This document shows positions 1 to 64,000 of a stretch of 64,000 bases of DNA, piece after piece. This stretch comes from an uncultured Gemmatimonadota bacterium (GTDB lineage Bacteria > Gemmatimonadota > Gemmatimonadetes > Palauibacterales > Palauibacteraceae). Every line of letters starts with the position of its first letter. The first letter of the stretch is position 1. The stretch lies in contig CAZFDK010000008.1 of the NCBI GenBank assembly GCA_964518305.1, positions 14,252 to 78,251 on the forward strand. Direction: 5' to 3'. The translations under genes were made by a program, and so were the position numbers. The notes beneath the pieces are model-generated. The model did not search any database. It saw nothing but the letters and a program-made list of their open reading frames with translations, and was not told the DNA's origin.

Positions 1-885
1 GGGGCCGCTCTCCTGCTGCTCAGCCTCCCGGCCGGGGCCCCGGGGCAGGAGATGACGGAGGTCCGGACCGCCCGGCGCGACGTGAATCAGGCCGAGCGGA
101 TGGAGGTGGATGTCGAGTACGCCGCCGGCAGCATCACGGTGGACCGTGCCGATCCGGGCTTCCTCTACCAGAAGTACGTCAGCTACGATGCCTCGCGCTT
201 CGAGCCCGCCCGCAGCTGGTCGCGGGAGGACGGAGCGGCCCTCCTGGAGCTCGGCATGGAGAGCACCGGCGACGAGGGACGCTGGATCCGCTGGGACGGG
301 CTGGACATCGACTTCGACCTGGGCGGGGTCGAGAATCTGAACGAGGCCAGCAGCACCCTGGACCTGGGCCTCTCCCGCTCCGTACCCACCACGCTCAGTC
401 TCAGGATCGGGGCGGCCGAGTCCACGCTCCGCCTCGGCGGACTCCCCCTCACCTCCCTGAGCCTGGAGACGGGGGCCAGCGAGACGGAGCTCAGCTTCGA
501 CCGGCCCAACCCGGAGCGGATGGACCGGCTGCAGATCGAGGCGGGTGCGGCGTCGCTCCGAACGCGGAGCCTGGGCAACGCCCGCTTCGGCGAGCTCCGG
601 CTCGAGGGAGGCGTGGGCGACGTCCGTCTGGACTTCACCGGACAGTGGACGCGCGACGCCACGGCCACCGTGGAGGTCGGGCTCGGGTCCCTTCGGCTGC
701 TCTTCCCCGAGGAGCTGGGAGTGAGTATCCGCCGGGAAAGCTTCCTTGCGTCCTTCGACGTCCCCGCCAGCTTCGAGCGGACCGACGAGGGGTACCGGAG
801 CGAGAACTGGTCCTCGGCCGAGCACCGACTGACCCTGGACCTGTCGTCCGCCCTGGGCTCCGTGCGGGTCAGCGTCCGGGACTGA
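1..885 (+). CDS. 5'-truncated secreted beta-strand-repeat protein (DUF4097/LiaF-like toastrack type)
   Basis: Frame 1 is open from nt 1 (GAALLLLSLPAGAPGQ looks like the end of a signal peptide), so the ATG at 52 is probably internal. Repetitive L-x-L/G beta-strand pattern. Stop TGA at 883-885. Confidence 0.55.
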   Translation, partial: GAALLLLSLPAGAPGQEMTEVRTARRDVNQAERMEVDVEYAAGSITVDRADPGFLYQKYVSYDASRFEPARSWSREDGAALLELGMESTGDEGRWIRWDGLDIDFDLGGVENLNEASSTLDLGLSRSVPTTLSLRIGAAESTLRLGGLPLTSLSLETGASETELSFDRPNPERMDRLQIEAGAASLRTRSLGNARFGELRLEGGVGDVRLDFTGQWTRDATATVEVGLGSLRLLFPEELGVSIRRESFLASFDVPASFERTDEGYRSENWSSAEHRLTLDLSSALGSVRVSVRD

Positions 886-933
886 CCGGGGCCCGAGTCG
901 AACGCCGTCGCCGGGCCGGGCGCGACGGGGCTC

Positions 934-1731
934 TCAGGCCCCGGCCGTTCCGTCCGCCTCTCTCGCCTCCACCGGGTCTCCGACGTCCACGGACAGACGC
1001 CGTGCGGCGTTCCCGTTCCGCACAGAGACCTCGAGGGTCCCCATCGACCCCCGGGTGAGGACCAGCTCTCCCGGGTCCACCGACGCGTAGCTGTGGCGAA
1101 CGCGGCGCACCTCCTCTCGGCCCACCCGGATCACGGCGCGCTCCGCCGGCACCGCGTCCGACGGCACGTTCGTCACCACGTTGCCGAATCGATCCACGTG
1201 CCACACCTGGCCCCGAATCTCGCCGGAGGGGGCGCGACGCGCCTCGTCCGGCTCGAAGCTGTCCAGCGACTCCGGCGGGAGGGAGCGGCCCAGGTCTCCC
1301 GCGCCGCCGCTCGCGGCCAGGCCGGCCGCCGCCGGGGCGAAGAGGTCGCGGCCGTGGAAGGTGTCGGACAGCGGCTCGAGGCCCGTCCGGTCTGGATCCA
1401 GCTCGACGGCGGACCGGACCTCGTGCTCACGGGCCACCCAGGTGAGGAGGCCGTTGTCCGGACCCACGAACCACCGGCCCTCGGCCCGTGCCGCCACCGG
1501 CCGACGCTCTCCGCCGACGCCGGGATCCACCACCACCAGGTGAACGGTGCCCGGCGGAAAGCGGCTCCAGATGCGGCGCAGGGCCCACGCTCCGGAGCGC
1601 ACGTCCCCCTGCTCCACCTCGTGCGAGACGTCCACCAGCCTGTCGGCGCCCCCGGTGAGGAGAACACCCTTCATCTCGCCCACGTATCCGTCGGCGGTGC
1701 CGAAGTCCGTGAGCAGGGTAACCGCCGTCAC
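934..1731 (-). CDS. SAM hydrolase / SAM-dependent chlorinase-fluorinase family protein (DUF62)
   Basis: LLTDFGTADGYVGEMKGV, HLVVVDPGVG and DRFGN motifs. GTG start overlaps the upstream stop (GTGA at 1728-1731). Confidence 0.85.
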   Translation of the reverse strand: MTAVTLLTDFGTADGYVGEMKGVLLTGGADRLVDVSHEVEQGDVRSGAWALRRIWSRFPPGTVHLVVVDPGVGGERRPVAARAEGRWFVGPDNGLLTWVAREHEVRSAVELDPDRTGLEPLSDTFHGRDLFAPAAAGLAASGGAGDLGRSLPPESLDSFEPDEARRAPSGEIRGQVWHVDRFGNVVTNVPSDAVPAERAVIRVGREEVRRVRHSYASVDPGELVLTRGSMGTLEVSVRNGNAARRLSVDVGDPVEAREADGTAGA

Positions 1732-3089
1732 GGGCCGGCGGCGGCGTCACCCGATCCGGCGGCGGCGCCGGAGGGTTCGGCGGAATCTCCCTCGTCTCCG
1801 CCGTCGTCCTCGTCGGCGTCCTTCATCTCCTCCAGACGCTCCGACGTGCTGACGGCGATTTCGCGCAGTGACTCACCCTCGGGCGAGTCCGGACGTCCGA
1901 TGACGGTGGGCATGCCCCGGTCTCCCTCCTCTCGCACCGCCACGCCCAGGGGCACGGCTCCCAGGAAGTCCATGGCCAGGGAGGCGGCCAGCTTCTCCCC
2001 GCCCCCGGAGCCGAAGATCTCGTGGGACTCCCCACAGCTCGGACAGACGAAGCCGCGCATGTTCTCCACCACGCCGGCCACGGGAACATCGAGCTTCTCG
2101 AACATCCTGATTCCCTTGAGCACGCCGCCCACGGCCACGTCTTGCGGCGTGGTGACCATCACGGCCCCGGTGACCTTGCAGAGCTGCACCAGGGAGAGCT
2201 GCGCGTCGCCGGTCCCGGGCGGGAGGTCCACGACCAGGTAATCGAGCTCGCCCCACTCCACCTGCTGCAGGAACTGGCGGACGATGCCCATGATGATCGG
2301 CCCCCGCCACATGGCGGGCGTGTCCTCTTCCACGAGAAAGCCGATGCTCATCAGTTTCACGCCGTGGGCCTCCAGCGGAATCACCCGATCGTCGGCCATG
2401 CGGGGCTTGTCGTGCACCCCGAACATCGTCGGGATGTCCGGCCCGTAGATGTCGGCGTCCAGGAGACCCACACTGTGGCCATCCTCGGCCCACGCGGCGG
2501 CCAGATTCGTGGCCACCGTCGACTTGCCGACGCCGCCCTTGCCGGAGCTCACCGCAACTACGTGGCGCACTCCTTCCAGCTCATCGGCCTCGGAGGGATG
2601 CCGCGACGCTTCCTCTCGGCTCACCGGCTCCGAGCCGGGCGCGGGACCATCCGGGCCGCCCGCTCCCGCCCCGGGTGCGCTCCCGGCGCCGCCGTCACCG
2701 CCTCCCTGGCCCATCACCGGCAGGGACCTCCCGCTGGCCTCCGGCGTCTCCGCCGCGCCTCCGTCGTCTCCGGCCACGGCGCCTCCTCCGGCCGTCGATT
2801 CCGCCGCGGGACCGGCCGCGTCCACGGTCGCGCGCTCGCTGTCCTCCGGCGAGCGCACCTCCACCCGCACCGAGCTCACTCCGTCGACGAGCGAGGCCGC
2901 GTTCCGCACCTCCGCCGCCAGGTCGGACGAGTCACGGGGATCCAGGAGGAGCCGGAACCGCACGTCGCCGTCGTCGGAGACCTCCAGGTCCCTCACCAGG
3001 CCGGCCGACACGACGTCCTCGTCGGCGCGGTCGCTGTGGACCCCGGCGAGGGCGTCCTCGATATCCTCGATCAGCGCGTCCTTCTCCAT
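1728..3089 (-). CDS. Mrp/NBP35 (ApbC-type) Fe-S cluster carrier ATPase with N-terminal DUF59-like domain
   Basis: Deviant Walker A SSGKGGVGKST and a CPSCG cysteine pair. The N-terminal 90 aa are DUF59-like. A long Gly/Ala/Pro/Asp linker joins the domains. Confidence 0.88.
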   Translation of the reverse strand: MEKDALIEDIEDALAGVHSDRADEDVVSAGLVRDLEVSDDGDVRFRLLLDPRDSSDLAAEVRNAASLVDGVSSVRVEVRSPEDSERATVDAAGPAAESTAGGGAVAGDDGGAAETPEASGRSLPVMGQGGGDGGAGSAPGAGAGGPDGPAPGSEPVSREEASRHPSEADELEGVRHVVAVSSGKGGVGKSTVATNLAAAWAEDGHSVGLLDADIYGPDIPTMFGVHDKPRMADDRVIPLEAHGVKLMSIGFLVEEDTPAMWRGPIIMGIVRQFLQQVEWGELDYLVVDLPPGTGDAQLSLVQLCKVTGAVMVTTPQDVAVGGVLKGIRMFEKLDVPVAGVVENMRGFVCPSCGESHEIFGSGGGEKLAASLAMDFLGAVPLGVAVREEGDRGMPTVIGRPDSPEGESLREIAVSTSERLEEMKDADEDDGGDEGDSAEPSGAAAGSGDAAAGP

Positions 3090-3237
3090 GCGGCTCCTCT
3101 CGCGGCCAGTTCGTTCTCGTTTCAGGGAATCGGGACCGGCAGCCCGGCGGTCGGCGGCGCCGGTCGGGTCCCGGGGAAGACGGTCGGTCGAATGTCCACC
3201 GCCCGGGCGGCGGGACGGCAGCGCTGTGAGCGCCGGC

Positions 3238-3501
3238 TCAGATGGCCTCTACGCTCCGGACGGCCGGGACCTCCATCCGGAGCCGCTGCTCGACGCCCGC
3301 CTTGAGCGTCATCATCGACATCGGGCAGGCGTAGCAGGCTCCCACCATGCGTACCCGAACGCGTCCCTCGTCCTCCTCGAAGTCGACGAGCTCGATGTCG
3401 CCACCGTCCTGGCGGATGGCCGGACGAATGGAGTCGAGGACGGCCTCGATTCGTTCGCGGTCGCTGATCGTGGAGGTGCCCCCCGATGCGGGCTCGCTCA
3501 T
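3238..3501 (-). CDS. NifU-like (Nfu C-terminal domain) Fe-S scaffold protein
   Basis: IRPAIRQDGGDIELV...GACYACPMS motif. The ORF is open to 3582, but the internal ATG at 3501 gives the usual ~88-aa size. The start is uncertain. Confidence 0.72.
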   Translation of the reverse strand: MSEPASGGTSTISDRERIEAVLDSIRPAIRQDGGDIELVDFEEDEGRVRVRMVGACYACPMSMMTLKAGVEQRLRMEVPAVRSVEAI

Positions 3502-3635
3502 GGTGTGGCGGCTCGAAGTTGGGATGATGCGGCCCGAACGGACCGTCGTGGCGAAGCTACCAACGGCTTCTAACCCCGTCAACGAGAGCGAGTTTCGATC
3601 TCAACCGGGCGTTCCGAGCCCCGTCGCGGATCGCG

Positions 3636-6113
3636 TCACCGTGGCGTGAGCACATAGCGGCGGCCGACCTCCCGCTCCCGCCGATCCCGCGGTAGATACA
3701 TCGGGATCAGCTCTCCCTCCCCCCACCGTCGCGACATGTCGCCGTAGTGCTCGCTGAACGGATTACCGCTCTGGCCCGTGGGCAGGAGGAACCGCGCCTC
3801 CGGGCCGTCGGGCCGGAGCTCCGCCACGAAGCGCTCCGTGGGACCGTAGTCGCTGATCCACGGCGGGCGCCACGATCCGCCGCCGATATCACCCCACCGG
3901 CCGTAATCGTCGGGGCGCAGGGTGTGGGGTGCGCCGGGCCCCGGGTAGGGTCCCACGTCGAAGTCGAACAGGGCGTCGAGCCACGGCACGCGCCCCAGGG
4001 GATGCCGGTGCACCTCCCGGTGCAGCTCTCCCCAGGGCCGGTCGCCCACCGCGGCCACGGCGTCCTCCATGGCGAGCTCCTCCAGGCCGGCCAGCGTCTC
4101 ACGCTCCGGCGTCGCCACGTCGTCCACCCACGCTCCGCCGCCCTCGCCCTCCAGGATCCTGAGCAGCGCGCCGTCGGGAAAGTAGGCCCAGCGCCCGCCT
4201 CCCCCGTATTCGTCGGCGGCGATCCGATCACGGAGGGCGTACAGCCAGGCATAGAAGAGGGGGGCACCGCGGGCGTCGGCGTCCACGCGCCGATCCCAGT
4301 CGGAGAGGAGGGCCGCCGCCGAGTCAGCTCCTGTCCGCCGAGCAGCGGACACTGCACGGTCCAGTACGCGGTCCGCGAAGAGACTCCGGACGTCTCGGGA
4401 AAGGGAGGCCGTGGAGCTTGGCGTCCAGGAGGCGGTACCCGAGAGGCGCTCGGCCAGCCGCCGGGCCCGAAAGGGGAGCGGATAGTCCCGGCCCACCACG
4501 CCATACAGCCCCGGCGCCTGAAGGTTGTTTGCGGTGGCGAAGTACCCCCGCTCCGGGTTCCGCCCCGCGGGGTGTGCCGATGCCGGCCAGAGGCCGCTCC
4601 ACCCCCCGCTCCAGCGCGGCGCCGGCACGGGGAGGGCACCGGACCACCCGGGTCGAACCGGGATCCTCCCGCTCAGCCGATAGCCCGTGTTCCCCCGTCG
4701 GTCGGCGAAGACGACGTTCTGGTGCGGCGACGAGAAGTCCCTCACCGCGCTGTCGAAGGCGGCGGCCGTCCGGGCCCGGTTCATCGCCAGGAGGCCGCGC
4801 GGCCCTCCCACCGTCTCGGCCGGGAGCCAGCGCGCGGAGAGGGGCGCGTCGAGCCCCTCGACGGCGTCGGTGATCACCGGTCCGCGTGTCGTGGAGCGCA
4901 CCCGGTGCACCACGGGGCTCTCCCGCCCCCGGACCCGGATCGTCTCCGGACGGACGGCGAAGGGGCGCAGGCTGTCACCGTCCCGGTAGCGGCGCCCCTC
5001 CGGCCCGACCTCCTCCCGCGCGAAATCGATGTCGTCCACCATGCCGTTGGTGAACCCCCAGGCAACGCCGCGATTGAAGCCGACCACGACCCCCGGCACG
5101 CCGGGCAGGGTGAGGCCTCCCGCGGAATAGCTCCGGCCGGCGGAGATCGATGCCAGGTACCAGGTGGCCGGGGCCCGCAGCCCCAGGTGCATGTCGTTGG
5201 CCACGATCGGATGGCCGCTCCGGGTGTGCTCGCCGCCCAGGACCCACGCGTTGGAGGCGCTCCTGGCCGACAGGCGACCCAGGAACACCAGTGGATCCCA
5301 GCGGTCGGCTCCCCGCCCCTCCGCGGGGTATCGCTCCGGGCGCGTGCCCTCCGGGGCCGCGTTCGATCGGGACGGAACGGAGTCCGCCGCCCACGGTGGC
5401 TCGCCCCCCGAAGCTCGCTCCACCCCCTCGGGGAGCGGCACGCTGTCGGCCAGGATGGTCGGTGCCCACTCCGGATAGCCTGCCTCCAGGAACCGCAGCT
5501 TCTCCGGCGGCACGGTCCGGCTCGCATTCCACCGGGAGAGCTCGGTCTCCCAGAAGGTCAGATCCAGGGCCATGACCTTGCCCACCGCCAGGCTGGCCCG
5601 CGCCGACCAGCGGCCGGGCTCGATCCCGAGGATCACGAACTCCGGCGGCCACGGATCCTCCCAAGTCCCGATCCGGGCGTTGACGCCGGCGGCGTAGGCA
5701 ACCAGCAGCTCTCGCTCCCCCGGACCCAGCGAACGCAGCGCCCGTCCGGCCGCGCCCCACAGGTCCAGGGTACGGGACAGCCGGTCCACCGGGAGCGCCT
5801 GCGTCCCGAAGATCTGCGCCAGGCGCCCCCGGGCCGACCTGCGCAGGAGCTCCATCTGCCACAAGCGGTGACTGGCGTGGAGCCAGCCCTGGGCGAAGAG
5901 GGCGTCCGGGAGCGTGTCGGCTCGCACCCTGGGCACGCCCCAGTCGTCGACCCGGACGCTCACCCCGGACGCGGGACCTCCCTCCGTCTCCGCCGGCACC
6001 TCCACTACGCCCGAGGGCGCCTGCAGAGAGGAGCGGAGGTGGAAGTAGCCTCCGGTGGCGGCGAGCCCGGCGAGCACGACGAGCGCGGCGACGGCCGCGC
6101 CCACGCGCCTCAC
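3636..6113 (-). CDS. Penicillin acylase family (Ntn hydrolase, peptidase S45) protein, possibly an acyl-homoserine-lactone acylase
   Basis: Signal-peptide-like N-terminus. The SNAW nucleophile context (SARSASNAWVLGGEHTRSGHPIVANDMHL) is typical of the beta-subunit start. GTG start overlaps the upstream stop (GTGA at 6110-6113). Confidence 0.9.
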   Translation of the reverse strand: MRRVGAAVAALVVLAGLAATGGYFHLRSSLQAPSGVVEVPAETEGGPASGVSVRVDDWGVPRVRADTLPDALFAQGWLHASHRLWQMELLRRSARGRLAQIFGTQALPVDRLSRTLDLWGAAGRALRSLGPGERELLVAYAAGVNARIGTWEDPWPPEFVILGIEPGRWSARASLAVGKVMALDLTFWETELSRWNASRTVPPEKLRFLEAGYPEWAPTILADSVPLPEGVERASGGEPPWAADSVPSRSNAAPEGTRPERYPAEGRGADRWDPLVFLGRLSARSASNAWVLGGEHTRSGHPIVANDMHLGLRAPATWYLASISAGRSYSAGGLTLPGVPGVVVGFNRGVAWGFTNGMVDDIDFAREEVGPEGRRYRDGDSLRPFAVRPETIRVRGRESPVVHRVRSTTRGPVITDAVEGLDAPLSARWLPAETVGGPRGLLAMNRARTAAAFDSAVRDFSSPHQNVVFADRRGNTGYRLSGRIPVRPGWSGALPVPAPRWSGGWSGLWPASAHPAGRNPERGYFATANNLQAPGLYGVVGRDYPLPFRARRLAERLSGTASWTPSSTASLSRDVRSLFADRVLDRAVSAARRTGADSAAALLSDWDRRVDADARGAPLFYAWLYALRDRIAADEYGGGGRWAYFPDGALLRILEGEGGGAWVDDVATPERETLAGLEELAMEDAVAAVGDRPWGELHREVHRHPLGRVPWLDALFDFDVGPYPGPGAPHTLRPDDYGRWGDIGGGSWRPPWISDYGPTERFVAELRPDGPEARFLLPTGQSGNPFSEHYGDMSRRWGEGELIPMYLPRDRREREVGRRYVLTPR

Positions 6114-6739
6114 GGCTCGTCCTCCTCCCGGCCCTCCGGCGCCTGCTCCCGGGAGGCGGCGGAGAGCGTGCGCCGAAGTGAGACGTAGTGGCGTCGATCC
6201 TCCACGACCAGGCGGCGGCGGGTGAGTCGGTCCAGGAGGCTCCTCACCTCTTCCACCGCCCGCTCCATCTCGCCGGCGACATCGGAAGGCCCTGCCCGAC
6301 CCAGCCGCTGCACCGCCCTCCAGGCCGCCCGGTCCCTCCCCTCCACGGAGCCGACGAGCATCGGCTCCCCCCCGGCGCTCTCGCCGGCCACGGCCAGGGT
6401 ACGTCGGACCAGGGCCGACTCCACCGGATCGAGGTGATGCTCCTCCAGTCCCCGGAAGAAGAACCAGGTCTCCGCCAGCTCGTCCCGGGACCGGACCCCG
6501 TCCACGAGCTTCGCCACGACCTCGTCGGCGCAGCTGAAGTCGATCACCGCCACGTTCCTGAAATCGAGGACGGCCACCAGCGGCCCCTCCGAGGCGACGA
6601 TCTGCTCCCGAATGCTCATGCGTACGGCTCGCCCCGTGTGGCGCGTGACGAGATAGCTGTACAGACTGGTCTCGGAGACCTCCGGCCGGGAACCTCCCGC
6701 CCGCGACCTCTCCCTGGCCTCGTCAGCGCTCACGTCCAT
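6110..6739 (-). CDS. STAS-like domain protein (DUF4325-like)
   Basis: TRHTGRAVR...VAVLDFRNVAVIDFSCADEVVAKL matches the DUF4325/STAS-like pattern. It overlaps the upstream ATPase gene by 17 nt. GTG at 6733 is an alternative start. Confidence 0.6.
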   Translation of the reverse strand: MDVSADEARERSRAGGSRPEVSETSLYSYLVTRHTGRAVRMSIREQIVASEGPLVAVLDFRNVAVIDFSCADEVVAKLVDGVRSRDELAETWFFFRGLEEHHLDPVESALVRRTLAVAGESAGGEPMLVGSVEGRDRAAWRAVQRLGRAGPSDVAGEMERAVEEVRSLLDRLTRRRLVVEDRRHYVSLRRTLSAASREQAPEGREEDEP

Positions 6740-7646
6740 CCTCCTCGTTTTCCCTCTCTTCCCTCGCCGGGATCACGATCTGCACCTGCGCGCCCGGAAA
6801 CTCCGGCAGCCCCTCTTCGGTGTCAGGAATGTCGTCCCATCCGGGCACGCGGGCGATGGCGGCGTCGCCGCTCCGGATTCGGATCTCGCCGTTCCACCGG
6901 TCCACCTGCCGGCGGATGGCCTGGAGTCCCTGACCCCGCCCCGGATCGTGGAAGCGGGATTCGCCCTCCAGGAACGCGGCCTCGAGCGCCTTCAGCGAAG
7001 ACCAGCGGTCTCCGTAACGGCGGGCGTGCTCCTTCGCCAGCGACCCCTGGAAGCCTACCCCGACGTCCATGACCGCCAGGACCACCACGTCCCGTCCCAG
7101 CCGCTCCTTCCAGTAGTAGGTCTGGGCGCACACCCAGCCGTCGGCCTGCGCGTGCTCCAGTACGTTCTGGCACACCTCCGACAGCATGACGCTGAACTGG
7201 ATCACCGAGGGCTTGGGGTGGCCGAGCTTCTTCTGCAGGATGGCCGACGCCCGGTCGCGGACCCCCTCCACCACCTGGTGGACATCGCGGTGGGACCGGA
7301 TCGGGGTGATCTCCAGGAGGGCGTCCGACTCCCGGTGGGAGCGTCCGCTCCGCTCGGGCAGGTCGAACACCTCGGCCGCGTTCGGCCAGAAGTCCATCCG
7401 CTCCACGTAGCTCCGGACGTCCTTCGACTCCGGCCGCTCCAGGCCCGGGGCCAGGCCCGTCCGCTCTCGGGCCACCTCGCCGGCGGCCAGCAGCCCCACG
7501 AGGCCGTAGGGGGAGACCCAGCGGACCCGGCGGGTGTCGTAGATCACCCGCCCGTCCCCGGCGTCCGTGGCGCGGTTCGTCTCCTCGACGATCTCCTCGA
7601 ATCCGTCCTGATCCAGGACGGACGGCACCGAGACCACCCGGCTCAC
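6723..7646 (-). CDS. GHKL (HATPase_c-like) ATP-binding protein with STAS-like N-terminal region
   Basis: EVCQNVLEHA (N-box-like), MDVGVGF (G1-like) and GRGQGLQAI (G2-like). GTG at 7646 follows a GGGGAGGGG SD and overlaps the pfkB stop (GTGA). The listed 521-aa ORF extension runs antisense to pfkB and is rejected. Confidence 0.65.
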   Translation of the reverse strand: MSRVVSVPSVLDQDGFEEIVEETNRATDAGDGRVIYDTRRVRWVSPYGLVGLLAAGEVARERTGLAPGLERPESKDVRSYVERMDFWPNAAEVFDLPERSGRSHRESDALLEITPIRSHRDVHQVVEGVRDRASAILQKKLGHPKPSVIQFSVMLSEVCQNVLEHAQADGWVCAQTYYWKERLGRDVVVLAVMDVGVGFQGSLAKEHARRYGDRWSSLKALEAAFLEGESRFHDPGRGQGLQAIRRQVDRWNGEIRIRSGDAAIARVPGWDDIPDTEEGLPEFPGAQVQIVIPAREERENEEDGRER

Positions 7647-8614
7647 GTCCCCTCCCCCGTCTCCAAAGTTCGCCCCGGGTCTCCCCTCTCCGCCAGGGCC
7701 CGTCCTCCGCTGCGTCGCGCGTTTCGTGCGGCCACGCGGTTGGCGCGCCGAACGGCTTCCGGCACCTCGGCGCCCCCCAGGAGGGATCCGAAGCACGTGA
7801 TCCCCCACACGTCCCCGCAGCCGGTGGGGTCCGGGTCCTCCACCGTCTCGGCCGCCGGCACCTCGCCGTCCAGCACGCGCCGAGAGGCTCCGTCCTCCGA
7901 CCCGGCCAGCCCGGGGGCGGCCGCCCACCGGGCACCGCGCTCTCCCCGCGTCACGAGGATCGCCCGGGTCCGCCCCTCGGCCACGGCCTGCCGCGCCGCC
8001 ACCCACGGCTCCCGTCCCTCGCCGGCCAGCAGGTGCAGCTCCTCCTCGTTCACCTGCACAACGTCGAAGCAGGAGACCCATTCCGCACCCTCCTCCAGCC
8101 GGCGGGGCCGGCGGATTCCGTCGGGCCCGACCTCCAGGAAGAGTGAGTGCAGGTCGGCGTAGACCGGGCCGCGAACCTCGTCTCCGAGTCGGCGGGCGGC
8201 CGGCAGGTCCATCTCCCAACCGGCGATGAAGTTCACGTAGAGCGCGTCGCAGGAGGCCGCCAGGGGAGCCAGCTCCCCCCGGCTCCATCCGGGCACGCCC
8301 CCGCTGAGACGCTCCGTGCGCTCACGGTGGTCCCGGTAGCGGAGCTCCACCCGGTTGTTGGGCTCGTCGACGAAGCGGACTCCCTCCAGCGATCCGACCC
8401 GTTCCAGGCTCTCGAACAGCTCGTGGGCCCGGCGGCGCATGTCCTCACCCACCTTGATGATGGGGATCAGCGTCCAGCCGCGGGGGCCGGCGACCTCGAA
8501 GGCCGACAGGGCGTACGAGATGCCGCCCCACTCCTCGACGGGCCCGTCGAGGCCGGAATCCCGCCCGTGGATCGTGTCCCACACGAGCGTGCCGACCACC
8601 CCGAGGCGCTTCAC
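7643..8614 (-). CDS. PfkB-family carbohydrate/nucleoside kinase
   Basis: N-terminal GxxxxD sugar-binding pattern and a C-terminal DPTGCGDVWG anion-hole motif. Confidence 0.85.
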   Translation of the reverse strand: MKRLGVVGTLVWDTIHGRDSGLDGPVEEWGGISYALSAFEVAGPRGWTLIPIIKVGEDMRRRAHELFESLERVGSLEGVRFVDEPNNRVELRYRDHRERTERLSGGVPGWSRGELAPLAASCDALYVNFIAGWEMDLPAARRLGDEVRGPVYADLHSLFLEVGPDGIRRPRRLEEGAEWVSCFDVVQVNEEELHLLAGEGREPWVAARQAVAEGRTRAILVTRGERGARWAAAPGLAGSEDGASRRVLDGEVPAAETVEDPDPTGCGDVWGITCFGSLLGGAEVPEAVRRANRVAARNARRSGGRALAERGDPGRTLETGEGT

Positions 8615-8671
8615 GCCGGAGCCCCGGCCACCCGCGGCGTCACCGGCGGCGGGACGGATGCGCGCCGGGCC

Positions 8672-10477
8672 TCAGTCGCCCACCTCCAGCAGGGCCATGA
8701 AGGCCTCCTGGGGCACGTCGACCGTGCCCACCTTCTTCATCCGCTTCTTCCCCTCCTTCTGACGCTCGAGGAGCTTCCGCTTCCGCGTCACGTCTCCGCC
8801 GTAGCACTTGGCCGTGACGTTCTTGCGGCGGGCGGGGAGTGTCTCCCGGGCGACGACCTCGCTGCCGATGGCCGCCTGGATCGGGACCTCGAACATCTGG
8901 CGCGGGATCAGCTCCTTCAGCTTCTGCGTGATCCTCCGGCCGCGGTCGTAGGCGCGGTCGCGGTGCACGATCGTGCTCAGGGCGTCTACCGGATCCTTGT
9001 TGAGCAGGATGTCCAGCTTCACCAGGTCGGACTCCTCGTACCCCACCGGCTCGTACTCCATCGTGGCGTAGCCGCGGGAGACGGACTTCAGTCGGTCGTA
9101 GAAGTCCAGGACGATCTCGGCCAGCGGGAGCTTGTAGACGATCTCCACCCGCTCCGGATCCCGGTATCGCATGTCCTGGTACTCGCCCCGGCGGTCCTCG
9201 CACAGCTTCTGGATGTTTCCGATATGATCGTCGGGCGTCAGGAGGCGCACCCGCACGTAGGGCTCCTCGACCGTCTCGATCTCTGCCCGGTCCGGAAACG
9301 TCGCCGGGTTCTCGACCTCGATCCGCTCCCCGTCGGTCCGCGTGATCCGGTACTCGACGTTGGGGATCGTGGTGATCAGGTCCAGGTCGAACTCACGCTC
9401 CAGCCGCTCCTGGACGATCTCCATGTGGAGCAGGCCGTTGAAGCCGCAGCGGAACCCGTAGCCCAGGGCCTCCGACGTCTCGGGCTCGTACCCGAGGCTG
9501 GCGTCGTTGAGGCTGAGCTTCTCCAGGCCGTCGCGGAGGGCCTCGAAGTGATCGGACTCGGTGGGGTGGAGCCCGGCGTACACCATGGGCTTCACCTCCT
9601 TGTAGCCCGGCAGCAGCTCGTCGGCCCGGTCGTCGGCGTCCAGGATGGTGTCACCGACCTTCGTGTCGTGAATCTGCTTGATCTGGGCGGTCAGGTATCC
9701 CACCTCGCCGGTGGAGAGCTCCTCCGTGGACTGCATTCCCAGCCGCAGGTAGCCGACATCGTCTACCTCGTAGACGGAGTCGTTGGCCCCGAAGGTGATC
9801 TCCATGCCCGGGCGCACGACTCCGTCCACGACGCGGATGAACGGGACGGCCCCCCGGTACTTGTCGTAGAAGGAGTCGAAGATGAGGGCGCGCAGCGGCG
9901 CATCGGTCCGGCCCGAGGGATCCGGGACCCGGTCCACCACGGCCTCGAGGATCTGGTCGATGTTCGTCCCCTCTTTGGCGGACGCCAGGATGACTTCCTC
10001 GGGCTCCTTGCCCAGCAGGTCGCAGACCTCCATGCGCAGGTCCTCGGGCTGCGCCGAGGGGAGGTCGATCTTGTTGAGGACAGGGATCAGCTCCAGGCCG
10101 GCGTCCATGGCCTGGTACAGCGTGGATATGGTCTGGGCCTCGATGCCCTGGGCAGCGTCGATCACCAGCAGGGCGCCCTCGCAGGCCGCCAGGCTCCGGC
10201 TCACCTCGTACGTGAAATCGACGTGCCCCGGCGTGTCGATGAGGTTCAGCTCGTACTCCTCGCCGTCGCTGGCGGTGTACGGCAGCCGGATGGCGTTCAG
10301 CTTGATCGTGATGCCCCGCTCCCGCTCGAGGTCCATGGAGTCGAGGACCTGCTCCTTCATCTTCCGCCGCTCCACCGCACCGGTCGCCTCCAGTAGGCGA
10401 TCGGCCAGCGTCGACTTGCCGTGATCCACGTGGGCGATGATGGAGAAATTCCGTATGTGGTCCAGGTCGTTGGACAC
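8672..10477 (-). CDS. lepA: Elongation factor 4 (LepA)
   Basis: [30 protein letters not shown] and the LepA-specific C-terminal domain. GTG at 10477 gives 601 aa. ATG at 10624 is the alternative, but the extra 49 codons have clearly lower GC3 (~73% by hand count). Confidence 0.9.
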
Positions 10478-10689
10478 GGAGCTGTCTGGCCTCTGTGGTC
10501 GGGGTGCGTTCAGCCTCTCTCGCGGCTCGTCCGAGCCTCCGGGTTCCGCGGACCGGGGATCGATCTCGCGCCGCCGGCCCCCTCCGGAGCTCGGCTCGGA
10601 ACCGGAACACTCATACCGTGCCATCCGGACGCCGGTCCGGACGCGGGAGGGCGAGCACGTACGCGGACGTCCCGGCTCGGTCCCTCGGA

Positions 10690-11373
10690 TCAGGCTCGCG
10701 GAAAGCGGACGCGGAAGGGACCGTCGCCGGCGTCCCGAGGCTCGACCTCGCCCCCGGCCCGCCGGGCCTGCGCCACGAGCTCCGCCCTCTTCCCTCCACC
10801 CTCCCACGGGGCTCCCGGCCCGACCTCGATCCACGGACCATCGTCGCCGGAGCCCGCCGCCAGGTAGGGCTCCTCCCCCTCCCGGGCCGCGTGGCGGGCG
10901 CCGGAAGCGGCGCCCAGGACCAGCGCCAGGAGGCCCCCTTCCCTGACCCGGGTCGACGAGCCCCCGCCCTCCTCGCCGGCATCCGGAAGGCGCAGGCGCA
11001 GCTCCTGCCCGTCTTCCCGCTCGTCGAGCCGAAAAGCATCGGCCGCCTCTCGCAGGAGCTCGAGCAGGTCGACGCCGGTCCGGGGCTCGTCGGGCGAGCG
11101 CCGGGCCAGGGCGATGAGCATCCGTATGCGTCCGTCCACGCGTCGGATGTTCTGGTCCACCACGCTCGTCAGCCGCTCTGTCTCCTCCTCGTCGCCCTTC
11201 GCAGCCCGCATGCGGATCACCTCCAGATTGACCGTGATGGCCTGGAACGGGTTCTTGAGCTGGTGGGCGATCCGGTCCACGGCCTCGGCCAGGACCGAGC
11301 TCTTCGCCTCGGCGCCCAGGCTCCCCGGATCCTCCGCATCGGGCACCTCCAACCCGCCACCGCGGCCGCTCAC
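10690..11373 (-). CDS. Sensor-less HisKA-domain protein with degenerate ATP-binding domain
   Basis: H-box [13 protein letters not shown]. The following ~130 aa occupy the HATPase position but lack recognisable N, G1 and G2 boxes. GTG start overlaps the MBL gene stop (GTGA at 11370-11373). Confidence 0.55.
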
Positions 11374-12146
11374 AGCTCCACCACGAGGCCGTCGTGAGCC
11401 GGACGAACGCCATCGGGCAGCCGCTCCGCCGTCTCGCCGTGCTCGAGACGGTGGGTCATGTGCGTGAGGAACGTCCTCTCCGCGCCGATCCTCCGGGCAA
11501 CGTCCACGGCCTCCTCCACGTTGAAGTGGATCGGATGGGGGTTGCCGAACCACAGCGCGTTCACCGTCAGCACCCGTACCCCCTCCAGCAGCGGCAGGGT
11601 CTTTTCCGGGATCTCCTTGGCGTCGACGACCACCGCCAGGTCCCCCACACGCAACCCGTAGCTGGTGTAGCTGCCGTGCGGACAGCCGAAGGGCGTGACC
11701 TCGAACCCGGCGGCGGAAAAGGGCTCCCGATCGCGAAAGGACCGGAGTTCCAGGTCCGGGATCGCGCTCCCCGGATCCGGCTCCACCTGCTCCGAGAAGA
11801 TGTAGGGGAATCGGTCCCGGACCTCGTCCCGGTACTCCCGGGCCACGTGCACCGGGAGCGCGTGCTCGGAACGCAGCGTGAAGATCCGGAGGTCGTCGAC
11901 GCCGTGGAGGTGATCGGCGTGGGGGTGGGTGATGAACGCGGAGTCCACCTGCCGCACTCCGGCCTCCACGAGCTGCAGACGCAGCTCGGGAGGGGTGTCC
12001 ACCAGAAGACGCCGGCCGTCCTCCTCGAGGAGCATCCCGTGGCGGGTCCGCTGATTCCGGGGGTCCTCGGAGCGACACACCGCGCACCGACAGCCGATGA
12101 CCGGCACGCCGAAGGAGGTCCCGGTGCCGAGGAATCGGATCTTCAT
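11370..12146 (-). CDS. MBL-fold metallo-hydrolase (PhnP-like)
   Basis: [11 protein letters not shown] metal motif and an N-terminal [18 protein letters not shown] zinc-knuckle-like stretch, as in PhnP-type enzymes. Confidence 0.85.
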
Positions 12147-12213
12147 GCCGGGCGGGCGCTCCGCCGCGACCGGGGCGGCGACGGCGCCGTAGCAGGCTCG
12201 ACCACGGCGCCCG

Positions 12214-13662
12214 CTACAGCTGTTCGATACGCATCATGTTGGTCGTCCCGGGAACGTGGAATGGGACCCCGGCGGTGACGACGAAGCCGTCCCCCTCCTC
12301 GCCGAAGCCGGCGCTCAGGGCCTCGCCCCGGGCCCGCCCCACCATGGTCCGGTAGCTGACCTCGTCCCGGAGGAGTACCGGATACACGCCCCAGACCAGG
12401 GCCAGCTGGTTGTAGGTGTGCCACTGGTCCGTGACGGCCAGGATCGGGACCGTCGGCCTCTGGGCAGACATGACGCGGGCGGTGAACCCGCTCCGGGTCA
12501 GGGTGACGATGAACGGCAGGTCGAGTCGCTCCACGGCCTGCAGCGATGCGGCGGCGATGGCCGCGGACGTCGTCTGCTGGACCTCGGCGCGCTGATCACG
12601 TTCCCGCAGGGTCACCCGCCCGGCCTCGGCCCCGCTCTCCTCCTCGGTGCGGCGGATTATGCGCTCCATCGTCCGCACGGCCTCGACGGGATACTCGCCG
12701 ATGGCCGTCTCTCCCGAGAGCATCACGGCGTCGGTCCCGTCCAGCAGTGCGTTGGCCACGTCGGAGACCTCCGCACGGGTGGGCCGCGGCTGATCCGTCA
12801 TGGAGTCGAGCATCTGGGTGGCGGTGATGCTCGGCCGCGCGAAGCGCTGTCCCTCCTGGATGATCTGCTTCTGCACCATGGGGACTTCCTCGTACGGGAG
12901 CTCCACTCCCAGGTCTCCCCGGGCCACCATCACGCCGTCGCTCTCCCGGAGGATCGCCGGCAGATCGGTGAGCGCCTGGTCCTTCTCGATCTTGGAGATG
13001 ATGAGCGTCTCGTCGCTGCACCGGTCCCGGAGGGCCCGCACGTCGTCGGCTCGCCGGACGAAGCTGAGGGCCACGTAGTCGACACCGAGCTCTTCGACGA
13101 ACTCCAGGTCCTCCTCGTCCTTCTGCGTCAGGCTGGAGGCGCCGACCTCGACCCCGGGCAGATTCATTCCCTTCTGCGCCTTCAGGAGGCCGGCGGTGCG
13201 GACGCGGGCCACGACGCCGGGGGGCTCCACACGCTCCACCTCCATCTCGATCCTCCCGTCGTCCAGGAGGACCGTGTCGCCGGGCGCGAGGTCGTCGGCC
13301 AGTCCGGAGTAGGTGGTGGCGATGCAGCGCTCGGGCGGGACGCCGGCGGCCCTCTCCGTGCCCTCCGGCACGAAGCAGTACACCTGGTCCTCCTCCAGGT
13401 CGATCGGCGCTCTCAGGTCGCTCACCCGTATCCGCGGCCCCTGCAGGTCGGCGACGACCGCCAGCGGCCGCCCGTACTCCCGGGCGAGGTCGCGTACCGT
13501 CTCGATGACCCCGGCGGTCTGCTCGTACGTCGCGTGGGAGAAGTTGAGGCGGACGGCGTTCATCCCCGCCTCGAACAGCTCGCGCAGAGTCTCCGGCTCG
13601 GCACTGGCCGGGCCCACCGTGCACACGATCTTGGCTCGCCTGAAGTCGGGTGCGGCCGTCAT
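12214..13662 (-). CDS. pyk: Pyruvate kinase
   Basis: RRAKIVCTVGPAS...MNAVRLNFSH, MVARGDLGVE and the C-terminal regulatory domain. ATG at 13662 gives 482 aa. Stop is TAG. Confidence 0.92.
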   Translation of the reverse strand: MTAAPDFRRAKIVCTVGPASAEPETLRELFEAGMNAVRLNFSHATYEQTAGVIETVRDLAREYGRPLAVVADLQGPRIRVSDLRAPIDLEEDQVYCFVPEGTERAAGVPPERCIATTYSGLADDLAPGDTVLLDDGRIEMEVERVEPPGVVARVRTAGLLKAQKGMNLPGVEVGASSLTQKDEEDLEFVEELGVDYVALSFVRRADDVRALRDRCSDETLIISKIEKDQALTDLPAILRESDGVMVARGDLGVELPYEEVPMVQKQIIQEGQRFARPSITATQMLDSMTDQPRPTRAEVSDVANALLDGTDAVMLSGETAIGEYPVEAVRTMERIIRRTEEESGAEAGRVTLRERDQRAEVQQTTSAAIAAASLQAVERLDLPFIVTLTRSGFTARVMSAQRPTVPILAVTDQWHTYNQLALVWGVYPVLLRDEVSYRTMVGRARGEALSAGFGEEGDGFVVTAGVPFHVPGTTNMMRIEQL

Positions 13663-14030
13663 CTGCAGTGGAAGCGGGGTGTCATGCGAACGTCGATCGA
13701 GGGAAGCGGGTGTCGCTCGGTGTCCTTCGTCCCCGGGGGAAGCGCCCACGGTCCCGGGGAGTTCGCTCGACCCGGAGCCTGCAGGTCGAGATCCGGGGAA
13801 CGGTGGCGGACCGGAAGGCTCACGCATGCAGTCGCGCGTGCAGCGCCGGCGGAACAGTAGCCGCTGCGCGAAGGACGAGCAAACCTCCAGCGTCCGTCGA
13901 ACGGCAGTTCGAAGGGTTGTCGCCACCCCCCTCCGAGAGTAGATTTTCGGCCGAGGATCGAGCACACGGCGTACCGCGCAGCACCCGGTCGGCGACCCGG
14001 CGAGTGATCCCACGCGGCGGGCCTTTCCAA

Positions 14031-14042
14031 GAACAGATGTTC
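14031..14042. promoter_or_regulatory. Perfect GAAC-N4-GTTC palindrome (Cheo/LexA-box-like) in the pyk/csp divergent intergenic region
   Basis: GAACAGATGTTC, 51 nt upstream of the ATG at 14093. Read directly from the sequence. The binding protein is unknown. Confidence 0.3.
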
Positions 14043-14092
14043 TCCACGCCACGGACGCGCTTTCCGGCGGTTTTCCTGCACCTGGAGGCACG

Positions 14093-14320
14093 ATGAGCCG
14101 ATTGACCGGTACGGTGTAGTGGTTCTCGCAGCCGAAGGGATACGGGTTCATAGAGGATCAGGACGGACGCGACCTCTCCCTCCACTATACGGCGATCGAG
14201 GGCTCCGGCTTTCGATCGCTCGAGGAGGGCGAGAGCGTCGAGTTCTCGGTTCGGCAGACCGACCGCGGTCTCCAGGCCCGGGACGTGATACGCACCGACC
14301 AGACAGCCTCGGCCGGCTGA
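14093..14320 (+). pseudogene. Cold-shock-domain gene interrupted by a single in-frame TAG at codon 9
   Basis: GGAGG SD, then ATG. Translation is MSRLTGTV*WFSQPKGYGFIEDQDGRDLSLHYTAIEGSGFRSLEEGESVEFSVRQTDRGLQARDVIRT... The TAG at 14117-14119 replaces the conserved Lys of the VKWF motif. The rest of the CSD is intact, up to the TGA at 14318-14320. Confidence 0.6.
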
Positions 14321-14381
14321 CGCACTGTCGCGGTTCGCCGGTCGGGGCGACGACTCAAGCAACACGGAAGGAGAGGGTTCG

Positions 14382-14795
14382 ATGACTCGCAAGACCGGCA
14401 ACGTGAAGTGGTTTTCGAACGAGAAGGGTTACGGATTCATCGAGCAGGAAGATGGTGAGGACGTCTTCGTCCACCACTCGGACATCGAGGGCGACGGCTA
14501 CAAGACACTGAAGCAGGGCGAGATGGTCGAGTACGAGATCATCGAGGCGGACAAGGGGCCCAAGGCCCAGAGCGTCGTCCGCAGCGACGGTGCCGACGGA
14601 AACGGCTCCGACGCCTCGTCCGAGAGCCGGGAGGCCGGCGGCGAGTCGTCGGCACGAAACGGCGGCTCCAGCCGGAGCGCCCCCTCCGCCGGGTCAAGCT
14701 CCGACGGCTCGGAACGGAACGAGCCACAGGCGGACTCCAGCCTCGCCAGCCAGCTCAGAAAGAAGCTCACCGACCGCTTCCTGAGCGGAAGCTGA
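14382..14795 (+). CDS. Cold-shock protein (CSD) with ~70-aa Ser/Gly/acidic C-terminal extension
   Basis: GNVKWFSNEKGYGFIEQEDGEDVFVHHSDI (RNP1/RNP2). Strong SD GGAAGGAGAGG. Confidence 0.88.
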   Translation: MTRKTGNVKWFSNEKGYGFIEQEDGEDVFVHHSDIEGDGYKTLKQGEMVEYEIIEADKGPKAQSVVRSDGADGNGSDASSESREAGGESSARNGGSSRSAPSAGSSSDGSERNEPQADSSLASQLRKKLTDRFLSGS

Positions 14796-14967
14796 GCGCT
14801 CCCGGGGTCCGGGAACAGGCCGTCCTCTCGGGGGTTCTACGAGGGGCGACCAGCCTCACAGCTGTGGATCAGCCGGACGGCTGAACCGAAACGAACGAAG
14901 GCGACGAGGACGCTGGCGGCGCTGCCCTGGCCCGCGTTGTTTTCCCGACCCTCAGGAGGGGATGTAG

Positions 14968-15153
14968 TTGGAGTATCGAGTCGGCAGGAACGAGGATCTC
15001 AACCGCGCGCTCAGGAAGTTCCGACGCAAGGTGCAGCGGGCCGGCATCTTCCGTGACATGAAGAGAATTCGCTATTACGAGAAGCCCAGCGAGGCACGAC
15101 GCCGCAAGGAGAAGGCGGCCGCCCGCCGACGGCGCCGCCGACAGCGGAGCTGA
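14968..15153 (+). CDS. rpsU: 30S ribosomal protein S21
   Basis: NEDLNRALRKFRRKVQRAGIFRDMKRIRYYEKPSE plus a basic tail. TTG start 6 nt after AGGAGGGG. Confidence 0.85.
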   Translation: MEYRVGRNEDLNRALRKFRRKVQRAGIFRDMKRIRYYEKPSEARRRKEKAAARRRRRRQRS

Positions 15154-15200
15154 GCCGCCGGACGAGCGCGAGACCGGCTGTCGACAGCACTCCGGCTACG

Positions 15201-15235
15201 AAACCCGCCGACCCCGCAGGTCGGCGGGTTTTTTG
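15201..15235 (+). terminator. Rho-independent terminator downstream of rpsU
   Basis: 12-bp stem AAACCCGCCGAC / GTCGGCGGGTTT with a 7-nt loop, followed by a T6 run. It is the only classic terminator I found in the window. Confidence 0.7.
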
Positions 15236-15277
15236 CTCTCTCCGGGCCTCGTCTCCTGTCGAGGCTGACTTCCGGAC

Positions 15278-16144
15278 TCAGAGCTGAAAGCGCTCCACCA
15301 GCTGCTTCTCCTCTTCCGCCTCGATGTGGGCCTCGACCTGGATGAAGCGCTCGAGACCGGATCCGGAAAGCTTCTCACGGAGAAGCTGGTCCACCTGGAA
15401 CACCCCGGCCGAGTTGGTCATCTCCACGCGGACGCGCACCGGCGTCGCGTCTCCCTCCTCGATGAGCACCGACTCGATGGCGGCCGCCGACACCGAGTGG
15501 ATGGATGTGGATCCGCGCTCGAAGGGGATACGTGACCGCCCTTCCGCCATGTCCAGCGCATCCGCGATCCGCAGCACCCCCGCCTCCACGGTCAGGGGCG
15601 TGCCGCCCGCACGGTGCGCGATGATGGCGTGCAGGATCTCCGAGCGGAGGACGGTGTCCCGGGGCGGGTCGTAGAAGTCACCCAGCAGCTCCCGCAGCTT
15701 GGGCTGGGCCACGAACAGCGAGTACGCCTCGTGGTTCTCCCGATGGATCGACATGCCCACGTCGTGGAAGAGTGCCGCCATCACGACGACGATCTCGGCG
15801 TCCTCCTTCTCCATCCCGTAGTCCCGCATCACGCTGGACGGAATGCCGGCGTCCACCAGCAGCCGGAGGAGCTTGAGGGCGGAGTTGGCGACGATCTGCA
15901 TGTGCACGGGGCCGTGGTCGGACATGTTGAGCCGGTCGACGGCGTTCACGTTGGCCGCCACCCACTGGGCGTAGAGCTCGTCGTCCTCGTTCAGCCGTTC
16001 CACGAGGTCCGCCAACCTGGGGTTGTGTCGGGCCGGCACGCGGATCTGAATCCGGTCTTCGAAGCGCTCCTCCGGGGAGCCCGGCTCGGGTGGGCCGCTC
16101 CCCCCGGCCGAGGCGCCCGCGTCACTCGTGTCGTCTTCGGTCAT
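15278..16144 (-). CDS. HD-domain phosphohydrolase
   Basis: GPVHMQIV...AALFHDVGMSIHRENHE (H...HD...D pattern). Confidence 0.8.
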   Translation of the reverse strand: MTEDDTSDAGASAGGSGPPEPGSPEERFEDRIQIRVPARHNPRLADLVERLNEDDELYAQWVAANVNAVDRLNMSDHGPVHMQIVANSALKLLRLLVDAGIPSSVMRDYGMEKEDAEIVVVMAALFHDVGMSIHRENHEAYSLFVAQPKLRELLGDFYDPPRDTVLRSEILHAIIAHRAGGTPLTVEAGVLRIADALDMAEGRSRIPFERGSTSIHSVSAAAIESVLIEEGDATPVRVRVEMTNSAGVFQVDQLLREKLSGSGLERFIQVEAHIEAEEEKQLVERFQL

Positions 16145-16189
16145 GGGTCTCCTGTCGTCGGTGTCGTTTCAGAGGCAGGGTCCGAGGGC

Positions 16190-17371
16190 TCAGAGCGAGG
16201 CGAGCCGCGCGGCGGCCTTCTCCAGCGTCTCCTCCGTCTTGCAGAAGGCGAACCGCACGAGATCTCGTCCACGCTCCGGCTCGGAAAAGAAGCTCGATCC
16301 CGGAACGGGTGCGACACCGACCTCCCGCGTCAGCCAGTGCGCGAACTCGTCGTCGGGCAGGTCGCTCACGGCCGAGAAGTCCGCGAGGACGTAGTAGGCC
16401 CCCTCCGGACGCGAGCAGCGGAACCCGGCCCCGATGAGAGCCTCGTGCAGGATCTCCCGCCTCCTGCGGTAGTCCTCCTCGAGAGCCTCGTAATACTCCG
16501 CTCCGAGCTGCTCCAGGCCCGCCGCCACTCCCTCCTGCAGCGGCGCGGGGGCACCGACGGTCAGAAAATCGTGGACCTTCCGGATCGCATCGGTGGCCTC
16601 CGGCGGCGCCACGATCCACCCGATCCTCCAACCCGTGATGGAGAACGTCTTGGAGGCCCCGCTCACCGTGACCGTGCGCTCCCGCATGCCGGGCAGGGAA
16701 GCCATCGAACGGTGCTCTCCCTCGTACCAGATGTGCTCGTAGATCTCGTCCGTGAACACGTAGGCGTCGTGCCGGCGGCACAGCTCCGCCACCCCCTCCA
16801 TCTCCCGGCGGTCGAAGACCCGGCCCGTGGGGTTGTTCGGCGTGTTCAGAACCACGGCCCGGGTCCGGTCGCTGAAGGCACGCTGCAGCCGCTCGAGGTC
16901 GATGGTGCGGTCTTCGGCCAGCCGGACGAACACCGGCTCGGCCCCGCACAGCTCGGCATCGGGGCCGTAGTTCTCGTAGAACGGCTCGAGGATGACGACT
17001 TCGTCACCGGGGTTCACCAGGGCGAGAAACGTGGAGGCCATGGCCTCGGTGGCCCCGCAGGCCACGGTGATCTCGCGGTCCGGGTCCACGTCGAGGTCGT
17101 AGTGCCGGGACTGGTGCGCGGCGATTGCCTCCCGCAGGCGGTCGCTCCCCCAGGTGATGGCGTACTGGTTGATCCCCTCGGCGATGGCCCGCTGCCCCTC
17201 CCGCTTGATCAGATCGGGCGCGGGAAAATTGGGGAAGCCCTGCGCCAGGTTGACGGCGTCGTGCTTCCGTGCCAGGCGGGTCATGCCCCGGATCACGGAC
17301 TCCGTGAAACCGTGGGTGCGCCTGGCCGTGCCCGCCGAAACGTCCGACGCAGTCTCGTCTGCGGTCTCCAA
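16190..17371 (-). CDS. PLP-dependent aminotransferase, class I/II (MtnE/KAT-like)
   Basis: VNLAQGFPNFP, NPNNPTG and SGASKTFSITGWRIGW (PLP lysine). TTG at 17371 is preceded by GGGAGG at 8 nt and gives 393 aa. The ORF is open to 17503. Confidence 0.85.
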   Translation of the reverse strand: METADETASDVSAGTARRTHGFTESVIRGMTRLARKHDAVNLAQGFPNFPAPDLIKREGQRAIAEGINQYAITWGSDRLREAIAAHQSRHYDLDVDPDREITVACGATEAMASTFLALVNPGDEVVILEPFYENYGPDAELCGAEPVFVRLAEDRTIDLERLQRAFSDRTRAVVLNTPNNPTGRVFDRREMEGVAELCRRHDAYVFTDEIYEHIWYEGEHRSMASLPGMRERTVTVSGASKTFSITGWRIGWIVAPPEATDAIRKVHDFLTVGAPAPLQEGVAAGLEQLGAEYYEALEEDYRRRREILHEALIGAGFRCSRPEGAYYVLADFSAVSDLPDDEFAHWLTREVGVAPVPGSSFFSEPERGRDLVRFAFCKTEETLEKAAARLASL

Positions 17372-17598
17372 GGTCTGAGCCTCCCTGCCGTATACGTGGT
17401 CCGCGCCGGGTGCGTCGAGCGGCCGGCTGTCCCCGGCGGCGACGGGCGGCGACGGCCCGATCATCACGGGGCAATATGCAGAGGCGCGGGGTACGGGTGT
17501 CAACGTGGCGGCCGGCCGCCGCGAGGCGAGGAACGAACCTCCGACCGCCGGAGTTAAAGATACACGCGTGTCCCATCCCCAGCGGCCGGGAGGCCACA

Positions 17599-18213
17599 GT
17601 GAGTCGACGACAGATGGAGCGGCGGAAGTTTCGCCAGGCGCTCATTCCGGGCATCGTACTCTCTCTCGCTGCCCACCTGCTCCTGCTCGGACTCGGCAAC
17701 TTCGGCCTTCCGTCATGGACCGACACGGACTCGAACCGGGACCGTGAGGAACGGGCCCATGAGTGGGCGGATCGGAGCCTCGAGGTCGTGAACCTCCGGC
17801 CCAGGGCGGTCCGGAAGGCGAGGAACCCGGCCGCCGGCGCGGCCTCCTCCGACCGTCGGGCGGACAGAGCGGCCTCCAGTGCTCCCGCACCCGCCGTGCG
17901 CGCTCCCTCCTCTCCGGCCCGGGCTGCCGAGCCCGTGGACGTCCCGTCCGTGATGGTGGCCGTCGCCGCGGAGGAGGGGGAAGAGCGCCTCAGCGCCTCG
18001 GACCTCGCCGCGCTCTTCCCGGGAGGCAGCGAGATGCCGAAGCCCACCAGCCGGGCCGCCCGCGAGGCGTCCGGGGAGTCCCGCGACGCCGGGGATCGCT
18101 TCGCGGGCGCGCGAAGCACCCGCCGCGCGGGCTCGAGCGGCGGAGGCTGCGTCGTCCGCCCCGGGACCGCCATCAACCGACGGTTCCCGGAGGACATCAC
18201 CATCGGCGGCTGA
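17599..18213 (+). CDS. Hypothetical membrane-anchored protein (single N-terminal TM, Ala/Ser/Arg-rich tail)
   Basis: GTG after GGGAGG. TM segment ALIPGIVLSLAAHLLLLGLG. High GC3. No recognisable domain. Confidence 0.4.
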   Translation: MSRRQMERRKFRQALIPGIVLSLAAHLLLLGLGNFGLPSWTDTDSNRDREERAHEWADRSLEVVNLRPRAVRKARNPAAGAASSDRRADRAASSAPAPAVRAPSSPARAAEPVDVPSVMVAVAAEEGEERLSASDLAALFPGGSEMPKPTSRAAREASGESRDAGDRFAGARSTRRAGSSGGGCVVRPGTAINRRFPEDITIGG

Positions 18214-18214
18214 C

Positions 18215-18952
18215 GTGACGGACGTCCGACCTCCACATCTGACGGCCAGCCTCCTGGTCGCGGCGCTCCTCCTCGCCCCGGCCCGACCGTTCCCCGGCCC
18301 GCGGCTCTCCCCTTCGGCGGCGTCCCTCCGGCCGTCCACCCCGACGGACACCATCGTCGAGAGCTTCCACGGTTACGAGTTCGGCACGCCGGCGGACCAT
18401 ATCGGGGAGATCGACATCTCCCGACCCCCCGACGCGCGGATGGACGGCCTCGAGGTCTACGCGCGCTCGCTCCGCTTCATCGGGACGCCGACCCGGGCCT
18501 ACTTCTACCTCGACTCGGCCGATTATCGCCTCCGCCGCGGGAAGCACCTCATCGAGCCCGACGCGTCGTCCTGCGTACGTCAGCTGACGACGCTCCGCCT
18601 CATGGTGGCCGGCACCAACCCGGATCTCAGCGTTCACGTGATCCGCGGCTCCGGTGCGGAACGGAACGAGGTGGGGACAGAGCCCGGCGCCCCGCCGGTC
18701 CAGTGTCCCGGCTTCATGGAGGCGGATGAGGCCCGGGAGTGGTCGGTGCTGTTCCGGAATCCCGACACGGGCGCCGTGGAGGTCCGGATGGAGCTGTTTC
18801 GCCGCGAGGGACAGCCCCGCATTCTCGCCTGCTACCTGAACAGAGACGATTGCGACTGGCCCGATTCCGTGGCTGTCGAGCCGGGGCCGAAGCTGCTGGC
18901 TCCCGGCCGGGGACCGGACACCACGGATGCACGTCGAGAGGAACGAGGATGA
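18215..18952 (+). CDS. Hypothetical secreted protein
   Basis: Signal-like ASLLVAALLLAPA. Starts 2 nt after the upstream stop. Its stop overlaps the next start (ATGA). Confidence 0.5.
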   Translation: MTDVRPPHLTASLLVAALLLAPARPFPGPRLSPSAASLRPSTPTDTIVESFHGYEFGTPADHIGEIDISRPPDARMDGLEVYARSLRFIGTPTRAYFYLDSADYRLRRGKHLIEPDASSCVRQLTTLRLMVAGTNPDLSVHVIRGSGAERNEVGTEPGAPPVQCPGFMEADEAREWSVLFRNPDTGAVEVRMELFRREGQPRILACYLNRDDCDWPDSVAVEPGPKLLAPGRGPDTTDARREERG

Positions 18953-20568
18953 TGGAGACGCAGGAAATGACCACGGACGACAGCGAGGTCCTGGTGGTGG
19001 CGGACCGGGTTCACACGCTCCGACCGGGCGGCCCCGGTACGACGCGCCCTCTGCCCGACGCGGTGCTCGTCCGCTCCGGCGACGTGACCGCCGTGGGACC
19101 GGCCGAGGACCTCAGGGAGGCCGTCCCCGGGATTTCGATCCTGGACCTGCGGGGGAGCGTGATCACGCCCGGCCTGACCGACTCCCACCTCCATCTGCTC
19201 GAGTGGGCACGGGCCCGACGCGAGGTCGACCTCAGCCGCGCCTCCACGCCGGAGGGCGCAGCCGAGGCTGTCGCTCGCGAGGCGCGCGAGGAGAGCGCGG
19301 GATGGATCCGGGGGCACGGCTGGAGCCGCCACCGGTTGAATGGATTCCCGCACCGGAGCGACCTCGACGCACACCTGCCGGAGCGACCGGTCGCGCTCCA
19401 GAGCCACGACATGCACGCCCTGTGGCTCAACAGCGAGGCCCTTCGCCGCCTCGGCCTCGACGAGGAAACGCCCGATCCCGCCGACGGCCGCCTGGTCCGT
19501 GATGACGAGGGCCGGATCACCGGCGTGCTGCTGGAGAAGGCCGTGGAGATCGCCATCGAGGGCATCCCGGAGCCCGGGGACGCGGAGCTCCTCGGGCACA
19601 TTCGCGAGGCCCAGTCGGCCCTGCACCGGATGGGCTTCACGGGCGTCCACTCCATCGAGATGCACGGATCCAGGTTCCGCTCGCTGCGCCTCCTCCGCAG
19701 GCTCCGGGAGCGCGACGAGCTGCGGCTGCGGGTTCTCCAGCATCTGCCCCATGGTCTCCTGGAGGCGGCCGTCGGGCTCGGGCTACGGAGCGGCTACGGG
19801 GACGAGTTCCTGCGGGTGGGGGCGATGAAGTTCTTCCTGGACGGGACGCTCGGCTCCGGAACGGCCTGGCTCGCCGAGCCCGGGACTCGGGCCGGTGCCG
19901 GCGAACCGCTCATGTCCACCTCGGAGTTCCGGGCCCGTGTCGAGTCCGCGGCCGCCGCCGGCCTGTCCAGCGCCGTGCACGCCATCGGCGACGAGGCCGT
20001 CCAGGTGGCGGCGGAATGCCTGAGCGGGGCGGCCACCGGCGACCTGCCGATGCCCCCGCGCGTGGAGCATGCGCAGCTGATCGATCCGGATCGGCTCTCG
20101 CGGGACCTGGCCACCGGTCTCGTCTTCTCCGTGCAACCGTCGCACTTCTTCTCGGACTGGCGCGACGCAGAAGAGCAGTGGGGGGCGGAGCGCTGCCGCG
20201 GGGCTTTCGCCTTCCAGACCCTGCTGGACCGGGACGGAACCCTGGCCTTCGGCTCGGATGCCCCCGTGGAGCCGCCCGACCCCGGGCGAGCGCTCTTCGC
20301 CGCCACCTCCCGCCGGGGGCTCGACGGGGAACCCTCCGGCGGCTGGCACCCGGAGCAGAGGATCTCCGTCCGCGAGGCCTTCAGCGCCCACACGACGGGA
20401 CCGTCGGCGGCAGCCGGCGAGGAAAACCGGACCGGACGCCTGCTTCCCGGATTCCGGGCCGACCTCGTGGCCTGGGACCGCGACCCGCTCTCGGCCGTGG
20501 GGCGGGGACTGCTGGAGATGGAGCCGGTGGCCACAATGGTGGGCGGCGAGGTGGTCTGGCGCAGCTGA
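18949..20568 (+). CDS. Amidohydrolase-family (Amidohydro_3) metal-dependent hydrolase
   Basis: PGLTDSHLHLLEW (HxH), AVHAIGD and FGSDAPVEP motifs. ATG at 18949 follows a GAGGA SD. Confidence 0.85.
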   Translation: MMETQEMTTDDSEVLVVADRVHTLRPGGPGTTRPLPDAVLVRSGDVTAVGPAEDLREAVPGISILDLRGSVITPGLTDSHLHLLEWARARREVDLSRASTPEGAAEAVAREAREESAGWIRGHGWSRHRLNGFPHRSDLDAHLPERPVALQSHDMHALWLNSEALRRLGLDEETPDPADGRLVRDDEGRITGVLLEKAVEIAIEGIPEPGDAELLGHIREAQSALHRMGFTGVHSIEMHGSRFRSLRLLRRLRERDELRLRVLQHLPHGLLEAAVGLGLRSGYGDEFLRVGAMKFFLDGTLGSGTAWLAEPGTRAGAGEPLMSTSEFRARVESAAAAGLSSAVHAIGDEAVQVAAECLSGAATGDLPMPPRVEHAQLIDPDRLSRDLATGLVFSVQPSHFFSDWRDAEEQWGAERCRGAFAFQTLLDRDGTLAFGSDAPVEPPDPGRALFAATSRRGLDGEPSGGWHPEQRISVREAFSAHTTGPSAAAGEENRTGRLLPGFRADLVAWDRDPLSAVGRGLLEMEPVATMVGGEVVWRS

Positions 20569-20663
20569 GCCCGCCCCTCCGGCAGCCGAGAACGGCCGGG
20601 CCGCCGGATCCCGGGGGGCGGGGGGCTTGCCGAACAAAAGCCGAAAGTATATTCTGCGACCCT

Positions 20664-22331
20664 GTGAGAAACCTGCCCATCCACGACCGCGGCGCCGCCG
20701 AGAACCCGCCGAACCGGTTCGAGCGCCTCTCCGTCTCCCGGGAGGCGTGGACCGGGGAGGAGGATCCGGACCCGGAGACGAAGCTCTACCGGGACGACAC
20801 CCGGTCCATCCTGTCCACCAACGACAGCCCCGACGTCCCCTTCGAGGTGAGCCTCAACCCGTACCGGGGATGCGAGCACGGGTGTGTCTACTGTCTCCGG
20901 GGTGACACCCCGGTGCTCATGGCCGACGGCGCCACGCGTCTCATCCGAGACATCAGGCCGGGCAACGAGATCTACGGTACGGAGAGGCGCGGCCCCTATC
21001 GGCAGTACGTCCGGACCCGGGTCCTGGACGCCTGGCGGACCCTCAGCCCGGCGGTGCGCCTCACCGTCGCCGACGGGACGACGCTGGTCGCCGGGGAGGA
21101 CCACCGCCTCCTGACGCGACGTGGGTGGAAGTTCATGACAGACGCCGAGCAGGGAGCCGGCCGTCGCCCCCACCTCACCGTCAACGACCAGCTGCTCGGC
21201 ACCGGGGCGTTCGCGCCCTCCCCGGAACACACCGAGAGCTATTCACGGGGCTATCTCTCCGGCGTGATTCGTGGAGACGGACACCGGGCCAGCTACCAGT
21301 ACGAGCGAGCGGGAAGGGCCCACGGGAACCAGCACCAGTTCCGCCTCGAGCGAGATCTTGCCGGCCAGGCGCTGAAGAGCAGCGCTGACCTGAACGTCGA
21401 GTCCATCGAGGAGCTCGGTGTGGAGCTCCCCATGTACGACCTCACCACGGGCACGGGCGACTTCATCGCCGCCGGGATTGTGAGCCACAACTGCTACGCC
21501 CGGCCCACCCACGAGTACCTGGGCCTGTCGGCGGGTCTCGACTTCGAGACCCGCATCTTCGTGAAGGAGGATGCCCCCGCCCTGCTCAGGGAGGAGCTGG
21601 AGGATCCCTCCTGGGAGCCGCGGCCCGTCGCCATGAGCGGCGTCACCGACCCGTACCAGCCCGCGGAGCGCAGGCTGGAGATCACCCGCGGTTGCCTGCA
21701 GGTGCTGGCGGAGTTCAGGAACCCCGTGGGCATCGTCACCAAGAACCGGCTCGTGACCCGGGACCGGGACCTGCTGGCCGAGCTGGCGGAGCACGACGCC
21801 GCCCGGGTCAGCGTGTCGGTCACCACCCTGGACGCGGACCTGAAGATGAAGATGGAGCCCCGGGCCCCGGCGCCGGGTCGGAGGCTGGACGCCATCGAGC
21901 AGCTGGCCGAGGCTGGCGTCCCCGTGGACGCCCTGGTGGCCCCGGTGATCCCGGGCCTCACCGACCACGAGATCCCGGAGATCCTCGCCGCCGTGGCCGA
22001 CGCCGGGGCCGGCCACGCCAGCTACGTCCTCCTGCGTCTTCCTCACGGCGTCTCCGACCTGTTCGAGAACTGGCTGGAGCACCACTTCCCGGACCGGAAG
22101 CAGAAGGTGCTGAATCGGATCCGGGACACGCGGGGAGGGCGGCTCAACGACCCGCAGTTCGGGAGCCGGATGAGCGGGGAGGGGCCGTTCGCCCGCCAGA
22201 TCTCGGAGATGTTCGAGATCTCGGCCCGGCGCCACGGCCTGGACGGGAGCCCCGGCGGCCTGTCCACGGACGCCTTCCGCCGCCCCACGACCGGCGGCGG
22301 TCAGGTGGAGATGTTCGCCGACCGCGCGTAG
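20664..22331 (+). CDS. PA0069-type radical SAM protein, interrupted by an intein
   Basis: RGAAENPPNRFE N-terminus. GCEHGCVY-[intein]-CYARPTHEYLG restores CX3CX2C. The C-terminal two thirds are typical of the family. GTG at 20664 is the only in-frame start after the upstream gene. About 355 aa without the intein. Confidence 0.85.
   Translation: MRNLPIHDRGAAENPPNRFERLSVSREAWTGEEDPDPETKLYRDDTRSILSTNDSPDVPFEVSLNPYRGCEHGCVYCLRGDTPVLMADGATRLIRDIRPGNEIYGTERRGPYRQYVRTRVLDAWRTLSPAVRLTVADGTTLVAGEDHRLLTRRGWKFMTDAEQGAGRRPHLTVNDQLLGTGAFAPSPEHTESYSRGYLSGVIRGDGHRASYQYERAGRAHGNQHQFRLERDLAGQALKSSADLNVESIEELGVELPMYDLTTGTGDFIAAGIVSHNCYARPTHEYLGLSAGLDFETRIFVKEDAPALLREELEDPSWEPRPVAMSGVTDPYQPAERRLEITRGCLQVLAEFRNPVGIVTKNRLVTRDRDLLAELAEHDAARVSVSVTTLDADLKMKMEPRAPAPGRRLDAIEQLAEAGVPVDALVAPVIPGLTDHEIPEILAAVADAGAGHASYVLLRLPHGVSDLFENWLEHHFPDRKQKVLNRIRDTRGGRLNDPQFGSRMSGEGPFARQISEMFEISARRHGLDGSPGGLSTDAFRRPTTGGGQVEMFADRA
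20892..21491 (+). mobile_element. Intein (200 aa) with vestigial LAGLIDADG block
   Basis: Starts CLRGDTPVLMADG (block A). GEDHRLLT is block-B-like. RGYLSGVIRGDGH is LAGLIDADG-like. MYDLTTGTGDFIAAGIVSHN gives blocks F/G and is followed by Cys+1. In frame, exactly 600 nt. Confidence 0.82.
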
Positions 22332-22400
22332 GCAGTCACGGCACGATTCGGCTCCGGGGCCCGGGCGGAGGCGGGCCGTCCGGTAAGCGTTCTGGCAGGT

Positions 22401-22802
22401 CTAGCAGGTAGAGTGGAAGAGCCCTCCCACGGGCTCGTCCTCGGCCAGGTCGTTGTAGAGCTCCACGGCCTCCTTCGTCGGGAGGACGTGGGCCGGGATG
22501 CCGCGGCGCTCCAGCATCTGGAGCGTCTCATCCTTCACTCGGAGCCGCTCGTTCATCCCCCGGCTCAGGACCACCTCCTCGGCGCCGTGCTCCAGCAGCT
22601 CCTCCACGTCCTCGGGCTGGATGCCCGGCGAGTGGGAGGTGCCGGTCTCGTTCCAGTCCCACCCGCGCGAGCCCCCGGGCCAGGTCTTGGCGTCCCTGTA
22701 CGGTGTGTGCGCTCCCTCGACTCGGACCTCTCCCCAGGAGATCCCCTCGATACGGGGAGAGCGCGAATCTTCGGACCGGACGTCTGCAGACATCTCCGTC
22801 AC
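22401..22802 (-). CDS. Mth938-like (DUF498/NDUFAF3-like) domain protein
   Basis: ISWGEVRVEG...DAKTWPGG...EVVLSRGMNERLRV pattern. GTG start overlaps the ytxJ stop (GTGA). Confidence 0.68.
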   Translation of the reverse strand: MTEMSADVRSEDSRSPRIEGISWGEVRVEGAHTPYRDAKTWPGGSRGWDWNETGTSHSPGIQPEDVEELLEHGAEEVVLSRGMNERLRVKDETLQMLERRGIPAHVLPTKEAVELYNDLAEDEPVGGLFHSTC

Positions 22803-23176
22803 CTCCCGATGGCCTCGTTGAGAGCGTCCTCCGTCACCGCCCCGTGGGACGCCGACCAGGTCGGACGGCCGTCCCGGAGCACGATGACCTGGGGCGATTC
22901 GTGCCGCACGTCGAACTCGCGGGCCACCCTGTCCGAGAGCTCCCGCTGCTCCGGGACGTCTATCCGATACACCGGCAGATCCGGCCGGGAGCGGGCGAAC
23001 TCCTCGACTTCACCGATGGCCCGGCGGCAGACCATGCAGCGCGAGCTGTGCTTGTAGAGCACCGACGGCCCGTCTGCCGTCGTCCGGAGACGGTCCAGGC
23101 CGTCCGGGGTGAGCCGTGGGAGCTCGTCTCGAACGCCCATGCCGAAGAAGACGTAGGGTAGATCTCGAATCTTCAT
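22799..23176 (-). CDS. ytxJ: YtxJ-like monothiol bacilliredoxin (DUF2847, thioredoxin fold)
   Basis: VLYKHSSRCMVC active-site context and ESPQVIVLRDG. SD GGGAGGGATGAGGA. Confidence 0.72.
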   Translation of the reverse strand: MKIRDLPYVFFGMGVRDELPRLTPDGLDRLRTTADGPSVLYKHSSRCMVCRRAIGEVEEFARSRPDLPVYRIDVPEQRELSDRVAREFDVRHESPQVIVLRDGRPTWSASHGAVTEDALNEAIGR

Positions 23177-23414
23177 TCCTCATCCCTCCCAAGTTGCCGC
23201 CGCCAGCGCCGGTCGGCCAGCACCACGGAGGTCCCGACCCGGCGCTCTGAGATGGACCGCCCCTCCAGGGGACTACGCCCTCACGCTTCCCCACGGCGGT
23301 GAGGACGAGTGGAAAGGCCAGGGCGTACACGAGACCGTCCTGCCACCAGCGTCGCTGCTTTCACCCACAGGGGCCGCTCGCGACCGTAGCGCACGGAGGA
23401 ACGCGCTCTCCGGA

Positions 23415-23912
23415 TCACCCTGCGTGGCGACCGGGGCCGCAGGCGCGGCGAATCTCCGGCGGCTCGCCCCCGGCCTGTCGGGCCGCTGCCCGGCGAAAGC
23501 GCTCCAGCGGCGGGCGTCGGCCGAAGTGGATCAGGTGCGTGGGGCATGCGCAGTCCGACGATCCGAACCCGGGCAGGGGCACCTCAGCCTCCGGGAGGCC
23601 GGCGAGAGCCGCCGCCCACTCGTGCTCCCTCCGCTCCGGATCGCGGGTCACCCACGCCTCCTGGGGCTCCGATCGCTGCCGCAGATAGTCGACGTGCCAG
23701 TGGACGGCTCCTCCTCCCTCCAGGTGACGACGCAGCCTGGCCTCCACTCCGCCCGGGCCGAAGCCGCTCCCCACGTATGCATAGCAACCCGGACGCAGCT
23801 CCAGCGTCCCCAGGCGCCCCACCCGGACCCGCCCCGACGAGCGTGGTCGGAGGAAGAGGACGTAGGTTCCTCCATCGTCGTCGGCCCCGTCACCTCGTTC
23901 CGCCTCCCCCAC
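23415..23912 (-). CDS. DUF123 / GIY-YIG-superfamily protein
   Basis: GTYVLFL...GCYAYVGSGFG...RLRRH...HWHVDYL pattern. GTG at 23912 is the first start after the upstream gene's stop. Confidence 0.62.
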   Translation of the reverse strand: MGEAERGDGADDDGGTYVLFLRPRSSGRVRVGRLGTLELRPGCYAYVGSGFGPGGVEARLRRHLEGGGAVHWHVDYLRQRSEPQEAWVTRDPERREHEWAAALAGLPEAEVPLPGFGSSDCACPTHLIHFGRRPPLERFRRAAARQAGGEPPEIRRACGPGRHAG

Positions 23913-23932
23913 GGTGTCTGCGGCACCGCCTC

Positions 23933-24199
23933 TTACCGCAAGCGCCAGTACAGGAAGACGACCCCCAGGGCCGCCAGCGCCACCGCCTGGCCGGGATCCA
24001 GGTACCCCCGGAGGTAGCCGCCGATGGTCGCCGGGTGGTTCATCCCCCACCAGGCCGCGGCAGCTCCGATGCCCGCGGACATGATCCGCAGCAGGGACCG
24101 CGTCTCCCGGTCCTGGTCGATGCCGCTCAGCGCCAGGTAGACGGCGCCCCCCGCCACGACTCCGAGCACGAGCGCGTTGACAGCCGGGCTCGTGATCAT
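23933..24199 (-). CDS. Small membrane protein (3 predicted TM)
   Basis: MITSPAVNALVLGVVAGGAVYLAL... The ATG overlaps the upstream stop (ATGA at 24196-24199). Confidence 0.5.
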   Translation of the reverse strand: MITSPAVNALVLGVVAGGAVYLALSGIDQDRETRSLLRIMSAGIGAAAAWWGMNHPATIGGYLRGYLDPGQAVALAALGVVFLYWRLR

Positions 24200-24669
24200 A
24201 CCGATTCCTCGCTCTTCCTCACGTGCACCACCTTCTCCACCGTGGCGTGCACCTCCCCCTCTTCGCCCACCAGGTCCACGGTGTACCGACGGTCCGTGGT
24301 CGACTCTTCCTCCAGCGTCCTCCGAATGTCGACGATCTCCTCCTCCGGGAGCAGAAAACGGGCGCGCAGCGTTCCGCGCCCCGGTTTCCGGAAGCGGATC
24401 GACGCCGACCTGTCCCATACCTCGTAGTCGTCCCCCAGGTTCTGGATGAGCATCATCATGTACATCGGATCGACCGCGGCGTACATGCTCCCGCCGAAGA
24501 TCGTGCCCACGTAGTTGCGGGTGCGCCATGTCAGGGGGAGCCGTATCCGGATCTCGCGGAAGTCGTCCGCCAGATAGCTGATCCGGGCTCCGGTGCACCA
24601 GTATGCCGGAAACAGGTTGAAGGCCCACCGCCTGAGACGGGAGCCCAGGGACTCGGACATGCCGTTCAC
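24196..24669 (-). CDS. DUF4442 hot-dog-fold (thioesterase-like) protein
   Basis: FNLFPAYWCTGARISYLADDFREIRIRLPLTWRTRNYVGTIFGGSMYAAVDP, typical of DUF4442. Confidence 0.75.
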   Translation of the reverse strand: MNGMSESLGSRLRRWAFNLFPAYWCTGARISYLADDFREIRIRLPLTWRTRNYVGTIFGGSMYAAVDPMYMMMLIQNLGDDYEVWDRSASIRFRKPGRGTLRARFLLPEEEIVDIRRTLEEESTTDRRYTVDLVGEEGEVHATVEKVVHVRKSEESV

Positions 24670-24790
24670 CGCCTCAACGCTTCCGTCGGCACGGGTGTTG
24701 TTCGTACCTTGCTTCTCGCTGAACGTCGCATCCGGCCTCCGACGCGGCCCCCACCGTCACCACCTGCCCATTTCGCCCACCGAGGTAAGC

Positions 24791-26281
24791 GTGTCCGGCA
24801 ACGATCCAGCCTCCAGCACCGCTTCCCCGGCCCAAGGCGACGACTCCGGCGCCGACGGCAGGCCGAGCCGCGGGAGCCTCTCGGCGCTCGACGGCGCCGT
24901 GCTGGTGGTCGGGGTGGTGCTCGGCGTCGGCATCTTCCGTTCTCCCTCGGTGGTGGCGCTGAACGCGGGAGGCGCCACGTTCTCCCTCGGCGCCGTGTCG
25001 CTGAGCCTGGGCGGCGGAGCCCTGTACCTCGGCCTGTGGCTCCTCGGCGGTCTGGTCATGCTCCTCGGCGCCCTGTGCTACGCGGAGCTCGCCACGGCAT
25101 ATCCGGACGCCGGCGGCGAGTACTATATCCTGTCGCGCGGCTGGGGTGCGCCTGCCGGCTTCCTGGTCGCCTGGTCGCGGATGACGGTCATCCAGACCGG
25201 CTCGCTGGCCATCCTGGCGTACGTGTTCGGCGACTACGTCTCCTCCATGCTGGCCCTCGGGCCGGCCGGCCCGCCGGCCCTGGCTGCCGGGGTCGTGGTG
25301 GCGCTCACCGCGGTTAACGTAACCGGACTCAAGCAGGGACGCTGGACACAGTATCTGCTCACCGGCGGAGCCGTGGCGGCCATGTCGGCGGTGATCGTGG
25401 CCGGCCTCCTCCTCGCCCCCGGCACGGGAGCGGCGGCCGCCGCGGCCCGGGGCGAGTCGCCCGAGCTCCAGACGCAGATCGGCCGGGGCATGATCTTCGT
25501 GCTCCTGGCCTACGGGGGATGGAGCGAAGGCGCGTACGTCTCCGCGGAGATCGAGGACCGGAGCCGCGGCATCGGCCGGGTGCTGCTGTGGGGCACCGGC
25601 GCCATCACCCTCCTGTATGTCCTGGTGAACGCCGCCTACCTGAACGGCCTCGGCCTCGAAGGGATCGCCGCCTCCGACGCCGTGGCCGCCGACCTCCTGG
25701 AGACCGTCGTCGGCCCGTGGGGCGCCCGGGTGGTCACGTCGGCCATCCTGCTCGCCGCCCTCTCCTCCGCCAACGCCACGGTGATCACCGGCGCGCGGAG
25801 CAACTACGCCATGGGCCGGGACTGGTCGCTCTTCCGGGTGTTCGGACAGTGGAGCGACGACCGCGAGGCGCCGGTCAACGCGCTCCTGCTCCAGGGTGGG
25901 ATCGCCCTCCTCCTGGTGGGTTTCGGCGCCGTGGAGCGGAGCGGCTTCCAGGCCATGGTCGACTACACCGCCCCCATCTTCTGGCTGGTCCTTCTCTTCA
26001 CCGGACTCTCGGTGATCGTGCTCCGGCGACGGGAGCCGGAGGCCGATCGGCCGTACGAGGTGCCGCTGTACCCGGTCACGCCGATCCTCTTCGCCGGTGC
26101 CGCCACCTACATGCTCTACTCGAGTATCACGTATGCCGGCGACGGAGCGCTGCTCGGCGTGGCCGTGATGCTGGCGGGCGTTCCGTTCGTCTGGTTTTCG
26201 GACTTCGACACTCGAGGGGACGGTCCGTCCGACCGGAACGCGGCCGGTCCCGACCGGCCCGACTCCACCCGCTCGACCTGA
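24791..26281 (+). CDS. APC-superfamily amino acid permease
   Basis: About 12 TM segments. GVVLGVGIFRSP and ELATAYPDAGGEYY motifs. GTG at 24791 follows a GAGG SD. The upstream part of the ORF overlaps the DUF4442 gene. Confidence 0.85.
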   Translation: MSGNDPASSTASPAQGDDSGADGRPSRGSLSALDGAVLVVGVVLGVGIFRSPSVVALNAGGATFSLGAVSLSLGGGALYLGLWLLGGLVMLLGALCYAELATAYPDAGGEYYILSRGWGAPAGFLVAWSRMTVIQTGSLAILAYVFGDYVSSMLALGPAGPPALAAGVVVALTAVNVTGLKQGRWTQYLLTGGAVAAMSAVIVAGLLLAPGTGAAAAAARGESPELQTQIGRGMIFVLLAYGGWSEGAYVSAEIEDRSRGIGRVLLWGTGAITLLYVLVNAAYLNGLGLEGIAASDAVAADLLETVVGPWGARVVTSAILLAALSSANATVITGARSNYAMGRDWSLFRVFGQWSDDREAPVNALLLQGGIALLLVGFGAVERSGFQAMVDYTAPIFWLVLLFTGLSVIVLRRREPEADRPYEVPLYPVTPILFAGAATYMLYSSITYAGDGALLGVAVMLAGVPFVWFSDFDTRGDGPSDRNAAGPDRPDSTRST

Positions 26282-26293
26282 CAGGAGGACGAG

Positions 26294-27154
26294 ATGTCCC
26301 GCCGAATCATCAGCAGCTCCCTCGCGCTGGCCGCGGTCGCCGCCGTGGCCCTGGCCGCACCGCGCGGCGCCACGGCGCAGGAGCTGGACGTGCCCTACGT
26401 GCCGACGCCGACGGAAGTGGTCTCGACGATGCTGGAGCTCGTCGAGCCCACGCCGCAGGATTCCCTCTACGACCTCGGGTCCGGGGACGGACGTATCGTG
26501 ATCACCGCCGCCGAGCGGTACGGAACGCCCGGCATCGGCGTCGAGCTGGACTCCGGTCGCGTGGCTACCGCCCGCCAGAACGCCCGGGAATCGGGCGTCC
26601 AGGACATGGTGCGCTTCATCCGGGGCGACCTCTTCGACGTCGACGTCAGCGACGCCTCCATCGTCACCCTGTACCTGCTGCCCAGCGTGAACCGCAGCCT
26701 GCGTCCGAAGCTGCTGCGGCAGCTGGAGTCGGGATCCCGCGTGGTCTCCCACGACTTCGACATGGGGGCCTGGAACGCGGACAGCGTCGTACGCATCCCC
26801 GAGAAGAACGGGGGACGGGCCACGGTCTACTTCTGGAAGATCCCGGCACACGTGGCCGGGACGTGGGTCGTGACCAGACCGGACGGAAGTGAGGCACGAG
26901 TCCGAATCGACCAGAAGTACCAGGAGCTGAGGATCAGCCTCCGCGACGGGAGCACGGACGTCGGGGGAGCCGCACTCGACGGCGCCACCATCTCGTTCGT
27001 GCTCGGCACCGCCACCTACACGGGGACCGTTAGCGGCGACCGCATCGAGGGAACCACCGGGAACGGCGGGAGCTGGTCGGCACGCCGGGTCTCCGGCGGC
27101 GCCGAGTCCATCGAGAACTGGCAGCGCTCTTCCGGATTCCGGGAGGCCGGCTGA
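26294..27154 (+). CDS. Class I SAM-dependent methyltransferase-like protein with N-terminal signal peptide and C-terminal beta-rich domain
   Basis: Signal SSSLALAAVAAVALAAPRGATAQE. Motif I is LYDLGSGDGRIVI. Confidence 0.75.
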   Translation: MSRRIISSSLALAAVAAVALAAPRGATAQELDVPYVPTPTEVVSTMLELVEPTPQDSLYDLGSGDGRIVITAAERYGTPGIGVELDSGRVATARQNARESGVQDMVRFIRGDLFDVDVSDASIVTLYLLPSVNRSLRPKLLRQLESGSRVVSHDFDMGAWNADSVVRIPEKNGGRATVYFWKIPAHVAGTWVVTRPDGSEARVRIDQKYQELRISLRDGSTDVGGAALDGATISFVLGTATYTGTVSGDRIEGTTGNGGSWSARRVSGGAESIENWQRSSGFREAG

Positions 27155-27215
27155 CGGGCTCACGCCCGCCTCCCTCCAGCCGACCGGAGGAGAGGTCCGG
27201 CGGCCGGGGAGATCC

Positions 27216-27833
27216 CTACAGCTCCTCGCGCTCCAGCAGTCTCTCCCGGCCCGGCGGCCGGGCCGCGCGGAAGCGTCGCAGCAGTGCCCCCGGGGCGGAC
27301 GCCACGTGCAGGAGGTCCCGGTCCTCCGCCTCGACGAACTCCTGTTCCACCGCGCGGTCGAGGAAGTCGATGAGCGGATCGAAGTAGCCTCCGACGTTCA
27401 GGAGGCCGCAGGGCTTGGCGTGGAAGCCCAGCTGGGCCCACGTGAGCATCTCGCAGGTCTCCTCCAGCGTGCCGATCCCTCCCGGCAGGGAGAGGAAGCC
27501 GTCCGCCAGCTCCGCCATCCGGGCCTTCCGTTCGTGCATGGAGTCCACGACCTCAAGGCGGGTCAGGTCCTCGCGCCGTCCCTCCTTCTGCAAGAGGGCC
27601 TCGGGGATCACCCCCACCGCGCTCCCGCCGGCGGCCAGCGCCGCGCCGGCGAGCTCGCCCATGAGCCCCCAGCGTCCCCCGCCGAAGATCACCTCCAGAC
27701 CCTCGCGGGCCAGGAGGTCGCCCAGGTCCCGCGCGGCCCGCTCGTACCGGGTCTCCGCTCCCGACCGGGAGCCGGCGAACACGCAGATCCGCTCCAGCTC
27801 CGGCTCGTCCTGTCTCTCCGGGTCCTCCGTCAC
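27216..27833 (-). CDS. LOG family protein (TIGR00730; cytokinin riboside 5'-monophosphate phosphoribohydrolase-like)
   Basis: VFGGGRWGLMG and PGGIGTLEE motifs. GTG start after GGAGGAG overlaps the DinB stop (GTGA). Stop is TAG. Confidence 0.87.
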   Translation of the reverse strand: MTEDPERQDEPELERICVFAGSRSGAETRYERAARDLGDLLAREGLEVIFGGGRWGLMGELAGAALAAGGSAVGVIPEALLQKEGRREDLTRLEVVDSMHERKARMAELADGFLSLPGGIGTLEETCEMLTWAQLGFHAKPCGLLNVGGYFDPLIDFLDRAVEQEFVEAEDRDLLHVASAPGALLRRFRAARPPGRERLLEREEL

Positions 27834-28351
27834 CAGTTCTCCTCCGCGATTCCGTCCTGGACCCGGTAGAACTCGAGCTCGCGACCGGTCCGCGCCTTGG
27901 TCATGTGGACGATCTGTCCCGTGTGCATCGAGAAGTGCTCCACCACGTGGCACACGGCCTCCAGCACCGTGACCTCCTGCCCCTGTATGGTCCGGGTCTC
28001 GCCCAGGGAGCCGGGATCTAGCTCCTCGAGCACGCCGCAGGCCTCCTCGACGGTGCCCCGGAGGTGTGCGAACAGCTCCTCCGGGTCCCCGTCGCCGCGC
28101 TCGAACTCCCGGGAGCGGCGACGCACGTCCTCCGCGTCGCCGACGCCGCTCACGATCCACTGCCGGGTGTTGCCCGCCAGGTGGAGGAGCAGGTTACCGA
28201 CGCTGTTGCAGGCCTCGTTCGGCCGCCACCACACGTCGTCCCGGTCCAGGCGCTCGAGGCACCGGCGGATCTTGGGCACGTACTCCCCGCTCAGGTAGTC
28301 GCCCGCGATATCGAGAACCGCTCTCCCGGTCGGGCCCCGCGTGCCGCTCAC
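27830..28351 (-). CDS. DinB-superfamily protein (DUF1572-like)
   Basis: NSVGNLLLHLAGNTRQW...VVEHFSMHTGQIVH (His triad pattern). Confidence 0.8.
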   Translation of the reverse strand: MSGTRGPTGRAVLDIAGDYLSGEYVPKIRRCLERLDRDDVWWRPNEACNSVGNLLLHLAGNTRQWIVSGVGDAEDVRRRSREFERGDGDPEELFAHLRGTVEEACGVLEELDPGSLGETRTIQGQEVTVLEAVCHVVEHFSMHTGQIVHMTKARTGRELEFYRVQDGIAEENW

Positions 28352-28355
28352 GGGC

Positions 28356-28667
28356 TCAGTCCTGCTCGGGCATCGAGCTCGGCCGGCGCACCCGCTTCAC
28401 CGTGTGCACGCTCCACTCCCCCCCGGCCTCCCGGGAGGCGGCGACGTTCAGCACGTGGTCCTCGAGCTCCGGCCCCTCGGTGCGGCCGAAGAGCACGGTG
28501 TATTCCTCGCGTTCCCGGTTCGCGAAGCACTTGGCGAAGGTCCACTCGACCCCGTCGTCCGACTCCTCCTCTCGGACGTGGTTCATCACCCGGAAGGCGG
28601 CGTCGCACTCCTCGAGGAATTCCTCGCGGTCCTCGATCACCCAGGTCTGACGGGAGATGCGGTACAT
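28356..28667 (-). CDS. Hypothetical protein (103 aa, acidic)
   Basis: Good coding composition. Its stop lies 4 nt before the DinB start. No recognised domain. Confidence 0.55.
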   Translation of the reverse strand: MYRISRQTWVIEDREEFLEECDAAFRVMNHVREEESDDGVEWTFAKCFANREREEYTVLFGRTEGPELEDHVLNVAASREAGGEWSVHTVKRVRRPSSMPEQD

Positions 28668-28712
28668 GAAAGCGGGGATCGCAGTGCGGATCGGATCCGA
28701 CGAGCTCCGGCT

Positions 28713-28805
28713 CTAGCTGCGGCCGCCACCCTCGCCGCCGCCGTACACCCACAGGGCGAAGGCGCCGGCGATGACCACCACGAGCGCGATTACGACAATG
28801 GACAT
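28713..28805 (-). CDS. Putative 30-aa single-TM micro-protein
   Basis: MSIVVIALVVVIAGAFALWVYGGGEGGGRS*. GC3 is about 90% by hand count. It is below the ORF-track length cutoff. The SD is weak and distant. Confidence 0.35.
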   Translation of the reverse strand: MSIVVIALVVVIAGAFALWVYGGGEGGGRS

Positions 28806-28957
28806 GACCACGGTACGTCAGCTCTCCCGTCGTTGGATACCAGCAGTCTCGCCCGACCCGACGCGGCTCGCTTCTCCCACCCCTGGAGCCGCCGCAACCG
28901 GGACGAAATGTAGCCTCGCCCGCCGGAGTCCGCATCCGTCGCCCGCGGGGGTCGCGC

Positions 28958-29317
28958 TCAGAATCTCAGCGACACATCCAGCGTCGTTCGGTCGGGGCCC
29001 GGGCCGAACTCCTGCTCCACCCGGACCTTCCGTCCCTTCCCGAAGCGTAGCTCCGCACCGACCTCTCCCGACGTCCCGTCCAGGGCGATCTGGCGCTCCA
29101 CGCCGCCGGTGAGGATCAGGGTGTCGTCGGCCGACAGGCCGATTCCGGCACGGGATCGCAGGGAGAGGACGACCTCGTCCGGGCTCGAGTAGTCGATCTC
29201 GAGCGACGCCCGGGAGGCGTCCGCCACGTGCAGCATGAGCCTGCCGCTCCCCTCGATCTCGCCGTCGGCCCGGGACTTCCCCCGGAGCCGGATCTCCACT
29301 TTCTCGTCGTCGGACAT
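28958..29317 (-). CDS. Hypothetical beta-rich protein (119 aa)
   Basis: GGAGG SD 4-5 nt upstream. Very high GC3. No signal peptide. Ends ...LDVSLRF. Confidence 0.6.
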   Translation of the reverse strand: MSDDEKVEIRLRGKSRADGEIEGSGRLMLHVADASRASLEIDYSSPDEVVLSLRSRAGIGLSADDTLILTGGVERQIALDGTSGEVGAELRFGKGRKVRVEQEFGPGPDRTTLDVSLRF

Positions 29318-29499
29318 GTCGCCTCCGCTGCTGGTTCGCCCTTCCCCCTCGCCCCGGATACTCTAACACGTGGAGCGGTTCGGCGCGGAATCCGGCGCTC
29401 TCCCGAAATCAGGCTCCGACGGCGGACGTAGGGATTCCCCGGGAGCCCCGCCGGGTCCCGGCGTTCCGACGAGATCAGCGCATCACCTCCGAAGGTCCC

Positions 29500-30849
29500 A
29501 TGAGCAATCGCCTGCTGGCCCCGCTATTCGCCGTCCTCGCGCTCGCGCTCCTCCCCGCCGTCGCCCCGGCCCCGTCCGAACCGGCCTCCGGCGCGCAGGG
29601 CGAGGCGACGCGTCTGCTCCGGCAGCCCACCGTCAGCGACAGCCTCATCGCCTTCGCCTGCGCCAACGACATCCGGGTGGTCCCGCGATCCGGCGGCGCC
29701 GCCCGGCGCCTGACCTCGTTCCGCGGCGACTTCCCCTGGACCCGCGAGCACTGGAAAGACGCAGGCGACATGATCACGGACGCCGAGATCTCGCCCACGG
29801 GCGCCAGGGCCCTCTTCCAGGCTCGCGGCGAGATCCTCACGATGCCCGGCTAGGAGGGCGAGCTCTTCTACCTGGAGAACCCCCAGCCGCTGACCATCGA
29901 CCGGGGGCCGCCCGCCGGCACCCTCCACCGCTACACGCTGGAGGAGCGGGATGCGTCCACCTTCCTCGAGGGCGTCCAGTCCTACGACGTCTCCCACGAC
30001 GGGAGCAGCCTGCGCTATTCGGCCCGGGGCCAGTGGGGCATCGTCCCCACCCGGGGCGAGGCGCAGGCGAGCCGGGGTGCGCTCCCCACCGACCGTCTGC
30101 GTGTTCGGGTGGATCCCTCCGAGGAGTGGGAGCAGATCGTCCACGAGGCATGGCGTATCGAGCGCGACTACTTCTACGTGGACAACATGCACGGGGCCGA
30201 CTGGCCCGATGTCCGCCGTCGGTGCGCCCCCTGGCTCGACCACGTCCGCCATCGGTCGGATCTCACCTACCTGCTGGACGTCATGGCCGGCGAGCTGTCG
30301 GTGGGCCACTCCTTCACCGGCGGCGGGGACGAGCCGGACGTGGACGAGGTCCCCGTGGGACTGCTGGGGGCGGACCTGTCCGTAGAGAACGGCCGGTACC
30401 GCATCGAGAGGATCTACACGGGCGCCCCGTGGACGCCGGACGTCCGCGCCCCGCTCGCGGAACCCGGGGTCGACGTCTCGGAGGGCGACGACCTGCTGGC
30501 CGCGGGCGGACGGGACCTGAGGCCGCCGACGAACCCCTACCGCCTCCTGGACGGGACGGCGGAGCGCCAGCCCACCCTCACCGTGAACGACAGTCCCACG
30601 GCGGAGGGCGCGCGCCGGATCACCGTGGTCCCGGTCGGCAGCGACACCGAGGTTTTGCGCCGGGCGTGGGTGGAGCACGACCGCGCCCTGGTGGACGCCC
30701 TCTCCGACGGGCGACTCGGCGGCGACCCGCAGCTGGAGCGGGCGGTTCAGGAGGCCCTCCGCCTGCTGGAGGAGAGGGATTGGCCGCGAATCCGCCCCGA
30801 GCCCGACCCTCCAGTGCGGGTGAAGCGGCCCGGTGAGGGTGGCGGCTGA
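29500..30849 (+). pseudogene. Decayed tricorn-protease-like (S41) gene: in-frame TAG plus loss of most propeller blades and of the catalytic domain
   Basis: One reading frame throughout. Signal peptide, then LLRQPTVSDSLIAFACANDIRVVPRSGGAARRLTS (tricorn N-terminus). TAG at 29851-29853. Then VDPSEEWEQIVHEAWRIERDYFYVDNMHGADW...GELSVGHSFTGGGD, a PDZ-like stretch, and GRLG joined directly to the C-terminal DPQLERAV. About 450 codons, versus the more than 1000 I recall for intact homologs. Confidence 0.6.
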
Positions 30850-30894
30850 TGGCCCGGACCGGCGGATCGGGGCGGGCCGGGCGGCGGCTCGGAA

Positions 30895-31113
30895 CTACTC
30901 CGGCCCGCCCCGACGTCTGCTCCGAAGGTAGTCCCGGATCCGGTGGACCAGGGGCGCGACGAGCCCTCCGACGGTGAGGCCGATGACCGAGAAGAGGAGG
31001 AGCGGTCCCCAGTTGGAGAAGACGGGGGCGTCGATGGCGGCGTTCATGTATAAGCCGAGGACGAGGAACACGATCCAACCCGTCACGGCGCCGGCGACTG
31101 TTCGTCGTACCAC
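30895..31113 (-). CDS. Small membrane protein (2 TM)
   Basis: GAVTGWIVFLVLGLY...LLLFSVIGLTVGGLVAPL. Starts 2 nt after the hydrolase stop. Confidence 0.5.
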   Translation of the reverse strand: MVRRTVAGAVTGWIVFLVLGLYMNAAIDAPVFSNWGPLLLFSVIGLTVGGLVAPLVHRIRDYLRSRRRGGPE

Positions 31114-31114
31114 G

Positions 31115-32044
31115 CTATCCTCCCTCCGGGGACGTCGGGTCGGACTCCCGGCTTCTCCGCATACTCCGTCGCACTCCGCCCGCCAGCCGCTCCGGGCGGT
31201 CCTCCTGCAGATAGTGGCCGGCGTCCTCCACGCGGTCCACGGAAGCCTCCGGGAACCGGTCGCGCCAGCGGCTCAGGTATCCCTCCCGGCCCAGGGCCGG
31301 GTCCTTCGTCCCCCAGATCAGCTCCAGGGGTAGCGAGTCCAGCCCCCGGGCCTCCCGCCACGTGGTCTCCAGCCAGCCGGCGAACGTCCGTATGGCGCGG
31401 GGGAAGACCCAGGTGCCGCGGCGGCTGTCGCGGTCGGGAAACGGCTTCCTGTACGCCTCGAGCACCGTCTCCGTCCGCCGCTCGGAGCGATGGATTCCCA
31501 GCGGGACCACGTGGCGGGCGAAGAAGTTGTGCTCCAGCTGGAGCCAGCGGCCCATCGTCGCTCCCCCCATGAGTCTGGAGAAGAGCCGGAGACGCCAGTC
31601 CGGCGCCCAGCACCAGGTGTTCGCCATCACCAGCCCCGCCGTTCGGCCGGGCCGCTCGACAGCGATTTTGAGCCCGATTGAGCCTCCCCAGTCCTGCCCC
31701 ACCACGACGAGGCCGTCGAGCTGCAGCTCGTCCACGAGCTCTCCCACCCATCGTGCGTGCTCGCCGGGCGTGTAGCCATAGCCCTCCGGGTGGTCGGAGA
31801 AGCCGAATCCGGGGTAGTCCGGGGCGATGCATCGGCAGTCGCCCTCCAGATCGCGGATCACCCGGCGATAGAGGAAGGACCACGTGGGATTGCCGTGGAG
31901 CATGAGGACCGGACGCCCCTCCCCCACGTCCACGTAGTGCATGGCCGAGCCGCCGCGCTCCAACCAGCGGGATTCGAAGGGATACTCCCGCTCGTCCACC
32001 GGGAAGGGGCGGCGGCTCGCGTCCCGGCTCATGTCCCGGCTCAT
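31115..32044 (-). CDS. Haloalkane-dehalogenase-like alpha/beta hydrolase
   Basis: HGNPTWSFLYR, nucleophile elbow VGQDWGG (Asp) and DAGHYLQED. The start MSRDMSRD was created by a 12-bp tandem duplication. Confidence 0.85.
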   Translation of the reverse strand: MSRDMSRDASRRPFPVDEREYPFESRWLERGGSAMHYVDVGEGRPVLMLHGNPTWSFLYRRVIRDLEGDCRCIAPDYPGFGFSDHPEGYGYTPGEHARWVGELVDELQLDGLVVVGQDWGGSIGLKIAVERPGRTAGLVMANTWCWAPDWRLRLFSRLMGGATMGRWLQLEHNFFARHVVPLGIHRSERRTETVLEAYRKPFPDRDSRRGTWVFPRAIRTFAGWLETTWREARGLDSLPLELIWGTKDPALGREGYLSRWRDRFPEASVDRVEDAGHYLQEDRPERLAGGVRRSMRRSRESDPTSPEGG

Positions 32045-32099
32045 GTCGGACCCGAGACTAACCGCCCCGTGAGGCGCGGAAAAGGAGCGGGCGCACCGG

Positions 32100-33803
32100 C
32101 TACGGCCGCGGCCCGTCGGTCCGGACGGCCGGGCCACCACCGATCTCGGCTCCGGCGCGGGCCAGGATCGTTCCGGAGCTGCCGGACATGGCCTCGTAGT
32201 AGCGGACGAACCGGTCGATCTCGTCGGCGTCCTGCTGCTCCAGGTTGTGGGCCCAGCGATAGGAGATGGGCTGGTACCACAGCTCCGCCTGGACGCTGAA
32301 CGGGCCGTCGGCGCCGGCCACGTCCACGGAGTATCGAACCCGATCGCGGCTGCCCGTGAAGTCGTCGTCCCCGAAGGCCCGACCCTGCACGGCCACGTCC
32401 TCGGGCACGTCCCCCTTGGTGAAGCCCTTCGGCAGGATCCGGTTGTCCTTCGTGAACCGGATCGCCTCCAACAGGCCCGTTGTCACGGTGCTGTCGGGAT
32501 CCACCATGATCACCTCGTAGATCTGGACCTCGTCCTCGCTGTCGATCTGCTCGTGGTGGGGCTCGAAGGCCCGAGGGTTGCCGTCGTTGTCGTTGCCGCT
32601 GATCGAACCGTCCCGGTTCAGCGCGCCGGACTCGAACACGACCTGGCCACTTCGGTCCCGGACCGTCAGGTAAATCCAGGCGCGCCGCGAGGGATAGGCC
32701 GTCGGCAGCTTGTGGCCTGCCAGGTTCGTCACCGAGACCGTAGCCGTCAGCCGGTCCCCGCGCAGAGAGGTGGTGTCGACGCTCATCCTTGCGGCGCTGG
32801 TCTCCAGATGCTGGATCGTGCGCCGGGCTGCCGTGGAGAACTGCTGGGACGTGGCCTGGACGCCGAGCTCGCTTCCGTAGCGGGCGAAGAGGCGCTGCAT
32901 GAAGAAGTTTCCGCCGCGGAAGACGTGGCGGTTCACGCTGTCCCTCGGCTGACCGAGCACGCCGGTGACGGCCACCTCCTCCTCCACCACGGGCATGTGG
33001 CAGTCCTGGCAGCTCTTCTCGTCCCGGTAGTCGCTGTTCAGCCACTCCACGTAGGGCACCTGCTCGGGTAGCTCGCCGATGGCCTCCCCCTGCTCGTTCA
33101 GCGTGTGGGTATAGAGCGTGTGGCAGCTGGCGCACAGCTCCGACTCCTGGATGTGGGAGCCCTGGCGCGGCGTGTACGCCGAGGCGGAGTGCATCAGGCT
33201 GGTCCGGCCCGTGTCCACGGCGAACGGCCCGAAGATCTCACGCTGGTTCCAGGGCGTCACCGAATCGATGACGAAGCCGCCGACGAAGCTCTCCTCCGTG
33301 CCCAGCTTCTCCGGCTGGATCTGGTGGCACACGGTGCACGAGACGCCGTCGGCCGCCAGGACGTCCTGTCGCGTCGCCGCTTTCTTCGCCCCCGGCTGGC
33401 CGTGGATGAACGGCAGGTGGGTGAAGATCTTCCCGCTGGCGCCGCCGACCTTCGCCCGGTAGCGGGACATCGGCATGTGGCAGGTGGAGCACTCGTCCTG
33501 GATGGCCTCCGACGCGCTCGGGTGCAAAAGGGTCTCCCGCCGGATGGAAGCCTGCCAGTAGGGATCTCGGGCGGAGTTGGCCATCATGGACGCCTCCCAG
33601 TCCTTGCCGATGGAGACGTCCTTCCCCGACGGGGTGATCATCCCGTTGTGGCAGGCGACGCACATGTTCCCGGTCTGGAACATCTGCGGGTGACCCTGCC
33701 CCGGTTGACCGCCGGCCTCCTGGGCCGGCATCGCTCCGGGCGCCAACAGCAGTGCTCCGGCGAACGCCGCGAGCGCGGTCCGTCCCATCGTGGCCTCTCG
33801 CAT
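32100..33803 (-). CDS. Secreted pentaheme c-type cytochrome with heme-free C-terminal domain
   Basis: Signal peptide. Five CXXCH motifs (CVACH, CSTCH, CTVCH, CASCH, CQDCH). AGGAG SD 6 nt upstream of the ATG at 33803. Confidence 0.87.
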   Translation of the reverse strand: MREATMGRTALAAFAGALLLAPGAMPAQEAGGQPGQGHPQMFQTGNMCVACHNGMITPSGKDVSIGKDWEASMMANSARDPYWQASIRRETLLHPSASEAIQDECSTCHMPMSRYRAKVGGASGKIFTHLPFIHGQPGAKKAATRQDVLAADGVSCTVCHQIQPEKLGTEESFVGGFVIDSVTPWNQREIFGPFAVDTGRTSLMHSASAYTPRQGSHIQESELCASCHTLYTHTLNEQGEAIGELPEQVPYVEWLNSDYRDEKSCQDCHMPVVEEEVAVTGVLGQPRDSVNRHVFRGGNFFMQRLFARYGSELGVQATSQQFSTAARRTIQHLETSAARMSVDTTSLRGDRLTATVSVTNLAGHKLPTAYPSRRAWIYLTVRDRSGQVVFESGALNRDGSISGNDNDGNPRAFEPHHEQIDSEDEVQIYEVIMVDPDSTVTTGLLEAIRFTKDNRILPKGFTKGDVPEDVAVQGRAFGDDDFTGSRDRVRYSVDVAGADGPFSVQAELWYQPISYRWAHNLEQQDADEIDRFVRYYEAMSGSSGTILARAGAEIGGGPAVRTDGPRP

Positions 33804-33813
33804 CGTAATCTCC

Positions 33814-34977
33814 TTACCAGCCGGCGAAGAAGCCGCCGTCGAAGTAGTCCCAGAGCACGTAGACCAGCACCTCGGTCTCGCGCACGTCGGCGTCGTTCAT
33901 CGGAATCCGCACGGCGACGTTGCCCATCACGTGCTGCCGGGTGTTCAGCGTCACCTGGAGCTGGGGGACCAGGTCCCAGTTCGTCGTGGCGCCGGACTCC
34001 AGCTCCCGGCTCCCGAGGACCTCGATCATGGGGGACCAGGCCCGGCCCCACTCGCCCGAGGTGAACGTCTTACCCAGGCCCGCCCGCCAGAAGCCCTCCT
34101 CCGTCCGGTCGTCGGTGGCGGGGATCTCCGCCCCGGTCTGCGCGTGGAGGAAGGCGCCGTTCGGAAGGAGCTGGCCGTAGGAGAGGAAGGGCTCGAAGGT
34201 GGCGGTGCCGTTCCCGAACCCGTCGCTCTCGTCACCGGTGGGGAGGATGACCTCGCCGGTCAGGCTCAGGATGCTCCCGCTCTCGAGGCCGTGGAAGAGC
34301 ACGCGCTTCCAGCCCAGGGCCATGTCGCCCAGGCCGCCGTTCCAGTTGGCGGACTCGCCCGCGGCGCTCACGTCGCGGAACCCGAAGGGCGCCACCACCT
34401 CGAGCTGATTCCGGGCGCCGAACCGCCGCTCGTAGACCAGCTCGTTCATCACGGCGGTGTTCCCCTCGGCGGGCACGCTGGTCGTCCACACCGCCTCGTC
34501 CTCGGGGTAGGCCTTCTCGGTGAACATGGCCCGCGGGAGGTTCAGCTCTCCCCGCGGCCAGTCGTCGTTGCCGCAGAAGCCCCGGATGTAGTCGATGGCG
34601 CGCTCGAGCTCGTCGGGCGTGAGCAGGCCGCCGAAGGCCGGCATCACCCGCCCGAAGCCGCGGACGCGGCCGCCCTGGTGGGCCACCGCCACCCAGTCGC
34701 CGGTGGGCTCCCTCGAGGCGAAGTTGCAGCTGGTGAAGTCGGGCAGCGGCGTGTCGAATCCGACACGGCTCTTCGGCGCACCGTCCCCGTCCACGCCGTG
34801 ACAGTTGGCGCACGCCGCCTCGTAGATCTCCTTGCCCGTGGAGGGCGCGTCCCGGGGAAGGACGTCGCCGCGACCGCTCTCCTGTCCATCGGCCGACGGG
34901 GCCGCGAGCGGCAGCATGAGCATCACCGCCGCGGCCAGGGCTGCCCGGGCCGTGCAACGCAGTCCCATGAGATGCAT
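33814..34977 (-). CDS. Monoheme cytochrome c fused to an outer-membrane beta-barrel-like (MetA/phenol-degradation-type) domain
   Basis: Signal peptide. CANCH with a distal VMPAFGG. The C-terminal ~250 aa carry EVILPTGDESDGFGNG and end in ...FFAGW. Confidence 0.8.
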   Translation of the reverse strand: MHLMGLRCTARAALAAAVMLMLPLAAPSADGQESGRGDVLPRDAPSTGKEIYEAACANCHGVDGDGAPKSRVGFDTPLPDFTSCNFASREPTGDWVAVAHQGGRVRGFGRVMPAFGGLLTPDELERAIDYIRGFCGNDDWPRGELNLPRAMFTEKAYPEDEAVWTTSVPAEGNTAVMNELVYERRFGARNQLEVVAPFGFRDVSAAGESANWNGGLGDMALGWKRVLFHGLESGSILSLTGEVILPTGDESDGFGNGTATFEPFLSYGQLLPNGAFLHAQTGAEIPATDDRTEEGFWRAGLGKTFTSGEWGRAWSPMIEVLGSRELESGATTNWDLVPQLQVTLNTRQHVMGNVAVRIPMNDADVRETEVLVYVLWDYFDGGFFAGW

Positions 34978-35152
34978 CGTCTCTCCCGCGTCTCGGAATT
35001 CGCTATCTGCGGCTCGAGGGCCGCGCCGACCTGCCTCGACTGATCCGCTTTCAGTCTAGCCGCCGCCGCGCCGCCGGTCTGTCGGGAAGGCACTTACTCG
35101 CGTCGTGGGGAACCTCCCGTGCGGCAGATCCCCGCCGGCGCCGGCCCTCGCG

Positions 35153-35177
35153 ATCGACAGCGAGAATCGCTGTCGAT
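35153..35177. promoter_or_regulatory. Perfect inverted repeat (11-bp arms, 3-nt spacer), candidate operator
   Basis: ATCGACAGCGA-GAA-TCGCTGTCGAT, in the divergent region between the cytochrome operon (start 34977) and the LuxR-type gene (start 35287). Confidence 0.5.
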
Positions 35178-35286
35178 TATGTTCATCGTCGAGCGGGCAA
35201 GTGAGAGACGCTTTGGCGCCCGGACAATCGTACATCCGCCGGATTTTCGGCCTGGAGCCGGACATCGAACACATGACGTATTCCCC

Positions 35287-35883
35287 GTGAACGGCCCGAA
35301 GTCCCCCGACCAGAAGCGGCTCTTGCTGCTCGTGGGCCTGGGACTGATCGGTGTGGTCGTCGGCGGCATGGCCGACCTGTATCTGGACGATCCGGAGACG
35401 TGGTGGAGTCTCCATGTGCTCGTGGAAGCGGGCATTGTGCTCCTCAGCCTGGGGCTCGCCCTCTACCTGTTGCGGGAATGGTCGCGTACGGAGGAGGTCC
35501 TGGAGCGGACCGAGGCGGAGCTGGAGCGGCACCGGGAGGAGAGGGACCGGTGGAGGGAGCGGGCCCGGACCTTCCTGGAGGGGCTCGGGCGGGAGATCGA
35601 CCGCCAGTTCGACGAGTGGAGCCTCACCCCTTCGGAGAAGGAGGTCGCCCTCCTGCTCATCAAGGGCTACTCGCACAGGGAGATCGCGAAGAAGACGGGG
35701 AGGAGCGAGCGCACCTCCCGGCAGCACGCTGGCTCGGTCTACGAGAAAGCCGACCTCGCCGGCCGGGCCGAGCTCGCGGCGTTCTTCCTCCAGGACCTCA
35801 TGCTGCCCGACGGCCAGCGCGGCGCCGGCGAGCGGGACCCCGCCGACTCGGCGTCCGACTCCGGAGTCAGCTCTCGGCGCTGA
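35287..35883 (+). CDS. Membrane-anchored LuxR/GerE-family transcriptional regulator (2 TM + coiled coil + HTH)
   Basis: LTPSEKEVALLLIKGYSHREIAKKTGRSERTSRQHAGSVYEKA. GTG at 35287 was chosen because the upstream 168 nt of the ORF are AT-richer and look non-coding. The 3' end overlaps the convergent RND gene by 17 nt. Confidence 0.68.
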   Translation: MNGPKSPDQKRLLLLVGLGLIGVVVGGMADLYLDDPETWWSLHVLVEAGIVLLSLGLALYLLREWSRTEEVLERTEAELERHREERDRWRERARTFLEGLGREIDRQFDEWSLTPSEKEVALLLIKGYSHREIAKKTGRSERTSRQHAGSVYEKADLAGRAELAAFFLQDLMLPDGQRGAGERDPADSASDSGVSSRR

Positions 35884-38800
35884 CCGCGGCCGCCGCGCGC
35901 TCTGGCTTTTCCGAGGTCCTCGGGGCGCCCCGCCCCTCCGCCCGGCTCTCCTCTCCGAAGACGGCTTCCTGGAAGCGGCTCGTCCCCTCTTCGAAGAGGG
36001 AATAGAGCACGGGCACCAGGAGCAGGGTGAGGAAGGTGGCGAAGAGAATGCCGACGATGACGGCGATCGCCATGGGGCCCCACCAGGCAGCCTGCTCCCC
36101 GCCCCAGTACAGCTCCGGCTGCAGGCCCGTGTAGAGGCCGAAGAAGTCGAAGTTGAGGCCCATGGCCAGCGGGACCAGGCCCAGCGCCGTGGTGATGGCC
36201 GTGAGCACCACCGGGCGGAAACGCGTCGTCCCGCCCTCCATCAGCGCCTCGCGCACCCCGAGGCCGTCCCGGTCCCGAAGGATCTCCACGTAGTCCAGCA
36301 GGACCACGCCGTTGTTCACCACGATTCCGGCCAGCGAGATGATTCCGACCCCGGTCATGACGATGCTGAAGGGCATCTGGAAGAGCAGCAGCCCCACCAG
36401 CACTCCGGAGGTCGACATGACCACCGAGGTGAGGATGATCAGGGGTTTGGTGACGGAGTTGAACTGGGAGACCAGGATGAGGGCGATCAGCATGAGCGCG
36501 GCCCCGAAGGCGGTCGAGAGGAAAGACCGCGCCTCGGTCTGCTCGGTCTGCTGTCCCGTGTACCGGATCTCGTAGCCCGTCGGCAACTCCTTCCGGAACC
36601 CCGACAGCGTCTGCTGCACCTCGGCCAGCACCGCGTTGCTGTTGAACGCGGACCGGACGTCGGAGCTGATCGTCGCCACCCTCTCCATGTCCTTCCGCTT
36701 GATCGTCCCGAGCCCCTCCTCCACCTCCCAGTCGGCCACCGACACCAGGGGCACCTGGGTCCCCCGGGCGTTCGTGATCGTCAGATTCTCCAGGGAGGAG
36801 AGCGTCTCCCGATCCTCCTCGGCCAGCCGCACCTCGATGTCGTACTCGTCCTCGCCGGTCCGGTACTCCCCGGCCTTGAGCCCCTGCACTCCGGTGCGCA
36901 CGGCCCGCCCGATCTGCGACGTGGAGAGCCCGAAGAGAGCCGCCTCCTCCCGGTCGATCTTCACCGACAGCTCAGGGCGCACCTCGTCCATGTCGTTCTC
37001 CAGGTTCACCAGCTTCGAGTAGACCGGCGCGTCCTGGATGATCGCCATGGCACTGTCCGCCAGGCGGTTCAGGCGGTCGGGGTCCGGTCCGACGATCTCG
37101 ACGTTCACCGGCAGTCCGGTGGGAGGTCCCTGCTGGGGCTGCTCCACGGAGATCTCCGCGCCCGAGATCCCGCGCGTCACGGTGGAGCGGATCTCCTCGA
37201 TCGTCCGGAACGAGCTCTGGGTCCGGTACTGGTAATCCTCGAGGTTCAGGGTGACGCGACTTTCGCTCGGGCTGGACGGACCGCCACCGCCGAAGCCCGA
37301 CGCGCCTCCGCCGCCGCCCACCGTCGTGACCACGGAGGTGACGTCCTTCCAGCCGTCCACGGAGGAAAGTCGGTCCTCCACCCTGTTCGCGATCCGGTCG
37401 GTGAACTGAACGCGGCTGCCGACGCCGGACTCGATCGACACGATGGCCTGGTTGGGCGGAATGTCCTCCGGGAAGAAGGTGACGCCGGCGTTCCACCGGC
37501 CGAAGGCCATGAAGCTCCCGATCAGGACGACGCCCGAGATGGCCAGCACGATCCCCCGGTGATCCAGCGCCCAGTCCAGCGCGCGCTCGTAGGGTCGCAG
37601 GAGGATCTCGAAGCCGCGGCTCTGGAACCAGTCCGCCGCCCCCCGGAGGACGAAGCGGTAGAGGAGGAAGAGCAGCAGCCCGGTGGCGGCGAAGAGCACC
37701 GCCGTGAGCCAGTTGGCCGCCCCCACCAGCAGCAGGCCCAGGGCCCCGGTGGCGTACAGCAGCCACCGGCCCGTACGGGTCAGGTCCACGCTCCTGCCCT
37801 CGCCACCCTTCGGCAGCAACAGCGCGCACAGGGTGGGTACGATCACCAGCGCTACGAAGAGCGAGCTGGAGAGGGTGATGATGAGGGTGAGCGGCAGGTA
37901 GCCCATGAACTCGCCCACCGTCCCGGGCCAGAAGAGCAGGGGGCCGAAGGCGGCCAGCGTGGTGAAGGTTGCGATGATGATCGGCGCCGCCACCTCGCCG
38001 GTGGCCTTCTTCGCCGCCCGGACGCGGTCCCACCCCTCCTCGGCGTAGCGATAGATGTTCTCCACCACCACGATGGCGTTGTCCACCAGCATCCCCAGGG
38101 CCAGGATGAGGCTGAACAGAACCACCATGTTCATGGATACGCCCGCCACCCAGAGGACGATGAACGAGAGGAGCATGGAGGTGGGGATGGAGATCGCCAC
38201 GAACACCGACGTGCGGAGCCCCAGGAAGAAGAGCAGCACCGCGAGGATCAGGATGAGCCCGGCGACGATGTTGTTCTCCAGGCTCGTCACCATCCGCTCG
38301 ATCTGGTCCGTCTGCTCCGAGGTGTAGGCCACGGTCGTGCTCGGAGGCATCTCGGAGCGCATCTCGTCCACGGCGTCCCGCACCTGGCGCGAGGTCTTCA
38401 GGATGTTGGCGCCGGACCGCTTCACGACCGACAGCGTCACCACCGGCGAGCCGTCGAGGCGGGCGAAGCTCTCCCGGTCGGCGAAGCCGAACTCCACGTC
38501 CGCCACGTCGCGCACGTAGACCGGGCGTTCGCCCTTGCGCGCCACCACCAGATCCTCGATGCGCTGCGGGTCCTCGAACCGCCCGCCCACCCGGAGCAGG
38601 TACTCCTGGGCCCCGGCGTCGATGGAACCGCCCGGAACGTCGACGTTCTCCGACTGGATCGTGCCGACCAGCTGGCTCAAGGAGAGGCCGTAGAACTTCA
38701 GATCGGTCAGGTCGACGCTCACCCGGACCTTTCGCTCCCGGCCGCCCCGCAACTCGGCCCGGAGAACCCGGTTGATCTGCTCCAGGCGGTCCTGGAGGTC

Positions 38801-39361
38801 CTTGGCGACTTCCTTGAGCCGGACCAGGCTGTAGTCCCCGGACAGGTTGACCTGCATGACGGGGACTTCGTCGGTGTTGAACTCGATGATCTGAGGGTCT
38901 TCGGCCTCGTCCGGTAGCTCCGGCCGGGCCAGGTCCACCTTCTCCCTCACCTTCTGGAGGGCCTCGTTCATATCCACCGAGGAGGAGAACTCCACGGTGA
39001 TGTTCGAGTAGCCCTCGATCGTCGTGGAGCTGAACTCGTCGATCTCGGAGATCCCCTGCAGCTCCTCCTCCAGCGGCCGCGTGACCAGCGTCTCCATGTC
39101 GGAGGGGGAGACGCCCGGATACACGGTGCTCACGGCCACCGTGGGAATCTCGACCTCGGGGAAGGACTCCTTCGGTATGCTCCCGTAGGCGAGCACCCCC
39201 GCCACGGTGATCAGCACGAAGAGCACCACCACGGCGGTGGAGTGCTCCACGGCGAAGGAGGTGAACGGGTTCTCCTTGAAGCGGTCCAGGAACGACGCGA
39301 GCTCCGCCGCGTCGCCCTGGGCCTCGATCTCGTCCGGAGTCGGCGTGTCGGACGTGGTCAC
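35867..39361 (-). CDS. RND efflux transporter permease (AcrB/CzcA superfamily)
   Basis: 1164 aa with 12-TM architecture and typical RND motifs (e.g. AAILRFRPVVMT-like TTRFRPVVLTAITT). GTG start overlaps the MFP stop (GTGA). Confidence 0.92.
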   Translation of the reverse strand: MTTSDTPTPDEIEAQGDAAELASFLDRFKENPFTSFAVEHSTAVVVLFVLITVAGVLAYGSIPKESFPEVEIPTVAVSTVYPGVSPSDMETLVTRPLEEELQGISEIDEFSSTTIEGYSNITVEFSSSVDMNEALQKVREKVDLARPELPDEAEDPQIIEFNTDEVPVMQVNLSGDYSLVRLKEVAKDLQDRLEQINRVLRAELRGGRERKVRVSVDLTDLKFYGLSLSQLVGTIQSENVDVPGGSIDAGAQEYLLRVGGRFEDPQRIEDLVVARKGERPVYVRDVADVEFGFADRESFARLDGSPVVTLSVVKRSGANILKTSRQVRDAVDEMRSEMPPSTTVAYTSEQTDQIERMVTSLENNIVAGLILILAVLLFFLGLRTSVFVAISIPTSMLLSFIVLWVAGVSMNMVVLFSLILALGMLVDNAIVVVENIYRYAEEGWDRVRAAKKATGEVAAPIIIATFTTLAAFGPLLFWPGTVGEFMGYLPLTLIITLSSSLFVALVIVPTLCALLLPKGGEGRSVDLTRTGRWLLYATGALGLLLVGAANWLTAVLFAATGLLLFLLYRFVLRGAADWFQSRGFEILLRPYERALDWALDHRGIVLAISGVVLIGSFMAFGRWNAGVTFFPEDIPPNQAIVSIESGVGSRVQFTDRIANRVEDRLSSVDGWKDVTSVVTTVGGGGGASGFGGGGPSSPSESRVTLNLEDYQYRTQSSFRTIEEIRSTVTRGISGAEISVEQPQQGPPTGLPVNVEIVGPDPDRLNRLADSAMAIIQDAPVYSKLVNLENDMDEVRPELSVKIDREEAALFGLSTSQIGRAVRTGVQGLKAGEYRTGEDEYDIEVRLAEEDRETLSSLENLTITNARGTQVPLVSVADWEVEEGLGTIKRKDMERVATISSDVRSAFNSNAVLAEVQQTLSGFRKELPTGYEIRYTGQQTEQTEARSFLSTAFGAALMLIALILVSQFNSVTKPLIILTSVVMSTSGVLVGLLLFQMPFSIVMTGVGIISLAGIVVNNGVVLLDYVEILRDRDGLGVREALMEGGTTRFRPVVLTAITTALGLVPLAMGLNFDFFGLYTGLQPELYWGGEQAAWWGPMAIAVIVGILFATFLTLLLVPVLYSLFEEGTSRFQEAVFGEESRAEGRGAPRTSEKPERAAAAVSAES

Positions 39362-40458
39362 GGGGCCTCCGTCAGCCGCACCCGGTCGCCGTCGGCCAGC
39401 TGCTGCTGTCCCATGGTCACCAGGCGGTCGCCGGCCTCGAGCCCGCTCCGTACCAGCACCCGATCGGACTCCCGGGGGCCGAGCTCCACGGCCCGGCGCC
39501 GGGCCACGTCACCCGACGCCGTCTCCTCGATCACGTAGACCGCGAACCCGTCGGAGGTACGCAGCACGGCATCCTGGGGCACGGAGATCGCCTCCGGCCA
39601 GCGCGTGCGGACCATGGAGACGTCAGCCACCAGGCTGGGCTTGAGCTCCCCGTCGGGGTTGGGCAGCTCGATCTCCACCGGCAGGGTCCGGCTCTCCTCG
39701 TCCACGGCCGCACCGACGTAGGTCAGCTCGCCGCGGAACATCTCGTCGTCCAGCGACGAGACCGTCACGGTGGCGCTGTCACCCGGCGCCACGTCGTTCG
39801 CGTACCGCTCCGGCACGCCGGCCGAGACCTTCACCGGCCGGAGATCCACGATGGTGGCCACCGTCTCTCCCGGCGACACCGTGGTGCCCAGCTCGACGGG
39901 ACGCTCGTCCAGGACCCCGGAGAACGGGGCCTCGATGGTCTTGTCGGCGAGCCGGGCCTCGAGCCGGTCCACCCGGGCCGCCGCCTGCTCCGCCTGCGAG
40001 CGGGCCTCGAGGTAATCCAGCTCGGAGATGGCGTTCTTCTCCTCGTAGAGCTCGCGCCGCCGCTGCCACTGCTCCTGCGCCAGATCGGACTGAGCGCGAG
40101 CCTCCTCGAGCTGGGCCCGGAGCTCCCGGGCGTCGATCTCGGCGATCGGCGCTCCGGCCTCCAGTCGCGCCCCCTTCTCGGCGGGGAGCTCCGTGATGCG
40201 GCCGCTCTCCTGTGCGGTGAGTTCCACCGTCCTCTCGGCCTCCACGGTGCCGGTCATGTGGAGGCGATCCACGAACGCGCCCGGACGGACCGTCCGGGTT
40301 TCGACGTCGACGATTCGGGGGGCGGAGGTCGAGTCGGCCACAGCCCCGTCGCCCTCCTCCGCGGCGGAGCCCGGCGAACCGGCACAACCCGCCGCTACGG
40401 CCGCCGCGGCGAGGCCCGCTGCCAGCGCTCCCAGCGATCTGTGGGTCGGACGTGTCAT
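39358..40458 (-). CDS. RND efflux periplasmic adaptor (MFP/HlyD family)
   Basis: Lipoprotein-like N-terminus (LAAGLAAAAVAAGC), a coiled-coil hairpin and beta-barrel domains. Confidence 0.87.
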   Translation of the reverse strand: MTRPTHRSLGALAAGLAAAAVAAGCAGSPGSAAEEGDGAVADSTSAPRIVDVETRTVRPGAFVDRLHMTGTVEAERTVELTAQESGRITELPAEKGARLEAGAPIAEIDARELRAQLEEARAQSDLAQEQWQRRRELYEEKNAISELDYLEARSQAEQAAARVDRLEARLADKTIEAPFSGVLDERPVELGTTVSPGETVATIVDLRPVKVSAGVPERYANDVAPGDSATVTVSSLDDEMFRGELTYVGAAVDEESRTLPVEIELPNPDGELKPSLVADVSMVRTRWPEAISVPQDAVLRTSDGFAVYVIEETASGDVARRRAVELGPRESDRVLVRSGLEAGDRLVTMGQQQLADGDRVRLTEAP

Positions 40459-40602
40459 GATCTCGTTCGTCGTCGAGAGAGAAGCAATCTCGCGCGAGCC
40501 GGCAGACCGGACTCGTCGACGGCGCCGGGCCGCGACGTCATGAGCCCATCTCTACGGGACACGGTGGCCGCGGTGTTTCAGCGGCTGTCCGTCAGGCTGC
40601 CG

Positions 40603-41250
40603 TCAGGCCACGGCCACTCCGCGCCAGACCTGCTCGAGCCGCTCGTGCGCTTCCTCGGGAGCCACGCCGCGAAAAGCCAGCAGGCGAGAGCTGAGGAACA
40701 GATCCCGGAACTCCGACTCGTCGACCTCCAGCAGACCGCGGTGGTAGAGGGAGAGCAGGCCGTGGCTGTGCGACCACAGGGTGAGCCCCAGCTCACACGG
40801 GTCCGTGTCCCGAAGCAGGCCGGCGTCCACGCACTCGGAGACGCGGTCCTGCCAGAACTGCTGTACGGCCCGCGCCCGATCGGCCGTCTCCCCGGGCAGC
40901 TCCTCGATGCCGATCAGCTCCGGGGTCGCGTAGAAGACTTCGTAGAGGCGCGCCTCCTCGAGGGCGAAGTCGAGGTACGCCTCCTCTGCGAGCCGCATCC
41001 GCTCGGCCGGCGATCCCCCCCGCAGGGCCCGGGTCAGGTAGCCCAGCAGCGACTCGTGGGCACGGCCCACGACGTCCAGGAGAACCTCCTCCTTGCCCTC
41101 GTAGTACCGGTACAGAGCGCCCGGGGTGACGCCGACCTCGTCGGCCAGGCGCCGCATCTTGAGCCCCTCGGGGCCCTCGTCCAGGTACAGTTTACAGGCG
41201 CAGTCCAGAATCTCGTCGCGTTGAGTCATCGTGAACGTCGTATACGACAT
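40603..41250 (-). CDS. TetR/AcrR-family transcriptional regulator
   Basis: N-terminal HTH LKMRRLADEVGVTPGALYRYYEGKEEVL. ATG at 41229 or TTG at 41280 are alternative starts. Confidence 0.85.
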   Translation of the reverse strand: MSYTTFTMTQRDEILDCACKLYLDEGPEGLKMRRLADEVGVTPGALYRYYEGKEEVLLDVVGRAHESLLGYLTRALRGGSPAERMRLAEEAYLDFALEEARLYEVFYATPELIGIEELPGETADRARAVQQFWQDRVSECVDAGLLRDTDPCELGLTLWSHSHGLLSLYHRGLLEVDESEFRDLFLSSRLLAFRGVAPEEAHERLEQVWRGVAVA

Positions 41251-41315
41251 ACCTCCTGATGTTTCAGCCTGGCGGCGCAAAGAGATAAACCTCGTTCACC
41301 CGTCTTGTGCCCTCC

Positions 41316-41540
41316 TCACTCCTCCATGCCCTCCACGCCCGCATCGTCCAGGATCTGCTCGGCGCGCTCCCGGTCGTCCCGGAGCACGGCCAGCCGTGCG
41401 GGGAGCATTCCGGGCACCTGCCCCCCGAGGTCGTCGGCGGTCACCTCGCTGCGGATGCCCTGTCCGTCGAGCAGACCCCGCGCCATCTCGGCCTCCAGGC
41501 GCGAACGGAACTTCCGTACGACCACCGTCTCGTCGTCCAT
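41316..41540 (-). CDS. DUF2007-like small protein (putative signal-transducing, PII-like fold)
   Basis: RLEAEMARGLLDGQGIRSEV...DRERAEQIL. GGAGGA SD 6 nt upstream. Confidence 0.6.
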   Translation of the reverse strand: MDDETVVVRKFRSRLEAEMARGLLDGQGIRSEVTADDLGGQVPGMLPARLAVLRDDRERAEQILDDAGVEGMEE

Positions 41541-41590
41541 CGGGCGTCCTCCCTGTCCTCCGTGTGCGAAAGCATCCGAGCCCGGAGCGA

Positions 41591-42541
41591 CTACCGGGCC
41601 CCGCTCATCCAGTCCACCGTGGCGGAGAGAGCCTCCCGGTAGCCGGTCGTCTCGATCTCGCCCAGGAGCCCCTCCAGCTTCGAACAATCGAGCACGGCGG
41701 GCGCCTCGTACAGCGGCATGACGTCCAGGAAGGCTCGGACTTCGGAGTCGAACAGTGCCGCCAGATACGCCATCCAGCGCCGGATCCGGCGGAGACGAAG
41801 CTCTCGGTCGGCGATCCGGCCGGCTGTCTCCAGGAGCGAGCGGGGCGTCTCGGCCCCCGATCCCGGCACGTTCCACGGCTCGCCGTAGCTGTCTGCCTCC
41901 AGCACGAGATCGGCCAGGAGGCGCCCGGCGTCGGGGTAGTAGATGAAATCACGCGGCGCATCGGGATCCCCGGGCCACGAGACGCTGTCCCCCGAGGCCA
42001 GGCTCTCCAGAGCGTCGCTCAGAGCGTCGTTCAGGAGGCTGGAGCCCGGGTCCGGCCCGTAGAAGTCCGGCAGGCGCGCCACGGCACCGCCCGCCTCGAG
42101 GAAGATTCGCTCCTGCTCCTCGCGGACGGCCGACATGCGGCTGTCGCCCGTGCGGGCCCGGTCCTCGGACATGGGCCCGTCGTCACCGGGTCCGTACGAC
42201 CAGTACGAGGTGACCAGGAAGGGACGGGCGCCGGCCCGGGTGGCAGCCTCCACCGCGCCTCGGGCCAGGGGAAGATGACGGTCGAACGCCTCCGCCGGCA
42301 GTCCCACCGCGTGCACCACCACGTCGCACCCCTCCGCGCCGCGGTCCGCCGCGGCCCGGTCCCCGATTTCCGCCGGCACGATCTCGGCCCCGCTGTCGGC
42401 GAAGTCCCGCTCCAGGTTCGTCCGGCTGCGCGAGACCACCCGCACCTCGACCCCCCGCTCCCGGAGCTCCGGCACCAGGTGGCGCCCGATGCCACCGGTG
42501 GCGCCGAACACGGCCGCTCGCATCTCCTCCCCGTGGTCCAT
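41591..42541 (-). CDS. NAD(P)-dependent epimerase/dehydratase-family (extended SDR) protein
   Basis: Rossmann motif AVFGATGGIGRHLV. ATG at 42541 follows GGGAGGG. Confidence 0.8.
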   Translation of the reverse strand: MDHGEEMRAAVFGATGGIGRHLVPELRERGVEVRVVSRSRTNLERDFADSGAEIVPAEIGDRAAADRGAEGCDVVVHAVGLPAEAFDRHLPLARGAVEAATRAGARPFLVTSYWSYGPGDDGPMSEDRARTGDSRMSAVREEQERIFLEAGGAVARLPDFYGPDPGSSLLNDALSDALESLASGDSVSWPGDPDAPRDFIYYPDAGRLLADLVLEADSYGEPWNVPGSGAETPRSLLETAGRIADRELRLRRIRRWMAYLAALFDSEVRAFLDVMPLYEAPAVLDCSKLEGLLGEIETTGYREALSATVDWMSGAR

Positions 42542-42640
42542 CCCGCGCCCTCCCGTCGATCGTTCTCTTGGTAGTATCCGCACGTCTCCTTACCCTCGAC
42601 GTACGCAGAGTGTCACGACCGACGACTTCGCCCGGGCTGG

Positions 42641-43849
42641 ATGGCCACCGTGTGGTTTCGCACCGAGGACCCGGACGATCCGAGACACCGGGTGACCGAG
42701 ACCGGATTCCGTGTGGAACCGGAGCTCCTGGGCCGCCCCCTGGCCCATCCGCTCCGGCGTCTGGGAGCCATACTCATCGACCTCTCGGTCATCGGGACCA
42801 TCGCCGTGTCCCGGTTCATAAGCCCGTGGCTGGTGGCGCTGGTCGGGGCCTGGCTGCTCTGGCGGATCGCCGATCCCGCGGCGGACGTGCGGCTGTCCTC
42901 CGACCATCTCCGCAAACTCTTCCGCTGGACGGCCGTCGCCACCGCGACCCTGGCGATCATCGTCCTGGTGGCCGGCATGTTCACGGACGACGGTCCCTCC
43001 CCGCCTCCGGACGGGACGCGCTCCGCCGCGCTCTCGCCGGCGGAAGCGGTTCGGGGGAGCACGGCGGTCGATTCGGCGGTCTCCGACTCGGCCTCGGTGG
43101 ACTCCGTGGTGCGAGCCGCGCGCCGGGTTCCTGTCGCGGTCCAGCGACTCCGCGACGCCCCCTCGGACGAAGCTGCCCGGGACCGTGCCTCCGGGCTGGC
43201 CCTCGAGATCTATCGCGCCGGTGAGCCCCGGGACGTGGTCGCCGACAGCGTCGACGATCTGGTGGAGGAGGCCCGGGACCGGGAGGAGGTGGTCGCCTGG
43301 AGCACCGGCCGCGAGGCGATCGTGGACACGGCCCTGGCGCGGCTCGACTCCACCACCGCGCGACGGGCTGCCGCCCGGGATTCGCTCCTCGCCGCCCTGG
43401 CCGCGGCGGCCGACTCCGGCCCTCCCGAGCGGGTCTCGTCCCTGGCCGGCCGCGTCCTGGGGATGCCGCCACCTGCGGGACGACGGCAGCTGGAGGAGCG
43501 TCTGTCACACCTCGAGGAGGAGCTCGAGGCCGCGCGCCAGCCGCCGAGCGTCATCGACCTCGCGCGGGGAACGCTCGACGACCTCGGCCTGGGCCTCGGG
43601 TGGCTCGGAATCTACTTCACCGCCAGCCTGGCCCTGTGGCGGGGCCGGACCCCGGGCAAACGCCTGCTGGGGATCAGGGTGGTCCGCATCGACGGCGATC
43701 CCCTCACCACGTGGGACGCGTTCAGCCGATTCGGCGGCTACGCGGCGTCCGTGATTACCGGACTCCTGGGATTCGCCCAGCTCCTGTGGGACCCGAACCG
43801 GCAGGCCCTGCACGACCGGATCGCCGGGACGGTGGTGATCCGGGAGTAG
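42641..43849 (+). CDS. RDD-family membrane protein with a long inserted soluble region
   Basis: RRLGAILIDLSVIG at the N-terminus, and GKRLLGIRVV...LHDRIAGTVVI at the C-terminus. Confidence 0.7.
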   Translation: MATVWFRTEDPDDPRHRVTETGFRVEPELLGRPLAHPLRRLGAILIDLSVIGTIAVSRFISPWLVALVGAWLLWRIADPAADVRLSSDHLRKLFRWTAVATATLAIIVLVAGMFTDDGPSPPPDGTRSAALSPAEAVRGSTAVDSAVSDSASVDSVVRAARRVPVAVQRLRDAPSDEAARDRASGLALEIYRAGEPRDVVADSVDDLVEEARDREEVVAWSTGREAIVDTALARLDSTTARRAAARDSLLAALAAAADSGPPERVSSLAGRVLGMPPPAGRRQLEERLSHLEEELEAARQPPSVIDLARGTLDDLGLGLGWLGIYFTASLALWRGRTPGKRLLGIRVVRIDGDPLTTWDAFSRFGGYAASVITGLLGFAQLLWDPNRQALHDRIAGTVVIRE

Positions 43850-44170
43850 CGGCCCGGAGGCGAACTCCCGGAGGCCCTCCACCGACTCCCAGTAGTAGGT
43901 CACCGCCCGGTGCCCCTCGGAATCCCGCCAGCTCTTCCGCCCCAGATCGGACGACGACGCACTACGAGTGGATCCATGAGGAGACAGACGCAAGTAAGGA
44001 GCGCCGGGAGGTGCATCAGCCGGCGGACGGAGGCAGCCGACGCAGAAGGCGCCGCATCGGTGTCGAAGCAGTGTAAAATGTACAGGCAGTGTAGAAACCG
44101 TCGTCGGCCCGATCCGATCGAGCGTCGACACGGACGGTCTCTCTAACCTATTCCGAACCGCGGCAGAAGC

Positions 44171-45298
44171 ATGCGCCCGTTCCCCGACAACCTCCTCGCT
44201 GCCGGCCTCGTCATACTGCTCACGCTCCCGCTGGGCTTCGGCGGCGGACCGCCAGGTCCCGTGCCGGTCCTGGACCGAGCTGCCGGAACTCGTCCGGACG
44301 TCCGCGACATCGGCACGCTGGGCGGCGACTGGAGCGAGGCCAACGGCGTCAACGGCGAAGGCTGGGTCGTGGGTCAGAGCAAGGTGGCCCCGGGCCGGCT
44401 CCATGCCATCTCCCGACACGCGTTCCTCTGGCGCGACGGTCGGATGACGGATCTGGGCACGCTGGGCGGCACCGAGAGCGCGGCCCGGGACGTCAACGAC
44501 CGGGGTCAGGTGGTGGGGGTGGCCCAGTTCGACTCCGTGCGGGGACGGGTCGGCCGCTTCGTGGACGTGTCGCGCCGCGCCTTCCGGTGGGAGGACGGGA
44601 GGATGCGCGGGCTGGGAACGCTGGGCGGGGAGAACAGCGAGGCCCACGCGATCAACGAACGCGGAGCCGTCGTGGGCCGCGCCCAGGTCCGCCCCGGCCG
44701 GCTGCATTCCACCTCCTACCACGCCTTCCTGTGGCGGGACGGGACGATGAAAGACCTGGGCACCCTCGGCGGGACCGAGAGCGTCGCCTTCGACGTCGAC
44801 GACGCCGGTCGGGTCGTCGGGGCGAGCCAGATCGAGGCCGGCCGCGACCGGCGGGTGGACGTCCACGCCTTCCTCTGGGAGGACGGCCGGATGCGCGACC
44901 TGGGCACCCTCGGCGGGCGCTCGAGCCGCGCCCACGGCATCAACGACCGCGGACAGGTGGTCGGACACAGCTCCACCCTCGACGGCGCCGTGCACGCTTT
45001 CCTCTGGGAGGACGGCCGGATGCGGGACCTGGGGACCCTCGGCGGGCGCTCCAGCCGTGCCTACGACATCAACGAGCGGGGACAGATCGTCGGGAGCAGC
45101 GTGACCGACGAGGGGGACGTGCACGCCTTCCTCTGGGGGGACGGCGAGATGACGGACCTCGGCAGCCTCTCGGACAACAGCAGTGCCAGCGCCATCAGCG
45201 ACCACGGGCTCGTGGTCGGCGCCAGCCGGAACGAACGGAAGCGACTCGGAACGGTGGACGTGCACGCCGTCCTATGGGAACCGGACGGCGACGGCTGA
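44171..45298 (+). CDS. Secreted HAF-family extracellular repeat protein (beta-propeller-like)
   Basis: Signal peptide, then ~7.5 repeats of HAFLW-DG-M-DLGTLGG-S-A-IN-RGQVVG. Confidence 0.82.
   Translation: MRPFPDNLLAAGLVILLTLPLGFGGGPPGPVPVLDRAAGTRPDVRDIGTLGGDWSEANGVNGEGWVVGQSKVAPGRLHAISRHAFLWRDGRMTDLGTLGGTESAARDVNDRGQVVGVAQFDSVRGRVGRFVDVSRRAFRWEDGRMRGLGTLGGENSEAHAINERGAVVGRAQVRPGRLHSTSYHAFLWRDGTMKDLGTLGGTESVAFDVDDAGRVVGASQIEAGRDRRVDVHAFLWEDGRMRDLGTLGGRSSRAHGINDRGQVVGHSSTLDGAVHAFLWEDGRMRDLGTLGGRSSRAYDINERGQIVGSSVTDEGDVHAFLWGDGEMTDLGSLSDNSSASAISDHGLVVGASRNERKRLGTVDVHAVLWEPDGDG
44300..45290 (+). repeat. Tandem ~129-nt coding repeats (HAF repeats); units at 44864-44992 and 44993-45121 are near-identical
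   Basis: Direct comparison of the nucleotide strings of units 5 and 6 shows only scattered substitutions. Confidence 0.8.
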
Positions 45299-45328
45299 AC
45301 GCGGACCGCACCCTCCGTGCGGCGCGAC

Positions 45329-45354
45329 CGGCCACCGGGACCCCGGTGGTCGGG
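45329..45354. other. GC-rich hairpin between convergent genes (possible bidirectional terminator stem, no U tract)
   Basis: CCGGCCACCGGG-AC-CCCGGTGGTCGG, about 11 bp including one G.U pair. Confidence 0.3.
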
Positions 45355-45358
45355 CCCC

Positions 45359-45697
45359 TCACACCCTCTCCACCCGCAGCGGCTCCCCGGCCAGATCGGC
45401 CACCAGGTCGGTGTACTCGACACCGAACCACTCGTAGAAGCGCTCCAGGTCCCGCGGCTCCGGCCACACCTCCCGGTCCTCGGTCCAGGCGGCCAGCTCC
45501 TCCTCGAAGATCGACCCGTGGGCCTCCTCGACGAACTCGTTCACCTCCTCCAGCGTGCCGAACTGGGGGATCAGATAGGCCGCGGGCATCCCCTCGTCCA
45601 GGCGGAAGTCCGGACCGTGGTGCTCCAGCCCGTTCGCCCAGTCCAGATAGGGCTGTCTCGGTACGACCAGGAGAAGCCCTCGGTTCACGACATCCAT
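45359..45697 (-). CDS. Hypothetical protein (112 aa)
   Basis: GAGGGAG SD 4-5 nt upstream of the ATG. Good coding composition. No recognised domain. Confidence 0.5.
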   Translation of the reverse strand: MDVVNRGLLLVVPRQPYLDWANGLEHHGPDFRLDEGMPAAYLIPQFGTLEEVNEFVEEAHGSIFEEELAAWTEDREVWPEPRDLERFYEWFGVEYTDLVADLAGEPLRVERV

Positions 45698-45786
45698 CGG
45701 TCTCCCTCTGCGTATCGGTGTGCGGGGAGGGCCTGCGCGCGGGAGCGCGCGACCTCGAGTTCCCCGAGAGGCCCGCGCCCCCGGGC

Positions 45787-46023
45787 TCAGCGGCTGACGC
45801 CCGGCATTCGCGTCCAGGTCCAGTGGAAGAGACGGGTGGCTCCGTAGAGGACGGCGGACCATGCCACGAAGCCGCCCCCGGTGATGACCGCGGCCCGGCC
45901 GACACCCTGCCGTTCGGCCACGGACGCCACCATCTCGGCGCCGCCCATGAGCAGCCACGACAGGGCACAGGCGACGGCCACGGAGAGGCTCAGGGCGAAG
46001 AAGCGGGGGCTGTCGTCGTCCAC
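45787..46023 (-). CDS. Hypothetical small membrane protein (2 TM)
   Basis: GTG 9 nt after GGAGG. FFALSLSVAVACALSWLLMG and AAVITGGGFVAWSAVLYG. Confidence 0.4.
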   Translation of the reverse strand: MDDDSPRFFALSLSVAVACALSWLLMGGAEMVASVAERQGVGRAAVITGGGFVAWSAVLYGATRLFHWTWTRMPGVSR

Positions 46024-46208
46024 GGTCCCGTGCCTCCGGTTCGGCGTTCGCGGATCCGGATCGGCGAGTCCTGGTCGGCGCTCGGCCGGGGCCTCGCCGA
46101 GGGTCGAGGTCGGAGGAGCCCGATGCCCGTTCAAGTTATCCCGCGCCGGGGCTCCATCCACCCCCTCCGCCCCCTGCGCGGAGCGCTCGACCGCGGCGTG
46201 CGTCCGCC

Positions 46209-46589
46209 CTACGGCTCCCGCCACTCCCCGGCCTCCCCGATCTCCTCCGTGGCCCACAGGAACCACACCCAGAACGCCTTGCAGGTGCGGTAGGCGGGGA
46301 AGATCGAGAGGACCACGGCCGCCACGCTGGTCCAGATCACCCACGTCCGGAGCCCGAAGCGCCATCCGAGCAGGGCCAGCGCGACGAGCCCGGAGAGGCC
46401 TCCCACCGTGTAGCCGAGGATGATGGGACCGCCGTAGTGGGCCCCGTGCTCTCCGCGGAGGTCGGTCCCGCAGCTCGGGCACCGATCGTGGATCCGGTGT
46501 CCCTCGCTGAACAGCTCGCCGTCACCGCACCCCGGACACCGATGCCGGAGCGTGGTGCGGGCCAGGCGCTTCCACTCGACCTCGAGCAT
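46209..46589 (-). CDS. DUF983-like protein (zinc-ribbon + 2 TM)
   Basis: CPGCGDGELF...CPSCG followed by two TM helices. The ORF is open to 46637. Confidence 0.65.
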   Translation of the reverse strand: MLEVEWKRLARTTLRHRCPGCGDGELFSEGHRIHDRCPSCGTDLRGEHGAHYGGPIILGYTVGGLSGLVALALLGWRFGLRTWVIWTSVAAVVLSIFPAYRTCKAFWVWFLWATEEIGEAGEWREP

Positions 46590-46708
46590 GCTTCCCCGTC
46601 GCTGCCGTCCCGGGCCACCCGCCGCGGTGTCACGCACGCGGCCCCTGCCCTAGCTTCGGTTCGTCCTGCATCGTCCGCGTCCCTGGTTCCAGCAGCAAGG
46701 GTGACACC

Positions 46709-48820
46709 ATGCCATCTAGCGCATCCCTCCCCCGTTTCTCGGTCGCCTGTGCCGTCGGCGTCCTCCTCGCCCTCGTGGCCCCCGCGCCCCCGGCGGTGTC
46801 ACCGGCCGCGGCCCAGCCGGCCGATGCCGATTCCACGCTCCGGCTGGAGCAGTACCTGGACATGGAGGACGTCTCCGACCCGCGCCTCTCGCCGGACGGA
46901 GACCGGGTGGTCTACGTCCGGAGCTGGATCGACCCCATGCACGACACGCGCAAGTCCGCGATCTGGATCATGAGCGCCGACGGCAGCCGGGACCGTCACC
47001 TGGTGGAGGGAAGCTCCCCGCGGTGGTCTCCCTCCGGCGACCGGCTCGCGTTCCTGGCCTGCGGCACCCCCGGCGGCGACCGGAGCGCCCTGCAGGAGTG
47101 CGGCGAGGACGCCGAGCGCCAGATCTGGGTCCGGATCATGGAAGGCGAGGGCTCGGGATCCGTGACCCAGGTGACGCGGCTCACCGAGGGAGCGGGTGAC
47201 ATCGAGTGGTCCCCGGACGGCGAGCGCATCGCCTTCAGCCGCTTCCTCGAGGACGAGGACACCTACCGGGTGGACCTCCCGGAGCGGCCGGAGGGCGCAG
47301 AGTGGACGGAGGCGCCGCGGGTGGTGGACCGGCTGGACTACCGACAGGACGGCGTCGGCTTCACCCGGGACGGCCACGATCACGTGTTCACGGTCTCCGC
47401 CGGTGGAGGCACACCGAGGCAGGTGACCCACGGCCCCTACGACCACGGGGACCCGCGGTGGAGCCCGGACGGATCGACGATCTACGTGGACGGCCTCCGA
47501 ACCGAGGACGCCGCCTACGAAATCCAGGAGTCCGAAGTCTACGCGGTGGACCTCGACACCCGAGAGATCACGGCCCTCACCGACCGGAACGGCCCGGACG
47601 GCAACCCGGCGCCGGGGCCCGGCGGCGAGTGGATCGCCTATACCGGCGCCGACTCCACCGGCCAGACTTACCAGACCTCCAACCTCTACGTCATGCGCTC
47701 CGACGGCTCCGGCGTCCGGGAGCTGGCCGCCGACTTCGACCGCTCCCCAGGCGATCTCATCTGGGCCCCCGACGGGAGCGGCGTCTACTTCACCGCCGAG
47801 AACCGGGGCACCGAGGACCTGTACTTCGCCGGGGTGAACGACACCTTCCGGCGCGTCACCGAGGGGCAGCACGTGCTGCGCACCACGGACATCGACGACG
47901 ACGGGACGGCCGTGGGCGTGATGGAGACGCCGAGGCGGCCCGACGACCTGGTCACCTTCGAGCTCACGCAGCCGGATCCCGAGTACCGGACCGCCGTGAA
48001 CGAGGACGTCCTGGACGACGTCCAGCTCGGCGACGTGGAGGAGATCTGGTACGAGTCGGCGGACGGGTTCCGGATCCAGGGGTGGATCGTGAAGCCGCCG
48101 AACTTCGATCCCTCCCGGCAGTATCCGCTCATCCTCCACATTCACGGCGGCCCGCACGCCATGTACGACGTGGGCTTCAGCTTCCGCTACCAGCACTTCG
48201 CCTCGGAGGGCTACGTCACCCTGTACACCAACCCCCGGGGATCCACCGGCTACGGCACCGAGTTCGGGAACGCCATCGACCACGCCTACCCCGGCCGGGA
48301 CTACGACGACCTGATGACCGGGGTGGACAGCCTCATCGACCGGGGCTACATCGACTCCGACAACATGCTGGCCACCGGGTGCAGCGGAGGGGGCGTGCTC
48401 TCGAGCTGGATCGTCACCCAGACCGACCGATTCGCCGCCGCCGTGGTCCGCTGCCCCGTCACCGACTGGCTCTCCTTCGTCGGCACCACCGACAGCCCCT
48501 ACTGGTACTACAACTTCCGCGAGTTCCCCTGGGAGGACCCGACCGAGCACCTGGAGCGCTCGCCCCTGATGCAGGTCGGCCAGGTGGAGACGCCGACCCT
48601 GCTCATGACCGGGGTGAACGACCTCCGGACGCCGATGCCCCAGACCGAGGAGTTCTACCAGGCGCTCAAGCTTCGGAAGGTGCCCACGAAGATGATCCGG
48701 ATGGAGGACGAGTGGCACGGCACCGGATCCAACCCGTCGAACTTCATGCGCACCCAGCTCCACATCCTGAAGTGGTTCGAGGAGTACATGAGCGACGACA
48801 TGAAGAAGAGGATGCAGTAA
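46709..48820 (+). CDS. S9-family serine peptidase (prolyl oligopeptidase / acylaminoacyl-peptidase type) with N-terminal beta-propeller
   Basis: Signal peptide. PD40-like WSPDG repeats. Nucleophile elbow GCSGGG. C-terminal D and H context (NDLRTP, EWHG). Confidence 0.9.
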   Translation: MPSSASLPRFSVACAVGVLLALVAPAPPAVSPAAAQPADADSTLRLEQYLDMEDVSDPRLSPDGDRVVYVRSWIDPMHDTRKSAIWIMSADGSRDRHLVEGSSPRWSPSGDRLAFLACGTPGGDRSALQECGEDAERQIWVRIMEGEGSGSVTQVTRLTEGAGDIEWSPDGERIAFSRFLEDEDTYRVDLPERPEGAEWTEAPRVVDRLDYRQDGVGFTRDGHDHVFTVSAGGGTPRQVTHGPYDHGDPRWSPDGSTIYVDGLRTEDAAYEIQESEVYAVDLDTREITALTDRNGPDGNPAPGPGGEWIAYTGADSTGQTYQTSNLYVMRSDGSGVRELAADFDRSPGDLIWAPDGSGVYFTAENRGTEDLYFAGVNDTFRRVTEGQHVLRTTDIDDDGTAVGVMETPRRPDDLVTFELTQPDPEYRTAVNEDVLDDVQLGDVEEIWYESADGFRIQGWIVKPPNFDPSRQYPLILHIHGGPHAMYDVGFSFRYQHFASEGYVTLYTNPRGSTGYGTEFGNAIDHAYPGRDYDDLMTGVDSLIDRGYIDSDNMLATGCSGGGVLSSWIVTQTDRFAAAVVRCPVTDWLSFVGTTDSPYWYYNFREFPWEDPTEHLERSPLMQVGQVETPTLLMTGVNDLRTPMPQTEEFYQALKLRKVPTKMIRMEDEWHGTGSNPSNFMRTQLHILKWFEEYMSDDMKKRMQ

Positions 48821-48866
48821 GCAGCCAGAGGCAGAGGAGGGGGGCGGCCCGGGCCGAGCGCGCCGC

Positions 48867-50723
48867 TCAGCCTCCGGGACCCTCGTCCGCCAGCCCCACG
48901 GCCCGCATCAGCGCCAGGGCGTTGGTGGAGGGCGCCGGCCCGGGCCGGAGCCGGTAGTCGAAGCTGAGCAGCGGCCCCTCCGCCCCCTCGGAGACGTCGC
49001 CGGTGAGGTGCACCACGTCGGCCGCGGACTCCAGCTCCGCCGTGTGGTGCACCCGGAGGTCGTGCGTGGCCACGGCGCCGATTGCACCCGAGTCCAGCAG
49101 CCGTCGGAGCACGATCCTGATTCCCTCGCGGCGCTCCGCCTCGTTGGTGCCCTGCAGCGGCTCGTCCAGGAGGTAGAGGGCCCGGGCCCGGCCGTCGCCC
49201 GCGACTTCGGCCCCCTCCACCACCTGACGCATCCGCCGGAGCTCGGCCATGAACTCCGAGATGCCCTCCGACAGCGAGTCCTCCACCTGCATGGAGGTGT
49301 GGACCTCCAGCGGCGGAATCCGGAGACGGCTGGCGGGCACCGGTGCGCCGGCCTGCGCCAGGACCGCGCTCAAGCCCAAGGAACGCAGCAGCGTGCTCTT
49401 CCCGGACATGTTCGAGCCCGTGACCAGCAGGAAGGTGCCCGGCGGGCCCACCTCGACGTCGTTGCGGATGCATTCGTCGGGCGGCAGCAGCGGATGACCC
49501 AGGTCGGCGGCCTCCAGCGACTCCACCGACCGATCGATGTCCGGGTAGGTCCAGTCGTCGTGGTCCGCGTCCAGGACCGACAGCGCCATCAGGACGTCCA
49601 CCCGGCCCAGCGCGTCGAACCACTCCCGGGCCCGGTCCCCGAAGCGGCGCTGCCACCGCTCCAGCAGCCACAGCAGATGGACGTCCCAGAGAAAGAGCAA
49701 CTGGAGCGGAAGGTGTGCGAGCGCGTTCCGGCGGACGTCCGATGCCGAGATCACCTGTTCCAGCCGCTCCAGGGCCGAGGCGGCATCCGGCGAGCCGCTC
49801 ACCGCCCGACGGGCCTCCTCCAGCAGGTCGGCCTCGCCGGGCACGGAGCCCAGCCTCTCCAGCAGGGACGCGTGTCGACCCGCGTTCTCCTCGCCCAGCG
49901 TGACGCGGTCGAAGACGTGATGGATCCGGGTCGAGGACACGCCGGAGACCGCCAGTGCGGCGACGAGGCCCAGGAGCCACCACGGATAGGCGGTGAATCC
50001 GGCCGCGTGCGCCGCCGCCAGGCCGGCGTTCGCGACAGGCAGCAGGCGGGCGATCCACAGCAGCCAGCCACGCTTCGCGAGCCAGGGCTCACCCTCCGCC
50101 CAGCGGAGGAAGGGCTCCACACGATCCGCCGACGAGACGCCCGCCTGCCGGGCCGCAGCCACCCAGTCCTGGCGGGCGTCCACCTCCGGGGCAAGTGACC
50201 GGACGGCCTCCTGGCGTGACACGACGCCCCCGGGCGCGGCCCGCTCGAGCAGCCAGCGACGGAGACGCTTCGCTCCCGCCGCCGTGGACACCGTGCTCAG
50301 CAGGCGAACGACGGACGCCCGTCCCACCACGTCCAGGTCGTCGGCGTACGGGTGATCCGCCGCCTCCTCTGCCAGGAGTTCGCCGGCGTAGGCCGTTTCC
50401 GGAAGCCCCTCCCACTCCCGACGCAGCCGTGCACTCGCCTCCCGGTTGACGTCCACCAGGTGCTCGATGCGCTCCCTCTCGCGGCGGGCGCGCCGGTGAC
50501 GCACCACGAGGACGGCGAAGACCAGCCCCGCGACGAAGCCGGCCGCGGCCAGGCCCCGGGAGGAGACCCCGGCAGTCCACTCGGCTCCCAGGAGCAGGGC
50601 CAGGGCGACCAGAAAGGAAACGATCCGGCCGGTCGTCAGCCGGTCGAGGCGCCCGGACAGCTCCTCCACCCGCGCCGAGAAACGCTGCTGACGCTCGGAG
50701 TAGCGCCGCTCTGCCGTGCTCAA
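48867..50723 (-). CDS. MutS-related protein (membrane-anchored; MutS domain III/V ATPase only)
   Basis: Two N-terminal TM helices. Walker A GSNMSGKSTLLRS and DEPLQGTN (Walker B). No mismatch-binding domain. Confidence 0.8.
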   Translation of the reverse strand: MSTAERRYSERQQRFSARVEELSGRLDRLTTGRIVSFLVALALLLGAEWTAGVSSRGLAAAGFVAGLVFAVLVVRHRRARRERERIEHLVDVNREASARLRREWEGLPETAYAGELLAEEAADHPYADDLDVVGRASVVRLLSTVSTAAGAKRLRRWLLERAAPGGVVSRQEAVRSLAPEVDARQDWVAAARQAGVSSADRVEPFLRWAEGEPWLAKRGWLLWIARLLPVANAGLAAAHAAGFTAYPWWLLGLVAALAVSGVSSTRIHHVFDRVTLGEENAGRHASLLERLGSVPGEADLLEEARRAVSGSPDAASALERLEQVISASDVRRNALAHLPLQLLFLWDVHLLWLLERWQRRFGDRAREWFDALGRVDVLMALSVLDADHDDWTYPDIDRSVESLEAADLGHPLLPPDECIRNDVEVGPPGTFLLVTGSNMSGKSTLLRSLGLSAVLAQAGAPVPASRLRIPPLEVHTSMQVEDSLSEGISEFMAELRRMRQVVEGAEVAGDGRARALYLLDEPLQGTNEAERREGIRIVLRRLLDSGAIGAVATHDLRVHHTAELESAADVVHLTGDVSEGAEGPLLSFDYRLRPGPAPSTNALALMRAVGLADEGPGG

Positions 50724-50788
50724 CCCACCGTCCTCTTCCTATCGCCTCGGACGGCCGGTGCCGGCTTCCTCCGGGGACGGAGGCGGGC

Positions 50789-51328
50789 TCACTGGTCGGT
50801 TCGCCGCTCCACGAGGTCTTTCACGCTCAGCACCTCCAGGTCCGTCTGCTCCATCACCAGGTCGGCCAGGCGGACGGCGCGGTCCCGGCTCGCCACGAAC
50901 CACCAGTTCGAGTACTCCACCCGGGCGCGGAGCCGCCCCTCCGGGTCGTGCAGACGTAGCTCGTCGTGATCGGCATCGAAGCGCCAGTCCGTGGGAGTAC
51001 GGACACCGCTCACCACCAGGCGCGAGATGAGCGCACTCCACACCAGGTTCCGCAGGGAATCCTGAAGGAGACTGCGGAGCGCGGTCACGGGGTAATCGCG
51101 GAGCACGCGGATGCGACCGCCCCGCACGGTGCCACCGATGTCCTCCGACTCCACGCCGGTCTCCAGATCCGTGATCCTCCAGCTGTCCCCGTGATCCAGG
51201 ATGTCGAGCTCCGGACTGACAATGCCCAGGGCATGCTCGGCGGCGCCCGGAGAGACACCGATCCGATAGTCGGCGCCCTCCTCCGGACGGTGGAGAGCGA
51301 CCTCCACCGGCAGGCGCGGGGGCCTCAT
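50789..51328 (-). CDS. Hypothetical protein (179 aa)
   Basis: ATG 5 nt after GGGAGGGG. The longer listed ORF overlaps the upstream gene. No recognised domain. Confidence 0.5.
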   Translation of the reverse strand: MRPPRLPVEVALHRPEEGADYRIGVSPGAAEHALGIVSPELDILDHGDSWRITDLETGVESEDIGGTVRGGRIRVLRDYPVTALRSLLQDSLRNLVWSALISRLVVSGVRTPTDWRFDADHDELRLHDPEGRLRARVEYSNWWFVASRDRAVRLADLVMEQTDLEVLSVKDLVERRTDQ

Positions 51329-51365
51329 CCAACCCCTCCCGCGGGCGCTCGCTGCATGGCTGACA

Positions 51366-51602
51366 TCACTGCGTGAAGAAGTCGAAGATGTCTCCGAGCA
51401 CGCCCTGCTCGACCTTGTACAGCTCCGTGTAACGGCACTCCTCGCAGGTGACGGTCGTGAAGCGGTTTCGCTGCACGTCGAAGATCTTGCTGAAGATGCC
51501 GCCCGTCGCCCGCATCTCGTCGACCTCGTACCCCGCGCCCCCACACTTCGGGCAGGTGAAGGAGAGGTCCTCCGACGGATCGGCGCCGCTCCCTCCGATC
51601 AT
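51366..51602 (-). CDS. Zinc-ribbon domain protein
   Basis: CPKCGG...CEECRYTELY (two CxxC knuckles). GGGAG SD 8 nt upstream. Confidence 0.6.
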   Translation of the reverse strand: MIGGSGADPSEDLSFTCPKCGGAGYEVDEMRATGGIFSKIFDVQRNRFTTVTCEECRYTELYKVEQGVLGDIFDFFTQ

Positions 51603-51711
51603 CTCTGCGCTCCCGGCTCGGTGGCGATCTACAGACGTCTTCGGACGCACCCATCAATCGTGCGCACGAGTCTCTGGCCGGCGCAAGCGGGTGCGTCGTA
51701 CCGGTTCCGCG

Positions 51712-52407
51712 TCACCCGCCTCCAGCGGCCTGCAACACGGAGAGGTCGTCGTTCGACGGGTCGTTCACGCGTCGGCTGATGGGCTGCAGCTCCAGCCCCT
51801 CCGGCTCGATGGGTGCGAGGATCTCCCGGAGCTCCTCCTCCTCCGACGCCGGGTCGAGCCACCGCTCGTAGTCACCGGGGAGAAGGAATGCGGGCTGGCG
51901 GTCGTGCACCGTGGCCACCAGGTCGGAGGCGTCGGTGGTGAGGATCGTGTACGACCGGACGTAGTCGCCCTCGGCGCCCTCGTCCTTCTCGCCCCAGCGC
52001 TCCCAGAGTCCCGCGAACGCAAACGGGCGGTCGTCCTCGAGGCGGACGTGGAAGGGCTGCTTGGGCCCGCCGTTCCCGGCCTGCCACTCGTAGAAGCCGT
52101 CCGCCGGAACGAGGCACCGCCGCTTCCGGAAGGCCTCCCGAAACGAAGGCTTCTCGGGGGCCGACTCGGCCCGGGCGTTGATGAGCGTCGGGAAGTCGTC
52201 GGGGTCGTCGACCCAGAACGGGACCAGTCCCCACCGCCCTCCGGCGAGCTGCCGACTGCCGTCCTCGGCAGAGCGGACGAAGAGCGCGTCCTGCGTCGGG
52301 GCGATGTTGTAACGGGGCCCCGGCCAGGTCAGGTCGTCGAGGGGTGTGGCGTCGAAGGCGTCGGCCACCTCCTCGGCGCTCCGACGCAGGGTATAGCGTC
52401 CGCACAT
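51712..52407 (-). CDS. SOS-response-associated peptidase (SRAP/YedK family, abasic-site processing)
   Basis: Starts MCGRY (catalytic Cys2). NIAPTQ, RWGLVPFW, INARAES and PADGFYEW motifs. Confidence 0.87.
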   Translation of the reverse strand: MCGRYTLRRSAEEVADAFDATPLDDLTWPGPRYNIAPTQDALFVRSAEDGSRQLAGGRWGLVPFWVDDPDDFPTLINARAESAPEKPSFREAFRKRRCLVPADGFYEWQAGNGGPKQPFHVRLEDDRPFAFAGLWERWGEKDEGAEGDYVRSYTILTTDASDLVATVHDRQPAFLLPGDYERWLDPASEEEELREILAPIEPEGLELQPISRRVNDPSNDDLSVLQAAGGG

Positions 52408-52641
52408 CGTCGGGCAGGCTCCCGGTCGTGGTGGATTCGGAAGGCGTTTCCCCCATACAGGTTGCCGGGTGGGGCAGCCGCCCACCACCCCGTCCCGGCA
52501 GGAGCGCCGAACCGGCATGGATCCTCTGCGTTCCGGACGCCGTTCCCATACTGTGGCCGAGGACGCGGGATCCCGTGGGGTGGCTCACGGGGTCCGGGTC
52601 CCGGACTCATGCTCAGATCACCACGGAACGCGGAGGTCGCC

Positions 52642-53298
52642 ATGAGAGAGGGACACATCCTGGAAGCGCTGGCCGTGCTGGCGGCAGGAAGCCTCGTCCT
52701 CATCGCATGGATTTTGGCCGCCCGGCCCGAAGGGGCCTGGGTGGCCCTGGCCGCCGGGATCCAGGCACTGGCCACGGTCCTGCTCGTGACCGTTGCTATC
52801 TCGCTCACTTCGATGGTCGAGCAGCAGACCGAATCGTCGCGGGAGAACGTCGACCGGCTGGTGCGCCGGGATCGGGAGAAGAAGCTCCGCAGTCTGCGCA
52901 CGGTGCACGCGGCGATGACGAGCCTCGCGAACGAGGCGCGACGGTGGGACGTCCGCGACGACATCCTGAGGCTCGCCCGGCAGGGTACACTGCCCGACGA
53001 TCACCTGGAGCCGGACAACCTGCTGGAGATCCGGGACGGCGCGGCAACCCTCGGCGCGGAACCCTACGAGGCCGTCCGGGGGGCGGTCCAGTCGGCCCGC
53101 TCCGCCCGGCACTCCCTGGACGTGCTCCGACGGTGGGGAGGCCGCGCTGCCGGAGAGGAGACCCGGGACGAGATCGAACGCCTCGATCGCTCGCTGGCCG
53201 ACGTCCGGGAGGACGCTCGCCGCGGCGCCGCCGCGGCCGAGGAGGAGGCCGCAGAGCTGGAGGAATGGATCGACGGGGACGGTGGCCGCGCACCGTAG
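52642..53298 (+). CDS. Hypothetical membrane protein (2 TM + helical/coiled-coil cytoplasmic region)
   Basis: ATG 5 nt after GGAGG. LAVLAAGSLVLIAWILAA and ALATVLLVTVAISL. Confidence 0.5.
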   Translation: MREGHILEALAVLAAGSLVLIAWILAARPEGAWVALAAGIQALATVLLVTVAISLTSMVEQQTESSRENVDRLVRRDREKKLRSLRTVHAAMTSLANEARRWDVRDDILRLARQGTLPDDHLEPDNLLEIRDGAATLGAEPYEAVRGAVQSARSARHSLDVLRRWGGRAAGEETRDEIERLDRSLADVREDARRGAAAAEEEAAELEEWIDGDGGRAP

Positions 53299-53421
53299 CA
53301 CCGGAATCAGCCTCCTGAGTGACCGTCAGCTCCCTCCCCTGTGCGCGGAGCTCCGAGGGTGCGGAGAAGAGTGCGACCGCGGCTTTCCACGCATCCCCCT
53401 CTTTGGAAGTCGGAGCGACCG

Positions 53422-54780
53422 TCACGTCTCCGTGAGCACCTCCTCCTCCGGGTCCACCGGAAGGACCCGGATCGTCCGCTGCCGAATCCAGTTGCGCAGG
53501 GGCTGGAAGAAAGCTCCGGAGAGGATCGCAGCCGCGGCGGTACCGATCGTACCCGAGCGGGTACCCGCCAGCGCCTGTTGGACTGCCTCGCTCACGACGG
53601 CCTCCGTGGCGGCGAAGAGCGCGAACAGGGCACCCGTCGTGCTGAAGTAGATGACAGTTCCCCGGATCACCCTATCCACGTCGAACAGGTCGTGCCGAAA
53701 AATGGCGACCAGCAACCCGGCGGCGATCAGCAAGTACAGGTAATTCCGGTACGGATAGAGCACGCTCCCACCCACTCCGTCGGCCCACAGCACCACGGCG
53801 TTCGCGAGCAGATCGATGCCCCCCGTAAGCAGCACAGCCCAGAGCACCCACTTGATCTGGTCCCGGAGCCGCTCCGCCTCCAGTCGCCGCCAGCTGATCA
53901 GCATGAATCCACCGCAGGCGATGAAGTCGACGATGTGCAGCCACTGGCCGATCACGTTCCACTGCAAGGACTCGAGCACGGGCGGCATGAGGGCGTAAGG
54001 AGCGTCGGTGGAGAGGAGGCCCCGGAGGAAAATCGCCTGTCCCACCAGGTAGCTCGCCACGAAGTACAGGCCGTAGGTGCCCCGAAGCACCCGGCGACGG
54101 GTCCGGTCCGAGAGCGTCGGTACGGGGAAGATGACACCGAAGTGGATCAGAAGGGCCGGTCCCAGAAAACCGCCCAGGAGGTACGCCTGGTAGACGATGA
54201 CCCCGAGCGGGGTGTCGAGCGCCATCCACCGGTTGGCCAGGAAGAGAACGGATGGTGTGAGGGCGAAGATCGTGTAGGCCAGATGACGGACGTGTTTGCG
54301 GTCGGACCGGGCCCAGAGCAGGAAGCAGGCGATCGCCCAGAAGACGCCGAACACGACAACCCGGGAGACCAGGTTGGAACTTCGGGAGCCAACGAAGGTG
54401 GCTGTGAGGGACTGGCGCTCCCCGGCCCGGAGGACGATCCACTCCGCCGCCTCCCCCTCCTTGTATCGGTTGATCAGGTCCAGCTTGAAGACGGCGGCCC
54501 GGTCCCGAACCTCCCCGGCGTCCGGGACGCTGACCGGCCCCACCGCCAGCAGTGTGTCGCCGGGTTCGATGCCCGCGGCCGCCGCCGAGCCCTCCGCCTC
54601 CACCGATTTGACCTCGGCGCCGGTGTCGGAAAGCGGCTCGAGGTCCAATCCGAGCTGCGGTACAGCGAACTGCCAGCCCACCGCGGGCACCGAGAGGGCG
54701 AACAGAGCCACGGCGACGACGGCAGCAAAGGCCACGGAGCGGGGATTCGGCTCGACATCGCTCTGATCCGGGTTCGTCAT
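53422..54780 (-). CDS. PDZ-domain multi-pass membrane sensor-like protein without output domain
   Basis: N-terminal TM, then PDZ-like GAEVKSVEAEGSAAAAGIEPGDTLLAVG, then ~7 TM with the FRHDLFDVDRVIRGTVIYF and FFQPLRNWIRQR motifs that normally precede kinase domains. GC3 is visibly lower than in the neighbouring genes. Confidence 0.7.
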   Translation of the reverse strand: MTNPDQSDVEPNPRSVAFAAVVAVALFALSVPAVGWQFAVPQLGLDLEPLSDTGAEVKSVEAEGSAAAAGIEPGDTLLAVGPVSVPDAGEVRDRAAVFKLDLINRYKEGEAAEWIVLRAGERQSLTATFVGSRSSNLVSRVVVFGVFWAIACFLLWARSDRKHVRHLAYTIFALTPSVLFLANRWMALDTPLGVIVYQAYLLGGFLGPALLIHFGVIFPVPTLSDRTRRRVLRGTYGLYFVASYLVGQAIFLRGLLSTDAPYALMPPVLESLQWNVIGQWLHIVDFIACGGFMLISWRRLEAERLRDQIKWVLWAVLLTGGIDLLANAVVLWADGVGGSVLYPYRNYLYLLIAAGLLVAIFRHDLFDVDRVIRGTVIYFSTTGALFALFAATEAVVSEAVQQALAGTRSGTIGTAAAAILSGAFFQPLRNWIRQRTIRVLPVDPEEEVLTET

Positions 54781-55179
54781 GAGAACACCACAGTGCTTCC
54801 GTGGCGCGTCTCCTGATGGTGGGCTTCAGCCCCGAGTCCCCGCCATCCAGACGTGAGCGACCGCAACCTGGCGGCGGTCGTAGAGCTCAGAATCGGACGC
54901 AACGCCGAGGATACGAGCAGGACGCCGACGACCCGGCTCGCTCGCACCATGTCGACTGTCCGCCGCTTCAGCTCCACGAGCACCAGCCGGTGGCACTGGA
55001 AGGACCCTTCAGCCGCAGGACTCACCCGGCCGCTGAGAAGTGTCACCCGTCCCGAGCATCCGGTACGGTCACGGACGTCGGCGCGGGACGCAAGGAAGCT
55101 CACCGCTACGCCTTCAGACATCTGCCTCGGGGCCCCACCACTCACCTCACTGACCAGCGTCTCCGCGTCCCTGCCAACG

Positions 55180-55665
55180 TCAGCCCCCGTCAGTCATCGT
55201 CCGCGCTCTGTTCTTCGTCTGACGCAGGAACTGGATGAAATCGGTGTTCACGGGCTCCTCGCCGGCCCGGCGCAGCTCCCGGGCGATCTGCCCGCGGTGA
55301 TAGGTCCCGTGGAGCATGACGTGGAGCAGGATCTCCCCGACCGGGGTCTCGAACTCGGTCCCGCTGGAGTTGCGGTAGGTCACGGCGCGGCGGAGCCCCG
55401 CCTCGGAGACGGACTCTGCGAAGATCCGGTACCGCTCGAGGTTCTCCTGCATCAGCCGCTCGCACTCGTCGACGGTCAGGTCCGGCCAGATCTCGAGCTG
55501 CGAGCTGTCATCGGTGCGGATGCGGGTCATCCACACCCGCTCGGTGGCGAGCACGTGGGCCAGCAGCTTCAGGCTCTCCTCCTCGCCGGTCTCCCGCACC
55601 GCCTCGAGGGCTCGCGCGTTGGCCCACTCCATATGATCCAGCAGGCGCTCCAGCCAGTCCTTCAT
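55180..55665 (-). CDS. DinB-family protein (DinB_2)
   Basis: LLDHMEWANARAL...LLAHVLATERVW...LHVMLHGTYHRGQI. Confidence 0.8.
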   Translation of the reverse strand: MKDWLERLLDHMEWANARALEAVRETGEEESLKLLAHVLATERVWMTRIRTDDSSQLEIWPDLTVDECERLMQENLERYRIFAESVSEAGLRRAVTYRNSSGTEFETPVGEILLHVMLHGTYHRGQIARELRRAGEEPVNTDFIQFLRQTKNRARTMTDGG

Positions 55666-55690
55666 CGGACCTCTGTCGAGTCGAAGTTCC

Positions 55691-56472
55691 TCAGAAACGG
55701 TATTCGAGGGACATCACGCCGTAGTGGAGCCACGCGAACGCGTAGACCGAGTCGACGTCGGCCCCGCCCTGCACGTCCGGTACCCCGCCGAGAGCGTCCA
55801 GCGGTCGCTCAGGTCGTATCGCGCCTGGAGGGTGACGTCCTCCGCCCGGCCGGGGCCACCCGCCAGTGCGTCGGCATCGAGCTCCGCGCGCCAACGCCGG
55901 GCGAACCGCCAGCCCCCGGAGAGGTGCAGGAGGTGGACGAAGCCGAAATCGGTCTTCCCGCTGGTCGTCCCTCCCTGCTCCAGCTCGACGACGGCGTCCC
56001 GGATCTTGGCCGTGAAACCGACGTTCCAGGTCCAGCTCCGGCCGTGGTGGAAGCGGTACAGGTACGAGAGGCGATAGGAGTTAAAATGGTACGTGACGTC
56101 CGTGGGCACGTCGGGGGCGTAGCTGGCGCCGGCGAAGTCGACGGTCTCCGGAAGACGGCCCGATTCCGTGAACTGGAGCGGCGCCACGAGCGCCCGGAGG
56201 GCATGGCTCTCGTCCAGTCTCCACGTCACGTAGAGCCGTCCCGCTGGCCACGGCCCACCCCCCGTCAGGTCCTGCAGGAAGAAACGAGTGCCGGACGGGT
56301 CGTTCGGGATCTGGACGTCGTTTCTCGTCTGCCAGACCGGGCCCGTCTCGAGCTCGACGACGAAGGGCGAGCGCTCGTCATCCACGGACGGCTCCTGTGC
56401 GGACGCCGTGCCCGCGGCGAGCGTCACCGCCATCCCCAGTCCGACGACCGCAGCGGCGCGCGCCGCTATCAG
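55691..56472 (-). pseudogene. Outer-membrane beta-barrel protein gene with a 1-nt frameshift near its 3' end
   Basis: Signal peptide ...AVTLAAGTASA/QEP and alternating beta-strand pattern. At ~55774-55776 the frame that reads ...WTLSAGYRT must shift to continue as VQGGADVDSVYAFAWLHYGVMSLEYRF* (canonical barrel C-terminus, stop at 55691). The start is ambiguous: CTG at 56472 overlapping the nosL stop, or ATG at 56433. Confidence 0.55.
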
Positions 56473-56972
56473 GACCCGCCCGTTCGCCCGGGCGACGACT
56501 CGACGCCTCCCGTGTCCGCCATGGCCCGGAGCTCCGCCCAGGTGAGGACGCTCGCGCCCAGCTCCCCGGCCAAGCTGTCGGCCCGGGAGGACGCAGTGGC
56601 GACGATGCCGAAAGCCATGGGGGTCTGGAGATCCTCTCCCTGCACGTAAGCGGCGGAGTCCGCCGTCAGCCACTCGCGGGTCGCGTAGTCCTTGACCCAG
56701 CGACCCAGGATCCGGACGTCGGTATGCTCCTGCCGATAGAGGACGACGGCGGCCACGTCGTCGAACACGCGGTACGCCCTTCCCTCCTCGTCCTCGATCA
56801 TCAGGCCCGCGGCGTGGCGCTCCTCGCTGATGATCATCCCGCACCGGTGGCAGACGGCCTGGCCGTAGCTGATCCTCGGCGGCTCCACGGGCCGGGGCTC
56901 CTGCTCGCAAGCGACAGTCGTTCCGGCCAGCAGCGCCAGACCCGCGGCCGCGACGTCACGTGCTGTCGTCAT
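56469..56972 (-). CDS. nosL: NosL-family copper-chaperone-like lipoprotein
   Basis: Lipobox-like LLAGTTVAC. CHRCGMIISEERHAAG...FDDV pattern. GGAGG SD 6 nt upstream. Confidence 0.68.
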   Translation of the reverse strand: MTTARDVAAAGLALLAGTTVACEQEPRPVEPPRISYGQAVCHRCGMIISEERHAAGLMIEDEEGRAYRVFDDVAAVVLYRQEHTDVRILGRWVKDYATREWLTADSAAYVQGEDLQTPMAFGIVATASSRADSLAGELGASVLTWAELRAMADTGGVESSPGRTGGS

Positions 56973-57413
56973 TCTCGCCCTCCTGTACCGCGACTCGTGC
57001 CCGTACGCCGCTCCGGACGCTAACCCGCTTCTGCACGGATATCCTGCGAATTCTTGTAGACCAGCGCGACGCCGGCGATCGGCGCCAAAATCCACCCGAA
57101 GAAGAAGCGCAGCCGCGCTCCCACGGCCGACCCCCAACGTAAGGTGACCCGCGACCGTCGACCGGGCGAGGGGAGGGATCCGGAAGTATGTGGCGCAGCG
57201 GCACACCCGAGGCTCGTACGATTCAGACCGAGGCCGCGGCGTGCCCACGAGCTCGTGCACCGGCGTCAGCTCCGTCTGCAACTGGAGGAGGAGCGGCGCC
57301 TCTCTACGGGACGGTGGGGACCGTCCTCGGCCACCCGATCCCGGAAAGTCTGCTCGACGAAGGGGCCGGAGCGATAGAGCTGGCTCGCCGGGCTCGAGGG
57401 CGCCGGGTCGTCG

Positions 57414-57599
57414 GTGTGGAACGGCGCCTACGGGCTCGAAACCGCCTGCACGGCTGCGCCCGAGGTGTCCGCCGTCGTCCAGGAGACAGGAACCTCCACT
57501 TCCGTGGACGCACTCTTCCTGTGGCTCGTCCTGGCGACCGCCGCCGTCGTGGCCGTGAGCTTCCTGCACCTGGAGCGGGCGAAGGGTGCAGCAGGATAG
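57414..57599 (+). CDS. Possible small tail-anchored membrane protein (61 aa)
   Basis: GC3 is about 84% by hand count. C-terminal TM ALFLWLVLATAAVVAVSFL. GTG start without a clear SD. It lies in an otherwise unassigned 740-nt gap. Confidence 0.25.
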   Translation: MWNGAYGLETACTAAPEVSAVVQETGTSTSVDALFLWLVLATAAVVAVSFLHLERAKGAAG

Positions 57600-57710
57600 A
57601 CGGTCGAACGGTCCGAACTCCAGAGTCCCGGAATCGGACCGATTGCGAGAGAACGTGGACAGGAAGTTTGAGAGAAGCCGCAATCTCACGGGTTCCGCGA
57701 ACCCACGCCT

Positions 57711-57920
57711 TCATTCCTCCAGCGGCGGAAATCCGGTCCGAATGTGGGACGCGTACCTCTCGGCCTTCCGGGCGAGAACCTCGACGCCCGGCTGCTCCAC
57801 CCCTTCCGCCTCCCCGGCCAGCGCCCGGAACTCCGCAGCCAGAGCCTCACCCGGCGACTCGGAGGCCTCGTACCGCTCCCTGAGCTCCCGGAATCGCTCG
57901 AACATCTCACCGGCGTTCAT
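57711..57920 (-). CDS. Hypothetical small helical protein (69 aa)
   Basis: GGGAGG SD 8 nt upstream. Good coding composition. Confidence 0.5.
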   Translation of the reverse strand: MNAGEMFERFRELRERYEASESPGEALAAEFRALAGEAEGVEQPGVEVLARKAERYASHIRTGFPPLEE

Positions 57921-58134
57921 CCGATTCGCCTCCCGCCCTGTATTTCCGTCCTCCGGGGCCGCCGTCGAGCCAGCGACCGCATCCCCGATCCGGCTGCCCG
58001 TCCAGCTCGACGGCGACCGTCTTCGGGAACTCGGTGCCGCTCGCAGCGACGCCCGGCTCCTCGGGACCGATTATCCGCAGATCCCGGGCCCGAGGGTCCG
58101 CGGGCCCTCTCGCTGCAGTCGGTGATTCGTGCGT

Positions 58135-58965
58135 TCAGGCGAACAGCTCTCCCTGCTCGGAGAGTTCGGAAGGCGCCACGGCGTCCTGTCCGAGTCGACG
58201 CTGCGTCCGCCGGGCGCTCTCGGGGGCGTGCCCCTCGTAGTCGTCGTTGTAGAAGCCGAATACGGTGTCCTTCTTCTCGGCCGCTTTCCGGAGCACCCGC
58301 ACCCATGCCTCCCGCTCCTCGGAACGCTCGAGCAGGCCCTCGCCCGGTGGGGGAGGCGAGTCGGGCCGATCCTTTCCCATCCATCGCACGTACAGCAGCG
58401 GACCGGGCGCCACGCGGGCGGCCCGGAGGGCGGCGCGGGCGCCGAGCCACTGCCCCTGGCTCACGGCCAGCGAGACGCCCTGGCGGTGGAGGAGGCCCAG
58501 GACCTCCTCGTTGAGCCACGCCGGGTCCCGAAACTCCACGGCGAAGTTCGGCTCCGGCGGGCGAGCGTCCAGGAACGCGGCCAGGGCCTCGCCGCCCTCC
58601 TCGGGGCCGAAGCCCGGCGGGAGCTGCACGAGAACGGGACCCAGCTTCTCGCCCAGCTTCCCCGCCCGGCGGCAGAACTCCTCCAGCCGCTTCGGGTGAC
58701 CCTCGAGCCTGGCCTCGTGGGTGATCTCGCCCGGCACCTTCACGGCAAAGAGGAAGCCCTCGGGCGTCTCCCGCCGCCACTTCTCGAAGCGCTCGGCCGG
58801 CGGCGCTCCGTAGAACGTGGAGTTCACCTCCACCACGTCGAAGGCACGGGCGTAGGTGGATAGCCGGTTCTCGGAGGGGGTGCCCGGCGGGTAGAAGCGG
58901 TCCTGCCAGACCTCGTACGCCCATCCCTGCGTGCCGATGTGGATCCGACCGTCCTGATCGCTCAC
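58135..58965 (-). CDS. DUF72-family protein
   Basis: IGTQGWAY..W...FYP, VEVNSTFY, FLFAVKVP, LVQLPP and FAVEFR motifs. Confidence 0.85.
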   Translation of the reverse strand: MSDQDGRIHIGTQGWAYEVWQDRFYPPGTPSENRLSTYARAFDVVEVNSTFYGAPPAERFEKWRRETPEGFLFAVKVPGEITHEARLEGHPKRLEEFCRRAGKLGEKLGPVLVQLPPGFGPEEGGEALAAFLDARPPEPNFAVEFRDPAWLNEEVLGLLHRQGVSLAVSQGQWLGARAALRAARVAPGPLLYVRWMGKDRPDSPPPPGEGLLERSEEREAWVRVLRKAAEKKDTVFGFYNDDYEGHAPESARRTQRRLGQDAVAPSELSEQGELFA

Positions 58966-59005
58966 GGTCCCAGCCGGCCCACCCGGGAGCGCCTCCCCGG
59001 AGACG

Positions 59006-59917
59006 TCACAGTGGTCCTCCCGACGCGCGTTTCACGGAAAGATCCCAGAGTCCGAGGGCCCCCAGCAGCGCCAGATTCGGAAAGAGGAGGGGTGCGAAGA
59101 CCGGGGCGCCGTACAGCAGCTTCTCCGCCAGTCCCGCGCGGGAGGCCTCGAGCAGAGGGTCCAGGTGCAGGGCGAGGCCGGCGACGCCGACCACCGCCTC
59201 GAGCCCCATCACCCAGAAGCCGGCTCTCAGGAATGGGCGGCTCACACTCCGTGCGAGCAGGGTCAACAGATAGCCCACGGCCAGGGCGGCCGCCGCCACC
59301 GGGATCCACTCGGTAACGAAGAAGAAGCCGTTCTGGGCATGGTCGGCCAGCGACAGCGCGAAGTTGCCCGCGAACCCGCCGAGCGTGAGGACCAGTATCC
59401 ACTCGGCCCATCCCTCCAGCGACGGGTCCACCATCCGGTTCAGGAGCAGCAGAAACCCGAGCCCCGTGAAGGACAGGGGGGCTGCGAAGGGCGCGGAGTA
59501 GACCAGGCTGCGGAGTGTGGTCTCCTGGAAGAACTGCCCCTCCAGGTGGAGGATCAGGCCGGTCACGCCGACCAGTATCGAGGCTCCTCCGACGAGCCAC
59601 CCGGCGGCCCGGGACGCGCCCGAAGGGGGGACGCCGTCCCCGCGCCTCGCTGCACGCACGACGGTAACGGCGAGGACCGCGGCGGCGACGGCCGAGAAGA
59701 TGGGCGGGACGTACTCGGCGCGGTGGGCGAAGTCGTTCGCCTCGTGGACGATCCAGGTGTCGGCCACGAGGAATCCGAAGTTCATCGTGACGAAGATCTC
59801 GAGGAGGAGCGGCCGGTCCCTGAGCCAGGCCCACGCCCTCCCGCTCCGGCCCCCGTCGGGCGCCCGGCCCCGTCCGGCCCCCTCTCCTGCGGTCTGCCGG
59901 GCTTCATTCCTGTCCAT
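59006..59917 (-). CDS. Integral membrane protein, 8 TM with internal 4-TM duplication; partner of the octaheme cytochrome
   Basis: Overlaps the upstream cytochrome gene by 14 nt. LHLEGQFF...LVYSAPFAAPL is paralleled by LHLDPLLE...LLYGAPVFAPL. Conserved His residues sit at the helix ends. Confidence 0.7.
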   Translation of the reverse strand: MDRNEARQTAGEGAGRGRAPDGGRSGRAWAWLRDRPLLLEIFVTMNFGFLVADTWIVHEANDFAHRAEYVPPIFSAVAAAVLAVTVVRAARRGDGVPPSGASRAAGWLVGGASILVGVTGLILHLEGQFFQETTLRSLVYSAPFAAPLSFTGLGFLLLLNRMVDPSLEGWAEWILVLTLGGFAGNFALSLADHAQNGFFFVTEWIPVAAAALAVGYLLTLLARSVSRPFLRAGFWVMGLEAVVGVAGLALHLDPLLEASRAGLAEKLLYGAPVFAPLLFPNLALLGALGLWDLSVKRASGGPL

Positions 59918-61187
59918 GTGCGGCGCTCCGGAGCTCCGCGGCCTGCTCCCGGAGCTCCAGCATGTGGGTCATGATCTCGTAGTTGCCGTGCCACTGCACG
60001 TAGTCGGCGCCTCCCATGAACGCACCGTGCTTGGCCGTCCGCCCATAATAGTGCCAGAGATCGAAATAGGTGATCTCGATGGTCTCGTCGAAGGGCTGCG
60101 GCGTCAGCAGCCCGTCGGCGCGGAGGCTGTCCATGAGCGACCGCGCCTCCCGGATCTTCGCGTTCGTGGAGGCCACCACCTCTTCGGCCTGGCCGTAGAA
60201 CTCCTCGGTGTGATCCGAGGTGTGACAGGTGTTGCAGACCTCCTTCATGGCGTTTTGTCCCCGCTGGTAGTGGTCCCGCTTCTCGGAGATCGGGGCGAAG
60301 AGGAACCAGGAGAGCCGCTCCGTCACGTCGTGGGTCACGCCCGCTCCGGCCAGACCGCTCATGTGGCAGGTGGAGCAGGTGGGCACCGGCATGTCGTCCA
60401 CGCCGAGCTCCCCGGGCGGGGCGTCCAGGTTCATGCCGCCGCGGATGCTGTTGAAGATCACTCCGTGCTTGGACTCCCGGAAGATCTCGAGCTGCGAGTG
60501 GTCGGGCCCCATGTGGCACTGGCCGCAGGTCTGGGGCATCCGGGCCAGCCTGATGGACGTCTGGTGCCGGGCGTGGCAGGCCGTGCACTGGCCGATGGAA
60601 CCGTCCTCGTTGGGCTTGCCGATGGAGTGGCAGGAGATGCACCCGGACTCCCGGGCCGCCTCCCCCTCGATCTGGGCCAGCCGGTTGGGCGGTCGGTCCA
60701 CGGCGCCCGGGTGGTATCTCTCGGCCCGGGCGATCTGCTCCCCGGTGAACGGCTCACTCCCCATCACCGCGGCGTAGGCGGGAGCGGCGTGCCGGCTCCG
60801 GGCGAACTGCCGGTACTGGTCGGCGTGACACGACTGGCAGTTCTTCGAGGTCACCTCCGTCGTGATCTCGAAGCCGCGGTGGCTGGTGGTGTCCTGCCCG
60901 GAACGGGGCCGGTGGCAGTCGAGGCAGTTGGTGTTGGCCTCGGCGTGTCGGCTCCGCTCGAACTCGCGGACGATGGCCCGGGTCTCCCGCCGGTGGCAGG
61001 CGGCGCACTCACCGGTGGCTTTCACCAGATCCGGCGAGGGCTGCTGGGTGACCGAGGCCGGACGCTCCCGGTTCAGCAGGAAGGCCCCCACCACGAGGGC
61101 CGTCGCGATGACGACGGTGAGGAAGATCGAGCCGAAGGAGAGCCCATCGCCTCCGTCGGTCTCGGGCTCGTCGGGAGAAGCCGTCAT
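59904..61187 (-). CDS. Membrane-anchored octaheme c-type cytochrome (hydroxylamine-oxidoreductase-like family)
   Basis: N-terminal TM. Eight CXXCH motifs (CAACH, CLDCH, CQSCH, CISCH, CTACH, CGQCH, CSTCH, CNTCH). The C-terminal YFDLWHYYGRTAKHGAFMGGADY is HAO-family-like. Confidence 0.85.
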   Translation of the reverse strand: MTASPDEPETDGGDGLSFGSIFLTVVIATALVVGAFLLNRERPASVTQQPSPDLVKATGECAACHRRETRAIVREFERSRHAEANTNCLDCHRPRSGQDTTSHRGFEITTEVTSKNCQSCHADQYRQFARSRHAAPAYAAVMGSEPFTGEQIARAERYHPGAVDRPPNRLAQIEGEAARESGCISCHSIGKPNEDGSIGQCTACHARHQTSIRLARMPQTCGQCHMGPDHSQLEIFRESKHGVIFNSIRGGMNLDAPPGELGVDDMPVPTCSTCHMSGLAGAGVTHDVTERLSWFLFAPISEKRDHYQRGQNAMKEVCNTCHTSDHTEEFYGQAEEVVASTNAKIREARSLMDSLRADGLLTPQPFDETIEITYFDLWHYYGRTAKHGAFMGGADYVQWHGNYEIMTHMLELREQAAELRSAAHGQE

Positions 61188-61282
61188 GGGGAGCTCTGTG
61201 CCGGGCTCCTGCAGCTCGGACCGGGGACGCGGCCCGCGGGTGGGACGACGCCTTTAGGTGTGTCGCCACGCCGCGGGGCGCG

Positions 61283-61759
61283 TCAACCCGTCGTCGGTCC
61301 CCTGCCCTCGTCCGGCGCGGCGGTGGGCGGCCAGGCGAAGTCCACGGGCAGCGCTGCGGGGTGGGGCACCAGCAGGACCGCGCCAGCCCCGAACCCGGAC
61401 CGGCGAACGTCCTCCAGCGACCCGTACAGCAGCCGCTCCCGCCCGGTGCCCAGTCCGGACGCAACGAGGGCGGGCGTCTCCGCGGAGACGCCGGCGTCGT
61501 GCAGCCGGCCGGCGGCCTCGGATGCCGACAGTCGGGGTCCGAAGCGGACCATCACGTGCCGCCGATCGTCCCATGCCGCGGAGAGTCGCGGGAGCGCGTC
61601 GCCGAATCCCGCTCCCTCGCCGGGTTCGTCGTCTCCCGCGTCGAACCCGACCACGAACGCTGGCTTCGGATCCGGCAGACCGGCCCGCTCGGCAGCCAGG
61701 GCCGCCGCGGCCGGGAGCCCGGCGCCCGCCTCCGCGCTGCCGCCGTCGATCCGGCTCAC
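61283..61759 (-). CDS. Tetrapyrrole-methylase-like protein, C-terminal subdomain only
   Basis: HVMVRFGPRLSASEAAGRLHDAGVSAETPALVASGLGTGRERLLYGSLEDV...AVLLV resembles the C-terminal half of CobA/CysG-type methylases. No N-terminal GxGxGD half. GTG start overlaps the receptor stop (GTGA). Confidence 0.5.
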   Translation of the reverse strand: MSRIDGGSAEAGAGLPAAAALAAERAGLPDPKPAFVVGFDAGDDEPGEGAGFGDALPRLSAAWDDRRHVMVRFGPRLSASEAAGRLHDAGVSAETPALVASGLGTGRERLLYGSLEDVRRSGFGAGAVLLVPHPAALPVDFAWPPTAAPDEGRGPTTG

Positions 61760-63849
61760 AGCCGGAGCCCCGTCCGGAGGCCGACGAAGATCGTGCGCCC
61801 CGGCGCCGGGAAGTTGGCTACCTCCGTGTACTCCGTGTCCAGCAGGTTGCGGACGCTCAGAGTCGGTGTCAGGTCCGGCCGCGCGCCCGACTCCTCGAAG
61901 AGCGTCCACTCCACGGAGACGTCCACCGTGGCGTAGGGATCGAGCTTGATCCGGGGCGCCGGCTGCTGCGAGAAGTCCCGGTCGATGCGCTCCCCCACCC
62001 AGCTGACGCCGGCGGTGAATCGGCCCTGGCCCGCCCTCAGCCGCGCCCGGGCGCCGGCCCGGTGCTCGGGTCGGCGGAGCAGCGGAGCCCCCGGGGCGAA
62101 ACTGGCATCTTCGCCATCGTCGAAGCCGGAGTCCAGCACCTCGGTGTCCGTCCACGTGTAGCTGCCATCCAGCTCCAGCCGCTCCGAGGGACGGGCCGTG
62201 ACCGCGGCTTCCAGCCCGTCGGAGCGGGCCTCGGCCACGTTGAAGTAGTTCGGACCGTCGGGCTCCGGCGGCTGGAAGGTGAACTGGATCAGGTCCTCGA
62301 AGCGCTGGTCGAAGTAGGTCGCGGACACCGTGAGCCGCTCCCCGAGCAGCGGCTGCTCGACGCCGGCCTCCCAGCTCCGCGACCGCTCCGGATCCAGATC
62401 CGGGTTCCCGGTGACGAATCCGGTGGAGTAGTTCTCCAGGAACGTCGGCTCCTTGAATCCCGTACCGAAGCTCCCGCGGAGGACCGTGCCGGTGGGGAGC
62501 TCCCAGGTAGCCCCACCCCGGTAGGTGTCATGGGTCCCGAACTGCTCGTTGTCGTCCACGCGTGCCCCGGCCGACAGCGAGACGGGACCGACCCCCGTGA
62601 CGGCCTGGACGTAGAGAGCACGGTCGTCACGGCGCCGGTCCATGGAGCCCTCGTTCGTGCCAAACGCCGAGACCGACCGGTTGAAGCTGTCCCGGTCCTG
62701 ATTCTCCACGCTCCCGCCCAGCGTGAGGACGGTCCCCTCCTCCGGGCGGTACTCCAGTCGGGCATCGGTGCCCCACCGGTCCACGTCCTGCTGGCTCTCG
62801 AAGGCGTAGGCGCCGAGCGTGTCCGCCGGCCCGTCCTGGCGATCGTCGACGGAGCTCGTGAGCTGGTGGGTCTGCAGCTGCACGCGGGCCTCCAGCTCCG
62901 GCGTCAGCTCGTAGCCCAGGTCCAGCCCCAGCGCCGTCGACTCGTTGCGGCTCACGGCGTTCTCGTCCACCGGCTCCCCGGCGGCGTTCGTCGGGAAGTG
63001 ATACCCGTTGTCCGAGTACCGGAGCGTCAGTCCGGCCGTCACGCCCTCGCCCGGAGCCAGGTCCACACGGCCCGAGGCCACCGTGTTCTCATAGTCGTTG
63101 TTGAGCTCGAAGAGCCCCTCGGTCGTGAAGCGCGAGAGCGAGAAGCTGTAGTCGGCGGTCTCGCCTCCCCCGCTCACCGACGCGTCCCAGCGGAGCGAGC
63201 CGTAGGTCCCCCCACTCACCCCGGCCTCGCCCCGGGGGGCTCCCTCTCCGCCGCCCGTGAAGACCTGCACCACGCCGGTCATGGCGTCCGAGCCGTACAG
63301 CACGCTGGACGGCCCGCGAACCACCTCCACCCGCTCCACGTTGGTGGTCGTCAGGTGGGCGGCGTCGAAGGAGCCGCCGGGCCGGTTGAGCGGAACCCCG
63401 TCCACCAGCACGCGGGTGTAGTCGCTCTCGCCACCCCGCGTGAAGAGCGAGGCGGCGGCACCGAAGGAACCGTTCCGGGCCACGTGCATCCCCGGCACCT
63501 CCTCCAGCGCCTCCGACAGCCGGTGGATTCCGCGAGCCTCCAGTTCCTCGGCGGTGAGCACCGTGGAGCCGTGAGCCACCCGGTTCCGGCGCAGGGGCAC
63601 CCGGTGAGCCGTCACCACCACGTCCTCCAGCTCGTAGCGGACCGAGTCCGGCGACGGCAGCCCCTGGGCCTCCGCGCCCGACGCGGTCCCGAGCGACGCC
63701 ACGATCAGAGCCAGGAGGGGGACGAGGTAGCCGGTTCGGCCCGTCGCTTCGGAACGGCGGGAGGAGCTCCGCGGCGTGCGCCCGGACGCGTCGCCGCGCG
63801 AGCTCCAGAGGGACGTGCGAGAGACGATCGAGTCGGGCAGTGCGAACAT
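61756..63849 (-). CDS. TonB-dependent receptor (BtuB-like)
   Basis: Signal peptide. Plug motifs DVVVTA and VERVEVVRGPSSVLYGSDAMTGVVQV. Long beta-barrel. ATG at 63849 chosen over the listed GTG at 63921. Confidence 0.87.
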   Translation of the reverse strand: MFALPDSIVSRTSLWSSRGDASGRTPRSSSRRSEATGRTGYLVPLLALIVASLGTASGAEAQGLPSPDSVRYELEDVVVTAHRVPLRRNRVAHGSTVLTAEELEARGIHRLSEALEEVPGMHVARNGSFGAAASLFTRGGESDYTRVLVDGVPLNRPGGSFDAAHLTTTNVERVEVVRGPSSVLYGSDAMTGVVQVFTGGGEGAPRGEAGVSGGTYGSLRWDASVSGGGETADYSFSLSRFTTEGLFELNNDYENTVASGRVDLAPGEGVTAGLTLRYSDNGYHFPTNAAGEPVDENAVSRNESTALGLDLGYELTPELEARVQLQTHQLTSSVDDRQDGPADTLGAYAFESQQDVDRWGTDARLEYRPEEGTVLTLGGSVENQDRDSFNRSVSAFGTNEGSMDRRRDDRALYVQAVTGVGPVSLSAGARVDDNEQFGTHDTYRGGATWELPTGTVLRGSFGTGFKEPTFLENYSTGFVTGNPDLDPERSRSWEAGVEQPLLGERLTVSATYFDQRFEDLIQFTFQPPEPDGPNYFNVAEARSDGLEAAVTARPSERLELDGSYTWTDTEVLDSGFDDGEDASFAPGAPLLRRPEHRAGARARLRAGQGRFTAGVSWVGERIDRDFSQQPAPRIKLDPYATVDVSVEWTLFEESGARPDLTPTLSVRNLLDTEYTEVANFPAPGRTIFVGLRTGLRL

Positions 63850-63949
63850 GGAAAACCCGTCCTTTCGAGGTGAAAGGCCGGGCGTGAGGGACGCGCCTTC
63901 GAGAGCGCGCCGCGCCCACACCCTTCCCTGCGAAGAGCTGTCGGGCGCG

Positions 63950-64000
63950 GGCGGGGCACGTCTCCTGACTCGAGGCCTCCGCGGCGCCTTCCCGGGCCGT
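63950..64000 (-). promoter_or_regulatory. Probable 3' portion of a cobalamin riboswitch (B12 box), truncated by the window edge
   Basis: The minus strand reads ...CCCGGGAAGGCGCCGCGGAGGCCUCGAGUCAGGAGACGUGCCCC. GGGAAGGC and AGUCAGGAGAC-GUGCC resemble the conserved J6/3 and B12-box elements as I recall them. It sits ~100 nt upstream of the receptor start. Confidence 0.4.

Follow-up and report, generated by a model that had tools for sequence, protein, structure and literature searches.

A class-1 intein with a deleted endonuclease in the cluster-binding motif of a Gemmatimonadota PA0069-family radical SAM protein

The radical SAM family COG1533 ('SplB') is among the common bacterial intein hosts listed in Table 1 of the survey by Novikova et al. 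(2016, Mol Biol Evol; PMC4760082). The 48 SplB inteins given there are confined to the Actinobacteria, and the main text of the survey makes no mention of the radical SAM cluster motif. A second precedent comes from the Pyrococcus abyssi MoaA intein, in which a disulfide between Cys-3 and Cys1 blocks splicing until it is reduced (Callahan et al. 2011, Nat Struct Mol Biol, as described in PMC3922620 and PMC10663303). A search of the literature on inteins in radical SAM proteins, including the Rv2578c and PA0069 families, found no dedicated study of the intein described here.

Here we analyse a locus in a 64,000-nucleotide stretch of DNA (the window) from a Gemmatimonadota chromosome, the nearest named relative of which is in Candidatus Palauibacterales. 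The locus very probably encodes an endonuclease-less class-1 intein that interrupts the loop binding the [4Fe-4S] cluster in a PA0069/COG1533 enzyme and is spliced out after translation.

The host gene and the boundaries of the insertion

The precursor gene (20664..22331, GTG start, stop codon included; this and all features below are on the forward strand) encodes a 555-residue PA0069/COG1533 radical SAM protein with its intein. The start MRNLPIHGRGA is common to the precursor and the homologues aligned with it, and an identical 555-residue predicted protein (P0001) is present at NCBI on an 88-kb contig. The precursor matches Pfam Radical_SAM (E = 2e-16) and the NCBIfam profile NF033668 (rSAM_PA0069; E = 1.3e-140; 468 bits, with the cutoff at 360), which assigns the host to the PA0069 family, as had been proposed from the sequence alone. 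Searches of the PDB with the spliced-type protein gave no match by sequence and weak radical SAM matches by profile, so that the question of its nearest structural match was settled by a fold search, in which the closest fold to the model is spore photoproduct lyase (E = 1e-9). We considered as a functional partner the BrxC bacilliredoxin encoded two genes downstream. However, no BrxC gene is present in the syntenic loci L005 and L008, and its nearness to the precursor gene is therefore probably a coincidence.

The N-extein (residues 1–76, 20664..20891) ends in NPYRGC70EHGC74VY and holds the first two [4Fe-4S] ligand cysteines, the codons of which are at 20871-20873 and 20883-20885 in the raw sequence. 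The C-extein (residues 277–555, 21492..22331) starts with C277-YARPTHEYLG, and the remainder is the radical SAM barrel. Between the exteins lies a class-1 intein of 200 residues (codons 77–276, 20892..21491), which runs from Cys1 to His199-Asn200 and is followed by Cys+1. In the raw sequence the N-side junction falls between Tyr-1 (TAC, 20889-20891) and Cys1 (TGT, 20892-20894), and the C-side junction between Asn200 (AAC, 21489-21491) and Cys+1 (TGC, 21492-21494), placing the insertion point after CEHGCVY and directly before the third cluster cysteine. Cys+1 is both the splice nucleophile and that third cysteine.

Translation and alignment show that CX3CX2C becomes contiguous across the exteins only once the intein is taken out. 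Removal of the 600 nucleotides leaves CEHGCVYC in a protein of 355 residues, the length of the intein-free homologue P0090, and the contiguous junction peptide reads CEHGCVYCYARP. The sequence-only reading had placed a class-1 intein at 20892-21491, just before the third cysteine of CX3CX2C, and the junction codons, the alignment and the fold described below show that this was correct to the nucleotide. Its further proposals, that removal of the intein yields C-E-H-G-C-V-Y-C in a protein of about 355 residues and that the +1 nucleophile doubles as the third [4Fe-4S] ligand, also hold.

The N-terminal splicing lobe of the intein (residues 1–105, 20892..21206) contains block A, CLRGDTPVLMADG, with Cys1 at 20892-20894, and block B, LVAGEDHRLLT, with His71 at 21102-21104. 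It is followed by the remnant of a LAGLIDADG homing endonuclease (residues 106–157, 21207..21362), which includes the first LAGLIDADG motif, YLSGVIRGDG (21252-21281). Alignment with 700-residue relatives that carry PF14528 (LAGLIDADG_3) locates a deletion scar in this segment at L152/E153, between nt 21347 and 21348. The C-terminal splicing lobe (residues 158–200, 21363..21491) contains blocks F and G, MYDLTTGTGDFIAAGIVSHN, with Asp183 at 21438-21440 and His199-Asn200 at 21486-21491.

Fold and conservation of the splicing domain

The 200 residues alone match the intein part of the NCBIfam profile NF038136 (model positions 76–207, E = 2.3e-57), indicating a homologous intein with the same start position. 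Generic intein profiles score below threshold on the window protein, with Pfam Intein_splicing reaching 22 bits (E = 1.2e-4) where 35.8 are required, TIGR01445 21.1 where 24.5 are required and TIGR01443 14.3 where 15.6 are required. Because each of these is sub-threshold, the proof of identity comes from the family alignment and the fold.

Comparison of the intein with the PDB by sequence produced only marginal matches (Mtu RecA, E about 0.35), making a fold search necessary. The AlphaFold2 model has a Hint fold, with a mean pLDDT of 85 and values exceeding 90 in both splicing lobes (93–98 over most of the N-terminal lobe and 92–98 in the C-terminal lobe). The endonuclease remnant of about 50 residues between the lobes is predicted to be disordered (pLDDT 48–56). 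A Foldseek search of the PDB returned 57 matches at E ≤ 1e-3; every match listed is an intein or another Hint domain, led by the NpuDnaB, SspDnaB, Mtu RecA and gp41-1 inteins (TM-scores normalised to the target of 0.68–0.85).

The insert is at exactly the same position in 118 of the best 120 database matches (CX3CX2/C...HN/C, where slashes mark the junctions), and the intein-free P0090, with exteins 94% identical to those of the window protein, aligns across the junction GCVY/CYARPTHEY without a gap. The sequence-only reading had suggested looking for a Hint fold, for a gapless junction in intein-free homologues and for the same insertion point in other family members; all three are found. The NF038136 match, the Hint fold and the shared position together rule out a chance likeness to an intein.

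In an alignment of 57 relatives, C1, D183, D190, H199 and N200 of the intein are invariant and H71 is 98% conserved. On the host side, C-7, C-3 and Y/W-1 are kept in 57/57 aligned hosts, and C+1, A+3, R+4 and P+5 of the C-extein are invariant. Every catalytic position is unaltered in the window copy. The threonine of the block-B TxxH motif is replaced by Gly in the window copy (GEDH), which is tolerated variation, with either Ser or Gly at this position in the relatives. Substitutions at otherwise conserved non-catalytic sites of the window copy are D25N, L59V and G84D, together with Ala194, where the relatives have Asn or Asp. The exact window protein was not found in the contig collection, and syntenic relatives (including L005, L006, L007 and L008) stood in for it; a scan of genome contigs identified four loci, none of them from the window's own lineage.

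Decay of the endonuclease and history of the insertion site

Most intein-bearing proteins among the best 120 matches have inteins of 342–351 residues with PF14528 and PF14890, and this form, which has the two endonuclease motifs, occupies the same site in more than 100 relatives. GDG and DAEG, the catalytic motifs, are each at least 90% conserved in these full-length relatives. The complete two-motif LAGLIDADG endonuclease domain that they possess is absent from the window copy, which in the alignment lacks about 145 residues, including the second motif FLAGIFDAEG, and keeps the first; a Pfam search of the window copy gave no LAGLIDADG match and no PF14528. The canonical 200-residue class-1 layout suggested by the sequence-only reading is thus right in that all class-1 residues are present, but the element is a LAGLIDADG intein from which about 145 residues have been deleted, leaving a remnant of about 50. 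It is a decayed LAGLIDADG intein and not a designed mini-intein.

The deletion scar is common to the window intein and the syntenic relatives L006 and L007. In L008 the linker is further decayed with the frame intact. We asked whether the aberrant middle segment of this allele is an endonuclease remnant that has shifted frame, but similarity is not recovered in any other frame, and the segment is simply diverged linker. Shortened derivatives of 315, 223, 200, 188 and 182 residues occur at the same site, as do further minis of about 130–150 residues (by residue count), and the several shortened derivatives at the COG1533 site are independent in origin. With lengths between about 130 and 351 residues, the natural variants at this single site form a series ready for the study of endonuclease decay and mini-intein formation.

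A search made unbiased by taking the intein-free protein as query found the insert in 11 of 132 family representatives, the other 121 being intein-free. The empty site in L005 reads ...GGCTGCGTTTAT directly followed by TGCTACGCCCGC... at the insertion point. Two intein-free proteins, P0090 and P0124, nest inside an intein-bearing (mini-intein) clade with 100% bootstrap support, showing that precise loss took place, as the homing cycle predicts. A search for homologues with the intein only returned many short proteins of 140–350 residues on long contigs, which were considered as naturally split inteins. Their C-terminal tails look out-of-frame, which suggests that they are frameshifted ORF calls.

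Among four diverged alleles, dN/dS is 0.05–0.13 for the exteins (0.02–0.12 for the C-extein taken by itself) and 0.07–0.26 for the splicing lobes (N-terminal 0.08–0.22, C-terminal 0.07–0.26), and is relaxed to 0.31–0.76 in the endonuclease remnant. The frame is open over all 555 codons. This constraint on the splicing lobes and the exteins supports splicing indirectly: with its splicing blocks under purifying selection, the intein must almost certainly still splice for the radical SAM enzyme to be made. The intein has the same GC content as the host gene and a slightly lower GC3, and its deletion is common to diverged alleles, in agreement with the earlier view that the insertion is not recent. 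Synonymous divergence is greater in the intein than in the exteins, 4.5-fold between L006 and L007, suggesting that the history of the intein may not be purely vertical.

Predicted maturation of the precursor and comparison with known inteins

The window intein very probably descends from the widespread family of LAGLIDADG inteins of about 345 residues, the homing endonuclease of which would target the highly conserved DNA for GC(V/A/I)Y/CYARP. The element would have become fixed in the window lineage; it then lost about 145 residues of its endonuclease, after which it could home no more and its inheritance would be vertical. Splicing by the Hint domain would follow the standard four-step route, beginning with an N-S acyl shift at Cys1 and proceeding through trans-thioesterification, with Cys+1 attacking, to cyclisation of Asn200 aided by His199, and an S-N shift would finish the reaction. 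The product would be a 355-residue enzyme with a contiguous C70-X3-C74-X2-C motif, able to bind the cluster and SAM. We infer that splicing occurs and that enzyme activity depends on it.

Had the intein instead become splicing-dead, the host gene would be an inactivated pseudogene heading for loss. In favour of this, the endonuclease has already been destroyed, the window copy differs at a few conserved non-catalytic positions and many of the database relatives look like frameshifted fragments. However, these fragments are from other lineages and could also result from sequencing or assembly errors, whereas the window gene has an intact 555-codon frame with all catalytic residues kept, and the low dN/dS of the exteins and splicing lobes across the four diverged alleles is against inactivation, making this fate highly improbable. 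Even less credible is retention of the 200 residues in the mature protein whether as an accessory domain specific to the lineage or as a bacterial intein-like (BIL) domain. The Hint fold is common to inteins and BIL domains, and two of the structural matches, 6y75 and 2lwy, are of the BIL type. The insert, though, interrupts the motif with which a conserved enzyme binds its cluster, shows Cys1 at its start and His-Asn at its end with Cys+1 next to it, and carries or formerly carried a LAGLIDADG endonuclease; a relative whose exteins are 94% identical lacks it and bears no scar. These are defining properties of inteins and not of BIL domains, and the gapless junction effectively refutes retention.

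Under the favoured reading, of an intein that is spliced out, it can be asked whether the reaction is regulated. The sequence-only reading had held that the unspliced precursor cannot assemble the cluster. This looks too strongly stated, because in the precursor intein Cys1 stands in for the third cysteine, which leaves an unbroken linear motif C70-X3-C74-X2-C77. Counted from the intein, C74 is residue −3 (C74-V-Y-C77, where C77 is Cys1), so that at the level of sequence the window copy has the redox-trap feature of a Cys at −3 placed for a disulfide with the catalytic Cys1, and splicing may be redox-sensitive through this C74(−3)-X-X-Cys1 pair. Since the +1 nucleophile and the −3 residue are both [4Fe-4S] ligands, splicing and cofactor assembly would be chemically linked, and this linkage makes the family convenient for testing whether an intein in an oxygen-labile enzyme serves as a gate that responds to redox state or to metal. 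To our knowledge that idea rests mainly on the P. abyssi MoaA example.

A more far-reaching proposal is that the intein is a conditional switch that helps the host, rather than a tolerated relic, with the enzyme maturing only under reducing or Fe-S-replete conditions. In its variants the first splicing step would be blocked by a C74(−3)-Cys1 or Cys1-Cys+1 disulfide, or by a metal or cluster on C70-X3-C74-X2-Cys1. The same C(−3)-X-X-C1 spacing is seen in the redox trap engineered into Ssp DnaE and in the natural MoaA intein of P. abyssi, the activity of which is controlled by its Cys-3/Cys1 disulfide. C-3, C1 and C+1 are invariant in 57/57 relatives, and a mini-intein unable to home persists with its splicing blocks under purifying selection. 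Yet the cluster-ligand role fully accounts for the invariance of C-3 and C+1, and any intein in a needed gene should have its splicing blocks under purifying selection. Furthermore, 121 of the 132 family representatives have no intein, clean loss is seen in a close relative nested among the intein bearers, and the endonuclease-bearing relatives resemble ordinary selfish homing elements. We consider such a benefit to the host unlikely. The specific scheme in which maturation is gated at splicing by redox or by Fe-S/metal supply, through a C74-Cys1 disulfide or ligation by the pseudo-motif with Cys+1 held close, appears a little more doubtful still; if it were true, the endonuclease-less intein would owe its retention to a role as a post-translational sensor and would be no relic.

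The sequence-only reading could not say whether the insertion site was already catalogued. Inteins of the COG1533 host family are known, both from NF038136, at the same position, and from Table 1 of Novikova et al. (2016; PMC4760082). The SplB inteins of that survey share the COG1533 host superfamily with the window intein, a comparison made at the level of the host family, and differ in that they are from Actinobacteria, whereas the window host belongs to the Gemmatimonadota and its intein has a deleted endonuclease. With the window locus, the hosts known for COG1533 inteins are no longer confined to the Actinobacteria. NF038136 ('intein-containing Rv2578c family radical SAM protein') represents a sister family with a homologous intein N-lobe and host core; Rv2578c-type database proteins read ...RGCSHACTYC/...VVSHN/CFARPTH. 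The window protein fails the cutoff of this model (464 bits against 700); its host falls in the PA0069 subfamily, and it lacks the portion of the model that covers the endonuclease.

The P. abyssi MoaA intein resembles the window intein in having an oxygen-sensitive radical SAM host and an N-extein Cys at −3 together with the catalytic Cys1. The MoaA insertion point reportedly likewise falls inside CX3CX2C. The host of the MoaA intein is archaeal and of a different radical SAM family, no sequence relationship was detected between the two inteins, and redox control, which has been demonstrated for MoaA, is only inferred for the window intein. The Npu and Ssp DnaB inteins, the Mtu RecA splicing domain and gp41-1 have the same Hint fold and the same Cys1, block-B His, block-F Asp and terminal His-Asn as the window intein, at 14–20% sequence identity, and the window intein differs in keeping its remnant of about 50 residues. 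What is new here is modest, namely a Gemmatimonadota host, the stage of decay and a putative link to the cluster and to redox state. The window intein is otherwise an ordinary and clear example of an already catalogued kind, and the COG1533 insertion site, at which all stages of the homing cycle (invasion, fixation, endonuclease decay and loss) are visible, is a textbook instance of that cycle.

Host gene and identification of the intein

Translation of nt 20664–22331 (+) yields a 555-aa protein identical to that quoted in the sequence-only reading, and the raw sequence upholds every boundary drawn there. The same protein (P0001) has already been predicted on an 88-kb NCBI contig. Upstream of the gene the radical SAM frame remains open as far as an ATG at 20016; read from there, the ORF would be 771 aa long and would overlap the amidohydrolase gene (18739–20568) at its 3′ end. 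This start is ruled out because all homologues begin MRNLPIHGRGA, which places the true start at the GTG at 20664.

The whole protein passes the NCBIfam model NF033668 for PA0069 family radical SAM proteins (E 1.3e-140, 468 bits against a cutoff of 360) and also matches Pfam Radical_SAM. For the host fold, the 355-aa intein-free relative P0090 was modelled with 24 further members of the family and reached a pLDDT of 85. Among solved structures, spore photoproduct lyase comes closest to this model (entries at E about 1e-9 and TM about 0.56), ahead of other radical SAM enzymes. This likeness agrees with the COG1533 annotation of many homologues in JGI, "SplB / DNA repair photolyase".

The proposal that the 200-residue insert is an intein is settled by three independent lines of evidence: a family-specific profile match, the fold and the junction. 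Generic intein profiles match the insert only below their cutoffs (Pfam Intein_splicing, E 1.2e-4, under the curated cutoff; TIGR01445, 21.1 bits against 24.5; TIGR01443, 14.3 bits against 15.6), and positions 76–207 of NF038136 (NCBIfam) match it with E 2.3e-57. An AlphaFold2 model built from 57 relatives has a mean pLDDT of 85, rising above 90 at residues 1–110 and 160–200. Foldseek against the PDB gives 57 matches at E ≤ 1e-3; those listed consist entirely of inteins and other Hint domains. The Npu and Ssp DnaB, Mtu RecA and gp41-1 inteins rank first, and target-normalised TM-scores reach 0.85. P0090, whose exteins are 94% identical, shows no gap when aligned over the site (GCVY/CYARPTHEY, the slash marking the insertion point). 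The insert lies at exactly the same place, CX3CX2/C...HN/C, in 118 of the 120 best database hits.

With the intein-free protein as query, an unbiased search covered 1.84 billion representatives, and its top 150 hits comprise 121 intein-free proteins, 5 proteins carrying the whole intein and 6 intein-bearing ORFs truncated at the N terminus. The insert is at this site in all 11 carriers, which make up about 8% of the 132 hits spanning the junction. Source names of carriers include Gemmatimonadota, Rubrobacteraceae, Solirubrobacterales, Thermoanaerobaculia, Pyrinomonadaceae, Armatimonadota, Omnitrophica and Beta- and Gammaproteobacteria.

Predicted splicing and the cluster motif

On the plus strand, the first two cluster cysteines are encoded at 20871–20873 and 20883–20885, Tyr-1 (TAC) at 20889–20891, Cys1 (TGT) at 20892–20894, Asn200 (AAC) at 21489–21491 and Cys+1 (TGC) at 21492–21494. 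Cys1, Asp183, Asp190, His199, Asn200 and Cys+1 do not vary across 57 aligned relatives, in which block-B His71 reaches 98% conservation; the host residues C-7, C-3, Y/W-1, A+3, R+4 and P+5 are likewise conserved. All catalytic positions are unchanged in the window copy, and its few substitutions elsewhere are mostly conservative (D25N, L59V, G84D, V196I and Ala194, where others have Asn/Asp). By sequence, this is the residue set of a standard class-1 intein. Splicing would most likely proceed by an N–S acyl shift at Cys1, trans-thioesterification to Cys+1, cyclisation of Asn200 aided by His199 and an S–N shift, giving a product with a contiguous C70-X3-C74-X2-C motif.

According to the sequence-only reading, cluster assembly is impossible in the precursor. 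Because Cys1 fills the third-cysteine position in the precursor, leaving the linear CX3CX2C complete, this claim is reduced to a plausible one. C74 is at position -3 from Cys1, forming a CXXC pair, and a disulfide, or a metal or cluster bound via Cys1, would stop the first splicing step. We consider it improbable that a coupling of splicing to [4Fe-4S] ligation or redox state serves as an adaptive regulatory device. This putative coupling is the sole aspect of specialist interest.

Endonuclease decay, selection and intein loss

Most inteins among the best hits are 342–351 aa long and match both LAGLIDADG_3 and Intein_splicing in Pfam. Conservation of the two LAGLIDADG catalytic motifs (…IRGDG and …FDAEG) is 90% or higher in the full-length forms, which are therefore probably active homing endonucleases. 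The window copy retains the first motif, YLSGVIRGDG (nt 21252–21281); the second has gone with a deletion of about 145 residues at L152/E153 (nt 21347/21348). The size of its relatives and this missing segment lead us to reject a purpose-built mini-intein. The remnant (aa about 106–157) has a pLDDT of 48–56 and no LAGLIDADG match in a Pfam search. Further shortened inteins of 315, 223, 188 and 182 aa are known, and Rv2578c-type hosts carry minis that by our residue count are roughly 130–150 aa.

On very long metagenomic contigs (158–748 kb; proteins P0137, P0139, P0170, P0185, P0188 and P0195) many Rv2578c-/PA0069-type intein-bearing genes are called as 250–340-aa fragments, each breaking within the endonuclease region and ending in an Arg/Pro-rich tail that resembles out-of-frame translation. 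Either indel errors in assembly or true pseudogenes could account for them.

Four syntenic relatives share the window's neighbours, the locus being flanked upstream by an amidohydrolase gene and downstream by a DUF498 gene; the nearest named member falls in Candidatus Palauibacterales, Gemmatimonadota. Their contigs carry inteins of 200 aa (L006), 182 aa (L007) and 188 aa (L008), or none (L005). The deletion scar is common to the window, L006 and L007. The middle segment of L008 has diverged to a low-complexity linker that remains in frame; a simple frameshift is rejected for this segment.

Nei–Gojobori dN/dS, calculated per region over allele pairs, is 0.05–0.13 for the exteins, 0.08–0.22 and 0.07–0.26 for the N- and C-terminal splicing lobes, and 0.31–0.76 for the endonuclease remnant. 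These ratios argue for strong constraint on the host gene and for constraint on the splicing lobes, with none on the remnant, as would be expected if enzyme production still requires splicing. From this selection pattern we infer that splicing takes place.

The GC content of the intein (0.69) equals that of the exteins (0.69 and 0.72) and its GC3 is slightly lower (0.865 against about 0.95), which bears out the earlier view that the insertion is not recent and fits an old, ameliorated one. In the extein tree the intein-free P0090 and P0124 fall, with 100% bootstrap, inside the mini-intein allele clade, whose sister is the intein-bearing P0003. The nesting indicates precise intein loss by deletion. 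A short repeat, AC/TG(C), is common to both junctions (TAC/TGC and AAC/TGC; 20889–20894 and 21489–21494) and may have helped to mediate it; the intein-free allele compared with these junctions is at 4001–5068 of L005.

L006 and L007 are 95–99% identical across 9.6 kb, and identity reaches the locus minimum, 0.85–0.92, in the intein (L006 4171–4770, equivalent to window 20892–21491), where dS is 0.33 against 0.07 in the exteins. This suggests that the intein allele has had a partly separate history, through recombination or allele swapping, or has evolved faster than its flanks, despite having no working endonuclease.

Neighbourhood and relation to known inteins

Beyond the DUF498 gene, the second gene downstream encodes a monothiol bacilliredoxin, BrxC/YtxJ (22799–23176, −; PF11009, E 3.6e-27). 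L006 and L007 have this gene, but at the same position it is missing from L005 and L008; its proximity is probably coincidence rather than a sign of a redox partner. In L006 and L007, an acetyltransferase gene and a 78-aa ORF also separate BrxC from DUF123 (L006 6483–7240). The window (approximately 23177–23414) shows no alignment over L006 6544–7144, and the ORFs scanned there include no acetyltransferase, which looks like a small gene-content difference among close relatives. Large Pfam-matching ORFs in the window are ordinary chromosomal genes, such as LepA (8672–11413, −), an AcrB-type transporter (35867–39361, −), a penicillin amidase (3636–6113, −) and an S9 peptidase (46709–48820, +). 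Across all 64 kb of the window there are neither tRNA nor tmRNA genes, and no Rfam family exceeds its gathering threshold; the subset of its ORFs scanned gave no intein-profile match.

The 2016 survey of Novikova et al. (PMC4760082) counts COG1533 "SplB" among the common intein hosts of bacteria, with 48 SplB inteins, all from Actinobacteria; the radical SAM cluster motif is absent from its main text. Our literature searches found no dedicated study of the PA0069/Rv2578c intein. The intein of P. abyssi MoaA is a characterised precedent for redox gating, in a different radical SAM enzyme. It is reportedly also inserted inside the CX3CX2C motif. Its native Cys-3/Cys1 disulfide prevents splicing until reduced (PMC3922620; PMC10663303).

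The finding is real and its interpretation supported, and the family itself is already catalogued: NF038136 is a dedicated NCBIfam exception model for intein-containing Rv2578c family radical SAM proteins, and some database entries are so named. The window intein is homologous to that of NF038136 and begins at the same position, but its host belongs to the PA0069 subfamily, it lacks the endonuclease, and the protein scores 464 bits, under the cutoff of 700. The element is a Gemmatimonadota PA0069-subfamily copy, at a stage of endonuclease decay, of this intein family.

Follow-up and report, generated by a model that had tools for sequence, protein, structure and literature searches.

A cytochrome c-outer-membrane barrel fusion and its pentaheme partner form a conserved gene pair and a candidate periplasmic redox module in Gemmatimonadota and other phyla

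In the Mtr and Pcc conduits, large outer-membrane barrels, 26-stranded in MtrB, sheath a multiheme protein and are accompanied by surface lipoprotein cytochromes. COG4313- and FapF-type channels have a lumen occluded by their own N-terminal segment, and their known roles are the uptake of hydrophobic molecules or the secretion of amyloid subunits. We know of no COG4313/PF13557 family member with a cytochrome c domain, and no report of such a domain on a barrel of this family was found in the literature searched. In Cyc2, which is not known to have an obligate multiheme partner, a short heme-binding segment is predicted to lie within a barrel with some 16 strands. This protein of iron oxidisers is described as a single chain in which a monoheme c-type cytochrome at the N-terminus leads into an outer-membrane beta-barrel (PMC8406198; bioRxiv 10.1101/228056). 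The PHC structural family, defined by a pentaheme helical cap and an Ig-like beta-sandwich with a long hairpin, comprises ExtKL, GSU2801 and the low-potential c552 of Thermochromatium tepidum (Digel et al. 2025, PMC11976967). ExtKL, or MccSep, the polysulfide reductase of Geobacter, is periplasmic and catalytic, with an active site between heme 2 and a loop of the Ig domain, and the authors of that work state that it is not known how the substrate crosses the outer membrane (PMC13510729). ExtI, whose gene lies beside that of ExtKL in Geobacter, is described as a selenite-importing porin of the outer membrane (PMC5877670).

Analyzing a window of 64,000 nucleotides (the whole stretch of DNA presented above) from an uncultured Gemmatimonadota bacterium, we found that two adjacent genes, A and B, encode a monoheme cytochrome c joined to a small outer-membrane barrel of 12 predicted strands and a five-heme partner protein. 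Reading the ORFs places both genes on the minus strand where an earlier note on this DNA had put them (Table 1), with third-codon-position GC of 0.95 in A and 0.92 in B, typical of real genes in a window of roughly 70% GC. The 10-nt gap and the AGGAG ahead of B, also reported in that note, are seen in the sequence: TAAGGAGATTACGATG separates the stop codon of A from the start codon of B, and the AGGAG overlaps the stop. In other genomes the spacing is likewise short, or the genes overlap. The observation goes far beyond chance, with over 4,000 homologues for A and no fewer than 8,000 for B at 55-65% identity across phyla. Of the two minus-strand genes that follow, the hydrolase most likely starts at the ATG at 32044, 55 nt after B, rather than at an overlapping GTG at 32140, and its best NCBIfam match, PRK03204, stays below equivalog level (245 bits against a cut-off of 466). 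The translation of the 72-aa ORF reads as having two hydrophobic stretches. The divergent LuxR/GerE-type regulator is apparently membrane-anchored, judging from a hydrophobic stretch and weak, sub-threshold Pfam matches over residues 64-140.

Table 1. Positions in the window of genes A and B, their domains and motifs, and the neighboring genes
Feature	Position	Strand	Details and basis
Gene A	33814-34977	-	387 aa; ORF
A residues 1-30, Sec-type signal peptide (MHLMGLRCTARAALAAAVMLMLPLAAPSA followed by D)	34888..34977	-	sequence read
A residues 45-135, class-I cytochrome c domain	34573..34845	-	Pfam, model, PDB profile match
A heme attachment, C56-A-N-C59-H60	34798-34812	-	
A axial Met112	34642-34644	-	
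A residues 136-160, linker GNDDWPRGELNLPRAMFTEKAYPED	34498..34572	-	conservation, model
A residues 161-387, 12-stranded outer-membrane beta-barrel, COG4313/FapF (PF13557) type	33817..34497	-	Pfam, AlphaFold2, Foldseek
A stop codon, AGGAG ribosome-binding site (33810-33814) and 10-nt spacer to B start	33804..33816	-	sequence read
Gene B	32100-33803	-	567 aa; ORF
B residues 1-28, Sec-type signal peptide without lipobox cysteine	33720..33803	-	sequence read
B residues 40-300, pentaheme domain	32904..33686	-	five CXXCH
B CXXCH motifs	33648-33662, 33477-33491, 33324-33338, 33120-33134, 32997-33011	-	
B residues 301-556, heme-free C-terminal domain	32136..32903	-	model, fold match
B motif NLAGHKLPTAYPSRR with invariant Y370	32682-32726	-	59-sequence alignment
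Haloalkane-dehalogenase-like alpha/beta hydrolase, no signal peptide; neighbor outside the module	31115..32044	-	PF00561 E 6e-27
72-aa ORF; neighbor outside the module	30895..31113	-	no family match (Pfam, NCBIfam)
LuxR/GerE-type regulator, divergently transcribed	35119..35883	+	PF00196 E 6e-7

The earlier note read A as a signal peptide, a class-I monoheme cytochrome c and a MetA/phenol-degradation-type barrel, and the analysis bears this out: the motifs it quoted (CANCH, VMPAFGG, EVILPTGDESDGFGNG and the terminal FFAGW) are all found in the translation, both domains have Pfam matches, and the predicted structure of the C-terminal domain is a 12-stranded barrel. The N-terminal domain is a class-I c-type cytochrome, having a single CXXCH, a distal Met, a small helical fold and a signal peptide. 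It matches PF13442 over residues 44-132 (E 4e-11, 43.5 bits against a gathering score of 27) as well as PF00034 (E 9e-9), its profile matches cytochrome c chains in the PDB, and the AlphaFold2 model is helical over residues 48-132 with high confidence. C56, C59, H60, M112, C84 and C135 are invariant in 60 homologues. The signal-peptide stretch shows low conservation and many insertions and deletions among homologues. C84 and C135 probably form a disulfide, judging from the alignment; the two are lost jointly in two divergent members. The linker behind this domain has a mean identity of 0.86, the highest among segments of A longer than 11 residues, and its motif is retained in relatives at 29-39% identity. 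Its 25 nearly invariant residues precede strand 1 and are modeled with a pLDDT of 92-96. By analogy with FapF and COG4313 channels, the linker is a probable lumen plug or periplasmic collar.

Like the COG4313/PF13557 channels (Pput2725, PDB 4rl8) and FapF (PDB 5o65-5o68), A has a 12-stranded barrel, and it passes the gathering score of PF13557, Phenol_MetA_deg, with 27.6 bits against 22 over residues 180-310; about half of the A homologues listed have a precomputed hit to this family. The AlphaFold2 model (pLDDT 87, pTM 0.82) has 12 strands with pLDDT >90 between residues 161 and 376, and the best structural matches of the barrel in Foldseek are FapF (5o68, E 6e-10) and the COG4313 channel (4rl8, E 1e-6). 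As in FapF, an extra N-terminal domain and a conserved segment precede strand 1, and the whole-chain pTM suggests that cytochrome and barrel are held in a fixed orientation. Hydrophobic and polar residues alternate along the strands, the chain ends in an invariant aromatic residue, W387, and neither the sequence nor the homologue alignment has a CXXCH in the linker or barrel part. Under a standard barrel topology with simple alternation per strand, mean identity is 0.82 in the predicted periplasmic turns and C-terminal tail versus 0.49 in the predicted external loops (Mann-Whitney p 3e-7), of which L2 takes most insertions and deletions, and 0.81 at lumen-facing versus 0.66 at lipid-facing strand residues, with ten acidic and three basic lumen-facing residues conserved at >=90%. 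The net acidic character of this predicted lumen speaks against the anionic MccSep substrates, polysulfide and selenite.

The product of gene B is, as had been proposed, a secreted protein with five hemes and a C-terminal domain that is heme-free. A signal peptide precedes exactly five CXXCH motifs (C48, C105, C156, C224 and C265) with no further Cys, and all five are invariant in 59 homologues, a family with exactly ten Cys, every one within a CXXCH. No lipobox Cys is present in B or in the homologue N-termini shown in the alignment. The heme domain matches the MtrC/MtrF domain II/IV family PF22113 weakly (32.8 bits against a gathering score of 30). The heme-free domain, about 270 residues long, is modeled as a helical linker, an Ig-like beta-sandwich with insertions and C-terminal helices (pLDDT 84, pTM 0.85). 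The only significant PDB fold match of B is the T. tepidum pentaheme c552 (5ze8, Foldseek E 3.8e-14, TM 0.69 normalized on the target), and it spans both the heme domain and the Ig-like domain; by this match of its model, B belongs to the PHC family. The sequence profile of B also matches 5ze8 at the NLAGHKLPTAYPSRR motif, and the two share H-x-x-P-T, but the solved c552 chain is 385 residues long versus 567 in B and has Ala at the Tyr370/Sec position.

B is also distantly related to ExtKL/MccSep. Both have five CXXCH, an Ig-like domain and the motif N-x-A-G-H-x-[IL]-P-x-x-x-P, and the NCBIfam ExtKL model NF040886 matches B (E 1e-6, 27.6 bits) and 43 of the 59 family members (best E 7e-13), all far under its 250-bit equivalog cut-off. 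B is about 100 residues longer than ExtKL. Aligned by eye to the published MccSep peptide VEMTNHAGHSIPDGUPTPNR, the B motif runs gap-free and places Y370 at the selenocysteine position; thus, the Sec/Cys of the MccSep signature G-H-x-[IL]-P-D-G-[UC]-P is not in B, which has an invariant Tyr in all 59 sequences. MccSep further differs in its His/Cys-ligated heme, since the distal Cys ligand of heme 2 (C239) has no counterpart in a family without Cys outside CXXCH. Both MccSep catalytic residues are therefore absent from B; catalysis by B extrapolates from its relative, and B could be a pure electron carrier. The heme-free domain is as conserved as the heme domain in full-length proteins 55-65% identical across phyla, and Y370, R373, R374, H364, H416 and a GNDND loop are invariant in it, a pattern that looks enzyme-like.

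A has relatives in no fewer than 505 species genomes, which belong to Gemmatimonadota, Acidobacteriota, Balneolaceae, Rhodothermales and other groups. Among the 77 loci with room for B, 73 have it directly downstream of A on the same strand, spanning Gemmatimonadota, Acidobacteriota, Balneolaceae, Rhodothermales, Krumholzibacteriia and Bradymonadales, in agreement with the earlier suggestion of a functional pair. Searching from B homologues likewise finds A directly upstream and overlapping B, with Thermodesulfobacteriota included. The other four loci have no B within roughly 6 kb downstream of A, and among five contigs with divergent fusions (29-39% identical), three lack B directly downstream and two end too early to tell. 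These exceptions indicate that the fusion can work without an adjacent B. No other neighboring gene is conserved around the pair in the loci compared. The dehalogenase-like gene and the 72-aa ORF do follow on the same strand, but the unusual operon that the earlier note saw in them is not retained: they stand beside the pair in none of 82 other loci and are missing from the 727 nt downstream of B in a 93%-identical relative. Because nothing else near the pair is conserved, we regard both genes as incidental. The LuxR/GerE-type gene, a possible local regulator, recurs upstream of the pair only in the closest relative among the loci compared, where its counterpart is 79% identical.

An outer-membrane barrel and a multiheme cytochrome in one conserved operon recall MtrCAB and Pcc, and the earlier note saw the logic of a porin-cytochrome conduit. 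By analogy with MtrCAB, Pcc and Cyc2, such a conduit would link the cell electrically, through the outer membrane, with a mineral, electrode or metal ion outside it, as electron donor or acceptor. Consistent with this, B weakly matches the pentaheme domain family of MtrC/MtrF, a metal cation (for example, Fe2+) could reach the heme through the acidic conserved lumen, and some hosts come from sediments and iron-cycling lineages. However, MtrAB, MtrCAB and Pcc need barrels of 20-26 strands, whereas A has 12 and matches the self-occluded FapF/COG4313 type. A has no CXXCH in its linker or barrel, and its heme belongs to a whole folded domain, some 90 residues long, that is too big for a 12-stranded lumen. 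No heme can lie in the membrane span, and no heme chain could cross the roughly 30 Angstrom membrane. MtrCAB and Pcc usually use a surface lipoprotein multiheme, whereas B has a Sec-type signal peptide without a lipobox and no sign of surface display, and its only characterized relative is a periplasmic enzyme. The likeness to Cyc2 is also limited: A shares a monoheme c-type cytochrome N-terminal to an outer-membrane barrel but has a full 90-residue class-I fold, a COG4313-type barrel of 12 strands and a pentaheme partner nearly always adjacent, which sets it apart from Cyc2 as described. The family and homologue searches with A showed no sequence relationship to Cyc2. We therefore consider a trans-membrane conduit unlikely. 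Since 12 strands make too narrow a barrel to sheath hemes, a periplasmic redox module is the more likely reading; the weaker wording of the earlier note, that electrons are delivered to a substrate at the outer membrane, is plausible.

Alternatively, the barrel could do no more than hold the cytochrome c at the inner side of the outer membrane, with A and B as a pure electron relay (for example, a periplasmic sink, store or shuttle) that involves neither a channel nor catalysis by B. The occlusion of COG4313- and FapF-type channels, whose fold A matches, is in line with this, as are the absence from B of the Sec and Cys active-site residues of MccSep and the lack of an assigned enzymatic function for T. 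tepidum c552. Such an anchor, however, would have no need for a lumen surface better conserved than the lipid-facing one, for thirteen charges kept in the lumen or for a near-invariant 25-residue linker, and a lipid anchor would be far cheaper. In addition, the heme-free domain of B is as conserved as its heme domain. This leaves a pure relay doubtful. Highly improbable, by comparison, is a FapF-like secretion pore through which B or some other substrate would reach the cell surface, even though FapF is the best structural match of A. The exported PHC-fold cytochrome could polymerize there like archaeal cytochrome filaments, and PHC cytochromes have been proposed as related to the archaeal nanowire AvECN (PMC11976967). 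Yet heme attachment and folding of c-type cytochromes take place in the periplasm, a protein of 60 kDa with five hemes is too large for a 12-stranded pore, MccSep is a periplasmic tetramer, and the module has no other secretion components.

We give roughly even chances to A and B forming a two-gene, outer-membrane-anchored periplasmic redox module made of a channel, a tethered cytochrome c and a multiheme enzyme. In this module, the COG4313/FapF-type barrel of 12 strands would insert A into the outer membrane, and its His/Met cytochrome c domain, stabilized by C84-C135, would be held rigidly against the barrel's conserved periplasmic face, with the conserved linker as plug or collar of the acidic, strongly conserved lumen. 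The same strand topology would also fit a cytochrome domain exposed on the outside of the cell, in the manner of an autotransporter. Soluble periplasmic B, with its c552/ExtKL-like PHC fold, would dock on the periplasmic face of A and exchange electrons with the tethered cytochrome c, a contact suggested by synteny. By analogy with MccSep, B probably acts as an enzyme and not just as a wire, and its active site may lie where the Ig-like domain loop with invariant Tyr370, at the selenocysteine position of MccSep, meets a heme. The barrel would carry no electrons across the membrane; it would most likely serve as an anchor and let a small substrate or product in or out, as described for ExtI beside ExtKL in Geobacter. 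The ExtHIJKL system of Geobacter sulfurreducens likewise encodes a PHC-fold pentaheme protein with an Ig-like C-terminal domain beside an outer-membrane barrel gene, but ExtI is a separate, heme-free porin whereas A carries its own cytochrome c domain. A bolder and rather unlikely extension is that A and B are a second, independently evolved fused cytochrome-porin, in which the acidic lumen passes Fe2+/Mn2+ or another small redox substrate to the tethered heme and the Tyr-bearing pentaheme partner supplies or removes electrons. It would then be a widespread, unrecognized redox gate of Gemmatimonadota, Acidobacteriota and Balneolaceae/Rhodothermales, and its activity or gating would be linked to whether the cytochrome is oxidized or reduced.

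No description of the cytochrome-barrel fusion or of the A-B pair was found in the searchable literature, and every source annotation among the matches reads "c-type cytochrome" or a variant, or "hypothetical protein". The module is abundant and uncharacterized, with thousands of sequences in several phyla that are dominant in soils and in saline and marine sediments. If the proposed model is true, A would be the first cytochrome-barrel fusion outside Cyc2, and because Cyc2 serves as a marker gene of iron oxidation, unrelated fusions matter for metagenome annotation. The invariant Tyr that replaces selenocysteine in B points to a different chemistry in a conserved multiheme scaffold. Importantly, the model would show a periplasmic multiheme enzyme physically wired to its own outer-membrane entry port, addressing the question explicitly left open for MccSep, the sulfur-respiration enzyme that is the sole characterized member of the family.

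Gene A, which encodes a monoheme cytochrome c fused to a predicted outer-membrane barrel, and gene B, which encodes its pentaheme cytochrome c partner, have third-codon-position GC contents of 0.95 and 0.92, respectively, as expected for real genes in a window of ~70% GC. The stop of A and the start of B are 10 nt apart, with an AGGAG that overlaps the A stop codon, and a promoter and terminator scan of the operon gave nothing above background. All the sequence motifs quoted for the two proteins in the earlier note were found in the window. Protein A reads as starting with a Sec-type signal peptide, and its residues 44-132 match PF13442 (cytochrome c; E 4e-11), with a CANCH heme motif and Met112 within VMPAFGG. 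The description of B as a secreted pentaheme protein with a heme-free C-terminal domain also holds: its signal peptide contains no lipobox, its only cysteines are those of exactly five CXXCH motifs, and a C-terminal stretch of ~270 residues is heme-free.

Features of the window in and around the A/B pair
Feature	Position	Strand	Remarks
Tricorn-type protease, N-terminal ~117 aa with signal peptide	29500-29853	+
72-aa ORF	30895-31113	-	downstream of gene B
Tricorn-type protease, C1 and PDZ domains	30109-30849	+
Dehalogenase-like gene	31115-32044	-	downstream of gene B
Gene B, 567 aa	32100-33803	-	direct ORF reading
Gene A, 387 aa	33814-34977	-	direct ORF reading
LuxR/GerE-type regulator	35119-35883	+	divergent from gene A, 141 nt away
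RND efflux operon: AcrB-like protein (1164 aa), membrane-fusion protein (366 aa), TetR-family regulator	35867-41280	-	directly upstream of the pair

The C-terminal part of A matches PF13557 (Phenol_MetA_deg, COG4313 family) with 27.6 bits against a gathering score of 22. Modelled with AlphaFold2 from 60 homologues at good confidence (pLDDT 87, pTM 0.82), A has a helical domain at residues 48-132, then a linker (136-160) that is well defined although without regular structure, and finally 12 beta-strands within residues 161-376. Foldseek against the PDB ranks the 12-stranded barrel of FapF (5o68, E 6e-10) and the COG4313 channel Pput2725 (4rl8, E 1e-6) highest for this model, followed by further outer-membrane barrels. 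Because the Pfam match above threshold, the confident model, and the fold matches agree, the C-terminal part of A is firmly predicted to be an outer-membrane barrel, as the earlier note had proposed, and not a soluble domain. Hydrophobic and polar residues alternate along the strands, and the final residue, W387, is aromatic and invariant; a terminal aromatic residue is typical of barrels that the BAM machinery inserts.

Searching a large protein collection, we found more than 4,000 homologues of A and at least 8,000 of B, both with 55-65% identity across phyla. Scanning one genome per species, we found relatives of A in at least 505 genomes of Gemmatimonadota, Acidobacteriota (Thermoanaerobaculia, Vicinamibacteria, Aminicenantes, and Bryobacteraceae), Balneolaceae, Rhodothermales, Krumholzibacteriia, Bradymonadales, and Cyclonatronaceae. 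The pairing itself proved to be conserved in relatives: in 73 of the 77 A loci (out of 80) with enough downstream sequence for the test, the next gene downstream on the same strand is B, and, starting from B homologues, one of them from Thermodesulfobacteriota, A is found directly upstream and overlapping B. A and B are likewise adjacent in two cultured species, Longibacter salinarum and Fodinibius sediminis, and Rhodohalobacter sulfatireducens is a further cultured carrier. The remaining four testable loci (L044, L071, L072, and L075) have no B within a downstream flank of ~6 kb and carry unrelated genes there, such as those for a sodium:solute symporter and an amidohydrolase, with no alternative partner for A among them. 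These loci come from four Gemmatimonadota genomes, three of which belong to one marine-sediment MAG series, and in three of them the symporter gene lies ~1-2.4 kb downstream of A.

An exhaustive profile search for the A family yielded 443 cluster representatives at E < 1e-30, and full-length members down to ~30% identity retain the cytochrome and barrel architecture and the linker motif. Among the divergent fusions that could be placed (four proteins on five contigs), three contigs have no B directly downstream and two end too early to tell. Since such fusions occur without an adjacent B, the fusion of cytochrome and barrel predates and extends beyond its partnership with B. One of them, P0314 (L090, 4832-7074), with 35% identity to A, lacks a pentaheme partner, and its start overlaps the stop of a cytochrome P450 gene; a direct redox partnership with this P450 is unlikely, as the P450 has no signal peptide.

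Beyond A and B, no further conserved neighbours were found: clustering of the ORFs from every locus gave A, B, and their antisense shadow ORFs as the only recurrent ones. The earlier note saw an unusual operon continuing into the dehalogenase-like gene and the 72-aa ORF, a link that we reject, since neither lies beside the pair in 82 other loci; in the closest relative, with an A of 93% identity, the 727 nt that follow B contain neither. Thus, the module consists of A and B only. The dehalogenase-like hydrolase scores 245 bits against a cut-off of 466 and has no signal peptide. On the other side of the pair, the LuxR/GerE-type regulator has a hydrophobic stretch suggestive of a membrane anchor. 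Only the closest relative (L004, 79% identity) has it upstream of the pair as well, and because of this limited conservation it may be a lineage-specific regulator of A/B. The RND pump, compared by its pump gene, keeps the same place in L004. The two tricorn-type protease pieces are ~250 nt apart. Tricorn-type proteases have a propeller region of ~700 aa; here it is absent, and the gene looks truncated or fragmented.

For B, the structural model is also confident (pLDDT 84, pTM 0.85), and it has one significant PDB match by Foldseek, the low-potential pentaheme cytochrome c552 of Thermochromatium tepidum (5ze8, E 3.8e-14), which spans the heme cap and the Ig-like domain. The sequence profile of B finds the same structure, at the motif NLAGHKLPTAYPSRR. 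Moreover, the NCBIfam ExtKL model matches 43 of 59 B-family members, with a best E of 7e-13 and all scores far under the equivalog cut-off. Digel et al. 2025 (PMC11976967) place ExtKL, GSU2801, and c552 in a "PHC" family of pentaheme cytochromes that may be catalytic, and ExtKL (MccSep) has been shown to be a homotetrameric polysulfide reductase of the periplasm with an active site of His/Cys-ligated heme 2 and selenocysteine 325, the latter on a loop of the Ig-like domain in the peptide VEMTNHAGHSIPDGUPTPNR (Mihara et al. 2026, PMC13510729). Aligned by eye, this peptide pairs without gaps with B residues 356-375 (VSVTNLAGHKLPTAYPSRRA), 8 of the 20 residues being identical, which places the invariant Y370 of B at the presumptive Sec position. 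The motif NLAGHKLPTAYPSRR (window 32682-32726) corresponds to the selenocysteine loop of MccSep and has an invariant Tyr in B and Ala in T. tepidum c552. One position of a shared pentaheme scaffold seems to have been re-tooled as Sec, Tyr, or Ala. B and MccSep have a common fold and probably the same active-site position; however, B has neither Sec nor, with every cysteine inside a CXXCH motif, a cysteine free to ligate heme, and it therefore lacks the defining catalytic features of MccSep. MccSep was not detected by the B profile in the PDB, and a homology search with a 40-residue composite of two published MccSep peptides returned no candidates.

Conservation within A bears on how the two proteins could work together. 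Assuming a standard barrel topology with both barrel ends periplasmic, the predicted external loops L1, L2, L4, L5, and L6 have a mean identity of 0.49 and bear most insertions and deletions, compared to 0.82 for the periplasmic turns and C-terminal tail (p 3e-7). Under the same topology, strand positions facing the lumen are more conserved than those facing lipid (0.81 and 0.66), and the lumen-facing residues conserved at ≥90% comprise ten acidic and three basic ones. The linker has a mean identity of 0.86, the highest among segments of more than 11 residues. C84 and C135, which are not part of the heme motif, do not vary in the core family and are jointly lost in two divergent members (P0367 and P0384), which indicates that they are likely to form a structural disulfide within the cytochrome domain.

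As far as the predicted topology goes, this pattern agrees with a docking face conserved on the periplasmic side and with a functional lumen or an interaction of plug and lumen, and does not fit a passive anchor. It also fits a periplasmic heme domain; the folding, heme attachment, and disulfide formation of this domain take place in the periplasm. Alternatively, the cytochrome domain may be placed outside the cell, as in autotransporters. The earlier note likened the pair to porin-cytochrome conduits, but a route for electrons across the membrane through A and B is improbable, and we reject it as the main reading: the barrel has 12 strands, belongs to the FapF/COG4313 fold family, and holds no heme in its membrane span, and B lacks a lipobox and has a periplasmic relative. 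An electron relay in which the barrel serves only as an anchor is doubtful, given the conserved lumen and linker. FapF-like secretion of B by A is highly implausible, since a pore of this kind cannot let through a folded protein with five hemes.

Our preferred reading, held with about even confidence, is that A and B form an outer-membrane-anchored periplasmic redox module. The barrel of A would hold its His/Met cytochrome c where a small channel, acidic and plugged, opens into the periplasm, and soluble B would dock there and exchange electrons with the tethered cytochrome. B is probably an enzyme acting on a small substrate that passes in or out through the barrel or close to it. A precedent is found in the ext cluster of Geobacter, in which the porin ExtI is encoded beside ExtKL; ExtI is reported to take up selenite. 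How polysulfide crosses the outer membrane is stated to be unknown by the authors of the MccSep study (PMC13510729). For the module studied here, the acidic lumen of A would make the channel cation-selective and argues against anions such as polysulfide as the likely substrate, and Tyr370 with the invariant Arg and His around it suggests a chemistry of B unlike that of MccSep.

Literature searches returned no relevant report of a fusion between a cytochrome c and a barrel of the COG4313/FapF type, or of the A/B pair, and the A and B homologues listed are annotated at source throughout with a cytochrome c label (e.g., "c-type cytochrome") or as "hypothetical protein". Conceptually, the module lies between the Cyc2-type fused cytochrome-porins and the ExtI/ExtKL pairing. 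The A/B module, whose function we infer, occurs widely, is under strong constraint, has an unusual architecture, and is relevant to a question that is still open.

What the first reader, a model, noticed from the sequence alone, without database searches (positions are those of the whole stretch)
59006..61187. HAO-like octaheme cytochrome with a novel internally duplicated 8-TM partner
59904-61187 encodes a TM-anchored protein with eight CXXCH motifs and an HAO-family-like C-terminus. Its stop region overlaps by 14 nt the start of a 303-aa protein with eight predicted TM helices. These are arranged as two homologous 4-TM halves (LHLEGQFF...LVYSAPFAAPL versus LHLDPLLE...LLYGAPVFAPL) with conserved histidines. 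As I recall them, known HAO modules use c-type (NapC/NrfH/cM552) partners, or a single-TM HaoB. A polytopic His-bearing partner would be a different way to connect an octaheme enzyme to the quinone pool. No nitrification or anammox genes are nearby, so the physiological reaction (nitrite, hydroxylamine, sulfite or other reduction) is open.
Basis: partly seen in the sequence, partly recalled or inferred. Interest (0 to 1): 0.6.

Follow-up and report, generated by a model that had tools for sequence, protein, structure and literature searches.

The report
Octaheme reductase with unknown membrane partner
Two overlapping genes encode a membrane-anchored eight-heme enzyme of the hydroxylamine-oxidoreductase family and an unannotated eight-helix membrane protein with four invariant histidines; the pair travels together across about 15 bacterial phyla and probably links the enzyme to the membrane quinone pool in a way nobody has tested.

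Summary
ORF 59904-61187(-) encodes a 427-aa protein with an N-terminal TM anchor and eight CXXCH motifs. It matches Pfam PF13447, and its closest solved relative is IhOCC (4qo5). ORF 59006-59917(-) overlaps it by 14 nt and encodes a 303-aa protein with eight TM helices. Its two halves are homologous (hhalign 99.2%, E 2e-19).

The 8-TM protein has no Pfam, NCBIfam or PDB sequence match. A confident AlphaFold model (pLDDT 88) has no PDB fold match. It is not NrfD/PsrC-like, cytochrome-b-like or NapC/NrfH-like.

Relatives occur in 424 species genomes from about 15 phyla. In 78 of 79 evaluable loci, octaheme coding sequence lies directly upstream. No third gene is conserved. Four His plus Asp, Asn, Glu and Tyr residues are invariant and sit on the predicted periplasmic face.

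The octaheme keeps the HAO Asp-His pair but has no conserved cross-link Tyr, so a reductive enzyme is predicted. The substrate is unknown.

My best reading is that the 8-TM protein is the enzyme's membrane subunit and probably its quinol-oxidising partner. This is inferred, not shown.

I found no publication describing it. This scan noted the same kind of pair three times on other DNA. I class it as a new variant of a known kind.

The parts
59904..61187 (-). Gene for a membrane-anchored HAO-family octaheme cytochrome c (427 aa)
   Evidence: ORF. PF13447 E 8.6e-24, 84.7 bits against a cut-off of 21.9. PDB sequence hits: IhOCC 4qo5 at 2e-37, then HAO, HDH and HOX at about 1e-18. Foldseek matches HAO-family chains only.
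61068..61136 (-). N-terminal TM anchor of the octaheme protein (residues 18-40, FGSIFLTVVIATALVVGAFLLNR), followed by the invariant R42-P43
   Evidence: Hydropathy. Unusually conserved for an anchor: F18 97%, F22 99%, A35 91%, R42-P43 100% of 70 homologues.
60222..61007 (-). Span holding the eight CXXCH heme-binding motifs: 60993-61007, 60912-60926, 60825-60839, 60627-60641 (motif 4, the catalytic heme by homology), 60573-60587, 60513-60527, 60363-60377 and 60222-60236
   Evidence: All Cys and His of the motifs are invariant in 40 homologues.
60498..60503 (-). Asp229-His230, aligned with the distal-pocket Asp267-His268 of Nitrosomonas HAO
   Evidence: HMMER alignment to 4fas. Invariant in 40 of 40.
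60000..60002 (-). Tyr396 in GGADYVQW, one candidate equivalent of the HAO cross-link Tyr467. Most relatives have Phe here.
   Evidence: Tyr467 sits in GGWTYTEGW of 4fas. The alignment to the window is by eye only, because hhalign failed. Family residues at this column: Phe in 68, Tyr in 6, motif not found in 3, of 77 loci.
59904..59917 (-). 14-nt overlap between the stop of the octaheme gene and the start of the 8-TM gene (ATGGACAGGAATGA)
   Evidence: Many of the related loci show overlaps of 8-20 nt.
59006..59917 (-). Gene for the 8-TM partner (303 aa), an unannotated family
   Evidence: ORF. No Pfam, NCBIfam or PDB match. AlphaFold2 pLDDT 88.3, pTM 0.86. No PDB fold match, best E 0.1.
59423..59821 (-). 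First four-helix half (residues 33-165), with N46, D53, H58, E68, P71, G117, G120, H124, Y140, P143 and P147
   Evidence: hhalign of the two halves, 99.2%. Conservation.
59018..59422 (-). Second four-helix half (residues 166-300), with N185, D192, H193, N196, E203, W204, G244, G247, H251, P272 and P276
59744..59746 (-). His58, at the periplasmic end of TM1
   Evidence: Invariant in 70 of 70. Topology from the positive-inside rule.
59546..59548 (-). His124, at the periplasmic end of TM3 (GxxGxxxH)
   Evidence: Invariant in 70 of 70.
59339..59341 (-). His193 (with Asp192), at the periplasmic end of TM5
   Evidence: Invariant in 70 of 70.
59165..59167 (-). His251, at the periplasmic end of TM7 (GxxGxxxH)
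   Evidence: Invariant in 70 of 70.

Best explanation
The two genes form a self-contained, horizontally mobile module.

The first product is a reductive-type octaheme cytochrome c of the HAO family. It is held at the outer face of the cytoplasmic membrane by an uncleaved N-terminal helix. The second product is its dedicated eight-helix membrane subunit. That subunit consists of two homologous four-helix bundles, and all of its invariant polar residues lie on the periplasmic face: four His, two Asp, Asn, Glu and Tyr.

Proposed mechanism (inferred, not shown):
- Quinol is oxidised at the periplasmic side of the 8-TM subunit.
- Its protons are released to the periplasm.
- Its electrons pass to heme 1 of the octaheme protein, which lies only about 20 residues beyond the anchor. 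They pass either directly or through one or two b-type hemes held by the pairs His58/His124 and His193/His251.
- They then travel down the heme chain to the five-coordinate heme 4, where a small oxidised substrate is reduced. The likeliest substrates are nitrite, NO or hydroxylamine.

Because every candidate ligand lies on one face of the membrane, the module itself would not be electrogenic. In this it resembles NrfH-NrfA.

Shown here: gene structure, family membership of the octaheme protein, internal duplication, conservation pattern, predicted topology, obligate synteny, and absence of any known family or fold for the partner.

Inferred: physical complex, quinone coupling, b-heme binding, direction of catalysis and substrate.
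For: Obligate pairing:
- 78 of 79 evaluable loci from different species have octaheme coding sequence directly upstream.
- So do 4 of 4 distant homologues looked up individually. In one of them, L001, the octaheme gene is frameshifted but keeps all eight motifs.
- So do all 7 copies in the window's phylum.
- A more distant subfamily (octaheme 41% identical, partner 34% over its C-terminal half) keeps both the pairing and the four His.
- No third gene is conserved within 3 kb.
- Pairwise distances of the two proteins correlate, r 0.66, with 0 of 2000 permutations reaching that value.
- Short gene overlaps recur.

Periplasmic-face conservation:
- H58, H124, H193, H251, D53, D192, N46, N196, E203 and Y140 are invariant in 70 of 70.
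- K/R counts place the N-terminus and the even loops inside, which puts the His outside.
- GxxGxxxH on TM3 and TM7 is the kind of glycine spacing that makes room for a porphyrin. This rests on established knowledge of cytochrome b and is an inference here.

Anchor: the octaheme TM anchor carries near-invariant residues. That fits specific helix packing with a partner.

Octaheme chemistry:
- PF13447, with IhOCC as the best PDB hit.
- The Asp-His pair is invariant.
- There is no conserved Tyr at the candidate cross-link positions.
- Enzymes lacking the cross-link are reductases (PMC8042395).
Against: - No cofactor or quinone site was demonstrated.
- No complex prediction was possible.
- All four His lie at the membrane-water interface rather than inside the bilayer, which is unusual for b-heme ligands.
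- The partner has no detectable similarity to any known quinol dehydrogenase.
- TM-anchored octahemes of another clade exist without this partner. A partner is therefore not a general need of anchored HAO-type enzymes.
- The substrate is unknown. HAO-family proteins outside the nitrifier and anammox clades have also been proposed to act on sulfur species (PMC9213671).
- The window's own protein has Tyr at one candidate cross-link column.
- Correlated distances are expected for any neighbouring genes that are inherited together.
Confidence: 0.5

Rival explanations
1. The 8-TM protein is a non-redox accessory: a membrane dock, stabiliser or dedicated maturation/assembly factor for the octaheme protein. 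Electrons reach the enzyme from soluble c-type cytochromes or from a bc-type or alternative complex III.
For: There is no similarity to any redox membrane protein. It has no CXXCH. The His lie at the interface rather than within the bilayer. Dedicated heme-handling proteins with periplasmic His are known next to unusual cytochromes (CcsA/NrfE type, established knowledge). The genome has an ActC-like NrfD gene elsewhere.
Against: All eight heme motifs are standard CXXCH, so no special lyase is needed. The protein has no WWD-type motif. The 1:1 pairing with translational coupling suggests stoichiometric subunits. The strict conservation of 10 polar residues looks more like a catalytic or cofactor site than a docking surface.
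Confidence: 0.2
2. The module runs oxidatively. The octaheme enzyme oxidises hydroxylamine or a similar compound, for detoxification or energy, and the 8-TM protein passes the electrons into the quinone pool. This would be a one-step replacement for cytochrome c554 plus cM552.
For: The Asp-His pair of oxidative HAO is retained. The window's protein has Tyr396 in GGADYVQW, which by eye resembles GGWTY467TEGW of Nitrosomonas HAO. Many host lineages are aerobes. The own genome lacks nitrate and nitrite reductases that would supply a substrate for reduction.
Against: The column is Phe in 68 of 77 relatives. The local alignment has no statistical support. The closest solved relatives, IhOCC and Kustc0458, both lack the cross-link and act as reductases (PMC8042395). 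No ammonia monooxygenase or other hydroxylamine source is evident.
Confidence: 0.12
3. The 8-TM protein is a channel or transporter for a substrate, a product or protons of the periplasmic reaction, for example nitrite or ammonium, rather than an electron-transfer subunit.
For: It is a polytopic protein with an internal duplication, a common transporter architecture. Conserved Asp and Asn lie within TM1 and TM5.
Against: Substrate and product are already periplasmic. The duplication is parallel, with both halves N-in, and conservation is concentrated on one face only rather than along a pore. There is no match to any transporter family or fold.
Confidence: 0.08

Closest known systems
IhOCC (Igni_0955) of Ignicoccus hospitalis, PDB 4qo5
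   Same: It is the best solved relative (phmmer E 2e-37; profile E 3e-48). It has eight hemes, is membrane-associated, has a colinear C-terminal helical region and lacks the Tyr cross-link. It reduces nitrite and hydroxylamine in vitro (my recollection of Parey et al. 2016, a paper not in the held library; 'octaheme nitrite reductase IhOCC' in PMC9250108).
   Different: IhOCC is 521 aa against 427 aa here, and it has Asp-Val where this family has Asp-His. No 8-TM partner has been reported for it in the papers I read. I could not check its gene neighbourhood.
Kustc0458/Kustc0457 (HAOr) of Kuenenia stuttgartiensis, PDB 6h5l
   Same: It is a reductive HAO without the cross-link and has the same CHMGPDH motif after heme 6. 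It is the top Foldseek hit. It reduces nitrite to NO (PMC8042395).
   Different: It is a soluble complex with a diheme cytochrome c partner, has a roughly 54-residue insertion in the C-terminal region, and has no polytopic membrane subunit.
Epsilon-Hao / reverse-HURM module (HaoA plus a NapC/NrfH-type tetraheme CycB/cM552) and NrfHA
   Same: The proposed logic is the same: a periplasmic multiheme reductase fed from quinol by a dedicated membrane subunit, with both half-reactions on the periplasmic side (PMC5276818, PMC5317091, PMC7814187).
   Different: Here the partner has no heme c motif, eight TM helices instead of one, and no sequence or fold similarity to NapC/NrfH.
NrfD/PsrC-type quinol-interacting subunits (PF03916)
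   Same: They have eight TM helices arranged as two four-helix bundles, no heme, and a quinone site near the periplasmic face (established knowledge of Thermus PsrC). They also serve multiheme enzymes such as MccA, and the Qrc and ACIII complexes.
   Different: There is no PF03916 match for the protein or at the locus. There is no Foldseek match to PsrC or ActC structures. hhalign against the genome's own NrfD-family protein gives 0.2%. No adjacent 4Fe-4S subunit gene is present.

Membership tests
HAO family of octaheme cytochromes c (Pfam PF13447; HAO/HDH/IhOCC clade) | Sequence match to the family model above the curated cut-off | tested here: met
   PF13447 scores 84.7 bits against a cut-off of 21.9. 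The PDB hits at E below 0.001 are all HAO-family chains.
HAO family of octaheme cytochromes c (Pfam PF13447; HAO/HDH/IhOCC clade) | Eight CXXCH heme-binding motifs in the family order, with His (not Lys) as proximal ligand of the catalytic heme | tested here: met
   There are eight CXXCH and no CXXCK. All are invariant in 40 homologues. Actual heme attachment was not testable.
HAO family of octaheme cytochromes c (Pfam PF13447; HAO/HDH/IhOCC clade) | Distal Asp-His pair (Asp267-His268 of Nitrosomonas HAO) | tested here: met
   D229-H230 aligns to D267-H268 of 4fas and is invariant in 40 of 40. HAO Tyr334 is replaced by Phe295 here; the family consensus has Trp at this position.
Oxidative HAO/HOX/HDH (P460 enzymes) | Conserved Tyr that cross-links to heme 4 of the neighbouring subunit (Tyr467 of Nitrosomonas HAO) | tested here: inconclusive
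   Tyr467 lies in GGWTYTEGW. HMMER and hhalign do not align this stretch to the family. In every plausible local alignment (window residues 391-401) the family residues are the invariant Met, Val, Gln, Trp or His, or Phe/Tyr396 (Phe in 68 and Tyr in 6 of 77 loci; the window has Tyr). A family-wide cross-link Tyr is therefore most likely absent. The window's own Tyr396 remains unresolved.
NapC/NrfH/cM552 quinol dehydrogenases | One N-terminal TM helix plus four (or two) CXXCH hemes | tested here: not met
   The partner has no CXXCH and eight TM helices. There is no Pfam hit.
NrfD/PsrC family (PF03916) | Match to the family model or fold, and an adjacent 4Fe-4S (NrfC/PsrB-type) subunit | tested here: not met
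   There is no Pfam hit. A whole-genome PF03916 search rings only at another contig. hhalign gives 0.2%. Foldseek finds no PsrC or ActC match. No ferredoxin-type gene is conserved nearby.
Membrane di-heme cytochromes b (FdnI/NarI/CybB/PF01292, PF00033) | Family or fold match, with His pairs at two depths that hold hemes on both sides of the membrane | tested here: not met
   There are no Pfam, NCBIfam or PDB matches. The four invariant His all lie at one face. Heme b binding as such could not be tested with these tools.
HaoB of ammonia oxidisers | Single N-terminal TM helix with a periplasmic domain, encoded after haoA | tested here: not met
   The position after the hao-like gene is the same, but this protein is polytopic with only short loops. 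The description of HaoB is from my own knowledge. No HaoB sequence was compared.

The most novel reading that the evidence does not exclude
The 8-TM protein founds a new class of quinol dehydrogenase or quinone reductase with a fold not represented in the PDB. It is a duplicated four-helix bundle that holds b-heme(s) or a heme-free quinone site at the periplasmic membrane surface. It wires HAO-type multiheme enzymes directly to the quinone pool, replacing NapC/NrfH-type cytochromes in hundreds of species from about 15 phyla.
Probability: 0.45. Interest if true: 0.75.

Novelty: new variant of a known kind. Interest (0 to 1): 0.6.

Why it matters
HAO-family octahemes outside nitrifiers and anammox bacteria are routinely annotated as hydroxylamine dehydrogenase, nitrite reductase or even nitrate reductase, and they are counted that way in metagenomic nitrogen budgets.

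This clade is highly conserved: the best 120 database hits are 61-89% identical to the window's protein. Its partner gene is found in 424 species genomes. It always comes with a membrane protein that no database names.

If that protein is a new kind of quinol-oxidising subunit, two things follow. It adds a fourth solution, beside NapC/NrfH, NrfD-type and ImcH/CbcL-type proteins, to the problem of feeding periplasmic multiheme enzymes. It also defines a compact two-gene respiratory or detoxifying module that could be expressed and assayed directly.

In the window's genome the module is the only candidate nitrite, NO or hydroxylamine enzyme found, beside two clade-II nosZ genes. That makes its product relevant to whether such N2O-reducing bacteria also make or consume N-oxides.

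Tried and rejected
**NrfD/PsrC-like quinol subunit.** Rejected. There is no Pfam hit, no ring at the locus in a whole-genome PF03916 search, hhalign gives 0.2% and there is no Foldseek match.

**Known cytochrome b or transporter families.** Rejected on the same searches.

**Informative domain fusions of the 8-TM family.** None found. Longer database members have no Pfam domain, apart from one GNAT fusion that looks like a read-through.

**A third conserved gene.** None within 3 kb in 80 loci.

**Residue-level mapping of the cross-link Tyr.**
- The profile search stops before the region in HAO.
- hhalign of the verified HAO peptide against the family profile failed.
- phmmer of that peptide finds only Nitrosomonas HAO.
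- I first guessed that Y460 of Kustc0458 marked the position. I dropped this because Kustc0458 is known to lack the cross-link (PMC8042395).

**AlphaFold2 model of the octaheme protein.** It is poor (pLDDT 68.5), as expected without hemes, so I made no structural argument from it.

**Promoter and terminator scan of 58700-61500.** Nothing found.

**Literature.** Eight full-text searches found no description of the partner. Kuenenia kuste2457 is listed at 433 aa (PMC3482989), similar in size. I could not test whether it belongs to this clade or has such a neighbour.
Full report
**Observation**

The minus strand carries two ORFs exactly as described. ORF 59904-61187 encodes 427 aa and ORF 59006-59917 encodes 303 aa. 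The second gene's ATG lies inside the last codons of the first (…CAC ATG GAC AGG AAT GA…), giving a 14-nt overlap.

The 427-aa protein has one N-terminal hydrophobic helix (residues 18-40). It has eight CXXCH motifs, at residues 61, 88, 117, 183, 201, 221, 271 and 318, and no CXXCK.

The 303-aa protein has eight hydropathy peaks. An AlphaFold2 model built on 60 homologues has mean pLDDT 88.3 and pTM 0.86, and shows eight long helices plus two short periplasmic helices.

**The octaheme protein**

It matches Pfam PF13447 (Multi-haem_cyto) at 84.7 bits against a cut-off of 21.9.

Against PDB sequences the best match is IhOCC of Ignicoccus hospitalis (4qo5, E 2e-37; 3e-48 with a family profile). 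Next come Nitrosomonas HAO, Kustc0458, HOX and HDH. Foldseek with a weak model (pLDDT 68.5) again finds only HAO-family chains. Published phylogenies place IhOCC with HAO/HDH as 'clade 1' of this superfamily (PMC9250108).

The alignment to 4fas puts the window's Asp229-His230 on the distal Asp267-His268 of HAO, and the pair is invariant in 40 of 40 relatives. HAO Tyr334 corresponds to Phe295 here; the family consensus has Trp.

**The cross-link tyrosine**

I recalled the HAO sequence around Tyr467 and verified it letter for letter against 4fas. Tyr467 sits in GGWTYTEGW.

Neither HMMER nor hhalign aligns this stretch to the family, so the equivalence is by eye only. The candidate window segment is M391-G-G-A-D-Y396-V-Q-W-H400-G. 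Every one of these columns is an invariant or near-invariant non-Tyr residue except 396. Column 396 is Phe in 68 of 77 loci and Tyr in 6, and the motif was not found in the other 3; the window itself has Tyr. At that column IhOCC has Trp and Kustc0458 has Val, and both lack the cross-link (PMC8042395, PMC9250108).

The only nearby family-wide Tyr residues are Y380/Y381 and Y403. IhOCC also has Tyr at the Y381 and Y403 positions. A family-defining cross-link Tyr is therefore most likely absent, which predicts reductive chemistry (PMC8042395). The window's own Tyr396 stays an open curiosity.

**The 8-TM protein**

It has no match in Pfam, NCBIfam or PDB sequences. The confident model has no PDB fold match: best Foldseek E is 0.1 and TM-scores are at most 0.44.

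It is not NrfD/PsrC-like. A whole-genome PF03916 search rings only at an ActC-like gene on another contig. hhalign of the family profile against that protein gives 0.2%.

The internal duplication is real, at hhalign 99.2% and E 2.4e-19. The motifs repeat between the halves:
- N…D…H at the end of helix 1
- EW(I)P at the start of helix 2
- GxxGxxxH on helix 3
- (L/I)Yx(A)PxxAPL before helix 4

Among 70 syntenic homologues, H58, H124, H193, H251, D53, D192, N46, N196, E203, Y140 and several Pro and Gly residues are invariant. Family-wide K/R counts give 3.0, 1.9 and 2.1 in the even loops and a K/R-rich N-terminus, against 0.4-1.2 in the odd loops. This places the N-terminus inside. All four His then sit at the periplasmic ends of TM1, 3, 5 and 7, on the side where the octaheme domain is.

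**Distribution and synteny**

The family is widespread but unnamed:
- more than 1100 hits in the 90%-clustered database, all with either no name or 'hypothetical protein'
- 534 clusters at 50% identity
- 424 of the 185,579 species-representative genomes

The named records span Gemmatimonadota, Rhodothermales and Bacteroidota, Poribacteria, Marinimicrobia, Planctomycetota, Verrucomicrobiota, Acidobacteriota, Myxococcota, Latescibacterota, Zixibacteria, Eisenbacteria, Calditrichales, Nitrospirales and an alphaproteobacterium.

In the 80 best loci, 77 have a multi-CXXCH ORF ending at the start of the 8-TM gene on the same strand, and 75 of these have exactly eight motifs. Of the three loci without such an ORF, two are cut by contig ends and one of these still shows the last two motifs. 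The third, L089, keeps only the last motif. Among the 77, L073 has a frameshift but all eight motifs. That makes 78 of 79 evaluable loci.

Four distant homologues looked up individually show the same arrangement. One of them, in a complete genome, has a frameshift in the octaheme gene.

In a sample of 301 genomes of the window's own phylum, the 8-TM gene is in 6 and PF13447 is in 36. Every 8-TM copy is next to a PF13447 gene.

A more distant subfamily keeps the pairing and the four His. Other TM-anchored octahemes, only 25-27% identical, lack the partner.

No third gene recurs within 3 kb, and neighbours differ from locus to locus. This is a patchy, self-contained and probably laterally moving two-gene module. 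The two proteins' pairwise distances correlate (r 0.66, Mantel 0 of 2000). That is expected for co-inherited neighbours and shows no partner swapping.

The octaheme's TM anchor is conserved to a degree unusual for a mere anchor: F18 97%, F22 99%, A35 91% and R42-P43 100%.

**Genomic setting**

The neighbours in the window are a DUF72 gene, a TonB-dependent receptor, an orphan NosL-like gene, and DinB and PDZ proteins. None is conserved with the pair.

The genome is a 3.09-Mb assembly, 89.8% complete. From its best named hits it is probably Gemmatimonadota, though I did not verify this. It has only this one PF13447 gene.

Searches found no narG, napA, nirS or hcp, and nothing reaching the nirK cut-off. 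They did find two Sec-type (clade II) nosZ genes, each split at contig ends. Absences in an incomplete genome are provisional.

**Mechanism**

The strict 1:1 pairing, the translational coupling, the conserved anchor and the periplasmic-face conservation make a stoichiometric membrane complex the likeliest reading (about 0.85).

Heme 1's motif starts about 20 residues after the anchor, so heme 1 should lie near the membrane surface, close to the His/Asp/Glu cluster of the partner.

I propose that the partner oxidises quinol at that face and hands electrons to heme 1. It would do so either directly or through b-heme(s) sandwiched between helices 1 and 3 of each bundle. The GxxGxxxH spacing would make room for a porphyrin there. 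I put quinone coupling at about 0.55 and b-heme at about 0.35-0.4.

With all ligands on one face, the module would not itself be electrogenic. The substrate is unproven. Nitrite, NO or hydroxylamine are favoured by homology (PMC8042395), but sulfur substrates have been proposed for untested HAO clades (PMC9213671).

The rivals are a non-redox accessory role, oxidative operation, and a channel role. They are listed with their evidence in the rival explanations.

**Comparison and novelty**

The enzyme is a member of the HAO family, nearest to the IhOCC and HAOr type. The partner belongs to none of the following: NapC/NrfH/cM552, diheme c (Kustc0457), NrfD/PsrC, known cytochromes b, or HaoB.

In eight full-text searches I found no paper describing it.

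This scan noted the same kind of pair before on other DNA (e1-2345500, e1-2449407 and e1-5182587). Those are unchecked AI notes that agree with this reading but are not independent evidence.

I rate it a new variant of a known kind: a quinol-linked reductive octaheme module with an unprecedented membrane subunit.

**Limits**

- Heme attachment, cofactors, direction of catalysis and substrate all need experiments.

Noticed in passing
Own genome, outside the window: G000 C7:88561-89307, C4:109957-110703, C6:2-697, C31:2-700: Two Sec-type (clade II) nosZ genes, each split at contig ends. Searches found no narG, napA, nirS, hcp or bona fide nirK in the 89.8%-complete genome. This is the profile of a non-denitrifying N2O reducer. 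The orphan NosL-like gene at window 56469-57689 may relate to these.
   Followed up: partly
L006-L009 (G176:C42, G116:C9, G232:C6, G018:C123): A second clade of TM-anchored octaheme HAO-family proteins in the same phylum (421-530 aa, 25-27% identical, CHMG(F/M)DH motif). It has no 8-TM partner and no adjacent multi-CXXCH gene, so its electron route is also unknown.
   Followed up: partly
L001 (CP030158.1, 5283-6011), L073 (1830-2613) and L089 (about 2759): The octaheme gene next to an intact 8-TM gene is frameshifted in L001 and L073 and truncated to its last heme motif in L089. These could be sequencing errors or early decay of the module.
   Followed up: partly
window 60000-60002 (Tyr396 of the octaheme protein): A Phe/Tyr polymorphism at a candidate cross-link column. 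Tyr occurs in the window and in 6 of 77 related loci from unrelated phyla (Salinivenus, Gemmatimonadales, Verrucomicrobia, Calditrichales), which suggests repeated switching.
   Followed up: partly
window 61142-61187: The window's octaheme protein has a 15-residue acidic N-terminal extension (MTASPDEPETDGGDG) before the anchor that most homologues lack. No alternative start codon exists at the consensus start, where codon 16 is CTC.
   Followed up: yes
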